A stretch of 63,415 bases of DNA, filler included, from Folioceros fuciformis (Eukaryota), in NCBI GenBank assembly GCA_049999805.1. It is 13 parts of 13 records of this genome, joined end to end, with 100 filler letters (N's around TTAATTAATTAA, not from the genome) between each part and the next. Parts side by side here need not be neighbours in the genome. Positions count along the whole stretch, not along the records: positions 3,683 to 5,446 come from JBNGIO010005532.1; 12 more parts are not named here. The stretch is one strand, 5' to 3'. Made by a program: the position numbers and the translations under genes. The notes below the pieces were generated by a model, which saw only the letters and a program-made list of their open reading frames with translations, was not told where the DNA came from and made no database searches. This document shows positions 1-63,415 of this stretch, in pieces. The number at the start of each line of letters is the position of its first letter. Positions within the stretch are counted from its first letter, which is position 1.

Positions 1-120
1 TGAGATGTGAGAAAAGGGGAATTTATCCTCCCCCTCCTCCCCTTCCACATCAGTTGTGCCCCCCACGAACGTGTACCCTTCAGTGTCCGTTGGGGTCTCA
101 CCAAGGTAGACATCCCGGCT

Positions 121-843
121 CTAGGTCAAACAAATCCTACCCTCCTTGGTCTTGGGGTCCCATTCAGGTGGTTTGAAAGCCACCTCCTTCCTCCCCCATG
201 ACAACCTGCACCTCAATCCATACAGCCAGGTCCTGCCCAACAAGATGTCGTAGCCCGATGCCTTGTGCTCAATGACCACAAAATCGAGAAGGTAGGGAAT
301 GGTCCCTATGGTCATGGTTACCCCTCTCAGCTCCCCTACCTGCTGCATTCTGGACATATCAGCTAACCTCAAAACTTTGGTTGTGTGCTCGATCTCCAAT
401 CCCAGTTTCTTGGCTGTATCCTCCTTCATAATATTCACCCCTGAACCTGTATCCAGCGGCACCCTCTTAATCACGCAGCCTGCAATTTCCACCTGCAGTT
501 CAGCCGGTCCTTCGTTCACCATGGACACCATGTTGACCATAGGAGCCGACAACCTTGGCCCTGATTTAGGTAGCCTCTTCCTCCTCTTGGGCTCGGCCTC
601 CTGCAACACCTTCCGAACCTGCTGTCGATACTTAGGGTTATCCTTTAGGAGCTGGCCAAAGGTGACAGCAAATTGTTGGTCCATGATAGCTCCAGCCAAA
701 TCAAACGGCTTTTGGCCAGTCCCCTCGGTCCCTTTGGTCACAGCTGCCACCTCCCTGGTTGGCAGACTTGCAGCCACGGGTGCTGACTCCTTTGCTGCCC
801 TGTCCAGCTCCTCTTGGATCATGTCCAACACTTCTCTCCTCAC
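121..843 (-). mobile_element. Ty3/gypsy-type gag C-terminus and aspartic protease fragment
   Basis: ORF has the retropepsin motif VPLDTGSGVNIM and downstream YDILLGRTWL; truncated at both ends. Confidence 0.75.
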
Positions 844-1159
844 ATCTTGAGTGAGAGAGTGAGGGAAGTGAGTGTGGGAAGTCGCAGATCTAAGAGGTTA
901 GGGTCGTTGTAGTGACTGGAGTGAGTTTGTGGGCACCGAGAGAAGTACAGCTGACCGCCGGACAGTGAGGCCTGTCCTACGCCTGATCGGAGCTGGAGGG
1001 GAGCCCTCGAATCCATCATCGAGTCGATCAAATCCGACCCTCCATCCACAGCAACAAGGAACCCCATCGCTCCTTCGTGGGAACGAAACCCAATGTCTGA
1101 ACGACAGTGGGATAAGTGTGGCCACTAAAGGTGGAACCCGTTGGCAATCAGTGCCCGGG

Positions 1160-2131
1160 GTTTTGCCTCCACACTTTGCTCTCTGAGGTCAAGGTAATAT
1201 TAAGCAGTAAATTTGAAATGAAGGTCATCGGTGAACTTAGGTTCTGTTTGGGAATACAAATTATCCGCAACAGACCTGATAGGCTGATGGTGATCCATCA
1301 GCTGAAGTATATTAATGAGATCCTAAGAAAGTTCAAGCTAGAAGACTGCCGACCAGCTACCACACCTGCAGCTGTTGGAGTAAAACTGACTAGCCTCATG
1401 TGCCCACAGAGCGCCCAAGACAAAAAGGATATGGAAGGCGTGCCATACAGGCATGCTGTAGGTAGTCTGATTTTTGTCGCTAACTGGACCAGGCCAGATG
1501 TGCAGTATACTGTTAGCACAATGTCACAGTTCTTGGAGAATCCAGGTAGGGGGCACTGGGTGGCTGTAAAGAGGATATTTAGGTACCTCAAGGGCACCAT
1601 GCACCATGGGCTAGTTTACAAAAGGGATGGAAAGGACAGACTTAGCTTGCGTGGATTCACGGATGTCGACTGGGCTTCAGACTCTGATTCCCGTAAGAGC
1701 CTATCCACATACTGTTTCTTATTGGCATCTGCAGCTGTAAACTGGAGCAACAAAAAGCAAAGCTCAATCTCCCTGTCCTCAACCAAAGCTGAGTATAAAT
1801 CACTTACAGAAGCTACGAAAGAGGCTGAGTGGGAAAGGAGATTCTTACTTGATCTAGGACAGGAGCAGATTGAGCCAACCCCGATATCTTGTGACAATAT
1901 GTCAACCTTGGCCTTGGTGGCAAACCCTCGCTTTCATGCGAGGACAAAACATATCGAAGTACAGCACCACTACATACGTGATGCTGTGGACAGAGGTGTG
2001 ACCAAGGTAAGCTTCGTGGGGACAAATGACAACACTGCCGACATACTCACGAAGGCCTTGCCCAAGCACAAACATTGTTAGCATATGGAAGGGTTGGGCA
2101 TACATGACTTCTCAGTGTATACAGAACAGTA
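1160..2131 (+). mobile_element. Ty1/copia RT C-terminus and RNase H (5'-truncated, degenerate)
   Basis: YRHAVGSLIF..TRPD, GFTDVDWASD, STKAEY, CDNMS, ARTKHIEVQHHYIR, ADILTKAL; stop at 2079-2081. Confidence 0.92.
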
Positions 2132-2382
2132 AAGCTTGATGCTAGACTTATTTGGTGGTTGGGGAGACAGGTGCCCTCCTTCTGCTGACGGTTTGCCTCA
2201 CAGCTTGTGAGTTCATCCCTTCAGCAGTCAAGCACCTGTCCGTGTTCCCCAGGCATCCAGGATTCTGTCCAGGGATCAAGTGGTAGTTGTTAGGAAACGT
2301 AAGAAATGACTGATTGGTTGGAACCGCAACAGGTGGATGAAGCTCCTCAAGCACCTAATCACCTGGATGCCAGTTCCATTGC

Positions 2383-2817
2383 CTAGCCTGCAGCAAACAC
2401 GCAACCTTCCCTTAGTGACTTGGGAAGCTTGGCGGCGTCTTTCAGCAAAGTGATGTGGTCAATCCTGTACTCCAGCTCACGCAGGACGTCTGGGTCTATG
2501 TTCTCAGCTGTAGGGAGGTCGCTCTTCCACTCAACAGTCAAGCTGATGGCCATCCTCCAGTTGCCAATTTTGATGCTCCCCCTAGACCTTGCTCTGGGAG
2601 ATCTCCTCTTGGTAGCAAGTTTCTCGTCACCCTCATTATATCGCCTGCCACTCCGGAGTCTCATGCTGAAGAAACAGGAAGCTATTCTGATAAGCATGAA
2701 CAGCAAAACCTGAAGGAAGGCGATAGCGGAGGTGAATAGAAGTAGCGCCATCCCTGTACTCTGGGAGTACTCGAGTATGGTTGTTGGCGTAAGAGCACGC
2801 ATAAGGGGAGCAGGCAT
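2383..2817 (-). CDS. Antisense ORF with a hydrophobic N-terminal segment in the copia 3' region (hypothetical)
   Basis: 144-aa ATG ORF between the RNase H end and the PPT; hydrophobic stretch MALLLFTSAIAFLQVLLFMLIRIASCFF. Confidence 0.4.
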   Translation of the reverse strand: MPAPLMRALTPTTILEYSQSTGMALLLFTSAIAFLQVLLFMLIRIASCFFSMRLRSGRRYNEGDEKLATKRRSPRARSRGSIKIGNWRMAISLTVEWKSDLPTAENIDPDVLRELEYRIDHITLLKDAAKLPKSLREGCVFAAG

Positions 2818-2880
2818 GAGAGGGTCTCGTGGGCGTCAGCAGGACAGCAGGGGACTTAGCTCGTTGCGCTCGAGAGGGAG

Positions 2881-3218
2881 TGTGAGAGATAAACCCCGGT
2901 TAGGGCTTAAGTTACTTGCTTACTCGCTTTACCTAGGGTTAGGGTTATTTACCGAAGGGTTAATTAGCGAAGCGCTCTGTAGGCATAGTGGCATTATCAC
3001 GATGTGACTATAATATATTTTTGTATTCGTTACACAATTAATTTGCAACATATGTTGTTCAACAGCAAGTGCTTGCTCCTTTCACATTATGCACATAATT
3101 GTAGAGTGCGTTCCTTTTCTTGTTTCTTTAGATTGATCAAGTGTCTCAAGTCATCCATACGAAGCATGTTTGCATGCCCTTTCGGGCCTTCTGACTTAGG
3201 GGCTTGTAGAAATTTACA
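2881..3218 (+). repeat. 3' LTR of the copia element, preceded by a PPT
   Basis: GAGAGGGAG (2872-2880) immediately followed by TGTGAG; AT-rich body; plausible TTTACA end at 3218 (end uncertain). Confidence 0.6.
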
Positions 3219-3582
3219 AAGAAGAAGTGTCTTTACTGCTGGCGGGCACCTTTAAAAGCACCCGCTTATAAAAACAGTTAATACGGTTATTGTTCATGTC
3301 CCGTGAAATCTGAAATATACTAATTAATGATATATTGTGAATAACTTTAGCTAGGATATATCTATTTATATATATTTTTCACTCCCACTTAGACTAGCTA
3401 TGGTTATCTATCTACTCTTCGAGCCCCTCTCGTTTTGAGCTCGCTGTCTGGCACTTCACTTCACGCGCTATCGATCACTCTTGCGATTCCGGTTCTTCGA
3501 TGTTCTCTTGTCGTTCACACCTGCAACCAAAGTACCTGACTTCCCAGACTCATTCTGTACGCCCTTCGGCACACGTTTGATG

Positions 3583-3682
3583 NNNNNNNNNNNNNNNNNN
3601 NNNNNNNNNNNNNNNNNNNNNNNNNNTTAATTAATTAANNNNNNNNNNNNNNNNNNNNNNNNNNNNNNNNNNNNNNNNNNNN
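3583..3682. other. Artificial contig-joining spacer (first of 12)
   Basis: 44N-TTAATTAATTAA-44N; identical spacers at 5447, 8095, 9264, 19219, 22589, 52422, 53525, 56555, 57685, 59141 and 62160. Confidence 0.97.
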
Positions 3683-4208
3683 TGGAGAAGTACTCTCCCC
3701 CTCCATCAGATCTTAGGCATTTGATGTGCCTACCTGTCTGCTTCTCAACCATCGCCTTGAAAGTATGAAAATGAGTGATCACTTCACTTCTTTCTTTCAT
3801 GAAATAGACCCACACCTTCCTTGTGTGGTCGTCAATGAAGGTCACATAGTACTTGCAGCCTCCGATTGATGCAGTCTGTGTAGGACCCCATACATCTGAA
3901 TGCACAACATCCAACACATATCTGCTGACATGTTTGTCATGGGGGAACGCATTCCTAGGCTGTTTCCCAAGTTGACATGCTTCACATATACCTTGCAGTC
4001 CATTTTCTATAAGCTTGGGTATGCCTGTGACAACCTTCTGATGCTGCATGGACTTCAACTTCTGCACATTTACATGTCCAATGCGTTTGTACCACATCTC
4101 TAGGTCTGTCACTACCCTTGTACCCTTCGCAAACATGGCTGACTTCAGCTTAGGAACCTCCACGTTCAAGGTGAACATCCGTCCAACCTTCTGTCCTTGA
4201 GCAATCAG
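3683..4208 (-). mobile_element. Ty1/copia integrase N-terminal part (same family as 5547-7464)
   Basis: WYKRIGH..CEAC zinc finger, VHSDVWGP, LRSDGGGEY; near-identical to 5607-6132. Confidence 0.92.
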
Positions 4209-4468
4209 AAGAGGAGCCCTTCGACCATGAAGTGCTACAATGAGAATTGAATTAAGAAAGTAAAATGTACAAGCCTTTATATAGGCTAGGTGGTTAGGTG
4301 GTTAAGTGGTTATAACCATAAGTGGTGGTAACCACTAGGTAGTTGCAACTAATATAACAACTAACTACCTAGAGCAATTAAATAGAAAACTACCTAATGC
4401 CCTAGGAATAAATTAATGTTTAAGTAATATGGCCCTAATGAATAGTGCCCTAAACTAGATCTATTTCA
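4209..4468 (-). repeat. LTR-like segment inserted into the methyltransferase domain
   Basis: Begins TGAAATAG on the minus strand at 4468, AT-rich, contains TATATAAA; abuts the copia integrase. Confidence 0.6.
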
Positions 4469-4830
4469 TTACCCAATGCGCTGGTCCTCCAACTCGGCTT
4501 CCTCGCCTACTTGCGAGAACCCTTGAAATTCCCAACCAACAATTAGCACATCGATGAGTCCCAAAGCCTGGATATGGCCTTGTTGGATGTACCTGACGTC
4601 TAGAGGCAATGCTGCGAATGTGGCAGCCAATGGTGACTCTAGCACTTGTGTGGGAAACCTTCTATGGAGCGCCTAAAAACGATGAGCAGCCATCTGCTGT
4701 GCTTCCCCGCTGTCGTCGCAGTATACATAATGCCAAATGGGGAGGCCTGCTTTGAGCAAGGCTTCCAGGCCAGTGCAAATACCTTCGAATAGTTCGACCA
4801 GAAAGAGGCCTGTACTTGGGATGGGCCGAG
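4469..4830 (-). pseudogene. C5 cytosine DNA methyltransferase domain (DNMT3-like motifs I-IV) within a retrotransposon polyprotein; decayed
   Basis: Translation through one TAG (4673-4675): LFLVELFEGICTGLEALLKAGLPIWHYVYCDDSGEAQQMAAHRF*ALHRRFPTQ...LPLDVRYIQQGHIQALGLIDVLIVGWEFQGFSQVGEEAELEDQRIG; motif I FxG at 4781-4789 and a motif IV-like GWE(F)QGFS. Confidence 0.8.
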
Positions 4831-5165
4831 CAATCACTTGAGCACTAACAATATGCTCTTGTGTGGGATCCTTGAGCCCCCGCTGCAACATAGCTTGCAC
4901 CTGCAGAACAGGCTCATGAGCATCCTGCAACATGCTCTTAGTCTGTGTAGGGTGATCCGCAGCCTTGATCAGATCCGCCACCCTGCAGGTGACTATGGTG
5001 TTGCTAGAATAGCTGTCACAATGCTCCTCCTCCTGCTCAAAATCTAGGTGATCGTCATCATGCACATGGTCACTGGCCAACAGAATTGCTGTGCACGTGC
5101 TTGCCGTTCCACAAGTGTGGTTGTGCCAACCTTTGCCATGCCATGCAGTCGTAAGGAGAAGTGTG

Positions 5166-5446
5166 CTACCCTCTTTCCACTTGCTTCCAGTCTGGCCAAT
5201 AGTACGCTTGCTCCGTCCAGTTGTCCACACTCAGGCCTAGTGGAAACATAAATTCTTGACCTAACAACGCGTCATAATTCGTGGTTGTTGTCACCAAGCA
5301 TGGAAGGCTCGGTGTCATGGCACTACAGCTCAGTGTCATGGCATCTGTAGTGCCAGGCTTGAGCGTGATGTCCACATGGTGGACATTCTCTCCCGAGATT
5401 GGTTCAATGGCTCCTGATGAAGTCCTTATGTTCCAAGGAGAGCTCT
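5166..5446 (-). mobile_element. Gypsy-type aspartic protease C-terminal half upstream of the methyltransferase
   Basis: PWNIRTSSG...ITLKPGT...LPCLVTTTTNYDALLGQEFMFPLG, a retropepsin YDxLLG motif. Confidence 0.65.
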
Positions 5447-5546
5447 NNNNNNNNNNNNNNNNNNNNNNNNNNNNNNNNNNNNNNNNNNNNTTAATTAATT
5501 AANNNNNNNNNNNNNNNNNNNNNNNNNNNNNNNNNNNNNNNNNNNN

Positions 5547-7464
5547 TATAACGACATGAGTACTGCCGTTGAATGCCCTGTTCTGATAAGAATTTGCTGA
5601 ACTCTCTGGAGAAGTACTCTCCCCCTCCATCAGATCTTAGGCATTTGATGTGCCTACCTGTCTGCTTCTCAACCATCGCCTTGAAAGTATGAAAATGAGT
5701 GATCACTTCACTTTTTTCTTTCATGAAATAGACCCACACCTTCCTTGTGTGGTCGTCAATGAAGGTCACATAGTACTTGCAACCTCCGATTGATGCAGTC
5801 TGTGTAGGACCCCATACATCTGAATGCACAACATCCAACACATATCTGCTGACATGTTTGTCATGGGGGAACGCATTCCTAGGCTGTTTCCCAAGTTGAC
5901 ATGCTTCACATATACCTTGCAGTCCATTTTCTGTAAGCTTGGGTATGCCTGTGACAACCTTCTGATGCTGCATGGACTTCAACTTCTGCACATTTACATG
6001 TCCAATGCGTTTGTGCCACATCTCTAGGTCTGTCACTACCCTTGTACCCTTCGCAAACATGGCTGACTTCAGCTTAGGAACCTCCACGTTCAAGGTGAAC
6101 ATCCGTCCAACCTTCTGTCCTTGAGCAATCAGGCGACCGCCTTTCTTGCACTCTTCAACAAAGAGTCCTGCAGGTGTAAATCTAACCTGCAGTCCTTGCT
6201 CAACCATCTGCCCAACTGACACCAAGTTCTTTGTGATGTTGGGTACGTGAAGAACATCTACCAGGCACTTCACTTTGCCATCCTGCATCTTCAGAGGTAC
6301 AGTTCCTGTATGCACAATTGCATGTGTTGTGTCATCTCCAGTTTCTACATATCCAGGTTTGTCAAGCACTTGCATTTCTTTGAACCACTCCCCATGGCAT
6401 GTCATGTGGTTCGAAGCTCCTGAGTCCACATACCACACAATCTCACCATTGTTGGATCCATTAGCAGACACAGAGTTAAGCATATGCTGCATGACAAACA
6501 AGTTTTCTGAGTCATTCTGACTGCTGCTAGAGGCATAATTGTTCTGCTGCCTCCTGTTGCCTTGATTTCTCCTTGGACAGTCTCTTTCGAAGTGGTCTAA
6601 CCTACCACAAGTCCAGCAACCACTATTGTCTGCATTTGCATCATTTTGTTGTTGATTTCCACGTCCTCTTTGACTCCCCCAGCCTCGAGAATTTTCTCCT
6701 CTTCCACGTGTACTCTTGTACTGGGACTCCTGATTCTGTTGTTGATTTTGGTAGGGATTCCGACCTCTACCACCTCTTTGCCCTCTGCCACCTTGGGCTC
6801 TACCTCTGCCTCTGCCAGAGTAGAAGGCCTGCTCAGAGTTTTCCTTAGGCTTAGAGGATGATTCCTCGCCTAGGTTTTTCTCCTCTATGATCAACATAGA
6901 AATCAGGTCTGAGAAATTGGGAATGTTTTCCCGAGTCTGTATGGAAGTCTTGAACTGCTTGTAGGCAGGTGTTAACCCACGCAAGCAAACTTCGACCTTG
7001 TCATCATCTTCCACACTGACACCAATGGACACAAGGGATTCCACTATCCCTTTGATCTTTAACGCGTACTCATTGATTGATAAGTTCTTCTTCATAACTG
7101 TGTTGAAGTCATCCTTCAACTGCAGTTTTCTCGCCTTCGTGTTAGTCTCATAGAGTTTTACCAACTCATCCCATGCTTCTTTGGGCGACTCTGCATCCTG
7201 TATGTGCCCAATCATGGTGTCATGAATGCTGATTGACAGCCAATACATGACCTTCCGAGATCCTTGACTCCAATCCTTCAGCGCCTTAATCTGCTCCGCT
7301 GTTGCATTCCGTTCAAGTACTACAGGGGGTTTTTCATGCTCCCCCTCAATGTAGTCCCAATAACCCTTTCCCATAAGAAAGTTTGTAAAACGAAACTTCC
7401 AGGCATGGAAGTTGTTTTTGTCCAGCTTCTCCTGTACGATCTGGTTAATACTGTCACTAGCCAT
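5547..7464 (-). mobile_element. Ty1/copia gag-protease-integrase, uninterrupted ORF cut by the contig end
   Basis: EKLDKNNFHAWKF gag start, CWTCGRLDHFERDC zinc knuckle, WYVDSGASNHM protease, HHCC integrase. Confidence 0.95.
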
Positions 7465-8014
7465 TCTTGCCACCACTCAAGGTTGACACTCAATCCTTTC
7501 TTGAGTACTCACACCTGATAAATGTCTGAAAGAACCAGACTGCTTCTGACTGGAGTTTTACTCACAAGACCTTAAGTCTCTTCTTCCTAAGAGCAATCTG
7601 GTGCGGAATCACGCTGCCTTGTGTGAACCAGATTGTCTCATGCTCCGTGTCCTTACAGACTCTTGACTGTCTGCCCACAAAGCTCCCGTGAGATTTCCTG
7701 TCAATTCCTTCCCTGCTGCCAAGCTAGGGTTAGCACACTTTCTTGCAGCTGCTGAGGCTATTGCAGCTGTTGCCTCCACTTGTCAGCCCTTCCACAGAGC
7801 TCTGGGGATCAACAGCTAGTCCAGTAAGCTGACAGGCCTTGTCGCCCTTCTCCTCACTTCCTGCACACACCGATATGAGAGTTAGCTGCCGGGACGCTTG
7901 CTGCCGATCTCCCTCCAAGCTGCTCCAACTTCTCGTAGCTGCTCTAGCTTCTGGTGTGCACTCTTGCTGCCTCTTGCAGCACCTCCTACGCCGATCTTGC
8001 ACCGCCTGCACCGG

Positions 8015-8094
8015 GCTCTGATACCATGTCAATAGGATCGACTCCAGTCTACGTGCAAGTGTAGGAGAGGAGAGGAGAGAAGAGAGGGTGGTAT
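8015..8094 (-). promoter_or_regulatory. tRNAiMet PBS and 3' end of the 5' LTR
   Basis: Minus strand reads ...TTGACA then TGGTATCAGAGC (8026-8015). Confidence 0.85.
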
Positions 8095-10197
8095 NNNNNN
8101 NNNNNNNNNNNNNNNNNNNNNNNNNNNNNNNNNNNNNNTTAATTAATTAANNNNNNNNNNNNNNNNNNNNNNNNNNNNNNNNNNNNNNNNNNNNGTAGAG
8201 TCCTTGTACACACACCAATTCCAATTTGTTGGGTCGACAACAGGTCCGGTTGCCAAACTGTGGCCATCGTTCAGGGACCGCTGTCGGAAGATGACTCTTA
8301 ACAAAAGTCTCGTCGAGCCAGATCCCCGGCCGGGTAGACTGTACAAACGTATGTCTGACCACAGCAGCCTGAAGGGGTGAACCGTGAGCCGTCCTGCCTG
8401 AAGGGGTGACCCGTCCTATAATACCTGTGCGCGACCGGACTGGTGCTTCAGACCAATCGACCATGTGACGGATATTAGATGGTAACTTTATGTTTCACTC
8501 TAGATATACAAAACAGTTAAGTGCTTGTCAGCTGCCATAGGAAAAACAAGATGTTCATTTCAGGCTTGTCAACGTTAAGTGCATGTCAACCTACATACCC
8601 CAAGATATTTTTAAGCGAGCCATGGTATATCACGGTCTCTGTTTCTCATCACACAGTTGGGTCAGTTGGTATCTTGAAGGCCGAAACGGCAACGCGGTCC
8701 TGGATGTGACTAGACGAGGAATTGCCGTTACGTGAACGTCTAGATATGTGCCTCGCACTGCCTGGATTGTGATTGGGGTTGCTAGTTTCAACTGCTTCCT
8801 GTGAACTGCCAAGCTCTTGTGCCTTGATACTCCTCGGCATACTGGCTACCTATGTGCTTTCACCTGCACTGTACAGCATCATATACATACGGCAGTATTG
8901 GTCAGGAGAAGGAGTTGACGAGACCCTGCAAAGCACGTGTACAACGTGCTCATCATGAAGAGTGTGCAGGAGTGCAGGGAAAACATGCTAGGCTTGCTAC
9001 AAAGTTGTGTAGTACCTAGTCCCACAGAGCGAAATGCCGTCAAGTGCACGATCATACAATTCTTCTTCTTCTCCTCCTTCGTCTTCTTCTTGTTAGGGGA
9101 ACGATGGTACGTGCCACCAAGAAGAATTCGCACACCACTAGGAATCCGCCTGGCACTGGCTACACTCACTTCTTCATTTTTCTCATGGTCGACCCTTACA
9201 ACTGCAACAACCATTTGCGAATCGATGCACACGGTACCCATCCCTCACAACAATGTCTCTCTGNNNNNNNNNNNNNNNNNNNNNNNNNNNNNNNNNNNNN
9301 NNNNNNNTTAATTAATTAANNNNNNNNNNNNNNNNNNNNNNNNNNNNNNNNNNNNNNNNNNNNGGTCTGCTGGCTGGTGGTGGGTTGCTGAAGAGCCTAG
9401 CTAGTAGCCATCCCAGCCCGGCAGTAGGCAGGATCCGGTCAGGATCCAGGCCTCGCATCCCAGCAGGCGGCAGTATCCAGACCAGCTGACCAGGCGGGCT
9501 GGAATGCAGCGAGCTGGCGAACATGTTGGATTGAGGTGGGTGGCAGGCCAGGTAAGGGGCTGGCAGTTGGATCCAGGCAGCCAGGCCGGCTGGCTGAACA
9601 GTGGCCAGACGGTGGCCTGGCTGAATCGTGGCAACATGCAATGCATGCAGTTCTCGGACACGCTACAGGAGTACCTTCTGGATCTAAAGAATGAGCATCA
9701 GTGGAAGCAGTGGAAGTGTCGGCCGGTGTGGTGTTCCTGGTGCCCTCGCTGAAGGAGGGAGTAAGCTAAGAGGGAGTAGGCTGAGTTGTGGGGTGGTTCA
9801 TTGCACCAGTGAGAATTCTTCGGATATCCTGGTGCTCTAGAAGTAGGATTGCGTTTGTTCTTGTTAGCTTGCTTGTTAGCTTGCTTCCTCAGGGGTACTG
9901 GATGGGCAGCTAGGCCGGGTCATGGGCCTCCTGATCAGCAGCATGGGGGGTGGTTGGTCAGGATGGGGGGTGGCAAGATTGAAAGAAGATGGAGACTCTA
10001 AAGGGTTGCAAGATGATCGAAGGGAAAGGGATGATCTGAGAGAGGAGAGGAGAGTGTTGAGGAGCACTCCGGATTCTTGCTAGTTGGGAGAGGCTGACAA
10101 TGTTGGATAGAGGGCAACCAGCGGTGTCCAAGGGGGGTAATGGGCAATTAGGTGCAGGGGTAGGTTAGAGTTAGGCTTTGGTTAGGCTGCGATCAGA

Positions 10198-10345
10198 ATT
10201 AGGTCTAGGTCAGGCCTAGATTAGGTCTAGGTCAGGCCTAGATCAGGTCTAGGTCAGGCCTAGATCAGGTCTAGGTCAGGCCTGGATCAAGTCTAGGTCA
10301 GGCTTAGATTAGGTTTAGGTCAGACCTAGGTTAGGTTTAGGTCAG
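10198..10345. repeat. 22-bp tandem repeat with 11-bp subunits
   Basis: About 6-7 copies of AGGTCTAGGTCAGGCCTAGAT(T/C). Confidence 0.85.
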
Positions 10346-10974
10346 AACCGGATGTAGGATGGTTTAAGTCAGAGAGAGAGATGAGGGTGAGGGTACAAGA
10401 GGAGAGGCCTGCCATTGAGAGAGGGGGGTCTATGGTGTGATATCCCCAGACCTTGTGTGCGGAACTCCTGGCTTAGGGCGCTGAGCCGGTTGAGATTGAA
10501 CCAAGGTTCTGATTTCCCTTGCCACTAGGGGAACGTGGAGATCCCAAGACTGTCAAGATCCGTGTGGCCGGATCCGCAAGGGCTGAATGATTGGCAGGCT
10601 GGCTAAAGTGGAGGATCAGGACCGTGAGCTGGAGGGCTATCCAGTCCTGGTGACCACACTATGCTTGGAGGCTGCAGGGCGTGAAGCCATTGTGTCCCAA
10701 TTTCCAGGAAGGGACTGAAGTGGGAATCTTGAAGAGCTGAGGTGAAGGAGAAAGGGACTGAAGTGGGAATCTTGAAGAGCTGAAGGACTGAAGAACAGGA
10801 GTGAGTTGGGCGGGCTGACTTAGGGGGTAGGCTAGGCTTCTAGCCTTTTTGTTGTGAGTGTATGGACAGGCCTATGGACCGGCTGATAGGTAGAAGTGTG
10901 ATAGGTAGTGTTCCTTGGCACTAATTCACTCCCTTGGGAGCGAACCATAGGACTGCAGCGACAATAGGGGGGGA

Positions 10975-11223
10975 TGTGTGGCCCTTAGGTGGTTCTTGGT
11001 TGCAAGAAATCACTCCACACTAGTTAAGTATCATTTGTTTAGATTAGCTTAAGCTAATCTTTAGGAAGCTTCTTGCGCAGCTTCCTATGCGCTTCTTGTG
11101 AAGCTTCCTTGGGAGGTCTTCTAGAGGGTATAAATACCCTCTTGAGCTCCCTTGCAATACAATGTGTGAGACCTCTCTTTCTCCTCTCCTCCTTCATCAT
11201 GTGGCTCCCCTAGCGATCCTTCA
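10975..11223 (+). repeat. LTR (TG..CA) flanked by an upstream PPT and a downstream tRNAiMet PBS
   Basis: AGGGGGGGA 10966-10974, TG at 10975, TATAAATA 11129-11136, CA at 11223, TGGTATCAGAGC 11226-11237. Confidence 0.8.
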
Positions 11224-12054
11224 ACTGGTATCAGAGCCTAGATTGTGGAGCAAGATGGTGATGTCTGTAGGTGTTGAGGACAAGTTGCACAAAGGCGTGA
11301 GGAAGGCACCAGAGTGAGTGAAGGCAGGATCCCGGGGGCCGTTTGAGGCCACTTTATTGTCCAGCCCCGCCGAGCTCAGGCAGAGGCAATATGGGGCACC
11401 TAGGAGGCGCCGTCGTGCCACCTTGCGGCGCGGGGTGTCTGCCCCAGCGCGGGGCGCCCGATCCCGCGGGCCGCCAACCATGCAGGGCGTTAGAGCATGG
11501 GCCGCTCGGCCGCACGGATTAGGCAGTGGGCCGCAGGGCACCCAGGCGCACGGGCGTGGGCGCGGGTCCCAGATGCGGGTGCTAGGCGCGGGGCGCGGGC
11601 TAGCCGAGATCCTGGCCGCAAGGCGGCGGGATCAGGCCCCGGGCGCAAGGCAGCCCGGATCTCGGCCTCGGGATCAGGCCCAGGCTGTGGGGCAGCTCGG
11701 ATCCTGGCCGCGGGATCAGGCCCAGGCCGCTCTGGCCCAGCTCTTAGTTGCTTGGTGGTATGGCCAGATCTAGAACCGCAGGCGGCAAGATCTTGATCGG
11801 AGAACGAGACACTCCAGTCATGAGCGACTGAATTCCAGCCACAAACGGTCAGATTAGTCTCCCAACGCCAGGCAGGCCAGAACCGGACTTGGGCCTGTCG
11901 TGTCAACCTGAATTGTGGACAGACTCGTGCGATGGTTTGAGGTCTTCAAGTTGTGTTAGCCGATGCGAAACAAGGCGTGAGGGTAACTATCAGAATCTAC
12001 ATTACAATCCGACCGTTTCTAACTAGCCTTTGTTTGATTTGCATCGATTTTGAA

Positions 12055-15000
12055 TGATGACGTCCTCAGAAAACGTTATGTTCAATATCGAAAAGTTAGA
12101 TGGTACTAACTTCCCGTTCTAAAACAAACAAGTGTATAATGTTCTAGTGAAGAAAAAGCATATCAAGCCCATAAAATTGCTTGGTGGGAAACCTGTTAGC
12201 ATGACTCAGGATAAGTGGCAGGATCTAGATGAGCTTGCTAATCTACCATCATGCTCACATTGTCGAAGTCGGTCTACTTCAATGTGAAAGACAAGACCAC
12301 AAGTTACGAGCTATGATAGAAGTTGTGTGACCTGTATGAGAAGCAAAGTGCAGCTTCTCAGGTGTACACCCTGAAACAGCTGGTGGACTTGAAGATGAAG
12401 GAAGGGATGAGGATGTCCGATCATCAAAACGATTTAAATACCTTTTTCAGCCAGATCTCAGGCGCCACGCGCCCGAGCACCGTGGGCACAGCCAGGTCGA
12501 CGGGCACCGCCGGGCGTAGGCGCCAGGGCACACACGGTCAAGCCATGGGCACCGGAGCGCCATAACGTGAGCACAGACGCCGCAGGCGCTACCTCTCGCG
12601 AGCGTTGCGGGCGCTGGGATCAGTTCCCGGACACAGGCTAGACGGGATCCTTGCCGTGGGATTAGGCTCTCAGCCAACAGAAGGTGTGGCCGGATCTAGA
12701 GCCGCAAGGCGGCTAGATTTCGATCGGAGGATTTAGGCCCGTCGTGTCGGCCTAAATTGTGGACAGCCGATTCGGAACGAGGTGTGAGGGTAATTATCAA
12801 AATCTACATTACATTTTGACCAATTCTAATTTGCCTTTTGCTTGATTTGTATCGAGTTTGAATCATGACGTCCTCATAAAACGTCATGTTCAATATCGAG
12901 AAGTTAGATGGTACTAACTTCCCGTTCTAAAACGAACAAGTGTATAATGTTCTTGTGCAGAAGAAGCAGATCAAGCCCATAAAGTTGCTAGGAGTGAAAC
13001 CTGTTAGCATGACTCAGGATAAGTGGCAGGATCTAGATGAGCTTGCTAGATCTATCATGCTAACATTGTCGAAGTCGGTCTACTTCAGTGAAAGACAAGA
13101 CTACAAGTTACGAGCTATGACAGAAGTTGTATGACCTGTATGAGAAGTAAAGTGCAGCTTCTCATGTGTACTGGTTGAAATAGTTGGTGTGACTTAAAGA
13201 TGAAGGAAGGGACGAGGATGTCTGATCATCTAAATGAGTTCAATACCATTTTCAGCCAGCTCTCATCTCAAGGTATCTCGTTCCCAGATTTTGTGAGAGC
13301 TATGTTTCTGTTGATCACATTATCAGAGAGTTGGGACACCTTTCGTACAGCTCTGAGTAATTCCGCTCCTGCCAGTGGTCTCACCATTGTAAATGTAGAA
13401 GGTAGCCTATTAACAGAAGAGGTGAACAGGAAGAATATGGAACCTTTGAAAGGTTCCAATGCCCTCATGGTGAGAGGAAGGTCCACTTCAAAGGGGAAGC
13501 AAAAGGAGCGAAGCCTTTCCCGTAGTAAATCTTGTAATCATAACAATGTTGAGTGTTACCATTGTTACAAAAAGGGTCACATCAGAAGGGACTGCGAGAA
13601 GTTCAAGAAGGACAAAGGAAAGGAAAAGAAGCAGATCGACAACAAGGCAAGTCCGAGTATCAAGCCTGACAAGGTGAATTCTGTTGATGATGGAGATGTT
13701 CTTATCTCTTCTTCCTTTGATTATGCACAATTGACAGCCATGGATAGTCACTTATTCTCTAATTGGATAATTGACTCTAGAGCATCTTTCCATGTCACTT
13801 CGCATAAGGAGTGGTTTACACCTATTATGCTACTAGAAAAGGATGTGTTTGGCTTGGAAATAACTACGCATGCGAGATTGCAGGCTTTGGTGATGTACAG
13901 CTGAGGTTCGACAACGGATCTTCATTCATACTGAAGGATGTTAGGCATGTTCCGAAGGTGACAAAAAGCATGATTAGCATAGGGCAGTTGGATGACGTTG
14001 GCTACCACTATTGGTTTGGGGATCATTCTTGGAAGATCTCCAAAGGTTCTCTTGTGTTAGCTCGGGGATCGAAATGCGGCACTTTATACTCACTTCAGGT
14101 AACCATTGTCAAGAATCATGTGATTTGTGTAACGGAACAGCCAAATGTTTCCTTGTGGCATTGTCGGTTAGGACATATGTCTCAAAAAGGAATGAAGATC
14201 TTATATCATTTTGGTTACGTTCCTGCTTTTGACTCCTCCGATTTCTCCGTGTGTGAGCACTGTTTGTATGGAAAACAAATGAAATCGCCACAGGGAGCAA
14301 GATGTAAACACAAAAGTAAACCTCTTGAATTGGTTCACAATGACGTTTGTGGACCTATACCCACTGTATCATTAAGCGGTGCATTCTATTTTGTCACTTT
14401 CATAGATGATTTCTCACGCAAGGTGTGGGTTTATCCTTTGAGGAAAAAAGACGATGTTCTGATAGTGTTTCAGATATTCGGCACCTTTGTGGAGAATCAG
14501 TCTGGCCTTCGACTAAAGTGTCTAAGGATAAACAATTGTGGAGAGTACGTTTCGAAGGCTTTCCAATCATTCTGTGATTCTAAGGGAATCAAGAGAGAAT
14601 TGACTGCCCCGTATACTTCTCCCCAGAATGGTGTGGCTGAACGGATGAACAGGACCATCCAGGAGAGGATGCATAATTTGTTGTCAAACTCTGGATTGCC
14701 TTACGGATTTTGGGCAGAAGCAGTGTCTACTGCGGTGCATCTTATTAACAGATCTCCTAATAAGGCTGTATATGAGCAGGTTCTAGAGGGGCTGTGGTCT
14801 GGAAAGAAGCCGTCTCACAAGCATCTGAGTGTTTGGCTGCGAGGCATACTACCATGTTCCAAAGGAGTTTCGGGACAAGTTGGCACCCAAGTCCAGAGAA
14901 TGTATTTTTCTTGGCTATGGTGACTATGGTGAGATGGGATACCGTTTATGGGATCCAGAAGCCAAGAGAATTGTTCGCAGCAATGACGTGTTCTTCAATG

Positions 15001-15333
15001 AGAACAAGATGCACAAGAAGCCTACTCCAACTGTGGACGTGCGACAATTGGTCTTCTAAGAACATGGACTTGACCGTCACACACAGGTTGAACGTTGTGA
15101 TGTGCGGGAACCCGCTCCTCCACTTGTAGAAGAAGAGAGAGTGCAACCAGCCCCAGTCGAGGTGCCTATGCTTTGTAAGTCAGGAAGGATTTCACGTCCT
15201 CCTTACAGGTATGTTGCATCTCTTGATTATGTCATGCTGACAGATTGTGGGGAGCCCTCTTGTAACAAAGAGGCCACGTCAGTGACTGACAAGGACAAGT
15301 GGGAAAAGGCGATGCAGTCGCAGATGGATTCAC
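12055..15333 (+). mobile_element. Degenerate Ty1/copia gag-PR-INT to start of RT, with a duplicated gag 5' part
   Basis: IEKLDGTNF gag, CYHCYKKGHIRRDC, WIIDSRASFH, LWHCRLGH..CEHC, PQNGVAERMNRT; stops and frameshifts; cut at 15333. Confidence 0.92.
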
Positions 15334-15546
15334 TGAAAACACACAAGATTGTATTAGCAAGAACGATAGATTGTCAATTTGCTGACTAGAATTTATACAG
15401 GCATCGATTCAGTTATAATTGTTATGGGTGCGGTTAAGTATATGAATAACTTAAGTAACTACTTTGCTCTAACCGCTTGTTTAACGAAATGTGCCCTAAG
15501 GGTTCCGAGCATCTGTCAGCGCTAAAACCCTTATCTAACCCCAACA
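15334..15546 (-). repeat. 3' LTR of a second copia inserted in the first
   Basis: Minus strand: PPT GAAGGGGAG then TGTTGGGG...GTTTTCA; interrupts the plus-strand element at the start of RT. Confidence 0.75.
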
Positions 15547-15926
15547 CTCCCCTTCACTGTTGATCCGGAAGCTGCTTCATGTTGGTTGTTGATCGTCTAT
15601 GGCCTCGATTTCGCATGCCTTCCTGCAAGTGATGTTGAGTCTTCTCTCCAATGTTTGGTGGTTTCTTCAGCTCCTTAGCCACTTGGTCATGTGTGTAATG
15701 GAGAAGATCGCAAGTTTCAACAAACAAGAGTGCCCAAACGTAAGATTGAAAAGACGGGAGGAGGTTCACATGCTGCTAGTGGCAGGCGAGATTCAAAGAT
15801 GAGTCATAACTCAGTCTGTATGGAGGAGTTCGTGAGCGCGTCTTCCCAACCTTTGCCGCCTGAAGAAAAGTTGAAGTGGTGAAACCAGATAGGGAACTGT
15901 TGCTGCTGCAGTCTCGAAGCCCCCCC

Positions 15927-17269
15927 TCAAGTTGAGCTGGGAGTGTCGGCTCCAATGTTGCCAAGATAAGCCTCCTTACTTATTAGCCCTATACTTCTCA
16001 CATGCTTCTCATGCAACGCCTTGCTAAGTCCCTTTGTGAGAAGGTCGGCTGTATTGTCTGAGGTATTCACATAGCGAAGGAGGACCTGTTTGTTGGATAC
16101 TATTCGTCTTATGAAATGGTGCTGTATCTCGACGTGTTTAGTCCTAGCGTGCAAGATAGGGTTGTGAGTCATTGTTATTGCTGATTGGTTGTCGCATAAT
16201 AGTTCCATGGGTTAGTGTTGTTCCTCGTTGATGTCTTGCAAGAACTATCGAATCTAGAGGATTTCGTTCGCTACGAGTGAGGTGGCTGCGTACTCTGCTT
16301 CCATGCTTGATAGACATACGGTCTGCATTTTCTTGCAGCCCCATGAGACTGTCGAATCGTTCACCATCATGCAGTATGCGACAGTTGACTTCCTAGCATC
16401 TGGGTCACCAACCCAATTTGCATCGGAGTAAGATGGGAGTGTAAGCTTGGTAGAAGTACCTCTGTAAAGCAGTCCTAGGGATTTGGTTCCCTTCAGGCAG
16501 CGGAACACTCGCTTCACACAAGTCCAATGTGCTCTTCCGGGGTTTGATAAATATCTCGACGCTATGTTTACTGCCTGAGATATGTCTAGCCTCGTCCATA
16601 TGGACAGGTACAGTGAGCTTCCTACTGCCTCGCTATATGGGACTTCTTGCATCTCTTTGGCCTCCTCCGTTGTGCAGGGACAATCCTTTGCTGATACTTT
16701 CTCCCCTGTGGCTATAGGGGTGGACACTAGCTTTACGTCTTGGAGCTTAAACCTTTTGAGAAGCTGATCTATGTAATGTTGTTGGTGTATGAAGAAGGAG
16801 CTATCCTTGGGGTTGTTTTCAAACTGGACACCTAGGGCATAGCGCAGGGGACCTATGTCTACGACGTCATATTCCTTTGAAAGTAAGTCTTTTGCCAACT
16901 GTACAAATGACAGGCTATCTCCGAAGATGAAGTTATCATCTACGTATAAGGTGATGACGACTAGTTTGTTTGCTTCTTTTAATACATACACGCTGGGATC
17001 TCAGGTAAGTGGTGTGGAGCTGCATTTCTTTTAAGTACAGGTTGATAGTCAAGTTCCATACCTGGGCAGATTGCTTGAGTCCATAGAGGGACTTGAGCAA
17101 TTTACATACCTTGTGTGTGTCTCTCACAAACCCTGGTGGTTGCATCATATATATTTCTTCACTTATTGTGCCGAATAGAAAAGCGGTTTTGACGTCGACT
17201 TGGTGCACTTGCAGGTGATGATGCGCTACGAAAGCTAAGAGGATCCTGATGGAAGTTGATTTGACTATA
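15927..17269 (-). mobile_element. Ty1/copia RT-RNase H (degenerate)
   Basis: QVDVKTAFL, LLKSLYGLKQS, LYVDD, YSDANW, ARTKHVEIQHHFIR, ADLLTKGL. Confidence 0.93.
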
Positions 17270-19218
17270 CTATAGTCAGCGGTCGTATTCCGCCAAATCG
17301 GGCTTCGGGTCATTTTCTGTGTCATTTTCCGTGGCACATATCCAAAAATCATGCTATTTGGTGTGGATTACCCCCAAATCTATGGAACAACTATCACGAC
17401 AAACTTTGTATTCATCATGTTTACCCAGAAACTAGGCGAAATTGCGGGTTACCAACAGTAAAACTTTTTGATCCTATCCAGTTCCATGGTTGGTTTGACA
17501 CTACTTATTACATGTAGACGGAATGATATTTTTTGAAATCGGAATTACTTGAAACTGTAAAATGTTAAATCTTTTTCAATATCGCTCATTCAACCCTAGA
17601 CGGAAGGAGTGCGCCGGTAGAACGTCGCACTCCTACTTGTGAAGCGATGAGTAGCTGGTGAACACCCAGATCGGGTCTGGGGAAAGTGCACCAGAACTAT
17701 TCAAAATGAGTTAGGGTTAGGCCGGCGCACAGATAGACCGAGGTAGCTGCTCTCTATGAGCACCCCTACAAGGTGCTTATGAATAAGCAACCAAAGCTCT
17801 TTGCAAACAGTGTTCATATATATGAAGTATGGTATACATGAAATTACTTAATCAGTATAGTCTAAGTTTCTGCGAGTTCATCATCGAGTTCATCTGCACG
17901 GTTTTCTTGATCCCGCCTAAGCACATACAAGTTCTTTCTGATAAGGTTTCGAGTGCGAGCGTACAGCTGTTTTTGACGAGTTGACTCAAATCCATACGCT
18001 AAAATAAAAGTGTTCGCGATAGATATTGTGTCAATATGCTTCCGAAGTCTTCTGCTTGGTTGTCGCTTACGTCCTCGTCTAGAACCCATGGCAAGTTCTT
18101 CATTCGGCAATATCATCTCCTCTTGATATCGGCCTTCAAATGCATCTAAACATTTGTGACCCACCAATGGACTATGATACTATGAGTGTCATTTTCCTCC
18201 TGCATGTCCAGCACTTTGGCAATCCAAAAAGGCCTGTTGTCTACGTCTGTCTCGCATAGGACAGCAAGCATGTGCCCTGCTTCGATCTCTGATACATCTC
18301 CACTGAAGCTGTCAACATCGTTCCGAACGTAAGCATCTCTTCTATAAGGCCCCACATACAGATCTCTTCTAGGAACTTCTCGTATCCGTGGGTTTTCCAA
18401 TACCACATCTGGCACGAGTAATGGGGTATTTAACAACTCTGCCTCGTCGCGATTATACCATCGCCATGGCCAGTCAAGGTCTTGCTCTACACACGAATTT
18501 ATACTTTGAATGATGGCCTCTTGCTCGGCCCAAAATGAATCCCACCACAAGTCTTCGCCCAGACCTAAGTGTTGCCGTAATTTGAACTCCAATCTTGATC
18601 GAATCTGTGATAGATTATATCCTGGCACATTGTCCATAATAGTCTTTTGTTTCCTACTCCTCACCTACAGATGCATCAATGGAGCGACTTTCATATTCCT
18701 CTCCGGAACTACTTTTAGGAGTTCTATCCCTTCATCAGGCGACCAATATTGATCAGTGGAATATTGTTTTCCTCTCATAACTGTAACAGGTCCACGATCT
18801 CCACGGCTCTTTTTCGTGATCTTAAACTGGTGTTGAAACGATATATTATGCAACTGACTAACCACTGCAACACTCTGATATCTTGCTTTCCCATAGGGTA
18901 TAGGCCAAACAAACTTTCTGAAGTCAAGCACCTCCTTCACCTTATGAACGTCTGGCATGGGGGAATACGCGCTCTGCATAATTGCAATAAGCTTAGGTAA
19001 AGTCAAAGCTTCCTTCCAACTGAGTGCTGTTGAAAACCTGGAAAACATTTGATCAACCTGGTTGTGTGTGTGCCCCACTAGCAGGAATCCAACTTTTATC
19101 TTTAAGAAAACCCGCATTTCCACTAACCTATTCAAATAAGAAAAAAGCAACGCATTTTTATTCTCGCGTGCCATGTTGTCTAGTTGCAAATATAGTACTC
19201 CAGGTAGCAAGCCTTCGT
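17270..19218 (-). mobile_element. DDE transposase-like (Sola-like) element, degenerate, inserted in copia RT
   Basis: LYLQLDNMARENKN...GFLLVGHTHNQVDQMFSRFS; ORFs 18665-19210, 18146-18664 (same frame after a TAG) and 17862-18167 form one decayed protein; superfamily assignment is from motif recall. Confidence 0.6.
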
Positions 19219-19318
19219 NNNNNNNNNNNNNNNNNNNNNNNNNNNNNNNNNNNNNNNNNNNNTTAATTAATTAANNNNNNNNNNNNNNNNNNNNNNNNNN
19301 NNNNNNNNNNNNNNNNNN

Positions 19319-20061
19319 GAGTCAGTCCCCTCAAACTGACGATGAGAAGAGTGAGATGACAGGAGTTCCCTATGCTCAGGCAGTAGGTTCTCTTATCTTC
19401 TGTTCAAATCATAGCCGTCCAGATGTAGCACTTGCAGTGAGTATGGTGTCCCAGTTCCTGAAAGAGCCAGGTAGGTCTAATTGGTTAGCTACTAAAAGAA
19501 TACTTAGATACCTAAAAGGGACAACCACACATGGTGTGCACTACACAAAGAGAGCAAGTGATAATGAACCTCTTACCTTGATAGGATAATGTGATGCTGA
19601 CTGGGCTGCAGATGTCGACACGAGAAGGTCAGTTTCTGCATATGCATTTTTATTGGCAAGGGGGTGTTGTCACCTGGTCTTCGAAGAAACAGGCGACTGT
19701 ATCCTTATCTTCTACTGAGGCTGAGTATTCAGCACTTACCCATGCAGCAAAAGAGGCTATCTGGTTACGGAGGTTTTTGGCAGATCTTGGACAGCAGCAG
19801 AAAGAACCAACATTAATATATTGTGACAACCAATCTGCATTGGCGTTAGCTCAAAATCCTGTGTATCACGCAAGAACAAAACATATCAAAGTGCATCATC
19901 ATTTCGTTAGAGACGCTATTACACAAGGACACATCAGACTCGAATATATACCAACAGACTCCAACGCTGCAGATATTCTCACCAAGTCTTTACCAAAGCT
20001 CAAACATTACCAGTTTAAGGAGTCTTTGGGAGTTCTAGAGTCAGACAGTGTCAAAATGTAA
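19319..20061 (+). mobile_element. Ty1/copia RT end and RNase H
   Basis: YAQAVGSLIF, SSTEAEY, CDNQSA, ARTKHIKVHHHFVR, ADILTKSL. Confidence 0.92.
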
Positions 20062-20276
20062 CAAAGTTCATGACGATCATGGGCCACTATAGGTTGCTTA
20101 GCCAGACTCAGATGAAGTATCGTCAGTTCCAAAGAACAAGGACCTCTTCTCATTCCTGCTTGCTCTGAGAAGGTTTAGAAAATTTGGGTCGTAGTCAGGC
20201 TGGTTTTCTTCTTCTGAAGAGTCGTAGACTATGTCAGCCTCTTCACACATCTTGGCCCTCGAAACTGTAACACATG

Positions 20277-20735
20277 TCAGTAGCAGTAGTTAGTGAACTT
20301 GGCAGCAGTGCTCACACCACACAAACAGTGGAAGACAGATTTGAGCTGCTGGAACTTACCGTAGAATGTGATGAAATTAGCATCTCCTCCTCCCCATCTG
20401 AACCAGTTTTCTCTGACCATAACAATCCCAGTATGCTCGCAGGTGTAAGTCTCGGGTGTTAGAGGGTCATCAACTCCGTTTCCTGCTGCCGTTGATCTGT
20501 GGTTCCCTCTAGCGAGCTGGTCCTTGAGTGCCTCAAGCTTCGTTGTGATCTTGGCAGCCTTCTCCTCTAGCGTGTCAATAGTCATGGAGAATCCTGCTTG
20601 CTGGAGCTGGAGAGATTTCGGAATCGTGCCGTGGATCGGACACACAGGGTGATCTTCTATGCAGATATAGCTTGGCCTGCCATCAGTCCTTGGAGCTTGG
20701 GAGGTGGCAGCTGTGCTGCAGCTGGAGCTCGACAT
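20277..20735 (-). CDS. Antisense ORF in the copia 3' region (hypothetical)
   Basis: 152-aa ATG ORF between RNase H and the PPT; coiled-coil-like TLEEKAAKITTKLEALKDQL and Cys/His clusters. Confidence 0.4.
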   Translation of the reverse strand: MSSSSCSTAATSQAPRTDGRPSYICIEDHPVCPIHGTIPKSLQLQQAGFSMTIDTLEEKAAKITTKLEALKDQLARGNHRSTAAGNGVDDPLTPETYTCEHTGIVMVRENWFRWGGGDANFITFYGKFQQLKSVFHCLCGVSTAAKFTNYCY

Positions 20736-20897
20736 TCTGAGTTTTGGCGGCTACCTGATCTGAGCGTAACCTGGACACTGAGACGACTAGGTCAAAGAGG
20801 AGGTGTGGAGACTGTAATTTCCGTCATTTTGAATCAGAAGGGCCTTTTAGGTCTAGATTCAATCTTTCAATTATCTCGTAATGATAATGAGTGGGAG

Positions 20898-21089
20898 TGT
20901 TAAATAGATGCTTCCTTCATATATACTTTACATTATACATTACATGTTTGGGTTAGTGTTAGGGTTATATATAGTTATTAGTTGTAACCGTTTCTAGATG
21001 TTTTATGTCCTTTGACACACACACACATAATTAGTATTCAAGTTATGTAGACTCTATTGTGCATGGCCAGCGTTGTGTAAAACTCTACA
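20898..21089 (+). repeat. 3' LTR, inserted into the RNase H of an opposite-strand copia
   Basis: PPT GAGTGGGAG then TGTTAAA...CTCTACA; next bases are the minus-strand RNase H (LSANPI). Confidence 0.75.
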
Positions 21090-22588
21090 GATAGGATTAG
21101 CTGAGAGAGCTATTGCGGACTGAATCACACTGAAGCACCATAGGCTCTGCCTGTTTCTCATGTATCTCCTCGAGGAACTGCCTGATCCAGGTTATCTCCC
21201 TTGCTGCAAGAGAAAGTGCACTGTATTCGACTTCCATCGAAGAGAGACTGATAGTAGAAAGCTTCTTGCTTTGCCAACTAATCGCCGAGCCACATAAAAG
21301 TGTACAGTACGCTGCTATGGATTTCCTGCTATCAACATCACCGGCCCAATCTACGTATGAGAAGCAGTTGAGTTGGAAATCACTAGCCTTCATGTATTTC
21401 AAGCATAGAAATCTGCTGCCCTTCAAGTATCTTAATATGCACTTGACAGCCTCCCAATGCTTCTTCCTAGGGTTTGATAGAAAATGGGATACAATGCCGG
21501 TAGCCTGCGAGATGTCAGGGCTCGTCCAACCAGCAAGATAAAGCAAGCTTCCTACCACCTCCCTGTAAGGTATGGCTGCCATTTCTGCCTTCTCCAAGGC
21601 TATGACGGGACAGCCTTCTAGTGATAGCTTCTCGGCAGCAGCGACAGGTGTTGACACTGGTTTTATGTCTTGCAGGTTAAACTTGGCAAGGATCTGTCAA
21701 ATGAAGTGTTCCTGGTGAAGAGTCACGTAACCATCAGTTGGGTTAAAGGAGAACTGTATACCGAGTGCAAACCTGAGAGGTGCAACGTCAGTCATGTCCC
21801 ATTCCTTGGACAGCTGATGCTTCACCTTTGTGAGTATGTTGTTGTCACTAGCAAACAAGAAGTTATCGTCAACATACAGGGCAATGATACAAAGTTGTTT
21901 TTCTCTGTGCAGAACGTACACGCTGCAATCAGCAGTGAGTGGCAACAAACCCAGTGCACAGAGCTTGGTATGAGCTCGTCCGTTCCATATTCGAGTGGAT
22001 TGCTTGAGCCCGTAAAGAGACTTCAAAAGTTCGCATACCATGTCAGGGTCTGTGATGTATCCTTTTGGCTGATGCATGTATATAGTTTCCTCTAATGGCC
22101 CATTCAGAAATGCAGTTTTCACGTCCATTTGGTGGACGATGAGTCTATGTTGTATTGCATAGCATAGCAATATGCGCATTGATGTTGGTTTCACTACGGG
22201 ACTGAATGTCTCATTGAAGTCTAGACCTTGCACCTGTGTATAACCGCGTGCTACAAGTCGGGCCTTATATCTAGCCACAGATCCATCAGGGTTAAGTTTC
22301 ATCTTAATCACCCATTTTGAGGTGATGGCCCTTCTTCCTGCTGGTAATCTGACCAATCTCTAGGTACCATTGTCCATAAGTGATTTGTACTTGCTGTCTA
22401 TTGCCTTTTCCCAGTCTTTCTTCTGGGGTCCACTAACTGCTTCCTTGTATGTGAGAGGGGTGTCAGGAGGCTCCATCACTGCGAGGGCAATGTGGTGTGA
22501 CATCTGTGCGAGACTTATGCCCACGTTATCTAAGGCATTAGCATCTGAACGTGAGACTAAAGTGTCGCCTGGAGTGTAAGGAGGCTCA
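21090..22588 (-). mobile_element. Ty1/copia RT-RNase H (degenerate)
   Basis: KARLVARGY, QMDVKTAFL, SLYGLKQS, LYVDD, YVDWAGD. Confidence 0.93.
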
Positions 22589-22773
22589 NNNNNNNNNNNN
22601 NNNNNNNNNNNNNNNNNNNNNNNNNNNNNNNNTTAATTAATTAANNNNNNNNNNNNNNNNNNNNNNNNNNNNNNNNNNNNNNNNNNNNTGCATCGCCACC
22701 ACATCCCCAACATTCAATTTGAAAGATTAAAATAGGCAACCGAGCTGAATGAATTTACGGGTGGAAGGTTTAC

Positions 22774-24240
<1,467 letters not shown>

Positions 24241-25179
24241 GATCGACCCGCCATGGTCACCGTGTCGGTTCTGGAAGAGAGCAGCACGGCTTGTTCTTCC
24301 TCATGCGAGACCGAGAGCTGGAATGTCGGGAAGCTGCTGCTCTGCAATCGTCACAAGGGCAGCGGAATCTCGGAAGAATGTCTGGCCCTGTCGGATACTT
24401 CTGGAAGTTTTTGCTGTCACATTCCCTGCTTGGATTGCCGGCTCTTAAACCAGACGGTGCGAATCAAGGCCTGGAAGTACACAGCGGGAGGGGTTCTGGA
24501 GCAGAGCAGAGGGTTGCTGAAGGTTCTGAGCCTGGAGCTTGCGCCTATGCTTCAGCTACGCCCGGGGGAGCTTTCCTTCTCTTTGTGTCGATCCCATCTC
24601 TGCGGATGCCAGGCATCTTGTGCTGGAGAGTCCCCTGGGGAAGCGTGGTAAGGGCAAACGGTTGGAGGTACAGGGATGTCTGCAGTGCATGAGCCGTCCG
24701 TTTTTCCTTCCCCAAGGATACAGAGCTGAGGGATCGGATCTTGTTGTTCGCCCATCGAGGCAGTACAGGCTGGGGAAGCAGTCCCACGAGTCGATGCTAG
24801 GGTTTATGGTGCTACTCTCGTCCATCCTTGATTTTGGTTCTTCTGGGTATTTGGAGGATCTCATGTTTTGGGTAGGTCGAAGGAGTCAGAAGGAGATGTC
24901 TACATATGACGATTGCTCTTGGGGGCATTTGTGTTACTGGTCCTGTTTCTGGTGTTTGATTAAATGAAAATCCATTATCCTATTCATGATAAATATGATG
25001 ACTGTGCTGGGGCTGGGCGTGTCTGCTCTTCTGTGTTCCTGCGGCCTTGCAAAACGAGGCCCCCCTCGTCTATTGATCCATACACAACAAGAATCTCTGG
25101 GCAGAGTCCTTGCTGGGGCATACCAAGCAAAAAGGCTGTCCGTACCCAGCAAAAAGACTGTCCATGTCACCGTGTCCTT

Positions 25180-26550
25180 AGTGGCCCCAAGCTGTAAGGA
25201 ACCTGGCGTGCATCTTCCAGTTCTCCACAATTTGTATACATATCCAACAAGGAGTTGATAGCAGTCCTCTTGTCACAGTCCGTGAGTGCAGAGCTCGCTC
25301 ACGGCCCTTGTGTGTCATGCACCAGTGCTTGCATCCAGACAGCAAAGTAAAAGTAATGTGGAAGGCTAAAATCAGCCCCTCCTGCTCCATTTGTCCATAC
25401 ACGGTAAGACAAGCGCCTCCTGTCCGAGCCCTTGCAATGCCCAGCAAATAGGGCATTCCATGACACCATATCCTTCGTGGCCAATCTGACAAAAACCCTC
25501 TCCACATTTTGCATACACTTCCACCTGGCAGTTGCCCACCCCTGCCTTCTCCACATTTTGTATACATATCCACCAAGGAGTTGACAGCAGTCCTCTTGTC
25601 ACAGTCCGTGAGTGCAGAGCTCGCTCACGGCCCTTGTGTGTCATGCACCAGTGCTTGCATCCAGACAGCATAGTAAAAGTAATGTGGAAGGCTAAAATCA
25701 GCCCCTCCTGCTCCATTTGTCCATACACGATAAGACAAGCGCCTCCTGTCCGAGCCCTTGCTGCGCATACCCAGCAATCAGGGCACTCCATAACGCCATA
25801 TCCTTCGTGGCCAATCTGACAAAAACCTTCTCCACATTTTGCATACACTTCCACCTGGCAGTTGCCCATCCCTGCCTCATCCCGCAGTCCTCTTTCCACA
25901 ACCTGTGAGGGCAGTGGCATGCCCTTCTGTAAGGCACCTGTGCTTCCACGTCTTCAGAAGGCAAACGGAAAGCAAGATTTTCAGCCACAATGAGGCCCGC
26001 CTCCTCCATTTATTTGTCCGTGCACTACAAAAGTCTCTTGGCCTAGTCCTTGGTGTGCACTGCCAGCAATCAGAGCATTCCATGACACCACATCCTTTGC
26101 GGCCATGCTTTCAAAAACCTGGAGCATCTTCCAGTTACCCACGCTTTGCATACATGTTCACCACGCAGTTGCCCGACACAACGTTATCCAGCAGTTCTCT
26201 GTCGATAGTTCGCGAGTGCAGCTGCCGGCCCTTCCGTTCTCTGTAAGGCACTTGAGCTTGCGCACGCCTTCAGAAGGCAAAGTCGATAGTTCGCGAGTGC
26301 AGCTGCCGGCCCTTCCGTTCTCTGTAAGGCACTTGAGCTTGCGCACGCCTTCAGAAGGCAAACAAGAGTTACATGATTCACCCGATTGACGACCAGCTTC
26401 TCCATTCGTCCATACACAGCACCCGCTTTTTGGGCCGAGCCCTTGGTATCCATACCCGGCAATTAGGTCTGTCCACGGCACCACACTCTTGGTGGCCAAG
26501 CTCTCAAAAAGCTGGCGTGCATCGTCCACTTCACCACACTCTTGCATGCC
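25180..26550 (-). pseudogene. Degraded PLS-class PPR gene with internal tandem duplications
   Basis: Fragments VDMYTKCG, VFVRLATKDMVSWNAL, VTLVCLLKAC in shifting frames; ~326-bp and 81-bp tandem duplications. Confidence 0.8.
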
Positions 26551-26998
26551 CAGTTTGTTCCTTGCACTGCCGCACCTGGATGGAGGCTCTGCTTGCCAGG
26601 GGACGACTCCCTAAATCGAAATGGGGTGAGCAGGAGCTTTAGGTCGAATCCCTGTTCACGGACTACGTGAAGAACACGGAGCTCATCGGGCCGTTGCTCT
26701 TCCTCGTCGTTCAAACGCTTGGTCTTCGGCAGCTACAGCTACATGAAAGTGCTATGGTGCAGCAGCACCCCGCAGATCCTAGAGGTGATGGACTTGCAAG
26801 TTTGCACGATCCTCTTCATCGGAATCGTGCTTCAAAACTACCAATTGCGTGGGTAAGACACTCCCACGATACAAAACCAAGAAAAAACAAACGTAGTCTG
26901 CAACGGCAGTCCACCCTCAAGAACAGACCTCTCAGGGCTAGGCTTTCCTCAACCGTACTCTGAACACTTCTGAGGGATCTTCTGCGAACTCCTGCAGT

Positions 26999-28300
26999 TC
27001 AAGATTGTAGCATTCCGTGAATAGATGCACTTCTGGGTGCGATGAACTTTGGACGGCTGTCTAATGCCTTCGGTCCCATGCGATGATCGTTATGGTAACA
27101 GGTTTGGCAAACTCGGGTCCACAGTTTGGACACTGTATGGTAGGCGACGACGTCCACCCGCCTGGGCACAGTCGCAACAACCATCAACAGTTTGTCGCCC
27201 ACGATCTCTACGGCCAACACTCTCAAACTAGACCCCAAAACCTGCGGTGGACTCGAGACAAGCGTCCACGCCGCGCTGCCTTCATTCAACTTGAAGATGG
27301 TGCAGTCCAGCAGCACCGCGTAAAGGGCCTCGCAGTCGTAGCTGGGAAGATAGTGCACGGTCGTGCCCTGATGCAAAGGTGGCAGCGCGCTGATGTACTC
27401 GGCCTCTGCACTCAACCGCACCGGCGCATAAGAGGTGTAATTCTCCTTCCGATACCACACAACAGGGTAGATGAACCGTCTGCTCACGAACTCCGACGTC
27501 AGACGCAGCCGGCTACCCAAATCGGCGCCGATGTCCAGTGCCAGCTGCTCAGCCGACGACTTGGAAACGACAATCCTGGTCCACGTCTCGGGCGGGATTC
27601 CACTGGCAGAGCTGGAGTAGATGTAGAATCCTTCGTCAACGAGATCTTCGGTGTGGAACGACACGACAAGGCGGAAGCTGTAATCTGCATCCACCGCCAT
27701 AGTTAGGTCACCAACATGGCCCCAAGGGAGCGGAGGAAGCTCCTGACACGGGGTCTCCTCCACCGGGTTGAAGACGAAGATTCGAATGCTGCGCGTCGGC
27801 CGGTAGGAGCGCGCCATGAGCGCCAGCAGGCCGCCTTGCGCGCACCAATTCTCGCTGGGAATCAACTGTCTCTCGTCCACATCCGCCGGCAGCATCATCT
27901 TCGCCACCTTGAAACGCTCCACGATAGCGAAGGCTTTCACGGCCCTACACAGGGCTACAGCCCTACCGGAGCGCAATGCTATGGAGGTGGTCTGGTGCCG
28001 GAATCTTGAAGACGTGATGAGCTTCCTCCACTGCTTGCACACGGTGCAAAAGCGGGCCTGGCTGACGGCTGGAAGGAGCAGCAGAACATTCTCCACCAAG
28101 TTTTCGGGAAATCCTGCCCAAATTGCACTCATCTCCCTCGCGGGGGCTGCAATGGGAAACACCTCCTCCAGGAGCGTCATGTACATCATGGGCTGCTCTC
28201 GGGTAGGAATCGATAGTGCCATCGTCGGGAGCGGAGCGGAGAGGAGAGACCAGCAGCAAGCTAGATCTGCCAGCAGGATGAACACGAAGCGCCCCGGCAA
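26999..28300 (-). CDS. F-box protein (N-terminal F-box, beta-rich C-terminus); true start probably a downstream ATG
   Basis: IWAGFPENLVENVLLLLPAVSQARFCTVCKQWRKLI F-box; VFNP..LPP motif. Confidence 0.8.
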   Translation of the reverse strand: MPGRFVFILLADLACCWSLLSAPLPTMALSIPTREQPMMYMTLLEEVFPIAAPAREMSAIWAGFPENLVENVLLLLPAVSQARFCTVCKQWRKLITSSRFRHQTTSIALRSGRAVALCRAVKAFAIVERFKVAKMMLPADVDERQLIPSENWCAQGGLLALMARSYRPTRSIRIFVFNPVEETPCQELPPLPWGHVGDLTMAVDADYSFRLVVSFHTEDLVDEGFYIYSSSASGIPPETWTRIVVSKSSAEQLALDIGADLGSRLRLTSEFVSRRFIYPVVWYRKENYTSYAPVRLSAEAEYISALPPLHQGTTVHYLPSYDCEALYAVLLDCTIFKLNEGSAAWTLVSSPPQVLGSSLRVLAVEIVGDKLLMVVATVPRRVDVVAYHTVSKLWTRVCQTCYHNDHRMGPKALDSRPKFIAPRSASIHGMLQS

Positions 28301-29597
28301 CTAGTTATGCTACTAGGTTTTCCGTGCAACCTTCGATGGAGCGTAGGGGGTCGAGTACGGAGGCGGAGAGTGGGCGATCTGATCGTTGAGCTTCCAGCTT
28401 GCACGCGCCTAGCTCCCACATTCAACACACACAATGTGGGTTAACAGTTACTCCGTCGTACTGCCGACAAAGAAGAATTGTATGAGGGTCCACCGTCCGG
28501 TGCACGAGTCGACTAAGGACGGATTCGTCATTCTTAACTACACGACTCGATTGCCACTCCCGTCCAGTCAGGGCCACTTGAGACGTCCCATGCGCAATGT
28601 GGGCATGCCGTAAGGCGGGACACAGTAGCAGGTTGGAGCAGAGGTTCCCTGGTGGGGGTGCAATTGCTGTTGTGGGGCAGGGCCGGCGTTTTGTGCTACA
28701 GGTATGTTTGAGACCGACCCTGGCTTGGCTTGTGCACTTCCTGACGACCTCAACTCTTCCATGGATGCCTAGCATGTGCATTGAGCGGTGAGAGTGTAGT
28801 TTGCAAGGGTGATGGACTCGCACTGCATGCGAGTGGCCTCAGAGACTGTAAACTTGGTGGGTGCAGTGCTGGATCTAAGTAGTATCTGGCAAGAGCGTTT
28901 GAAGAGAATAATGAATCAATGCTATACCATTCCACCCGGGCATCCATCCCCACTTGACAAGAAGGCTCCACACTGAACACAAAGACTAGTGGTTTCGAAC
29001 GTACCGCATACCATGGATTCTGTCTTCTCTTGCAAAGTTATTGGGAAGCTGTTTTTCCTCCTCTACCTGCGCTAGTACGGAGACACAGATGCTGTCAAAT
29101 ACCGACGGCGGTTGGCTACAAAGGCTGCTATGCTATGTGAGACAAAGCAAAGGCAGGAAGTTGCCTGACTTGCTCGTCCTTCTAGCAAGCAAGTCTGCAC
29201 CGTTCACGACAGCCCAGTAAACAAATAGCTTCACGCACACGCTTAAATTGGGACAGCACAGTTGCGACATATATTTACGCAAGATGAGAGAGTCAGATCC
29301 GGAACACTGGAATGCAGTGTCCTGGGGTTTTTGACGCCCCTTACTTGTACGTGTTTATCCCTCTGCTGAGCCGTTCCTTCACAGCTGGGAAGAGCTCTCT
29401 TCCTTACAATCACAAAATGGCACATATGATTTCCTTTTGCCATGGGCTACAACTGAAATCAGCATGGCCCCGAACTAGTGTGGCGGGGATGTCTCTGTCC
29501 CCACTCATGCCCTGCCTTTCACAGTACTTCTACCTACAACGGATGGCGACTGAGTCAGCATGGCGGCGAGGGAAAACCTGTACCAGCCCGGGAGGAT

Positions 29598-31531
29598 TTA
29601 TGAATCCAAACAGGATTCAGCAGTCCCGCGGACTGCCTCGTTTTCCAGAAGAATTGGTTCGTGGCAAAGGATTTCCACGCTGGGCCCGGTGTCTGGTACC
29701 AGAAATAGGAAAATCAACGGCAGGAGCAGCATAAAATTACGGATTAGAATTGCCAGCCACAGAAGACGAAAATCAGTCTGACCGGGCCCAGCTGCACTGC
29801 TTTCACGAACCACATGACAAAGTTTGAGCAAGATTCCGCCGTTAGACACCGCCGAGAACATGCCCAAATTATCTACTGACATGAGGAAGGCAAAAAATGT
29901 GCCCTCGATGCCAGGAGGACAGAGCTTTGCGCACATGACTAGGAGCGGCATCCACTTGAGGCGGTAAAGCGCCCCGGTTAGGCTCTCATCAAGAAGCACA
30001 AAGATGGAGTCCGGCAGGTGCATCTTGAGGTTGATGCGGAAGATGAGCAGCAGGTCCAGCATTCCAGCAGCTGACATAAAGAGTTGTGACCATTTGAGAA
30101 TGCTCCGGAAGGAGCACTCCCGCAAGTATTTGTTGTACAAAAAGGAGGCACCCAGGGTTCCAACAGAGGCAACAGCATACATAATGCCAATAAAGTCCTG
30201 CTTGCCAGCACAAAGTGAGTCTGTGACTACCAGGAGATAGAGAGACAGACAGCACGTCACGCACTAGGGTACCTGGGAGAAGCCAGGGCCGACAGTGGTG
30301 TCCGTATACCAGTAGAACTTTGCCTCCGAGATAACAGGGCACAATGCCCACGAGAGATACATAAACAAAGTGGGCCTCCACACTTGGGGCTGCCTAAGTG
30401 TGGACCACATCTCTCGCAAAACCTGCCTAAGGTTCCCCCACGCCTGATACACACAAGAGAGGATCACATCTGCAAGCAGAGAGAATCAATTACTGTAAGA
30501 TAGAGCCTCAAAGTAGTCCAGGACAAAAACCTGGTTGGAACCGCAACTGTCACGCTCCTCGTAGAAGATGACACCGAGGATCAGAAAAAGTGCAGCCGGA
30601 ATGAACAGAAGCCCAAACGCTCCCTGCCAACATGGACATGGACGGTACTAGATCAGCACCTGCAGGTGCATCAACTCTCTATCCTGTAACCATCCAAACA
30701 CCAGATGAGATTCTGGGAACGACGCAAGTCTGCAGACCTGGGAACCCAGGGCGTGAACAACCATCCCGCTAGAGGCAAAACCGATCAGGTTTCCCACAGA
30801 CGAGCACCCAGAGCACAGAGCTTGCATATCCGGCCCCAGAGCTGGGTGTTCACGGGTTTTCCTGGCCACTTCAGCATCGATAGTGACGTCTCCAACGGCG
30901 TCAGCTAACGACAAAGCTGTGAAGAGTATAACAGCAACGTGGTCATGTAGCTTCCCTCCTAACGCTACAACCGCAACGGCTGCAATGCTCAACAGTCCTG
31001 CCAGTAACAACAAAATCCCGGTGTCGGATAATTCAGCTATGCTACTGCCATACCGACTCCCTATGACTGTCCCCGCGCAGCAAATGCAATCCAGAGACGC
31101 TCTGAACCTGGGAGAATGAAGTAAGGTCTTCGGTGATACCCAGCCATTGGGAAGGCGTCCGTGAGGAACCCGTACAAAGGCTTCACGTTCCAGGGGAGGA
31201 AGGTGATCCCTCTGTAGAATTGCACCTGCCAGGGAGCTGCACCCTGCACATCCTTCCAAAAGTACTCCACGACCACGCGCTTGTATGCTCCCCCAAACCC
31301 TTGGCTCACGCCATACACAATCATGATTCCGAACACAACACTGCCATTCACCTCCTTCGCAATCCCCACGATCCAGTGCCACGGCCGCAAGACGGCAGCT
31401 AGGAAAGCCACCGACCGGACGCCCGCGCCCGGCACGACCACATCCTTACCGCTCGCCGCCTCCACCTCCAGTCCCCAAGCCAGGGGCGCGGCCGGGTCGT
31501 CTGTTTCTTCCAAAGCCGCCATCGCTGGCAT
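29598..31531 (-). CDS. Folate-biopterin transporter (BT1 family), multi-exon
   Basis: LPWNVKPLYGFLTDAFPMAGYHRRPYF, DVTIDA, AKLCPPGIEGTFFAFLMS; multiple transmembrane segments split by introns. Confidence 0.88.
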
Positions 31532-31966
31532 CGACAATGCGCACGAGATGCATTCCCACCTGACTGGAAGCAAGGCCAAAACTACGCGCTCGACACAAGC
31601 CACCACGAGATGCCCGTATTGGGACCCGGAGGCGCTGGCGGAAATTCTGACTTTCAGAATATATATGTACACATGTGCCAGCACGGAATATGATGTAGGA
31701 ACGTACACATGTACATAGAATACAATTGCACGTATTTGTATTTGTATTTTTATCTGTTTTTTTTTCTGGAAAGCGAATGTACGGACGACTATAAAGCGAC
31801 CCGGTGAACACGTGCACTCTTTTCTCGATTTCAAAATTTTGCTGCAACGGCTAGCTCCGGCTCCGTGGCTTCCTCGCGAAGACGAGGGCGGCGACTCTGA
31901 AGGTTTTTGGCCAGGCGAGTTCACCTGGTAGTAGCAGCGGCATTGGAGCGGAATTTGTAGGACGGG

Positions 31967-33982
31967 ATGCACTCTGCGCCGAGGCAGAGGCGAGGTGGCC
32001 TTACTACTGGAAATTCTTGCTGGGAGGATGAGGAGGAGGAAGAGGAGCAAGATTTGGCATGGCTCATGCCGCGTCACGCCAAGCTGGTCCGGGAGCTTGA
32101 TGAGCTGAAGCAAGTTTCCCCCTGTGCACCCGCAGATGCTGCTTCTGTGCAAGGATCGTTGTTCTCTGCAACTTATATGCGTCGGAAGAAGGTGAAGGAC
32201 AGAGGAGTTGAGAAAGGCGCTGCTTACAAGTGTGCCTCGTCCACTCGCTGGCTTGGACGCGGTGGCAAGTATAGCGTGTTGCAGGAGATTGAGAATTTCA
32301 TGGACAAGAGAGGGGAAACGGGGAAAAGACAGCGCAGAGTGCGTTCTCGAGGAAGCGCGACGAAAGCAAGGCGGGAGAGTGCGGGAAAGACTGCTTTTCA
32401 CATTTGCCTGGAGGAAGATGTTGATGCCGAAGAAATCGCCGGTTGGGAGAAGGAGAACCTTGTGGAGGAAGAAGGTTCGGCTTCTGGACAGTTTTGTTTC
32501 GAAGGCGTGAGCTATGGTAGTGGAGGACAGGAACAGGCTGCTCCGGAGAGTTTGTCCACAGTCAAAGTAAATGCTGGACCTGTGGAAGGGGACGTGGGAA
32601 TGGTGGAAGAGGTCCGAGCACCTGCGGAGGGGGATATGGAAATTGTGGACGAGGTCCAAGCACCGCAGGTGCTCCTCGCGGAAGGAACTGTTGAATCTAA
32701 AACGGGGAAGGAGGATGTACTTCTGGAAGAGGATGTAGTTGCTGGAGAGGATTTTGTTATGGAAGAGGCCGCAGCACCTCGGGTACTGTTTCCGGTAAGC
32801 CCTATATTGCAAGTAGAGGACGAAGACGGAGCAGCAGACTTGATGAAAGCAATGATGGAACTCAGTGAGATACTGGACAAGGAGGTACTTGATGGCTGTT
32901 CCTCAGATGTGGAGTCCGTTACTGGAACCTGCAGATTTGCAGAAGGGTTAGTAGAATCCGAAAGAGTTGAAGAGGAGCAGAAGAGTGCAACGCCTTGTAC
33001 TGCAAATCAGCCGAGACTGGAGGACGGAGGAAGTGAGCCAAATCATGCTTCGGGACCTTCGCGAGATACAAGAGTTGAGCAGGGTGAAACGAAGGGGCGG
33101 ATTGAGGAGCGACCGAGGCCAAATTCGCTCCCTGAAGTGATTTGTGTCACGACTCCTGACACACGAGACGTTATGCAGACTTTGGATGGGGTGGAACAGA
33201 GAACTTCTTGCTTTGGGAAGTCCAAAGGGAGTTCTGTTCCAGAGTCCCTGAGAAGATTGCAGAAAATGCAGATGGAGCATGGCGTGGATGTTGGAGATGC
33301 TGCTACGAGCAAGGACTTTATCGAGGGTAGCTCCGAACCTTCCCCTGAGGCGACAGGATCTGAAAAGGTGAAGTCAGGACAAGCTGGCTGTGAGGGGATT
33401 GGTGTAGGATACCAGTCTCAAGATGCTGCTCATGTCAAGGATCAAGTTAGAGTGGATTTACGTGGGGATGTCATGCAAACACAAGGCCAGAGCGCTGAAC
33501 ATGAAACTGGCTGGCCTCCTGAGTCTGCCCGTGATTTGGTTGAACCACTCGATGACGCTGCCGATGACGCGACAAGACGGTCAGGGCAGGCTGTGAATAC
33601 TCCAGGTGATGGCCCCGGGGATACTGATCAAGCCATTGCGCAGAACCATGACCGCACAGGTGCTGAGCCTTGCAAAGGCAGGTCCAAACGCAGAAGGCAA
33701 ACCGACTCAGCAAAGAGCAAGAGAAAGAGCTTGGCAGGTGCTGGTACAGTTTGGAAGGATGGTCTCAGGCGCAGCACTAGGATCAGATCCAGGCCTTTGG
33801 AGTACTGGAATGGTGAAAGGATGCTATATGGACGCGTCCACGACACCCTCGTGACGCTCATTGGAATCAAGACATACACATCTCCACCACCAACCAGAGG
33901 GCGAGACAAGCTGCTCAAGTTCAATGTACAGTCTTTCGTGTCGCCAAGGCACCAGGCTTTAGTCGACTTCGCTGCAATATGA
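31967..33982 (+). CDS. CENPC: Centromere protein C (CENP-C)-like, single exon
   Basis: C-terminal [45 protein letters not shown] matches the plant CENP-C motif; long acidic disordered middle. Confidence 0.85.
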
Positions 33983-34284
33983 AGTGTTGAGATATTTAGA
34001 GATTGCCAAATGTTCTTAAAAGAGTTCCAGGTTCGGTACCAATTGTATAGCTAGAGGAAACACAAGGGATGCCACGTTCTGTGGATTGCTGGCAGCAGAA
34101 TATCTTTAAGTGTCCACATGATGGTAGATCGGAGGTCCTATCTACTGCTTCTCTGGGTGATGTTGTGGGCTGAGTGACCCTACAGTTTGGGCGAATTATG
34201 TATACTACCTACTTGGGCGAGACATGTCTGGAGCTCTGGAAGAGATTGTTTGCGAATTGTGTGAATCGAAAGTTTGACACTGAC

Positions 34285-35877
34285 CTAAAATGTTTCCTGG
34301 TTGCTATCAAGATCAACCATTTTCATGGCATACAAGTTCCCGGCTTTCTGGCACACCACGACCTTGGCATGGGATTTCACTATGCCGGCCGCTTTTCCAT
34401 GCTCAATAGCAGCTTTGAGACAGAGGTCGGCGGAGGTAAGAGAGGAAAGGTTCTGCCCTTCGGCTTGCAGTGGCATCAGGCCGCGCACTGCCATGCATTG
34501 CCTGAACTGGAAGGTCCCATTGAAGGCTATGGCTGCAGGAGTGGGTGTCTCAGGCTTGGGGATGAGCAGCACCAGGATTGGCACAGGCGGTCGGTACTTG
34601 GCCACCAGGCGTGCCGCCTTGCCGGAGTAGGAGAGCACCACGATCATGCAGGCATTTGTTGTGGTGGCAGCTCGCACTGCCGAGGATGCGATGGATTCCA
34701 GATGGTTCATGGGCTCTCCGGCAGCCAGCACGACCTGCCGGTAGTACACGTTGTGGTTGTACACTTTCTCCGCCTCAGCGCAAATGCGCTGCACGGTGGC
34801 GATGGTCTGCACAGGGTACTGGCCCCTTAGGGTTTCGGCTCCGAGGAGGATGCCGTCCGCGCCGTCCAGCACGGCGTTGGCGATGTCCGTGGCCTCGGCT
34901 CTGGTCGGCCGTGGTATTTCTACCATGGAGTCGACGACGCGGGTGATCACGGCCACCTTACCTGCCATGTTGCATCGGTGGAGCACTGCTTTCTGGACGA
35001 GAAACACCTTCTCCGGCGGTAGGTCGATCCCCAGGTTCCCCCGGGACAGGATGACGCCATCGCACTCCTTGAGGATTTCGTCGAAGTGACGGAGCCCATC
35101 GGCGGTTTCTATCTTAGCGTACACCTGTATCTGGCTGGCTCCCAGGCTGGCAAGGTGTGCTTTGGCTTCCCGGATGTCATCGGCTTGGCGGGTGTAGGAG
35201 ACAGAGACGAAGTCGATATTGTTGGGGACGCCCCACTTTTGTATGGTTTCCTTGTCCCCTTCGCTCAGTGTGGGCAGCGTGACGTGGATCTGGGAGGCGT
35301 AGGCCGTGAAGACGCTGCCGACCAGGGTTGCGCTGTTCTTGGCCTTGCAGATCACCTCCTTCCCTGTGGTCTCCACCACTTCCAGCCAGACGGATGTGTT
35401 TTCGCTCCCGGTGAAGAGGTACTGGCCGACAAAGATGATGTCCCCTGGCTTTACCGATTTGGCCAGGTGGTCGTAGTTGACAGGAAGGATCTGTGAGGAG
35501 GGTTCGCGTTTCCTGTCCGGCGTGAGCGTCACCGTGGCATCTGCTTTCAAGGATATCGGTTTTTCCTTTTTGTTCAGGATCTGCAGCTCTGGCCCGATGG
35601 TGTCCAGCATCACGGCACAGGGGCGCTTCGTGTTGTGGATGGCTTTTCTGAGCGTGGCCAGGGTTTCTTGGTGATAGTCGTGGCTGCCCCAGGAGAAGTC
35701 GAAGCGCGCCACGGACATGCCGGCTTTCAACAGGGATTCGATTATCTCCAGCGACCGGGACTTGGGGCCCAGGGTGCCGATTACCTTGGTCAGCGCTGGG
35801 TATGGGTTCACAGCGGAGGTTTCAAGTATGGAACCCAGGCGGAGCGGGCCCTGCAGCTGCAAATGCGCCGGATGCAT
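34285..35877 (-). CDS. PK: Cytosolic pyruvate kinase, intronless CDS
   Basis: TKVIGTLGP, ARFDFSWG, AKIE, SRGNLG, PRPTRAEATD, GAETLRG; ATG at 35877 (MHPAHL). Confidence 0.93.
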   Translation of the reverse strand: MHPAHLQLQGPLRLGSILETSAVNPYPALTKVIGTLGPKSRSLEIIESLLKAGMSVARFDFSWGSHDYHQETLATLRKAIHNTKRPCAVMLDTIGPELQILNKKEKPISLKADATVTLTPDRKREPSSQILPVNYDHLAKSVKPGDIIFVGQYLFTGSENTSVWLEVVETTGKEVICKAKNSATLVGSVFTAYASQIHVTLPTLSEGDKETIQKWGVPNNIDFVSVSYTRQADDIREAKAHLASLGASQIQVYAKIETADGLRHFDEILKECDGVILSRGNLGIDLPPEKVFLVQKAVLHRCNMAGKVAVITRVVDSMVEIPRPTRAEATDIANAVLDGADGILLGAETLRGQYPVQTIATVQRICAEAEKVYNHNVYYRQVVLAAGEPMNHLESIASSAVRAATTTNACMIVVLSYSGKAARLVAKYRPPVPILVLLIPKPETPTPAAIAFNGTFQFRQCMAVRGLMPLQAEGQNLSSLTSADLCLKAAIEHGKAAGIVKSHAKVVVCQKAGNLYAMKMVDLDSNQETF

Positions 35878-36790
35878 CTTGGATGGATCTTGGATCCCCC
35901 TTGATGGAGGATGGAGGTTAGTGCTCACCTTTGAAGAAGTAGCGGACCAACAGACGGGCCACTTTGCTGCGAACCTGAAGTAGGCGCAGTAACTCTATTC
36001 TGCACTGATTCCTTCTCAAGGGCTTGGATATGTGCTACGGGTAGACTTGGGCTACCCCGGTGATCATCCCCGACGCATCTAATACATCCGAGTGCATACA
36101 GCCTCTCAGAGCGATGAACTTGGTCGCGTGGCATGTTCTCTTTTTCTTGAGTTTTGGGCTCGCATCTCTTTTCACCCGCATGCCATTTCGGCACAGAGCC
36201 CTAATCCTACACTCGAAGGTTTACTTACCGAGCGGTTTACTCTTTGAAAGGAAGGTAAGAATTTTGTGGGGATCCTCTAACCTCCACGCGATTTCGGGCC
36301 GTCAGCCCCGATCCGGCCCCGCGGGGATCTCTTCTTAACTATCATCAATTATCCTAACAAAGCGAGCTTGTAGGACTGCGGGATTCAAATGGCTGTCGGA
36401 GTTCTTAAAATTACATCAATTCTGATGCAAGATAAATTTTGAATGAACGTCAAGTAATGGAAAAGATTAATTTAGTGGTTAATGATTTAGTGATCAAAAC
36501 CACAATACCTAAATTCATTCTAACTTGTAACATATTTGTGAATGAGATTTTACTAGTGAAAAAAAGTTCACATTAAATTTAGAACTTCATAGACCCGGTT
36601 TGCCAAATATTGCACCCTTAATGGACATAAAATAAAGATTCAATAACCTCGAAGAATAAATGAAGTTAAATAGGTACACTTATTTTACTTACTTTATACT
36701 GAAATATAAAAATATTTTGAATAAAATTCTTGCATTAGTCAAGGTTTCCTCTTACCAAAAGAATTTGGTCACTTTAATCTGAAATTTTAC

Positions 36791-38209
36791 TTATACAGGA
36801 CAGCTAAAAGGTGACAAAGACTCATCTAGATTTGTGTTCTTCCAAACCATCATAGCTTCACTTTGATTGCTAGAGGGTTTCAAACAAAGTCCAGCCTTTA
36901 CATCACAAATAGGGTATGCTTGTGGGCAGCAATGAACATGATCATCACAACAAGAAGCAAATTCTAGGGCACAACAACCCCATGCACTACATGTACTTCT
37001 TCTATTCCCACTAAGTTGTGTGCAACAACAAGTATTACCTACTGGACAAGTATGTTTTGTATCACAAATTTGATCACGGAATGTTGTGGAAGAGCTTAGT
37101 GTTAACGATCTACTTGAGAACGGAGGAGACTTCTGTTTCACAGGATAGGAAGCTTCCACATTAATACCACACATTCCAGCTTTTGTGCTAGTGTCACGTC
37201 CCAACCTAATATATCCACTCTCTCCCCAATCCTTACCCCAAGAATTCTTGACAATCCAAAAATTCATCCCACTAGGATCCATTCCATATCCTACAACAGT
37301 CACACCATGGTCTAAGTTTGTTCCACAAATTCCTGTAAACACCCCACTGGAGTAAAATTGGAAGTCTCTTCCTCCTGCCTCTATGGCTACACTTACTGGT
37401 TGATTAGCTACTGCTTTCAAGAGAGCAGTTTCATCATTCAATGGCACATCCTCATAACCATCTATTGTTACTAATTGTCTATCCGTCTCATTTGTCTGAC
37501 ATTTCCCATCAACTCCGGTGTAAGGGTAATCCTCCTCTGTGCTAATACCACCATTTTTCACTATAAACTCAAATGCATAGTCCATAAGCCCCCCATTACA
37601 CCCTTGGTTGATTGTAGTATCACAATCAACAAGTTCTTGCTCTGAGAGACTTACAAGCTTATTTGAAACTATTTGGTTGATTCCCTCCACAGAACCTATT
37701 GTGGAAAAGGCCCAACAACTTCCACAAGGACCTTGATCCTTAACTGGAGTTACCGCCCCCTTGTCCCTCCAATCAATCGTCTTTGGTATGCTAGCATGTT
37801 CATACATGAAGCTTTTTTTGTGATTTTGAAAAGCGTTCCGTGATCTATTTCGTGATGGACCAACAAAACGCAACCTAAATTCTTCATTAGTAAGATCAGC
37901 AAACTTATTCAAACGCAGAGAATAAGTTTTGTGACGTTTTATATTATGCTCATACACATACCAGAAATTGGACTTGAATATGTTGAATTTGATTCTTTTT
38001 TCTTTCGGATTTGTGCCATAGTTTTTCTTAAATGCAACTATCCATGCATCAAAAATATCTTTCACATCACTTTGAAAGTGTGCTTCTTTTTCATCCAAAG
38101 ATGAAACAACATGCTCTAAAGAATTGTGAATAGCATATACATTTGTGCTTGTAAGAACTATGAGAATCATAATAGGAAACATGTATCTAAGTAGTGCCAT
38201 TGAGGTCAT
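36791..38209 (-). CDS. Papain-like cysteine protease with C-terminal granulin domain (RD21-like), intronless
   Basis: Signal peptide, ERFNIN-like prodomain, QGPCGSCWAFS, LDHGV, KNSWG, granulin CC..CC..HCCP. Confidence 0.93.
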   Translation of the reverse strand: MTSMALLRYMFPIMILIVLTSTNVYAIHNSLEHVVSSLDEKEAHFQSDVKDIFDAWIVAFKKNYGTNPKEKRIKFNIFKSNFWYVYEHNIKRHKTYSLRLNKFADLTNEEFRLRFVGPSRNRSRNAFQNHKKSFMYEHASIPKTIDWRDKGAVTPVKDQGPCGSCWAFSTIGSVEGINQIVSNKLVSLSEQELVDCDTTINQGCNGGLMDYAFEFIVKNGGISTEEDYPYTGVDGKCQTNETDRQLVTIDGYEDVPLNDETALLKAVANQPVSVAIEAGGRDFQFYSSGVFTGICGTNLDHGVTVVGYGMDPSGMNFWIVKNSWGKDWGESGYIRLGRDTSTKAGMCGINVEASYPVKQKSPPFSSRSLTLSSSTTFRDQICDTKHTCPVGNTCCCTQLSGNRRSTCSAWGCCALEFASCCDDHVHCCPQAYPICDVKAGLCLKPSSNQSEAMMVWKNTNLDESLSPFSCPV

Positions 38210-38680
38210 CAATTCTAGGGCTTTGAGTTACTATTTCTAGAAATGTAGATTGACACTTCAACTTTTTCATAATTTCTAAATGAATTGTGGTTTGGAAAGA
38301 AGATCATTATGTGTGAACCATTCCATACATTAAAAAATTAATACAAATAAATTCATATATATGCTTTAGCATATTTACAGATTAACTAATACATCTTGAA
38401 CTTGCAAAAAGAAACGAACCTTTCTATTGCAATCAAGAAAGCAAAGAGAACGAACGCGAACACAAACTTAATGTGAACCTTGAGAACAAAAGAATGCTCT
38501 ATTGTTGAACTTTCTTTCAAAATTCGAAGTGAAGATAATAGGTTAGATTATTATATTTATTTACCTTTACTTAGGTATTTAATTTGCTTAACCTGATTTC
38601 AGGATGGGGGGATAGCTTAACAGCCATTTGGAGAAACCGCGGGTGAATGAACGAACACCCTGCTTGCTTCAGGCATATTT

Positions 38681-38854
38681 GCACACCAAGCATGCTGTGG
38701 GTGCCAGACAGAGAGGTGGGCACACCAAGCATGATGTGGGTGCCAGACAGAGAGATGGGGCACACCAAGCATGATGTGGGTGCCAGACAAAGAGATGGGC
38801 ACACCAAGCATGCTGTGGGTGCCAGCCAGACAAAGAGATGGGGGTGTTCGGCAG
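38681..38854. repeat. Minisatellite, about 4 copies of 39-43 bp
   Basis: GCACACCAAGCATG(C/A)TGTGGGTGCCAGACA..GAGATGG repeated head to tail. Confidence 0.9.
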
Positions 38855-38980
38855 CCTGTGAATCATCCTGGCCGAGCCACTGCTTGGAAGAAATGTTGAT
38901 TTGTACACGTCAGAGAATACAAGTAGCGTTAGGGTTGACAGCATTCTAAACCATTCTTGCAAAAACTCGTGCCTCCCAGG

Positions 38981-41113
38981 TCACTTGGGAGCCTGAAAGG
39001 AATATCTGTAGCTGCTCACGTTCTGGTTGAGCGCGCAACTATCATGCGTCATCTCCAGGACAGTCCCCTGAACAGTCCCGTAGTCGTGGTCTTTACAAGA
39101 ACAAATGCCGTCTTTGAAGTGGTGAGTGCGGTATCCATCACGCATGATGACCTCCCGCTTTTCTGTCAAGGAAAAGACCTTGACCCACTGGTGGCAGCTC
39201 GCACACATCCTGAGCCTGTTGGATTTCTTGCGCCCCACAATGGGGCCCATGGCCCTGTTGTACTCCGCCACAGCCTTGTGATCAGCTTCAGAGAGTGGCG
39301 ACGAGGTTGTAGAGGGTGAGTAGGAGAAAGAGGGCTCCGGAGGTGGCTGTTGAGAATAGGCCGGGCCGTCCCCGACGTCGAACCCAAGACGCTTCATGTT
39401 CTCCGTCACGCTGATGACCTTCTCCTGGAGTTGTCTGAACAAGGGATGGTTCTTGGATCCCCCGCCCGAGAGAAACTCATGCACTCCGTCGTTGACGTGG
39501 ATCAAGACACTTGCTGGGTAGTTCTTTGCACCTGCAGATCGCCTCAGCCGGTTTATCCTGTATGCCTCTTCTTTCATTCCCACGGCGGTGTAGAGCCTGG
39601 ACATGAGCAGGTACCCAGACGCATTGCTGGGATCCATCCTCACCACGTTGTCGAAGCACCGCCTTCCGATCTCGAGCTCCCCAAACCTGCTGCAGGCACT
39701 GAGCAGGGAGGTCCAACCCACAATCGTGGGTACAAACGGCATGGAATTGAGCATGTGTTCCGCTTCCTTCAGGTGGCCGGCCCTGCCCAGAAGGTCTGCC
39801 ATGCAGGTGAAGTGCTGAAGTGTGGGAGCTATGCCGTACTCCTCAGTCATAACCCTGAAGAAATTCCTTCCCTCCTTCACCAGCCCTTGGTGGCTGCACG
39901 TCACCAACAGGGCAGTGAAAGTCTGCCCGTCCGGCCTCAACCCCTGCTTCTGCAAGTCGTAGAAGCACTGCAAAGCCATCGCAGGGTCGTCATTCTGGCC
40001 GAAGGCCCTGATCATGGTATTCCAGGCGGCCACCGTCCTCGCAGACAATTCATCAAACACCTTCATAGCATCCCCCATCTGCCCAGCCTGCGAATACATC
40101 TCCACCAACGCAGCCCCTACGATAGGATCAGAATGCAGCCCAGTACTCGTTATCCCCTCATGCACCTTCCTCCCCTCGCTCACAGCTCCTATACTGGTAC
40201 ACGCCCGCAGCACATGCACATAGCTATGCCTGTTGGGCACCACTCCCTGCTCCTGCATCCTGTCGAACAGCTGCAACGCCTTCGTTCCGTACCCATGCTG
40301 CTGATACCCAGAAATCATAGTGTTCCACAAAAACACGTTCCCCTCCTTGGGGCTCGCATTAAAAACCTCCAACGCATCTACCAAGCTCCCGATCTTCGCG
40401 TACATGGTCACGAGAGCGGGCGTCACGAACGGGTCCGCCTCGAACCCGTTCCGCACCACATCCCTGTGCACCTGCTTTCCCAGCCCTAGATCCTTCAGCC
40501 CAGCACAAGCCTTCAGCACCGCACAGTACGTGAAGGAGGTGGGCATCACCCCGGCCTCCTGCATCTTCTCGTACGCGTCCAGCGCGTCATGGTTCTGGCC
40601 TTGCTTGGCGTACCCCGAGATGAGCCCCGTCCAGTCCGCCTCCGAAATCCCGTAGGCCCCCTTGCTGCTCCCGCACTTGACAAGCATTCCCACAGCCGCG
40701 CCCCCCACCTCCCGGTCCCCATCGAGCCCGGCTCTCCTCGTCCTGGTGTGCAGCCTGCTACCGTCCGCAAGGTTCCTCCCCACGGAGCCCGGATGCTTCC
40801 TGGAAACTTCTCCACCGCCGTCCCCTCCCCGGCCGGAGACGCTGGCCTGCACCTCCCGGCCCCATGAGTTGCTAGAGACGCTGTGCCTGAAGTCCGGATC
40901 GCACTGGACGGAGCGCAGAAGGGCCTTCCTGTTGCCCCACAGAAACAGCTCCCCAGCCGCTTCGATTCCAGCTTGCGAGCGTCGGCAGGAACAGGTCGAG
41001 AAGGCCGTGATATGCGTTCTCCAGCTCCTCAGCCACGCCTTGCCCGTACTCCACATAATCGGGCCACCCGAGCTCACATTTGCGGCCTGCGAGCTGTCCA
41101 GGACACCCTTCAT
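38981..41113 (-). CDS. PLS-class PPR protein with E domains and a degenerate DYW domain
   Basis: PLS repeats, ACSHxGLV-like motif, DLLGRAG, RMCASCH, HHFKDGICSCKD plus C-terminal tail; no HxE. Confidence 0.9.
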   Translation of the reverse strand: MKGVLDSSQAANVSSGGPIMWSTGKAWLRSWRTHITAFSTCSCRRSQAGIEAAGELFLWGNRKALLRSVQCDPDFRHSVSSNSWGREVQASVSGRGGDGGGEVSRKHPGSVGRNLADGSRLHTRTRRAGLDGDREVGGAAVGMLVKCGSSKGAYGISEADWTGLISGYAKQGQNHDALDAYEKMQEAGVMPTSFTYCAVLKACAGLKDLGLGKQVHRDVVRNGFEADPFVTPALVTMYAKIGSLVDALEVFNASPKEGNVFLWNTMISGYQQHGYGTKALQLFDRMQEQGVVPNRHSYVHVLRACTSIGAVSEGRKVHEGITSTGLHSDPIVGAALVEMYSQAGQMGDAMKVFDELSARTVAAWNTMIRAFGQNDDPAMALQCFYDLQKQGLRPDGQTFTALLVTCSHQGLVKEGRNFFRVMTEEYGIAPTLQHFTCMADLLGRAGHLKEAEHMLNSMPFVPTIVGWTSLLSACSRFGELEIGRRCFDNVVRMDPSNASGYLLMSRLYTAVGMKEEAYRINRLRRSAGAKNYPASVLIHVNDGVHEFLSGGGSKNHPLFRQLQEKVISVTENMKRLGFDVGDGPAYSQQPPPEPSFSYSPSTTSSPLSEADHKAVAEYNRAMGPIVGRKKSNRLRMCASCHQWVKVFSLTEKREVIMRDGYRTHHFKDGICSCKDHDYGTVQGTVLEMTHDSCALNQNVSSYRYSFQAPK

Positions 41114-41508
41114 GGCGACTCTGCCTTTTTAGGGCTTCGACATCGCAACTTCAAGGCCCGCCCTTCTGTAGATACATGGATATCCAGACGCTCCAGTTAC
41201 CTGCGGAAACGCAACAACAGCCACTGAGGTTACATGCAGGCCAGGTACGTACTCGGAAAGAGACGCGAAGACAACAGAGCTGATGGAGATATTCTCACCC
41301 CCTACTGACAACCGAGTGCTAGGATGCCTCATGGGGTTCGTCCTTCACTCTTGTGTTCATGGTATCTCCGTGTCTACATCTTTGCAATCGGCATGCTAGC
41401 TAGCAGGTAACGCTACGAGCTGCAGGTTGGCAGAACGAAAGAATGGGGTTAGGGTGAGCGACGACGTCCATCAAATCCTACGAGGTTTCTTGGAGGGCAA
41501 GTGGATGG

Positions 41509-44265
41509 TCAATGCCGATCTCCACATGAGCAAGAGCCTTCCACAAAACGGTGCACGCGGTGGGCATCTCTCACTATGATATCCCGATTTTCGAGACGTG
41601 ACATGATCTTGGTGCTGCTGTGGCAGTCATTACACATGCGAAGGTTTTTAGTGACCATCAATGGTGTGCCCTGAGGAGTGTTGAGGAGACCATATGCCAA
41701 GGCCAGCTTCTCTGCATGCCCGCACAGGGCGTCTTCCTTCTGCAGCTCAGAACCTGGCTTCAGGACCAATTCTGTTTGTGGCATATGCCCTCCTTCGTCT
41801 TTCAGCTTCCTGTCCACGCTCCTTATCTTTGAGGAAATGTCAAGCCTTTCTTCCCCCACTGTGAACTCGTGGATTCGGTTGTTAACTTCGATACAGACCT
41901 TTGCAGGCTTCTTCTTGGCACCGTTGTCCCTTCGAAGGTTTTCTATCCTATCTACATTATCCCACCTGCCGTTGCTGGCATAGATGTTGCCCAAGAGAAC
42001 GTATGCCGTGGCATTCTCGGGTTCCAGTTCTACAAGACGATCAAAACACCGTCTTCCTCGCTCCGCGTCCCCATGGCTTCGGCAGGCGCTGAGCAAACAT
42101 GTCAACCCCACAACATTCTTCTCAAAGGCCGGCATTGTACGCAGAATATGCTCTGCCTCATCCAGAAGGCCAGACCGCCCAAGAAGATCAATCATGCAAT
42201 TGTAGTGATGAGCAGTGGGTTGAATGCCGAGGTTTTTCATCATACCAAAATATTGCCTGCCTTCACGCACCAGCCCTGCGTGACTGCATGCCACCAGAAG
42301 GCAAATAAAAGTGGTGGCATCCGGGTGGACACCATCCTCGAGCATCCCTTTGAAACATTTTATCGCCATCCGACCATCGCCGTGTTCCGCATAGCCATTT
42401 AATAGAGCACTCCATGTCACCACATCCCTATTGGGCAATCCATCAAATACACTCTGAGCATCGTTCAAGCGGCCACATTTTGCATACATGTCCACAAGGC
42501 AGCTGCCAATAAGCGTATCCGTGTCCAATCCCTGTTTTCGAATGCATGCGTGGAGCTCCTTCCCACGAAGCAGAGCTCCGACACTAGTACAGGCTCGAAG
42601 AAGGCACACGAATGTAACCTGATTGGCTGGAACGATGCCTTCCTGTTGCATACTGGAATAAAGAGAGAGCGCTTCTATGCCCTTCCCTTGCTGGACGTAT
42701 CCTGCCATCATGGAGGTCCAAGTCACCACGTCTCTTGTTGGCATTCTGTCGAACACACTGCGAGCATTGTCCAAGCTTCCACACTTTGAATACATGTCGA
42801 CCAGACAATTCCCCACGAGTACATCGGCTTCCAGTCCTCTCTGCCTGATCTGAGCATGAAGCTGTTTACCGTGGTGCATATCTCCGAAGCTTGCACAGGC
42901 TTGCAGGAGGCTCATAAAAGTAACAGCATTAGCTAAAGTCATGCCATCCCGTTGCATGCCCGCATAGAGGTCAAGCGCTTGTCCACCAAGCCCATGCTGA
43001 GCATATCCTGCAATCATAGCATTCCACACCACCACACTCCTCGTGGGTAGCCTGTCGAACAACCGGCGGGCATCCTCCAAGCTCCCACACTTCGCGTACA
43101 TGTCCACCAAACAGCTACCGATGAACACATTGCCTTCCAGACCCCTTTCCTGAATTCTAGCATGCAGCTCCTTCCCCTGCACCAAAGCTCCAAGCCCAAT
43201 ACATGCTTGAAGGAGGCACACAAAGGTGACATGATCAGCCGGAATTACACCCTCTTGCTGCATATCTTGATAGACAGCCAGAGCCTGTCGACACAGCCCC
43301 TGCTGCGTATACCCTTTGATCATGGCAGTCCATGTCACAACATCTCTCTCGGGCAGACTGTCAAACACTTTGCGAGCATCATCCAAGCTCCCGCACTTGG
43401 CATACATGTTCACAAGGCTGTTCCCCACGAAAATGTTCCCCCCCCCAGGATTCGCCAGAATATCAGCATGCACCTCCTTCCCAAATACCAGATGCTCTGC
43501 AGCAGCACAGGCCTTGAGAATCGCCACATACACATGATCATCTGGCTTCACAATGGAATCCCTCATCAACCGATACAACTTCATGGCCTCCAGAACCTGG
43601 CCATGCCTGGCATGCGCCAGTATGATGGTGGCCCACAAATGAGCGTCCGGAGCCGCCACCTTATCAAAAACCTCCACTGCCTCCCTCAATCTCCCGTGAG
43701 AAGCATAAATTCCAATCATGTGGGTGGCCAAAAAGGGGTTCGACTCGTACCCACATCGGCAAGCAAGGGCATGAACACGGCTCCCAAGACCCAAATCCTT
43801 CTGCCCAACGCACCTCTTGAGGACACGATAGAATAACATGTGGGTGACATGACACCCTCTTTTCACCAGGTGCTCCAACGCTTCCACACTATCTTTCAAC
43901 TCCCCCTCCTCACAACACTCTGTCAAAATCTCAACCCAATTGCCATCACACTCCCTCGACTCCCTCACCCCAGCGTCCCATCCGGCCAGCAGCGACGCCA
44001 CCCTACCGGGACTCGCACTGTCCTTCGCGGCCTTCTTGTGCCCGAAGTCAGGATACCTCCTTGCGTCTGAGAGCAGATCTCTCCACCGCTCCCCTTTCTG
44101 AAGAATTCCATCATCAATGTGAGCAGCAGAAGCTGGAAGATCAACCAGTGACAGGCCATAGTCCCGCCTGAAGCTTTGCTTCAAATTAAGCTCACTGACT
44201 GACAGCTGCTGCTGCTGCTTCGAGTCCACAAACAACGCCACATTTTGCAAAGGCAGCAGCGCCAT
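41509..44265 (-). CDS. PLS-class PPR protein with a DYW:KP (DRH-type) domain; candidate organellar U-to-C editing factor
   Basis: KKKPAKVCIEV, LCGHAEKLALAYGL (HAE at 41710-41718), KNLRMCNDCH, ends CSCGDRH. Confidence 0.93.
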   Translation of the reverse strand: MALLPLQNVALFVDSKQQQQLSVSELNLKQSFRRDYGLSLVDLPASAAHIDDGILQKGERWRDLLSDARRYPDFGHKKAAKDSASPGRVASLLAGWDAGVRESRECDGNWVEILTECCEEGELKDSVEALEHLVKRGCHVTHMLFYRVLKRCVGQKDLGLGSRVHALACRCGYESNPFLATHMIGIYASHGRLREAVEVFDKVAAPDAHLWATIILAHARHGQVLEAMKLYRLMRDSIVKPDDHVYVAILKACAAAEHLVFGKEVHADILANPGGGNIFVGNSLVNMYAKCGSLDDARKVFDSLPERDVVTWTAMIKGYTQQGLCRQALAVYQDMQQEGVIPADHVTFVCLLQACIGLGALVQGKELHARIQERGLEGNVFIGSCLVDMYAKCGSLEDARRLFDRLPTRSVVVWNAMIAGYAQHGLGGQALDLYAGMQRDGMTLANAVTFMSLLQACASFGDMHHGKQLHAQIRQRGLEADVLVGNCLVDMYSKCGSLDNARSVFDRMPTRDVVTWTSMMAGYVQQGKGIEALSLYSSMQQEGIVPANQVTFVCLLRACTSVGALLRGKELHACIRKQGLDTDTLIGSCLVDMYAKCGRLNDAQSVFDGLPNRDVVTWSALLNGYAEHGDGRMAIKCFKGMLEDGVHPDATTFICLLVACSHAGLVREGRQYFGMMKNLGIQPTAHHYNCMIDLLGRSGLLDEAEHILRTMPAFEKNVVGLTCLLSACRSHGDAERGRRCFDRLVELEPENATAYVLLGNIYASNGRWDNVDRIENLRRDNGAKKKPAKVCIEVNNRIHEFTVGEERLDISSKIRSVDRKLKDEGGHMPQTELVLKPGSELQKEDALCGHAEKLALAYGLLNTPQGTPLMVTKNLRMCNDCHSSTKIMSRLENRDIIVRDAHRVHRFVEGSCSCGDRH

Positions 44266-44719
44266 ACCGTCCCTGCTGCTTGCTTTCCTCTGATCTCACC
44301 CGACGAAAATCAAACGGAGGCAGATCCGCATCCTCGACATTTCCGCTGGCATGTTTGTGCGCTGAAATCTTCTTCGGATAGAAATCAGGACCTGACAACG
44401 CTATTGGGATGAAGTTTTGTATAATGAAATAAGAAAAAGGTACAAGTGAATAAATAATAGGAGTCAGGGAAGACCACGTAACGTAGCGGTAACGGAACAC
44501 AGTTGTACATTTACCAAGTGTACATTTACGTAACACGTATTACTTGATGCTGCGTATCTCCATTCATAGTACACTGCACTGTCTTGTTCTCCACCCGCTA
44601 TCTACCACTCTACCTGGTTAGCAAACCGCTCCTTCCCATCGCGTTGGTAGACAGGCTCTTGAGGAGTGGAATAGTGGCTTCGCAGGGCAGCGGAGAGGGT
44701 TCTCAATTCTTGTAGGCAG

Positions 44720-46820
44720 TTAGTTGCTCAGGATGGTGCATCGCTTCTGTGGAGGTTCTCTTTCCTTCCCCAGTTGGTCAGTAGCTCCGGCAGCCATGAA
44801 CATCTGCATGAGCTTGTCGTCGCTCACAGCAATTAGCTCGAGCCCCACAGTTACTGCCAACCCATCTCGACTGAAACGCAACAACGGTGAGAGTGAGTAG
44901 GTTAGGACATATCCGTTTTCTACGGCACGCGAAGGGAAAGGAGAGGGGTGCACACACCATGGATTGAGGAACTATGCAATCAAGGTAGCTGGGACGCTGC
45001 GTTCCACGAGCAGGAGCCGAACTGGTCAGCAGCCGTGGCGCATACTTCCTCATAGGCTGAACTTAGGGCTGTATCCTGGCCGTGATGCCGAGGTTCCTTA
45101 TGCTGAGCTAGCCGCCAGGTCAAGGATGTGCCAGACCTTTTCCTTACACATGCATCCAGTCCCGCTGCTACACCATTCAAACGTCCACTGACAATGGCGA
45201 ACTCTTTTCCTTTTGCCGCCGCTTTCACTTCGCTTTCTGCCATTTCAGGTGAAAAGGTGTCCGGGATGGTTATTTGGCTCTCACGGAGAGGTTCCCTATC
45301 CTCTCTTGTTGGGCTGTACGCTGTAACCTTTGTTCCTGCAACGGGGTCTGCATTCTCGTCGTCATTGATGCACTCCTCCACAAAATCCACAAGTAGCTTG
45401 GACCTTTGCGCTTTAGTGCCGCCTACAGATATCTGTGAAGTAGGTATGTGGGTGTTGGCCTTCCAATCCAAATAACTGTTCACCAGGAAGTGCCCACTAC
45501 ATTAGGCCCGGAACGAACACAAGGGAACGCTTGCAGACTGCAAGCGATGCGAATCTTTGGACATGTACCTGAGAGTATGGGCTTGTGGCTGTTGTCAAAT
45601 GGTGCCGGACCAATTCTGTGCACCTGTTAGTTAGCTCTTCAATGTATCTGTTATGAGCCCTTCTTAGGGCGGCATGGAACGTAACAAAGGCGGAAATCTC
45701 AGAAGATTCTTTGCGAGCTGCAGAGTCACGTTGAACAACAAGGAGATTACCACTATGCCTGCTTAGTGACCCCACTTGCCACACTGGATAATCGCACACA
45801 GATGAAATGCCTTACGTGGACTCAGCTCTTGAAGCCGGATGCATTCCAGCGCAAGGTCAAGCAGACTCCGAAGAACGTGAGCGAGGCGGTTGCATGCTGT
45901 GTCGAGCAAGGGACCCAGCCAAGATCGAGCTTCTGACCGGGCTATAGCAGCTGCTGCAGCTCCCACCCCGCCACCTCTTCTTGCATGGGCCAGTAGCATG
46001 TTTTTCACCCGATGTCCGTCCGAATGTTATTACAACTTGTTGAAGTTGCTGACATCCAGAACAGGATTCTGAAGGGAACCAGAATTCGCACGTTTTCCTT
46101 GGAGACTATTTGGCATTCGAATGTACATGCAGCACAGCGAAATTCATTTAGCACTCTCTCAAAAGCAGCTCTGCCATACAACCTGAGCCCTGCATCTAGA
46201 GGCCTGACTTCAGTGTTCAGACCGGGCCAGTGCATTGCACCACTGGCTGCTCTCTCCTCTTCAGTGGTTCGGCCCCATTCAGAAGGAACCAGCTCAGCCG
46301 CTCCATCCAAAATGGCAGCCTTTTCCAGCAGCATGACTTACTACATGACTGGCCACGGCAGTTGCGTGAGTCATAGCAGCTCTGCGTAACGATGCTACAT
46401 CGGCAGCCCTGAAAAGTCTTGAATCAAGTAACGTCAATTCCTTACACATCTCAGAACATCGCTCTTCCAGTAGAGCCAATGTCGCTGGTGCAGCATCCAT
46501 GTACCTGAAAATTGCCATAAGAGGATATGTTACAACCTACCAACAGAAAGGGTTCTTGTTTCTACTGGCATACGTGATGCACCTTCCTTGCAGTTCCTGC
46601 CCCAAATATCTCTTCAGTTTTCCGAAGCCAATTTGGAGACCGAATCGATCTTCATCAAAGCCTCCAGTAATGTTCTCACGGAGGTGCTTCACAACTCCTC
46701 GTTATTCGACGGAGTACGATCCTTCGGCAGCGCAACAAAGCAAGGATGGAGAGAATTGCACTCTCCAATATCACCTCCAGTACTCAAATACCGATCCACT
46801 TCCCAACGCTCTAGAAACTC
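44720..46820 (-). pseudogene. DRP5A: Dynamin-related protein 5A-like pseudogene, lacking the N-terminal GTPase exons
   Basis: RWEVDRYL..FVALPKDR, AAPATLALLEERC, LYGRAAFERVLNEFRCA, ARSEARSWLGPLLDTACNRL, GLELIAVSDDKLMQMF; frameshifting deletion near 46690 and internal stops. Confidence 0.75.
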
Positions 46821-46950
46821 CTGAAAGAACAGAGACGATGTTGAAGGTTTGGTACGTTTGCCAAAGGGGAAATGAAAAACTTGGGTATGAGACGAGAATA
46901 TTCTTCAAGATACCCAAAGAAAGACCATTGAAATAGTTTCAGTGAGAGAG

Positions 46951-48075
46951 TGTCCGTTTTGGCATGCCATAGTTAACACCAGCCCCTGAGCATCGATCGA
47001 ACGGGATCCCAACCCAACCCTGCTCGCAGCTGTAAACGAATACATTTCAAATTAAAATCAGTCCATGTTTATAAAATATCGTTGGCGATTAGCCTATTGC
47101 TCCCATGAAAGGAAGCACTCGAACGAGTAGAAATCAAATTGTGCTTGAATAAAGCTATGAAATACCGACACGGTCAGGGTGCCTTTCACACAAACTTTAG
47201 GGTGGCGGTATACGGTCCAAACATTTTGGACATAACAGATGTGCCAGCTTCGGTCGTAGGGCAGAAAGTAGGTGTCTACTTTGTGCCTTGATTGGGACAT
47301 CTACTTTGTGCCCTTATTTATCCCTCACGTTTGGGTCTGTCTCTCTCCACTCATCCTCATTCACTTTTTTTTGTTAGGGTTAAGGCTTGTGGGTTCACCA
47401 TCCTTCCTTCGGACCTCAGCGTTTAGCGTGTTGTTCATTGTGCACACATATGTCGCCTCCATGCACACCTCTAACCGTCTGAGTTTTTGCCAGTCCAATG
47501 CAGAACTTGCCCAAACCGCGCTGTCGATTGGGAGCCTTCACGGCAGTGGCAATCGGGAGCCCTCCCTCACAACGGTGTCAATCGGGATTCCGCACGGCAG
47601 TGGCAATCAGGAGCCCTTGTAGTGGTGTCAATCGGGACAAATCGTAAAACACTGTGTCAATTGGGACGAATCTTAAAACACTATGTCAATCGGGACAAAT
47701 CTTAAAACACCAAGTCAATTGGGACGAATCTTGAAACACTGTGTCAATCGGGACAAATCTTAAAACATTGTGTGTATGAACCGAAATAAAGAACAAAGGA
47801 TGTGTCCCTTTCGTCCACATACCGGTTAGAGTGAGAGAAAAAAAATCCCTATACGGTGTACAAGTAGGTTTGATGACGTGCCTAGGTTGAGTAAGGAAAT
47901 ATTCTTGAGATGCCATCGTATATTCTCACAGAAGATATTCCCGTATTCCAAAAAAACATCAGTGTGCAGCCCCTACTTGAATCGGTATTCCATAGTAACC
48001 ATCGTCCACAGACACAGCAAATTGTGGTCTCTTTTGGACGATTCAGACAAGGCATATGGCATGCCAAACCGGACA
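46951..48075. mobile_element. Putative non-autonomous element bounded by inverted repeats
   Basis: 21-bp inverted repeats TGTCCG(T/G)TTTGGCATGCCATA at 46951-46971 and 48055-48075, GAG on both outer sides; internal ~29-bp tandem repeats at 47626-47770. Confidence 0.5.
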
Positions 48076-51000
48076 GAGGGGAGGGTGCACTATTTTAGGA
48101 TTTTCACCTTAGGTATCTTCGGGAGTATACCCCAAGATGCCATTTTCACAATTGTCCGGTTTGGGTATTGTCCAAAAACGGATTTTTTCCTACATTGGAT
48201 ACTGAGATCTCTCTAGAGTTTTTTCTTAGGCACAATTCTTATTTTATATTCATCCATCCTTCACCATTCATTTACAGATTAGGGTTTGCTCATCTAGGGT
48301 TTTTTTTCGGGGTTCCTTCAACACATGCACAAGGCTGCAGAGCTACTAGCCTCCGGCATTAAGCACTGTGGCAATCATTGCCTCAAATGTAACTACGTTT
48401 TGGATTGAACCTAAGCCATGCCCACATCTCTCAAGCAAATGAACAGTAGAACCCTAATTGTTACTTTAGAAACCAAGTGAAGCCGTATTCCTTATGAGAA
48501 AGTTGTTGAAGAAACCAAGCAAAGCTTAATTTCTTTTCTACCACTGCCTACGAATTCCTCACGGCCAGGTGATGCATTCTTCCAGCACACAAGAATGGCC
48601 CTCAGCCCAACGAATCAAGCAAGATACCTACTTCAATGGGCATTAGCCCATGTGCATCTAGCACACTACATCCAAGAAGGGGCCTCAGTTGTCGAGCTTA
48701 AGTTTTGCTAGCTGCAACAAAGGGTCACTACATGAATCACGACAACTACAAGAATCAAGCAAGCCTAACGCATCACCCATCCTAGGGTCATGGCTCCATG
48801 TCCATTGATCAAGTCCCTCACGAACCCTTGCACTTCACCCCAAGTCTTGCCGCCACGCATTCCTTCTACACAAACATTCTAACTGCGCCCACCAGATGTA
48901 CTGATTGCCTCCAATTCGTGAGTTCCGCCCTCCACTGCATATTCCTCTAGCCTTAGCCTCTCCCCACCTGCTGGTTAGGGTCCTCCTACCAGAATGCTTG
49001 GTGCATCGCGATGTGTGGGTGCGCAGTCGCTTACACTGCTAGTGTCAACAATATGAACTTAGCCCGTTTCATCTTTTTCAACCATGCCTGCAACAACAAA
49101 TGACAGGTGAGACTGCAGGAGTGGCACCATCCCATTTCTAGTGTGACTATTGCCACAAGGTGTCAAGACCTACTTACTTCAGGTTTGACTGTAGTGTCGC
49201 CTTCACATTCATGCATATCAGCTATAACAGCTGGGATGGCTATTGCGGAGCAGCGTAGCACTGCTCCGCAAAATGTCACAAGGTTAACTCCAAACATAGA
49301 ATGCAGAATTCAGTCGGAACCAATCATCACTGGGTAAAAGAATTGCACACCCGCAACGTGTAAATGTGTTGTCATCGGAGCCTTGCTTCATGGCACCATG
49401 ATCAACATCAAGACGCTTCTTGGAAACGATACCATTCTTGTGCTGGAGCTCATCGTACCAAGCATCGACGCTACGTGCTATGCTCTCCACATCACGCATC
49501 CAGCATCCTACCTAAAACAAAGGGCCTCAGCCCTCGCGTCCAGTGATCAACTCCCTCATGGCTTGTGGCACTTCACCAAGGCCTCGCCGCCGAGCATTTG
49601 CTCTAGGAAACAAGTTGCATCCACCATAATCGCAGCACAAACAACAATCCTATCCTCCAGCAATCGTACGCAGGTCTTCAAACAGTCCATCCTACACACA
49701 AGCAGAGCAAATACCACAATGTAATCTTTGAGATGCAAGGTTTCACTACAAAAAAAAAAAGAGCAAGCATCACTGTAGCAAAGAAGTGTCTTCCTCCCTC
49801 AGCATCTGCTACTCAGTCATCTATCCCTCTCCCTAGCATAGCCTACCTAGCCTACTCTAGCCATCCATCCCTCGCATATTCTATGCCTAGCCTACTCTAG
49901 CAACTCCACGACCTGCTTCACATCCTCCACCTTCGCTGTGAGTTGTCGCAGCCTCTCCTTCAACTTGCCCAGCCCCGATTGCATGCTAGCCTTAAGTGAA
50001 TCTAGCCCCACCTGCAGCCCTCCTTCCAAGCTTGCCACAGCTCCCTCCATGGGCTGCAGCCCTCACATCACTTCTCTCACAATAGCCTCGCAGTCGGCTA
50101 TCCCTCCAGCCGATCGCCATCTGACAATTCCTCTTACTACAGCAGCCCATGGGCATTGCGCCGCTACGTCCTGCTCATCCTTGCCCGACGAGGCCACCTC
50201 CGAAGATGATGCCTCTCACGGCCACTTCAGGGTGCAGCTCTTGGGCCGAGCTGACTCCACACTATGGCCTGCCTCCCCTTCTGACTACATCTCTTGTGAC
50301 TGACCAAGGATTGGAGGCCTCTTGATAGGTTGCCCACCCACAAGCGATTGGTGCCGCACACTTGCCTCTCGCAGCAGCCTACGGCGCTCATTTGATCCGC
50401 AGCTTAGTCTTCACAGTCGTCGCTGTAGTTCCTGCCTTTGCTGCACGTCCAGATACCTCCACCTGTTGAAAAGGCCATTTGCATCGTGCACAGCCTTCCT
50501 TAGCCTTCTAGGTTTGTTCCAATCACACTTTCCTATTGCGATAGCTGCAACGATTCCAAGTGTTGCCTCTGCAACACAAGCCTCATCGGTCGCTGCTTCA
50601 TCAAGGCACATGGCCTCTAGATCTACAATCCATTGGGCCCCACCACCGTCCTCAACTTCGCAACCTGCAGCGTCCTCCTATCCTCCACTCTTGCCACATT
50701 CCGCGGCCTTCTCTCCTCCGCAGTCTACTCCGGTGTCTATAGCTCCTGCAAGGCCGCTGCCATCCTATGCATGGCCCTACAAGGTTCCCTACCAGCAAGG
50801 GGATGCCTACCCTAAGGCTGCCATCCCCTCCCCCGCTGCATCCTTGCAGTCTCGGGTGTTGCTCGCCCCATCCTACTGCCCTACAGCCACAATAAGAATG
50901 ACAATCCCTTCCCCTGTGCCACCTTGCAAGGGCGGCCTTGGTGTTGCCCCTACCACCCCCTGTGCCGCCTTGCAGGCTTCCAGGGCTACCCTCCCTTCGC

Positions 51001-51259
51001 AAGGAGTCATGGCGACTCCAACCCCGCCATTGCCCCCTTGCATGTCCAATGAGCCCTCTTGCAACCCTATGGCTGCCATCACCCTTCACTCCTGCCCTCA
51101 TGCTGCCCTTGCCCTCCGCGACTGCTCATCCTCTACGCCTCCCCTTGGACTGCTTTCCCCCTCTGTATTTGCCTTGGGGTTGCCATTGCCCTCCACACCT
51201 CCGTAGGGCCCGCCATTGCCCTGTGCGCTTGCCCCTGGGCTGCCATCGCCCTTTGCGCC

Positions 51260-52421
51260 TGTTAAGAGACCTACCAGGTCTTGGTAACCACGTCATTAGA
51301 TTAGGGTTGATAATATATTTACCATGATTAGCCTTGATTAATGAGCCCTAATATGAAGAGACACTTTACTTACGTATTTAAACATTTTTGTTAATTGTAA
51401 TGTATTATTCTTTTGCCTACCATTGTTTTGATTTTCTCAAGCTCTCCGCTCTAGAAAACTCTAGAAAACTCGAAAACCCTGCATGCTCAAATGGCAAAAC
51501 AGACGCGACTGGTGAAGCAACTTTTCAGAGGCAAGGGATTTCTCTGTAACCGCTACAGCTGGTTCGCGGCTTCGCCGGCTTGCTACCTTGCACACCACCT
51601 CGCAACCGTTCGCCCCCGTCTTGCGCTTGATTTTTTTTCTTCCCGAAACTCTGCATGCTCCGCGCTGGTCTACACAATCGATCAGCGCGAATCAGTTTTT
51701 CAACATCCACCTTTGAGAATCAAGCCTGTTAACTGCTTGCGTGCGCGATGAACACCACGCAGAGTTCTGCAGGGCTCCTCTTTGGCGTGGGGACTGGAAA
51801 CGTCTCCTCCGCCGTGAGTTCTGCAACTCCAGGCAGCATTGCTGTGCCACCGCCGCCATCTTCCTCTACGTCAGGTCCAGCGCAGGGTGCAGGTGGAGCT
51901 TCCGCCTCTACCTCTGGTGCTGCCACTACCTTTGGCGTTTTTCCAAACCCCTACACAAGCCTTTATGCAGGACTTGGTGGCCTTGGCAACTGGTATTCTG
52001 GGCTTGCCGGTGCCAGTGGTGGATCAGGTGGCAGTGGCGGACCACCCAATCCTCCACCACCTCTGCCCGTACCACCACGTAATCCGCCTGCACAAGCAAC
52101 CTCAGGCTCGCCTGCTGCTCAAGCTCACATTTATCAGCCGGCGTACACCATTGAATTCAAAGAACGTGACTGATTCAATGGTACAAAATACCAGGTGTGG
52201 AGTGTCCGGATGCAAGCTGCCCTTGATGCCAGGCATGTCTGGGGAGTTGTGAATGGCCAGATTCCACAACCCTCACCTAACGCCACACAAGATGACAAGG
52301 ACCGATGGATGAATGCAAATAACGTCGCTCGTGCCCTGCTCATCAGTGGGTTAGATGAGGTACTTGTTCCCGATGTAGCTTACCTTTTTAAGGCCGAGGA
52401 CATCTGGAATCAGCTGTCACA
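51260..52421 (+). mobile_element. Copia 5' end: probable LTR, leader and gag start
   Basis: TGTTAAG.. AT-rich LTR-like block; FNGTKYQVWSVRMQAALDARHVWGVVNG gag motif. Confidence 0.65.
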
Positions 52422-52722
52422 NNNNNNNNNNNNNNNNNNNNNNNNNNNNNNNNNNNNNNNNNNNNTTAATTAATTAANNNNNNNNNNNNNNNNNNNNNNN
52501 NNNNNNNNNNNNNNNNNNNNNAGGACTTTCAAGTGTTTCTTAACACTTTTGGAGCTCATAATCTTGAGATATAAGGTTGGAAGCACTACCTAAGGTTAAA
52601 AGTGCTGGTTTGCATTGCTACATGCATTTAAAAACTTAAAATAATCCCCTAAAATCATTTTGAAACTCCATTGGCCGATTATCACCTTTGTGGCACGTTG
52701 AGTGAGTGGGAGGTTGCATTCC

Positions 52723-53524
52723 ATGGCATCTAGTGAGGGCGAGGGACTTGGAATGGTTGACAAGTTCCATGGCGAGAACTTCAACCTTTACAAGTTCAAG
52801 TTGGAGATGTTTTTGGCGGCCAAGGATCTATGGGAGATTGCGGACGGCTCGGAGGAGGCACCGCCATCTACCGCAAGCGACACGAACAAGAAGGCGTACG
52901 ATCGCCGATGCAAGAAGGCCTTCGCCATCATTGCGACGAGCTTGGCCGACAAGGTGTTGGCGCACGTGAAGGGGTGTAAGGGACCCGCGGAAGCGTGGAA
53001 GACTTTGTGCAAGGTCATTAGGTAGCCGTCGCATTCGAACATCCTTTTCATTCGCCGCAAGTTCTTCACCATCAAGATGGAGGAGGGCGACGACATGCTC
53101 GACCACATCAACAAGGTCAAGTCGCTCGCCGACGAGCTCGCATGTTTGGACGTGCCGATGAAGGGCGAGGACATCGCCATGACGTTGTTGGATAGCCTCC
53201 CGCCTTCGTACGAGCATTTGATCACGGCGTTGGAGACCCGCGACATTTCCGACCTCACGGTGGACTACATCACCGCACGGCTCATGCACGAGGTGTCCAA
53301 GCGCAAGGACAAGGAGCCGCAAGGCGTGGACGCGGCCATGGTGTCGAGGTTCCCGCGGCCGAACGACAACAACCAACGACGGCCGAGCAACCCGATTCGG
53401 TGCTTCAATTGCGGTAAGTTGGGCCATATCGCACGTCATTGTCGGAGCGAACGTAAGGCTAATGCAAACATGGCAAGGTCGAGCGATGATTTTGCATTTG
53501 TAACCACGGATGGACCATCTAAGG
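52723..53524 (+). mobile_element. Ty1/copia gag (disrupted)
   Basis: DKFHGENFNLYKFKLEM, LLDSLPPSYE, CFNCGKLGHIARHC. Confidence 0.9.
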
Positions 53525-53699
53525 NNNNNNNNNNNNNNNNNNNNNNNNNNNNNNNNNNNNNNNNNNNNTTAATTAATTAANNNNNNNNNNNNNNNNNNNN
53601 NNNNNNNNNNNNNNNNNNNNNNNNTAGTACAAACTCAATAAGCTGGATTAGCACTAATTAATATCAACATTAATCATGCTTAACAGGGGTGACATCTCA

Positions 53700-55570
53700 A
53701 CAGAAGCCTCCATGGCCAAAAGGCCAAACCCCCCCAAAGGTGACTGTAAAAACATCATTTCACTATTACAAAAAGCAACATATAGTGGGCTACATTGTAG
53801 TAGTGCAAACCAATATACAACTATATGAGATCTAGCTATCTTAGAAAGTTGGATCTTCAAAATGAATCCATACCTGAAACTCAAGATGGTCCAACCCGAT
53901 GCACAAGCAATGGCGGTTGTTTAAGAATTGGAAGGTCCAGCTCTATTGTGGTGGCAAGAAAAAAAGCAGTCGATAGTAGATGCAAGAGCAAGTTATTTCG
54001 GTAATCTAGACTTTGGCACAATTGTCTCAAGAATTGAGTTAGCAGTTAACCCCTAAGGAGTCATCTAGATTGGCACACACAATAAGCTAGCAAAGTTGGT
54101 GCAAAAGGGGTTAGTCTCATTGTATGCAAATGAATTTATTGCAATATCCCTTGAAATTCCTAATAGGATCAAGGACAAATTGGTGGACAAATACATACAA
54201 AGTCTTAAAAAAAGCATCATCAAGGATATGGAGACAAGGACGGACATGTCATCATTGCAAGATGTTGTTAGGGTGGTTGAATGCTTGGATGCACACATGA
54301 GCATTGCCACGTCACCATGGTTTCCGTGAAGAACTTATGATTCGGCCCAAGCAGCTCTTGGAACAATGGTAAGCAATAGTCCTAGTACATCACAAGTTGT
54401 ACTTATGGAACTAGGCGCCACCCGGTTCTAAGGCCGATGTTTTGTGTATGTAGTACGTGTATGGAGTTAGTGAAAGGAGATCTACAAGCCTACTTGTGTG
54501 TGGTAAGATTTATCTCCAAGAAAAGCTCATCTCTTGATATTGTCACAAGAGACATATGAGGTCAAGGCAATTCTACAAGAATATGACATTTTAATTTGCA
54601 ACACAATAAAAGCACAACACCTTGCACTTTTAAGGTAGGTAGGTCCTTAGAGACTTTGTTAGCCAAAACTATATGCGAATTTCCCAAAGTTTGCCTTCCT
54701 ACTCGTAGAGGTAGAGTACTTGGGACATGTTATATCGGCACAAGGTGTGTACATGGACATTAGAAAAATACTTGCAACAAAAAGATCCTCAATTTCCACA
54801 ATAGTGTTGTAGCTTTGATCATTTTTAAGTCTAACGTATTACAATAGGTGGCTTATCAATGGCATATAACAACAACATTCATAGACCTACTAAAGGGAGG
54901 GGTAGCTTGGAGGTGGGTACTAAGATGGTGTGCTTAGCATCCACATCGGACAACTACTTGAGCTATAGAGGTGACTAGATTATACCTCACCCATGTGTAC
55001 AGATATCACAGGCTTCCTACCACTATCATCTAATTTAGATGTTTTTTCTTTTGGACCTTTGGCAAAACTTGCACAAGGGCTAGGAATAAAAATATCATTT
55101 TCATCAATGCTTCACCCTCAAACCAATGGTTTCACAAAATGCATGAAGCACAAATATATTGTAGAGATAGTTCTTATAGCCTACGTTGGATAAATACCAG
55201 CAATCCTAGGAGGAATTCCTATACCTTGTAGGATTTTCTTGCAATAACGTGGTCAACACCTCCGCCATCTTTATCTCATTCTACATATTATATGCCTTGC
55301 ACCCCCCAAACCACACTCACTACTACTGTACCTACCCTGCACAACCAAATTGTAGTAGGCACTATCCATTACCGAGCACAAATTCTACAGGAACCTCATA
55401 TAACACTACTACAAGGCCAAAATTTAACACCATAGTATTTGAAGAGTTGGAGTATACACTAAGCGGATTTTGTGTGCGTTATATGCTAAAGTAAGGTTTG
55501 ACTTAGGTCCACAATGGATTGTTCAATGGTGTTGTAAGGAGACCATATTCAAAATTTTGGTGTTCTCCAT
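53700..55570 (+). mobile_element. Highly degraded Ty3/gypsy remnant
   Basis: VEYLGHVISAQGV near 54712-54750 (RT) and HPQTNG near 55113 (integrase) amid stops. Confidence 0.6.
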
Positions 55571-55578
55571 TGCAAAGT

Positions 55579-56137
55579 TGTTGAGATGAAGTCCCCGCCA
55601 TGCTAAGATAGCGTTAGAACTAGGTTAGAAAACCAAGATGCAGAATCTCAAATTACGAGCGCTTAAACAAGGCTCTAAAACAAAATAAATTGGGGAACTC
55701 CAAAGCTCTCAAAACAACAGCATAATACAAGAAACAAGGGTGGGGGTTAGACCACACGAACTAGGTGTTAGGAGTGATTAGTGCTGAGAGTAATTAGTGA
55801 TAATCCAGCTTATTGAGTTTGCTTAATTAGTGCGCTAAGAGTGATTAGCATTTAGGGTGTTTTAGGGTTGGGAGCATTTATCCCATATTGGACATGAAAT
55901 AAGAGTGCCACCCTTAGGTCCATAAAAGGAGGAATGAACCAACCTAGTTTGTGTGGTCTAACCCCCACCCTCGTTACTTGTATTATGCTGTTGTTTTGAA
56001 AGCTTTTGAGTTCCCCAATTTATTTTGTTTTAAAGCCTTGTTTAAGCGCTCGTAATTTGGTAATTTGAGATTCTTCATCTTGGTTTCCTAACCTAGTTCT
56101 AACGCTATCCTAGCATGGCGGGGACTTCATCTCAACA
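55579..56137 (+). repeat. Copia 5' LTR that is a long palindrome
   Basis: TGTTGAGATG..CATCTCAACA; arm 55579-55766 is the near-perfect reverse complement of 55942-56137. Confidence 0.85.
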
Positions 56138-56151
56138 GGTTATGGGCCCAC
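56138..56151 (+). promoter_or_regulatory. Half-tRNAiMet primer binding site
   Basis: GGTTATGGGCCCAC directly after CA; complementary to the iMet anticodon arm. Confidence 0.85.
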
Positions 56152-56177
56152 ACACGCAAGGGACCGTCACCCTGCAA

Positions 56178-56554
56178 GTGATTTCCAAGTTTGGAGGCGA
56201 CAACTTCAACTTGTGGAAATTCAAGATGCGAAAAAGGCCTTTGGGGAATTGTGTCGGGGACTGAAGTGCATCCTGTGTGTCGGGGACTGAAGTGCATCCT
56301 CTGTGTCGGGGATTGAAGTGCATCCCGTTGAACCTGTCTCATTCTAAGTGGGATGAGACAGCCCAAGTGGGATGAGTATGCAGGCAAGGCATTTGCAAAC
56401 ATTTGTTTCAATTTGCAAACATTTGTTTCAACCTTGCAAACATTTGTTTCAACCTCGACGATGCACAATTTGTTGAGATTGTTGAGATGTCACCCCCGCC
56501 ATGCTCAAAGGAGGTTAAAACAAGTTAGTTGAAGCAAGATGCAGAATCCCAAAA
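56178..56554 (+). mobile_element. Decayed copia gag start interrupted by a related LTR
   Basis: ISKFGGDNFNLWKFKMR, GLWGIVSGTE, KAFANICFNLDDAQ; new TGTTGAGATG..CCCGCCATGCT at ~56480. Confidence 0.7.
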
Positions 56555-56654
56555 NNNNNNNNNNNNNNNNNNNNNNNNNNNNNNNNNNNNNNNNNNNNTT
56601 AATTAATTAANNNNNNNNNNNNNNNNNNNNNNNNNNNNNNNNNNNNNNNNNNNN

Positions 56655-57684
56655 CCAAAAATTAATACAAATGTCTAAGGGAAAATTTTATAGAACTCCC
56701 TATCTATCAAAAATCCAGCACCTACCTTGGTGTGAGGCTTGTTTTACTACTAAACAACACCAAGCCCCTTTTAAGAACAACTCACCACAGAGGGCCAAGT
56801 TCCCCCTTGAGCTTGTTCACACAGACATTTGTGGTCCCATTTCTACACCCTCCTTTAGTGGAAGTAGATATTTTTTGACCTTCACAGACGACTATTCCCG
56901 TTTCGTTCTTACCTATATTATTAAACACAAAAGTGATGCTTATCATTTTTTTAAGGATTATATGGCATGGGCAGAACGACTCACTGAACGGAAACTTAAA
57001 ACTTTACGTTCTGATAATGGAGGAGAATTTACCTCCCAAGCATTTTTTGATTATTGTCGGGTTGAAGGCATAGCCCAGCAATTTTCCATTGCTTATACTC
57101 CTCAGCAAAATGGTGTGGCCGAGAATAAAAATCTACGTTTACACGAAATCACTGGATGCTTATTATCTCAAGCTAAATTACCTAAGATTTATCGGGCTGA
57201 AGCCATTCTTACTGCCACTTATCTTCTGAATAGATTACCTACCTCTGCTGTAAAGAACATGACTCCATATGAAGCTTTTATTGGTCGCAAGCCCTCGATT
57301 GAGCACCTTCGTATTTTTGGCTTCCAATTTGCTGCTTGCTTTTATTCCTCCTGCACAACGCAAGAAATTTGATCCAAAAGCTGTCCAATATAAGTTTATT
57401 GGCTAAACTGAAGGCATCAAAGGCTATAAATTATTTGACCCCTTTAATCATAAGCTTCTATATGCTCGTAGTGTGACCTTTAATGAGTCTGCCCTTCTCT
57501 TACCTTCAGTGGGAGGATCTGTCGATTTTCCTTCACTCTCGGCTACTCCCACACCATTTCCTTTTGATAACGAAGATTCCTCTATTTTTCCTGATGATGA
57601 TCCCCTTAATCACTTCCCTTTTCCTTCTTCTCGTGTTGTCCCTGATTTGCAGGAGGAGGAGGAGTCAGTCCCCCTACGACGACC
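56655..57684 (+). mobile_element. Ty1/copia integrase fragment
   Basis: CEAC, VHTDICGP, LRSDNGGEF, PQQNGVAE. Confidence 0.92.
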
Positions 57685-57784
57685 NNNNNNNNNNNNNNNN
57701 NNNNNNNNNNNNNNNNNNNNNNNNNNNNTTAATTAATTAANNNNNNNNNNNNNNNNNNNNNNNNNNNNNNNNNNNNNNNNNNNN

Positions 57785-59140
57785 TGTGGAAGATTGTGAG
57801 GAAGCCTTTGTGTGTGCAAATCATGCTTCTAACCAAGGCAAAAAGTGGTACATTGATTCTGGAGCTATGGAGCACATGACCAATCGGCGTGAGTGTTTTC
57901 ATTCTTTCAAGGTCATGTCTAGTACCAAGATCTATTTGGGTGACAATTCCGTCCAGATGTGTGAGGGAGAAGGTGTTGTGGTAGTGAACATGATCACACC
58001 TAATGGAGTTGTGCGTGGGATGTTGAAGAGGGTGCTTTACGTACCGTGCTTGGGAAAGAACTTGTTTTCCTTGAGTGCAGCCACTACTCAAGGATTGAGA
58101 GTAAGATTTGAAGAATGTGATGTCTTCTTCACCAATTCGCAAGACGAAGTAAGAGCACATGGAACAAAGATTGGCAAACTCTACTGCTTGAGTGGGAGAA
58201 TCATTATGCCGAGGTCGAGCGTTGAGGAAGCAAATGTGGTACAAAACAACACTAACAAATTGCTTTTATGGCACCAAAGACTTGGACATCTTGGTGTTCA
58301 AAACATCAAGCTCATGGACAGCAAGAAAATGGTGCAAGGACTCGATCTTGGAGGACAAGAAGATATTGGAGTTTGCAGAGGATGCATGATGGGTAAGCAA
58401 CACCGCTTTCCATTTCCAAAGCAAGGAAGTAGGTCCAATTATCTATTAGAGGTTGTGCATACAAACATTTGTGGCCCTATGAAGACTACATCCTTGGGAG
58501 GTGCCAAGTATTTTCTCACTTTCACGGATGATAAATCTAGGTACACTAAGGTGTATTTTTTGAAATCCAAGGAGTACAAGGATGAAATCCAAGGCTTCTC
58601 CAAATTCAAGGAGTACAAAGCATTTGTAGATAATCAAATCGGGAGAAAGATGAAGATTTTACGAAGCTACAATGGAGGGGAGTACATGTCCAAGGAATTC
58701 GAGATGTTTTGCAAAGAGCACGAAATCATCCATCAATTCTCGGCACCCTATAGCCCTCAGCAAAACGGAGTTGCAGAACGCAAAAACAGAACTTTGGTAT
58801 AATGTGGTAGAAGTATGTTGCACCATGGAGGATTGGGATATGAGTTTTGGGGTGAAGCTATTGCAACTGCTGTGTACCTAACAAACAGAAGTGCAAATGC
58901 ATCATTGGATGGCATCACACGAGAGGAGTGTTGGAGCGGAAGGAAGCCTTCCATAGCTCATTTGCATGTTTTTGGGTGTAGGGCATTTGTGCATAGACAC
59001 AAGGAGACAAGGACCAAGTTAGAAGCAAAGTCGATGGAGTGTACTTTTGTGGGTTATGATTTGGAAAGAAAAGCCTTTAGATTGTATGATAAGGGCTCCA
59101 AGCGTATCATCATTAGTAGGGATGTGATTTTTGATGAGGA
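57785..59140 (+). mobile_element. Ty1/copia protease-integrase fragment
   Basis: WYIDSGA, WHQRLGH..CRGC, PQQNGVAERKNRT, ISRDVIFDE. Confidence 0.93.
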
Positions 59141-62100
59141 NNNNNNNNNNNNNNNNNNNNNNNNNNNNNNNNNNNNNNNNNNNNTTAATTAATTAANNNN
59201 NNNNNNNNNNNNNNNNNNNNNNNNNNNNNNNNNNNNNNNNTGTAGAGCAGCGGGCCCTGTCCGTTGTCACCGAAGATGCAGTCCAAAAGTGTCACCCTCT
59301 CCAGGACTCCCACCACTTCCCCCAGCAGGCCGGCAACCAATCCCTGGTTCAGCTTCAAGCTCTGCAATCGCAATTCCAGATGCACAGCCGAGGAGCTGAT
59401 GTGAGAACATTACAAGGACATGACGATGACACTGTACACCATCAGTGAAATGAAGACAGAGTTTGTTGAGTTGAGATGTTCGGCACCGACCACGTAGGCG
59501 CCGAGGTTTAGGAGGCTGCAGCTGGTGCTGGGATGGAGCGGCAGATCTACGAACGCTTGCAGCAGCGAGTTGCTCTTGAACAGGCTCACGTCGGCCCAGA
59601 GGAGGTCGATGCACGCAATGCTGAGGTCGGCGTTCACGTACACCCTGATCTCTCCCAACACGGCCTGCACCAGGCCCAGCAGACCGTCGCCATACACCAC
59701 CTCGCCTGGATGGTGAGATCCCCAGGTCACCGTCTGCGTAGTCGACAGGAGCTTGCGGTTGTTCTTCTGTACAATGTGCACGACGTCCCACGGGATCAAT
59801 GGACGGGTAGCATGGTGCAGGGAGGTGATGAATCACCATCTACATTCGACATTACAGGAGACATATCCCATGTAAAAACCTGGTAGGTTGAAGCTTGAGC
59901 CACGTCTGCAACAGACGAGCCGAAAATCTACAAGAACATACAGTGCAAGCGGGTACCGTCAGCAGCCTAGCTATTCCTCGGCAACCCTATGATCAAACAC
60001 AAAGTTGTACATGCGCAGCAGCCTGCTCACGGCAATTGGTGCACAGGGATCAATGTGCATTGGGTCTCACAGCCAGGATCATCAGCAGGGCGGCAGTCTT
60101 GGAAGCCATTCTTGCAAAGTCGGAAGGTCGAGAACGATAGTACAAGCCTTTGAAATCGTTGTAGAAGGATCCGGAGTTCCTAAGAGATATGCACACATAC
60201 GAACGAGGCTGGACAGACCGCAAGGCTTGGTGGGTTTTATAGTATTGCGAGCGTTGAAAGATATCTCATGCAAGAGTCAGAACTGCGGCAGCTCCACCCT
60301 ACTGCCTTCCTTCTCCTTGCCGCGTGTACCATCGTTTGGCAGACTGTTATAGGATGATGGGATCCTTGCGACCGCGCTAGTAATGCCATATTTGGCACAT
60401 GCTACAGCACGTCTGAGACTCGAGGCTATTAGTGGTGTAGCCTATGGGACATCTGTGTCGAAGCTTATCTTTGAGGTTTTCGCACTTTCCAGAGTGCCGA
60501 AAGGAGCACCAAGGCGCCCCTTCTGCCATCAAATAACAAGCTTCCACGATGTCCGTCTCGATCAACACTTTGCAGGATTTCCACCAGTCGCTTTGAAGCG
60601 TTTCCACCCCTTCATTCGTTGGCCACCTAGTACATAAATAAGAGGTTTTTCTTGGGGTCCGTTCATCTAATGACAGCACAGGTTGGAAAACAGGAAGCTG
60701 CAGCTTTCGTTTTGAAACATGTGTAGCTATGCATGGGACATAAGTACGGATGGGGCCATTGTTTTCGCTAAGCAGAGTCACCGACAAGGTTACTAGCCAT
60801 GTCCCGCCCATAATTCATAGCATGGTTTCATGTTAGCTCCTCCCTCATTGGAGGTGGCTTAACGTTCACAGTCCATTTCACAGTACGGGTTCACTTGACG
60901 CACTACTGTCCTGTACAGCTTAGAGGAACAACTGGCCATATGTCACTGCATTCTTGTTTGCAGTGTCCCTATGAGAATTTCCATACCCTATCCAGTCCTC
61001 GAATTGCCTACCGACCATCAAGTTGCTTCTCGAAAGCGGGCCCCTTTTCCTGTCCACACAGGCCAATACAGGACGGGAGGCGATTTTGTCGTCAACGGAA
61101 TTGCTTCATCGAAGTTCTTGAATGTTAACAAAAACAGAAGAGTAGCGCGCTGACAGCCTCAGGGAAATCGCCATCTCGCACTCGTTCTTGCCATGCATCC
61201 TGGCAGCAGCGATGAAACGCCTCATCCAACTGGAATGATTAAAGCAAGCAAGCAGACAAGTAAGCTGCGACCTGTTCAGGAATTGGACAGATGTAGAGTT
61301 CACGAGCAGGCGCTCAACTTACAAGGAGACCACACAAACGGCTAATATCTTCCTGTGCGGGCGCAGTTGAACGTTGAACAAGCCTGAAAAGGAAATCAAA
61401 GTTTGAAAGCAGTCCGCGTCATACCCATATTGGATGACCGGACATGAAGCCGGGAACGGAGACCGTTCAGTGTCGAACACAATTCCTCTACCTACGATTT
61501 CAGCTGGGTGAAGCAGATCATCAGTGGAAGTTTCAAAGTGAATCACCGCCTCTCACGTTTGAAATCGGAACACGCGGACTAGAAACCTTGAATTTCTTGA
61601 AAATGCGAATGCTTCTTTCTTCTGCCGTTAGATCGCTCCAGAAGTGCACTTGAGAGCTTCCATGAAAAATCAGGAAGTTGAACATGAAAAAATCACAATC
61701 CTGAAATAAATCAGTCGCCTGTTAGCTTGGTTCAATGTCAAACTCATTCGGGAATGCTGGCCAGAAACCTGTTTCATGCTCTCTTGCTCGTTCTTCACGC
61801 TCTGTTCTTCGGTTTGCTTCAGGCACTGCTCTCTTCTTCGTGCTGAAAACGAGTAACTGTGCGTTTCTTGAGACTTCCAGCAGTGTGCAACATTTCACAT
61901 CCACTCGTTTCTGGACGTAGACTGGAATTGAAGAATGTCACCCACTGCTGAAAGTCTCGAGAAAATCGCAGCCACTCCGTTACTTCGTCCGAAATCTCAT
62001 CGAATTCGCTGGGCGCGCGCAGGCCTTGCCCTTGTCATTGCGCATAGGAGGGACAGATGACTTTGCTTCTCCTGAAACTTCAGGAGTGGGCTAGCTTTTC

Positions 62101-62259
62101 CCACAACCAGCCGGTTTGTGAAATTGTGAGCCCACTGCTGAAAGTCTCAGGAAAATCAANNNNNNNNNNNNNNNNNNNNNNNNNNNNNNNNNNNNNNNNN
62201 NNNTTAATTAATTAANNNNNNNNNNNNNNNNNNNNNNNNNNNNNNNNNNNNNNNNNNNN

Positions 62260-63415
62260 ACTAACTTCCATGTGTGGAGAGATCGCATGGTTGAGATCCT
62301 TAAATCCAGGAGGCTGTGGGGCTATGTTGGAGGTCAAGGCACACCTCCTGTCGTTATCCCAAAGCCAGTCGCACCAGATGACTTTGCTGTTTGGGAAGAA
62401 GCTGATCAGACTGCAAGAACGCTTTTGCAGCTGAGTGTGAAGAGTACCCATATTGGGGTCTTCCAAGGTGCACAAACAGCAGAATAATACTGGCAACAAG
62501 TAAATGAAGTCTACGACTCAAGGGACTTGATGCTGCAAACTTATGTGCTAGAACAGTTTGCAGGACTGAAAATGACGGAGGCGGATACAGTGGACAAGCA
62601 TGTCCTTGACTTCCGAAACTGGAGAGCCAAGCTCATCTCTGCTGGCTTCGACCTGGCTGAAGAATTAATAGCAGTAATCTTGCTGACTACGCTGCCCGAA
62701 TCCTGGACGGGTGTTGTACACAGCCTGCAGGAAGTCCGCCCAATCACTGTGAACAGGGTGATAGCTGCTATGCTAACTGAGGAGTCCCGGAAAAGAATTG
62801 CGAGTACTAGCCTTAACAGCGACAGAGCGCTATATTCTAATGACAAGGCCTTATGGTTGAACAAACCTGGACGGGGTCGAGGCCAAAGAGGCCGTGGAGT
62901 TTTCACGAGAGGAGGCCGAGGAGCCAGAGGAGGCCGAGGAGGTTTCAGACCTCAAAATTCTGCTGGTGGACGATCTAGACCACCATACGGCCACTGTGGT
63001 ATGACAAACCACTCATGGGAAACCTACAGGAAACGGTTGGCAGGTGAAAGTGGCCATTCTGGCCCCTCTGGACATCTTGCTGTTACTATGAACAAGTATA
63101 GTCGTGCCTTCTTCTCCAACGTGTCACCTGTCACCCCTGTTGCCGCCTCCACAAAAGTTTCCAATTCCCAATGCAACGTGGTCACCTGTTATGCCAGCCA
63201 GAAGGAGCATACCTGGTATATCGATAGCGGGGCATCACAACATATGACCCCGCATGCCTCCTACTTCACTGAAATGCATGAAAGTGAGCCAGCTAAGTAT
63301 GTATGTCTTGGGGACGACACCAAGCATAGAATTGAAGGACAGGATACCATAAACCTTGACCTGGAGCCAGCTCAGCACATAGCAATTCCGGATGTCCTGT
63401 ACGTACCTGGCCTGA
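62260..63415 (+). mobile_element. Ty1/copia gag-protease fragment
   Basis: NFHVWRDRM..LWGYV gag start, LLTTLPESW, RGG-rich tract, WYIDSGASQHM. Confidence 0.88.

Follow-up and report, generated by a model that had tools for sequence, protein, structure and literature searches.

A probable decayed fragment of a DNMT3-bearing gypsy-type retrotransposon in a likely land-plant genome

The stretch of DNA analysed here (the window; 63,415 nucleotides, in which 13 contigs are joined by spacers of the form N44-TTAATTAATTAA-N44) probably contains what is left of a Ty3/gypsy-type LTR retrotransposon belonging to the streptophyte 'Gypsy-DNMT3' kind, in a copy that is dead and truncated. The likely land-plant genome that carries it would hold a few diverged copies or alleles, copied after inactivation. 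Intact members of this kind encode a single polyprotein in which a gag with a zinc knuckle and an aspartic protease are followed by a DNMT3-type cytosine-5 methyltransferase (DNMT) and then by the reverse transcriptase (RT). About 960 bp of element sequence survive in the contig, comprising the protease C-terminus, a linker and methyltransferase motifs I to IV. What remained of the DNMT domain, together with RT, RNase H and integrase, is missing from the point where the element meets an AT-rich repeat to which it is unrelated; a copia fragment follows that repeat.

Results

The relic sits in a 1,764-bp contig (3683-5446) and its coding signal is on the minus strand. The C-terminus of a retropepsin (PR; 5444-5184) comes first, then a frame change, and then the opening third of a C5 DNA methyltransferase domain (4825-4478); this is the arrangement that the initial annotation of this DNA had described. 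The retropepsin frame runs from 5444 to 5166, with the terminal residues ...NYDALLGQEFMFPLGLSVDNWTEQAYYWPDWK and a stop at 5168-5166, and a second minus-strand frame stays open from 5230. The 92-residue PR piece matched no protease family when it was scanned directly against Pfam. By BLASTP, the PR part is 41% identical over 86 residues (E 2e-15) to residues 303-381 of an uninterrupted relative, P0009, a stretch that overlaps the Pfam Asp_protease_2 match of that protein (263-358). It is also matched in tblastn by the Closterium protein P0150 (residues 515-589, E 1e-7) and by P0013 and P0004. The catalytic N-terminal part of the protease falls beyond the contig end at 5446.

A poorly conserved linker (4826-5183, minus strand) separates the two domains and contains at least one reading-frame change by three-frame translation; the relatives' linkers are too divergent for the exact frameshift position to be placed by alignment. 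About 115 codons separate the PR C-terminus from the DNMT part downstream of it, and the pair is collinear with P0009, P0004, P0013 and Closterium P0150, uninterrupted proteins that each match both parts in this order.

The methyltransferase segment (4478-4825, minus strand) corresponds in hhalign and phmmer to the N-terminal third of a DNMT3-type C5 DNA methyltransferase, starting at motif I and ending shortly after motif IV. The query was the read-through translation, with the in-frame TAG entered as X. An exhaustive phmmer search of 1.84 billion proteins returned 394 matches at E<=1e-3, 60 of them at E<=1e-10 and the best at 1.6e-27. When aligned by hhalign to an alignment of 22 relatives, the same translation gave a probability of 99.8% and E 1e-29 over residues 136-251 (116 columns). 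Two word-indexed searches of a 5.8-billion-protein set ('longer' and 'near' lengths) returned nothing at their thresholds, which we read as a sensitivity limit because the exhaustive search succeeded.

The DNA_methylase family was absent from a Pfam scan of the read-through translation and its pieces (E<=10), and phmmer of the translation against PDB chains gave 0 matches at E<=10. The methyltransferase assignment therefore rests on the relatives. Among the 76 best relatives scanned, 41 pass the Pfam DNA_methylase (PF00145) cut-off and 57 bear retroelement domains beside the DNMT stretch, and the profile built from the relatives finds DNMT3A at 3.3e-23 along the full length of the catalytic domain (M.HhaI, 1e-9; DRM2, 2e-5). 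A check against the DNA_methylase profile, which the initial annotation had proposed, thus failed for the fragment's own translation and succeeded for those 41 relatives. The comparisons support genuine homology between the segment at 4825-4478 and the DNMT3-type methyltransferases that retrotransposons carry, as well as its collinearity with a retropepsin, in agreement with the earlier view that the methyltransferase was carried by a retrotransposon. The closest relative of the DNMT part is only 45-48% identical.

Two further matches were seen in these searches. DUF3674, the only Pfam match of the read-through translation (E 0.06), was taken as spurious. With the first ORF alone as query, a protein-cluster search gave sub-threshold leads (score 0.88) to two clusters in which 58% and 23% of members carry PF00145; we treat these as leads only.

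Species names were available for eight of the 30 relatives looked up, and all eight are from Klebsormidium nitens or Closterium, with no land plant among them. Closterium is a member of the algal group nearest to land plants. An uninterrupted Closterium protein, P0282, has CCHC at 194, PR at 369-421, DNMT at 603-655 and RT at 994-1144, which is the order gag-PR-DNMT-RT predicted by the initial annotation. The motif IV Cys predicted with it is likewise present: the pattern G-x-x-C-Q-x-x-S occurs in 16 of 17 relatives checked; the K. nitens protein has it, as do nine of the ten Closterium proteins. RT also follows DNMT in Closterium P0083. The K. nitens protein GAQ93235.1 (P0142) has the order CCHC-PR-DNMT and matches the relic's DNMT part at E 6.5e-14 (32% over 112 residues, tblastn); its species and architecture suggest that it is a copy of KnitGypsy-Dnmt3.

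In a tree of 151 rows and 117 columns, the relic lies on a 58-row side together with all 12 PR-DNMT rows, among them those from K. nitens and Closterium. The key branch has moderate support (SH-aLRT 91) and is not starred, and no starred set includes the relic. With this moderate support, the relic groups with elements from K. nitens and Closterium; it is not a new kind of system. The relic's own LTRs, RT, RNase H and integrase are absent, and we infer its gypsy class from the relatives.

Several lesions mark the surviving domain. Motif I, the AdoMet-binding loop (ELFEGICTGLEA, 4795-4760, minus strand; encoded in the second frame), reads ELFEGI in the relic. Its Glu (4786-4784) stands where 20 of the 22 aligned relatives have Gly and two have Ala, and the second Gly of the motif, invariant in the relatives, is kept. 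The domain is interrupted by an in-frame TAG at 4675-4673 (minus strand), the single stop that had been noted as splitting the ORF. In motif IV (GWEFQGFS, 4537-4514, minus strand), the catalytic Cys position is occupied by Phe (4528-4526), as first annotated; Cys is present at this position in all 22 aligned relatives, and the pattern G-x-x-C-Q-x-x-S was found in the sequences of 121 of 160 relatives. By comparison with the relatives, DNMT homology ends at the segment 4477-4469 (minus strand), which closes with a stop at 4471-4469. Truncation at 4478 removes motifs VI, VIII, IX and X, whereas the relatives run about 250 residues further through LLENV, AHRLRxxWTN and the C-terminal motifs.

Seventeen columns are conserved at >=90% in the relatives. 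The relic covers 16 of these, motif VI being missing, and retains 12; the four changed residues are the catalytic Cys->Phe, the motif I Gly->Glu and two more. With at least one frameshift, the TAG and four of 16 conserved columns altered, the relic has no open frame of the kind expected under purifying selection. Its CpG observed/expected ratio is 0.46, compared with 0.36-0.49 in the other TE contigs and a higher value of 0.67 in a genic contig. Judged from its sequence, the copy is dead and cannot make an enzyme, because it has the TAG, Phe for the catalytic Cys, other changed residues, a frameshift and a cut after motif IV. It had already been called dead on part of this evidence.

The relic abuts an AT-rich non-coding segment (4209-4468; 33% G+C, or 0.331, with no CpG), distinguished by its composition and word depth. 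Within it, a dispersed repeat of unassigned class spans about 4227-4465, with a summed word depth of 190-440 and internal inverted repeats; several loose ends lie in the repeat, and one is at 4465. Record 9 of run X2 (4431-4587, 0 differences) spans the DNMT/repeat junction. The initial annotation had placed an LTR insertion at 4468. The junction itself is real, with homology ending at 4478 and the repeat occupying 4227-4465. That the repeat is an LTR is not confirmed: we found in it no LTR ends or other features of an LTR, and it does not match the copia contig.

The remainder of the contig (3683-4208, minus strand) is a 5'-truncated internal fragment of a Ty1/copia element with pre-integrase and integrase regions (Pfam gag_pre-integrs and rve); it matches positions 5607-6132 of the next contig at 99.24% identity. 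Its copy number is high, the summed depth in run X1 being about 2,800-19,000, and past the loose end at 4208 the sequence runs on as in a full copia element. Among the rows listed, no unitig bridges the 4208 junction. The contig changes character twice within 260 bp, and the copia fragment is not part of the DNMT element, yet is physically joined to it. The protein cluster nearest to the copia ORF is commonest in Streptophyta, a weak hint. No RNA run is listed as containing the DNMT stretch, and in X4, a run guessed to be RNA, contigs were found only on the copia part; these observations have no bearing on expression.

The runs that contain the relic stretch are probably the assembly's own data. 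Sister unitigs at least 90% identical to the relic occur in the same sample, with single depths of 11-26. Summed depth over the DNMT part is about 9-180 in X1 (single unitigs, 8-26), far below the thousands reached by copia, and there are therefore only few copies. A sister contig, record 2 of X1 (4584-4705), shows four differences, all of them outside the TAG; the TAG is therefore kept, and at least one sister carries it. A shared TAG suggests that the element was copied when already dead, or that the pieces are alleles. Other sister contigs vary in the PR-DNMT linker, where insertions of 1 and 5 bases occur and stretches of 89 and 122 bases are skipped. A tblastn search with ten relatives as queries gave no further pieces of the family within the 63-kb window.

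Evidence on the host comes from other contigs, and its tie to the DNMT contig is given by the copia fragment and the unitig depths. The copia fragment is thousands-fold deep in the same runs and is also present in a run from another study with the same species label. On a 30-kb contig distinct from the DNMT contig, the ORFs at 41509-44295 and 38981-41128 encode PPR, E-motif and DYW_deaminase domains; in the available part of one report, PLS/DYW PPRs are confined, within Archaeplastida, to land plants (PMC13386178). Also on this contig are a pyruvate kinase (34285-35994) and an RD21-like protease. Of the 120 top-ranking matches to the pyruvate kinase, all those with a named organism come from embryophytes (56-65% identity). 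In a pyruvate-kinase tree the window protein and one other share a long branch that lies apart from the named rows of lycophytes, liverworts, mosses and seed plants; a hornwort-like or some other unsampled lineage would be no more than a guess. The host is most likely a land plant, and we infer that it is probably of a non-seed lineage.

Discussion

The relic could be one dead member of a living gypsy family of the plant, with the order PR-DNMT-RT and an enzyme that methylates the element's own cDNA or insertions, as the initial annotation had envisaged. Several sister pieces are present in the same sample, and intact-looking relatives elsewhere retain motif I as well as the catalytic Cys of the motif IV pattern. 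The DNMT domains of K. nitens keep their key residues and are described as being under purifying selection in the accessible part of the original report (de Mendoza et al. 2018, PMC5890265); the same text records no methylation activity for the K. nitens domain in yeast, a result that its authors call inconclusive. Within the plant data, however, we found only the relic and a few sisters at least 90% identical to it. The depth contrast with copia speaks for few copies, one sister shares the TAG, others have additional linker indels and deletions, and the ten-relative search produced no second piece in the window. The claim of a plant-hosted family able to methylate its own cDNA is not borne out by this material, and we regard a living family as unlikely.

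More doubtful is an origin of the DNMT stretch in algal DNA, from a Klebsormidium- or Closterium-like contaminant or epiphyte, mis-assembled onto plant repeats. Such an error would fit a short contig with two changes of character and relatives whose named hosts are all streptophyte algae. The identity to the best relative is, however, too low for the source to be any sampled alga, and the unitig that bridges 4431-4587 crosses the junction without a difference. The depth of the flanking repeat is too great for a trace contaminant, and CpG depletion in the relic resembles that of the window's other TE contigs.

A pseudogene of the plant's own DNMT3, lying by chance beside the protease of an unrelated retrotransposon, would account for a family profile that is DNMT3-like, and DNMT3 is said, in work ascribed to Yaari and colleagues from 2019, to have been kept in non-seed plants. 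This explanation is very improbable in view of the PR-then-DNMT order with similar spacing in four uninterrupted relatives, the retroelement domains beside DNMT in most of the best matches, and the position of the relic on the PR-DNMT side of the tree. Chance likeness of short motifs in a decayed ORF, to which the blank direct Pfam and PDB searches might be attributed, is refuted by the phmmer and hhalign E-values and by the 12 of 16 conserved columns kept.

As a dead copy, the Gypsy-DNMT3 remnant is inert and without consequence for function. Its interest lies in the family, since methyltransferase-bearing retrotransposons represent a rare theft by a parasite of a host silencing tool. In intact elements, it has been suggested in the literature, the DNMT may mark the element's own cDNA or insertions, or interfere with host methylation. 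It is conceivable, at a low probability, that the lineage crossed into or persisted in embryophytes and that, in this seemingly non-seed plant lineage with few annotated database entries, intact copies act on plant chromatin; if so, a land plant would harbour a transposon-encoded de novo methyltransferase. Should the host assignment hold, the family would be present in, or have entered, embryophytes, and it would be worth searching hornworts, lycophytes, ferns and bryophytes for intact copies and asking whether DNMT3 domains have been exchanged between elements and plant hosts.

In the available text of the published reports that we found, TE-borne DNMT3 domains are attributed to 'streptophytes' (that is, Klebsormidium) and dinoflagellates, with no embryophyte case, and the only green-lineage descriptions are from K. 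nitens. To these our analysis adds annotated Closterium proteins with the order gag-PR-DNMT-RT and a family relic in an apparent land-plant genome. What may be new is the host group, not the kind of element, which groups with those known from K. nitens and Closterium.

Among cellular enzymes, DNMT3A/3B/3C (PDB 2qrv, 6u8p and 8tci, among others) are the best structure matches of the family profile, from motif I to motif X, although the relic fragment alone fails to match them; they are encoded by host genes, have PWWP/ADD partners and lack any PR or RT context. Like the relic, SymbioDIRS-Dnmt3 and SymbioLINE-Dnmt of Symbiodinium are retrotransposon-borne cytosine methyltransferases, but they belong to the DIRS and LINE classes, were acquired independently and have a dinoflagellate host. 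SymbioDIRS-Dnmt3 is of DNMT3 type and is reported to perform de novo CG methylation in yeast, according to the part of the paper available (PMC5890265). EpiLTRs are described, in the accessible portion of a preprint, as bearing Dam plus a DNMT that is sister to DNMT4 (bioRxiv 10.64898/2026.05.21.726589). Environmental gypsy polyproteins with the order RT-RNaseH-DNMT-integrase-PHD have a DNMT homologous to that of the relic, with G-W-x-C-Q; they differ from it in the placement of DNMT between RNase H and integrase, in a C-terminal PHD finger and in falling on the opposite side of the tree.

The closest described system is KnitGypsy-Dnmt3, in which, as presented in the available text, a DNMT3-type domain is carried by a gypsy LTR retrotransposon of K. 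nitens (de Mendoza et al. 2018, PMC5890265). It shares with the relic a DNMT3-type domain within a gypsy-type polyprotein and the same side of the tree; its host is a charophyte alga and its domains keep the key residues under purifying selection, whereas the relic is a truncated pseudogene in an apparent land plant. We found no publication that joins Closterium, retrotransposon and DNMT, the Closterium polyproteins (CAI7855100.1 and GJP34393.1, for instance) being annotated but undescribed. These have zygnematophyte hosts, uninterrupted frames and the motif IV Cys that the relic lacks; they show the order gag-PR-DNMT-RT, lie on the same side of the tree and are 27-34% identical to the PR and DNMT parts of the relic.

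Structure of the relic

The window joins 13 separate contigs (1.0-29.7 kb) through N44-TTAATTAATTAA-N44 spacers (for example at 3583-3682, 5447-5546 and 8095-8194), so that adjacency across a spacer carries no meaning. The relic is located on the minus strand of a 1,764-bp contig (3683-5446). Its protease (PR) frame (5444-5166, minus strand) ends in ...TTNYDALLGQEFMFPLGLSVDNWTEQAYYWPDWK, followed by a stop. The DNA methyltransferase (DNMT) frame, on the same strand, is open from 5230 and runs through ~115 unremarkable codons to LFLVELFEGICTGLEALLKAGLPIWHYVYCD. After an in-frame TAG (4675-4673), reading resumes as ...LPLDVRYIQQGHIQALGLIDVLIVGWEFQGFSQVG, passes the Phe of GWEFQ (4528-4526) and reaches its final stop at 4471-4469. 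These features and their coordinates agree with the initial annotation.

Homology of the methyltransferase domain

No Pfam family was found for the DNMT part of the window's own translation at E<=10, no PDB chain matched that translation, and word-indexed protein searches with the relic translation returned no match. With phmmer run exhaustively against 1.84 billion representative proteins, 394 matches passed E<=1e-3 and 60 passed E<=1e-10; the two strongest had E 1.6e-27 (45% identity) and 7.9e-27 (40% identity). The methyltransferase profile check, empty in the direct Pfam scan, was positive through the relatives: hhalign matched residues 136-251 of the read-through translation (window 4825-4478) to their 22-sequence alignment with a probability of 99.8% and E 1e-29. 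Of 76 relatives drawn from the 150 best phmmer matches and scanned with Pfam, 41 attain the curated threshold for PF00145 (C-5 cytosine DNA methylase), and 121 of 160 stored relatives contain the G-x-x-C-Q-x-x-S pattern. Motifs I, IV, VI (LLENV) and VIII (AHRLRxxWTN) and the C-terminal motifs are present in the relatives, many of which keep a G-W-x-C-Q catalytic motif. The 22-relative profile matches the whole catalytic domain of DNMT3A (3.3e-23), with DNMT3B and DNMT3C next, M.HhaI at about 1e-9 and plant DRM2 at 2e-5. Judged on these comparisons, the likeness of the relic to its DNMT relatives is real homology and the domain is of the DNMT3 type.

Two architectures among the relatives

In 49 of the 76 scanned relatives, the DNMT stretch is preceded by reverse transcriptase (RT) or RNase H, or followed by integrase, mostly with a PHD finger at the C-terminus. 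A second type (8 of 76) has a zinc knuckle or aspartic protease upstream (P0009, P0040, P0132, P0142, P0150) or RT/RNase H downstream (P0083, P0032, P0078). The remaining 19 show the methylase alone or no domain; one of them, the environmental protein P0090 (1417 aa), combines a C5 DNA_methylase (633-769) with a Dam adenine-methylase domain (1221-1292), a pair that recalls the 'EpiLTR' elements as presented in the accessible portion of a 2026 preprint (bioRxiv 10.64898/2026.05.21.726589). The RT-RNaseH-DNMT3-like-integrase-PHD gypsy polyproteins form a large environmental set (P0011, P0014, P0026, P0047, P0079 and others), some members having a Tudor or G-patch domain besides; no description of this architecture was found in the accessible parts of the literature searched.

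By its matches, the relic is of the second type. The PR piece pairs with residues 303-381 of P0009 (41%, E 2e-15), inside the Pfam protease match of that protein, and the DNMT piece with residues 488-598 (41%, E 8e-25); in tblastn, P0004, P0013 and P0150 likewise matched both pieces in collinear order. In a tree of 151 rows and 117 columns, the relic falls on a 58-row side together with all 12 rows of the PR-DNMT type, a label assigned to P0004 and P0013 by eye and from the tblastn match. The branch setting off this side has an SH-aLRT of 91; the relic is in no small clade with strong support.

Homology, domain order in the relatives and the lesions described below are established by sequence comparison. 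Intact members would be LTR retrotransposons in which the protease cuts the polyprotein and thereby frees a DNMT3-type enzyme.

Decay and sister copies

Seventeen columns of the 22-relative alignment are each conserved at 90% or more. The fragment covers 16 of these, retaining 12 and altering four: Glu replaces a motif-I Gly, Phe the invariant catalytic Cys, Val an Ala, and Glu a Gly that is invariant and follows motif IV. The Glu of motif VI falls past the break and is absent. Beyond these substitutions, the copy has the TAG and retains nothing of the domain past 4478. Its reading frame also changes at least once somewhere from 5184 to about 4945, a range that the dissimilar linkers of the relatives do not allow to be narrowed. 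The initial annotation had called the copy dead, and its TAG, its Phe at the catalytic Cys and its truncation were all seen; the copy is inert, a fossil.

Two runs of one sample contain 0.65 and 0.60 of the words of the stretch. Among the matches listed, several variant unitigs with at least 90% identity cover 4469-5446, each at a depth of about 11-26; their differences are substitutions, insertions of one base at 5179 and of five bases at 5075, and linker skips of 89 and 122 bases. Record 2 of run set X1 (4584-4705) has four differences, at 4614, 4645, 4671 and 4676, all outside the TAG, which is therefore kept in that sister. With these variants, at least one carrying the TAG, the family of the relic thus consists of a few copies or alleles that multiplied after inactivation.

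Flanking repeats

Directly past the break lies an AT-rich segment (4209-4468, 33% G+C), the core of which (about 4227-4465) is a dispersed repeat with a summed depth of 190-440; single unitigs across the DNMT portion have depths of 8-26. The segment has internal inverted repeats but, where LTR hallmarks were looked for, none was seen, so the proposed LTR insertion at 4468 is unconfirmed as to its LTR nature; the junction with an unrelated repeat stands, spanned by a unitig of run set X2 (4431-4587) with zero differences.

A 5'-truncated copia integrase fragment (3683-4208, minus strand) has a summed depth of about 2,800-19,000 in X1. It is 99.24% identical across 526 bases to the next contig, a Ty1/copia element (5547-8094, minus strand) with an open 643-codon gag-PR-integrase frame, and both copies reach word depths in the thousands in the runs of this sample. 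Such identity and depth suggest a copia family that is very abundant and was probably active recently. Contig 1 is another mosaic of transposable elements (TEs), in which a gypsy-type gag-aspartyl-protease ORF (121-897, minus strand) adjoins a copia RT C-terminal fragment (1116-2081, plus strand); the contig had no match to DNMT-family proteins.

Identity of the host

A gene-dense 30 kb contig (22689-52421) encodes two PPR proteins with E motif and DYW deaminase (41509-44295 and 38981-41128, minus strand; single ORFs, by Pfam), an RD21-like papain-granulin protease, an F-box protein and a cytosolic-type pyruvate kinase (34285-35994, minus strand; a single long ORF). Its other gene ORFs (36791-38227 and 26999-28300, minus strand) are each uninterrupted. 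Protease and kinase each occupy one uninterrupted ORF; such absence of introns is unusual for them. According to the accessible part of a 2026 survey (PMC13386178), land plants alone among Archaeplastida have PPR proteins of the PLS/E/DYW class. Among the best 120 matches of the pyruvate kinase, all organism-named ones are embryophyte (56-65% identity; Selaginella, Diphasiastrum, Ginkgo, Calypogeia, Sphagnum and angiosperms included), and the single better match (76%) is not among these; in a small tree, the kinase pairs with this 76% match on a long branch outside all named groups. From the PPR genes and kinase matches, the host is therefore most likely an embryophyte of a lineage for which few annotated proteins exist.

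Three weaker lines of evidence tie the contig bearing the relic to this plant genome: the copia fragment, present too in a run from a separate study labelled as the same species; the abundance of the flanking repeat; and a CpG value (0.46) depleted as in the window's other TE contigs. Together they make good evidence, though not an independent one; that the contig is a contaminant or a chimera appears unlikely.

Comparison with known systems

A look-up of 30 relatives by exact sequence named the organism for eight, one from Klebsormidium nitens and seven from Closterium species, with no land plant among these eight; the other 22 are metagenome or run-assembly proteins. The K. nitens protein (GAQ93235.1) has the order CCHC-PR-DNMT. 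The gag-PR-DNMT-RT order expected in the initial annotation is present in a Closterium cluster member, CAI7855100.1 (CCHC 194, PR 369-421, DNMT 603-655, RT 994-1144). Many 'unnamed protein product' entries of Closterium sp. NIES-53/-54/-65/-68 are gag-PR-DNMT(-RT) polyproteins. Ten such proteins (P0040, P0083, P0132, P0150, P0030, P0055, P0022, P0282, P0283 and P0293), nine with the G-x-x-C-Q-x-x-S motif IV, therefore place the family in Zygnematophyceae as well as Klebsormidium. The literature searched yielded nothing linking Closterium, retrotransposons and DNMT, and no report of a Gypsy-DNMT3 family in embryophytes, in line with the earlier supposition that it is uncharacterised there.

In the accessible parts of a 2025 paper and the 2026 preprint (bioRxiv 10.64898/2026.05.21.726589), TE-borne DNMT3 is cited for 'streptophytes' and dinoflagellates only, via de Mendoza et al. 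2018; in the literature searched, the term 'Gypsy-DNMT3' occurs only in these two. As described in the portion available of de Mendoza et al. 2018 (PMC5890265), KnitGypsy-Dnmt3 of K. nitens, the same species as GAQ93235.1, carries a Dnmt3 domain in an LTR gypsy Pol polyprotein under purifying selection. The same source reports de novo CG methylation by dinoflagellate DIRS-borne DNMT3 domains, and no methylation in yeast by the K. nitens domain, a result its authors call inconclusive. Overall, the observations of the initial annotation (features and homology) hold and its interpretation is partly supported; no evidence of activity was seen. By homology and domain order, the relic is a streptophyte Gypsy-DNMT3 element, a known kind; what is notable is the apparent embryophyte host of a family known from Klebsormidium and, here, also from Closterium proteins.
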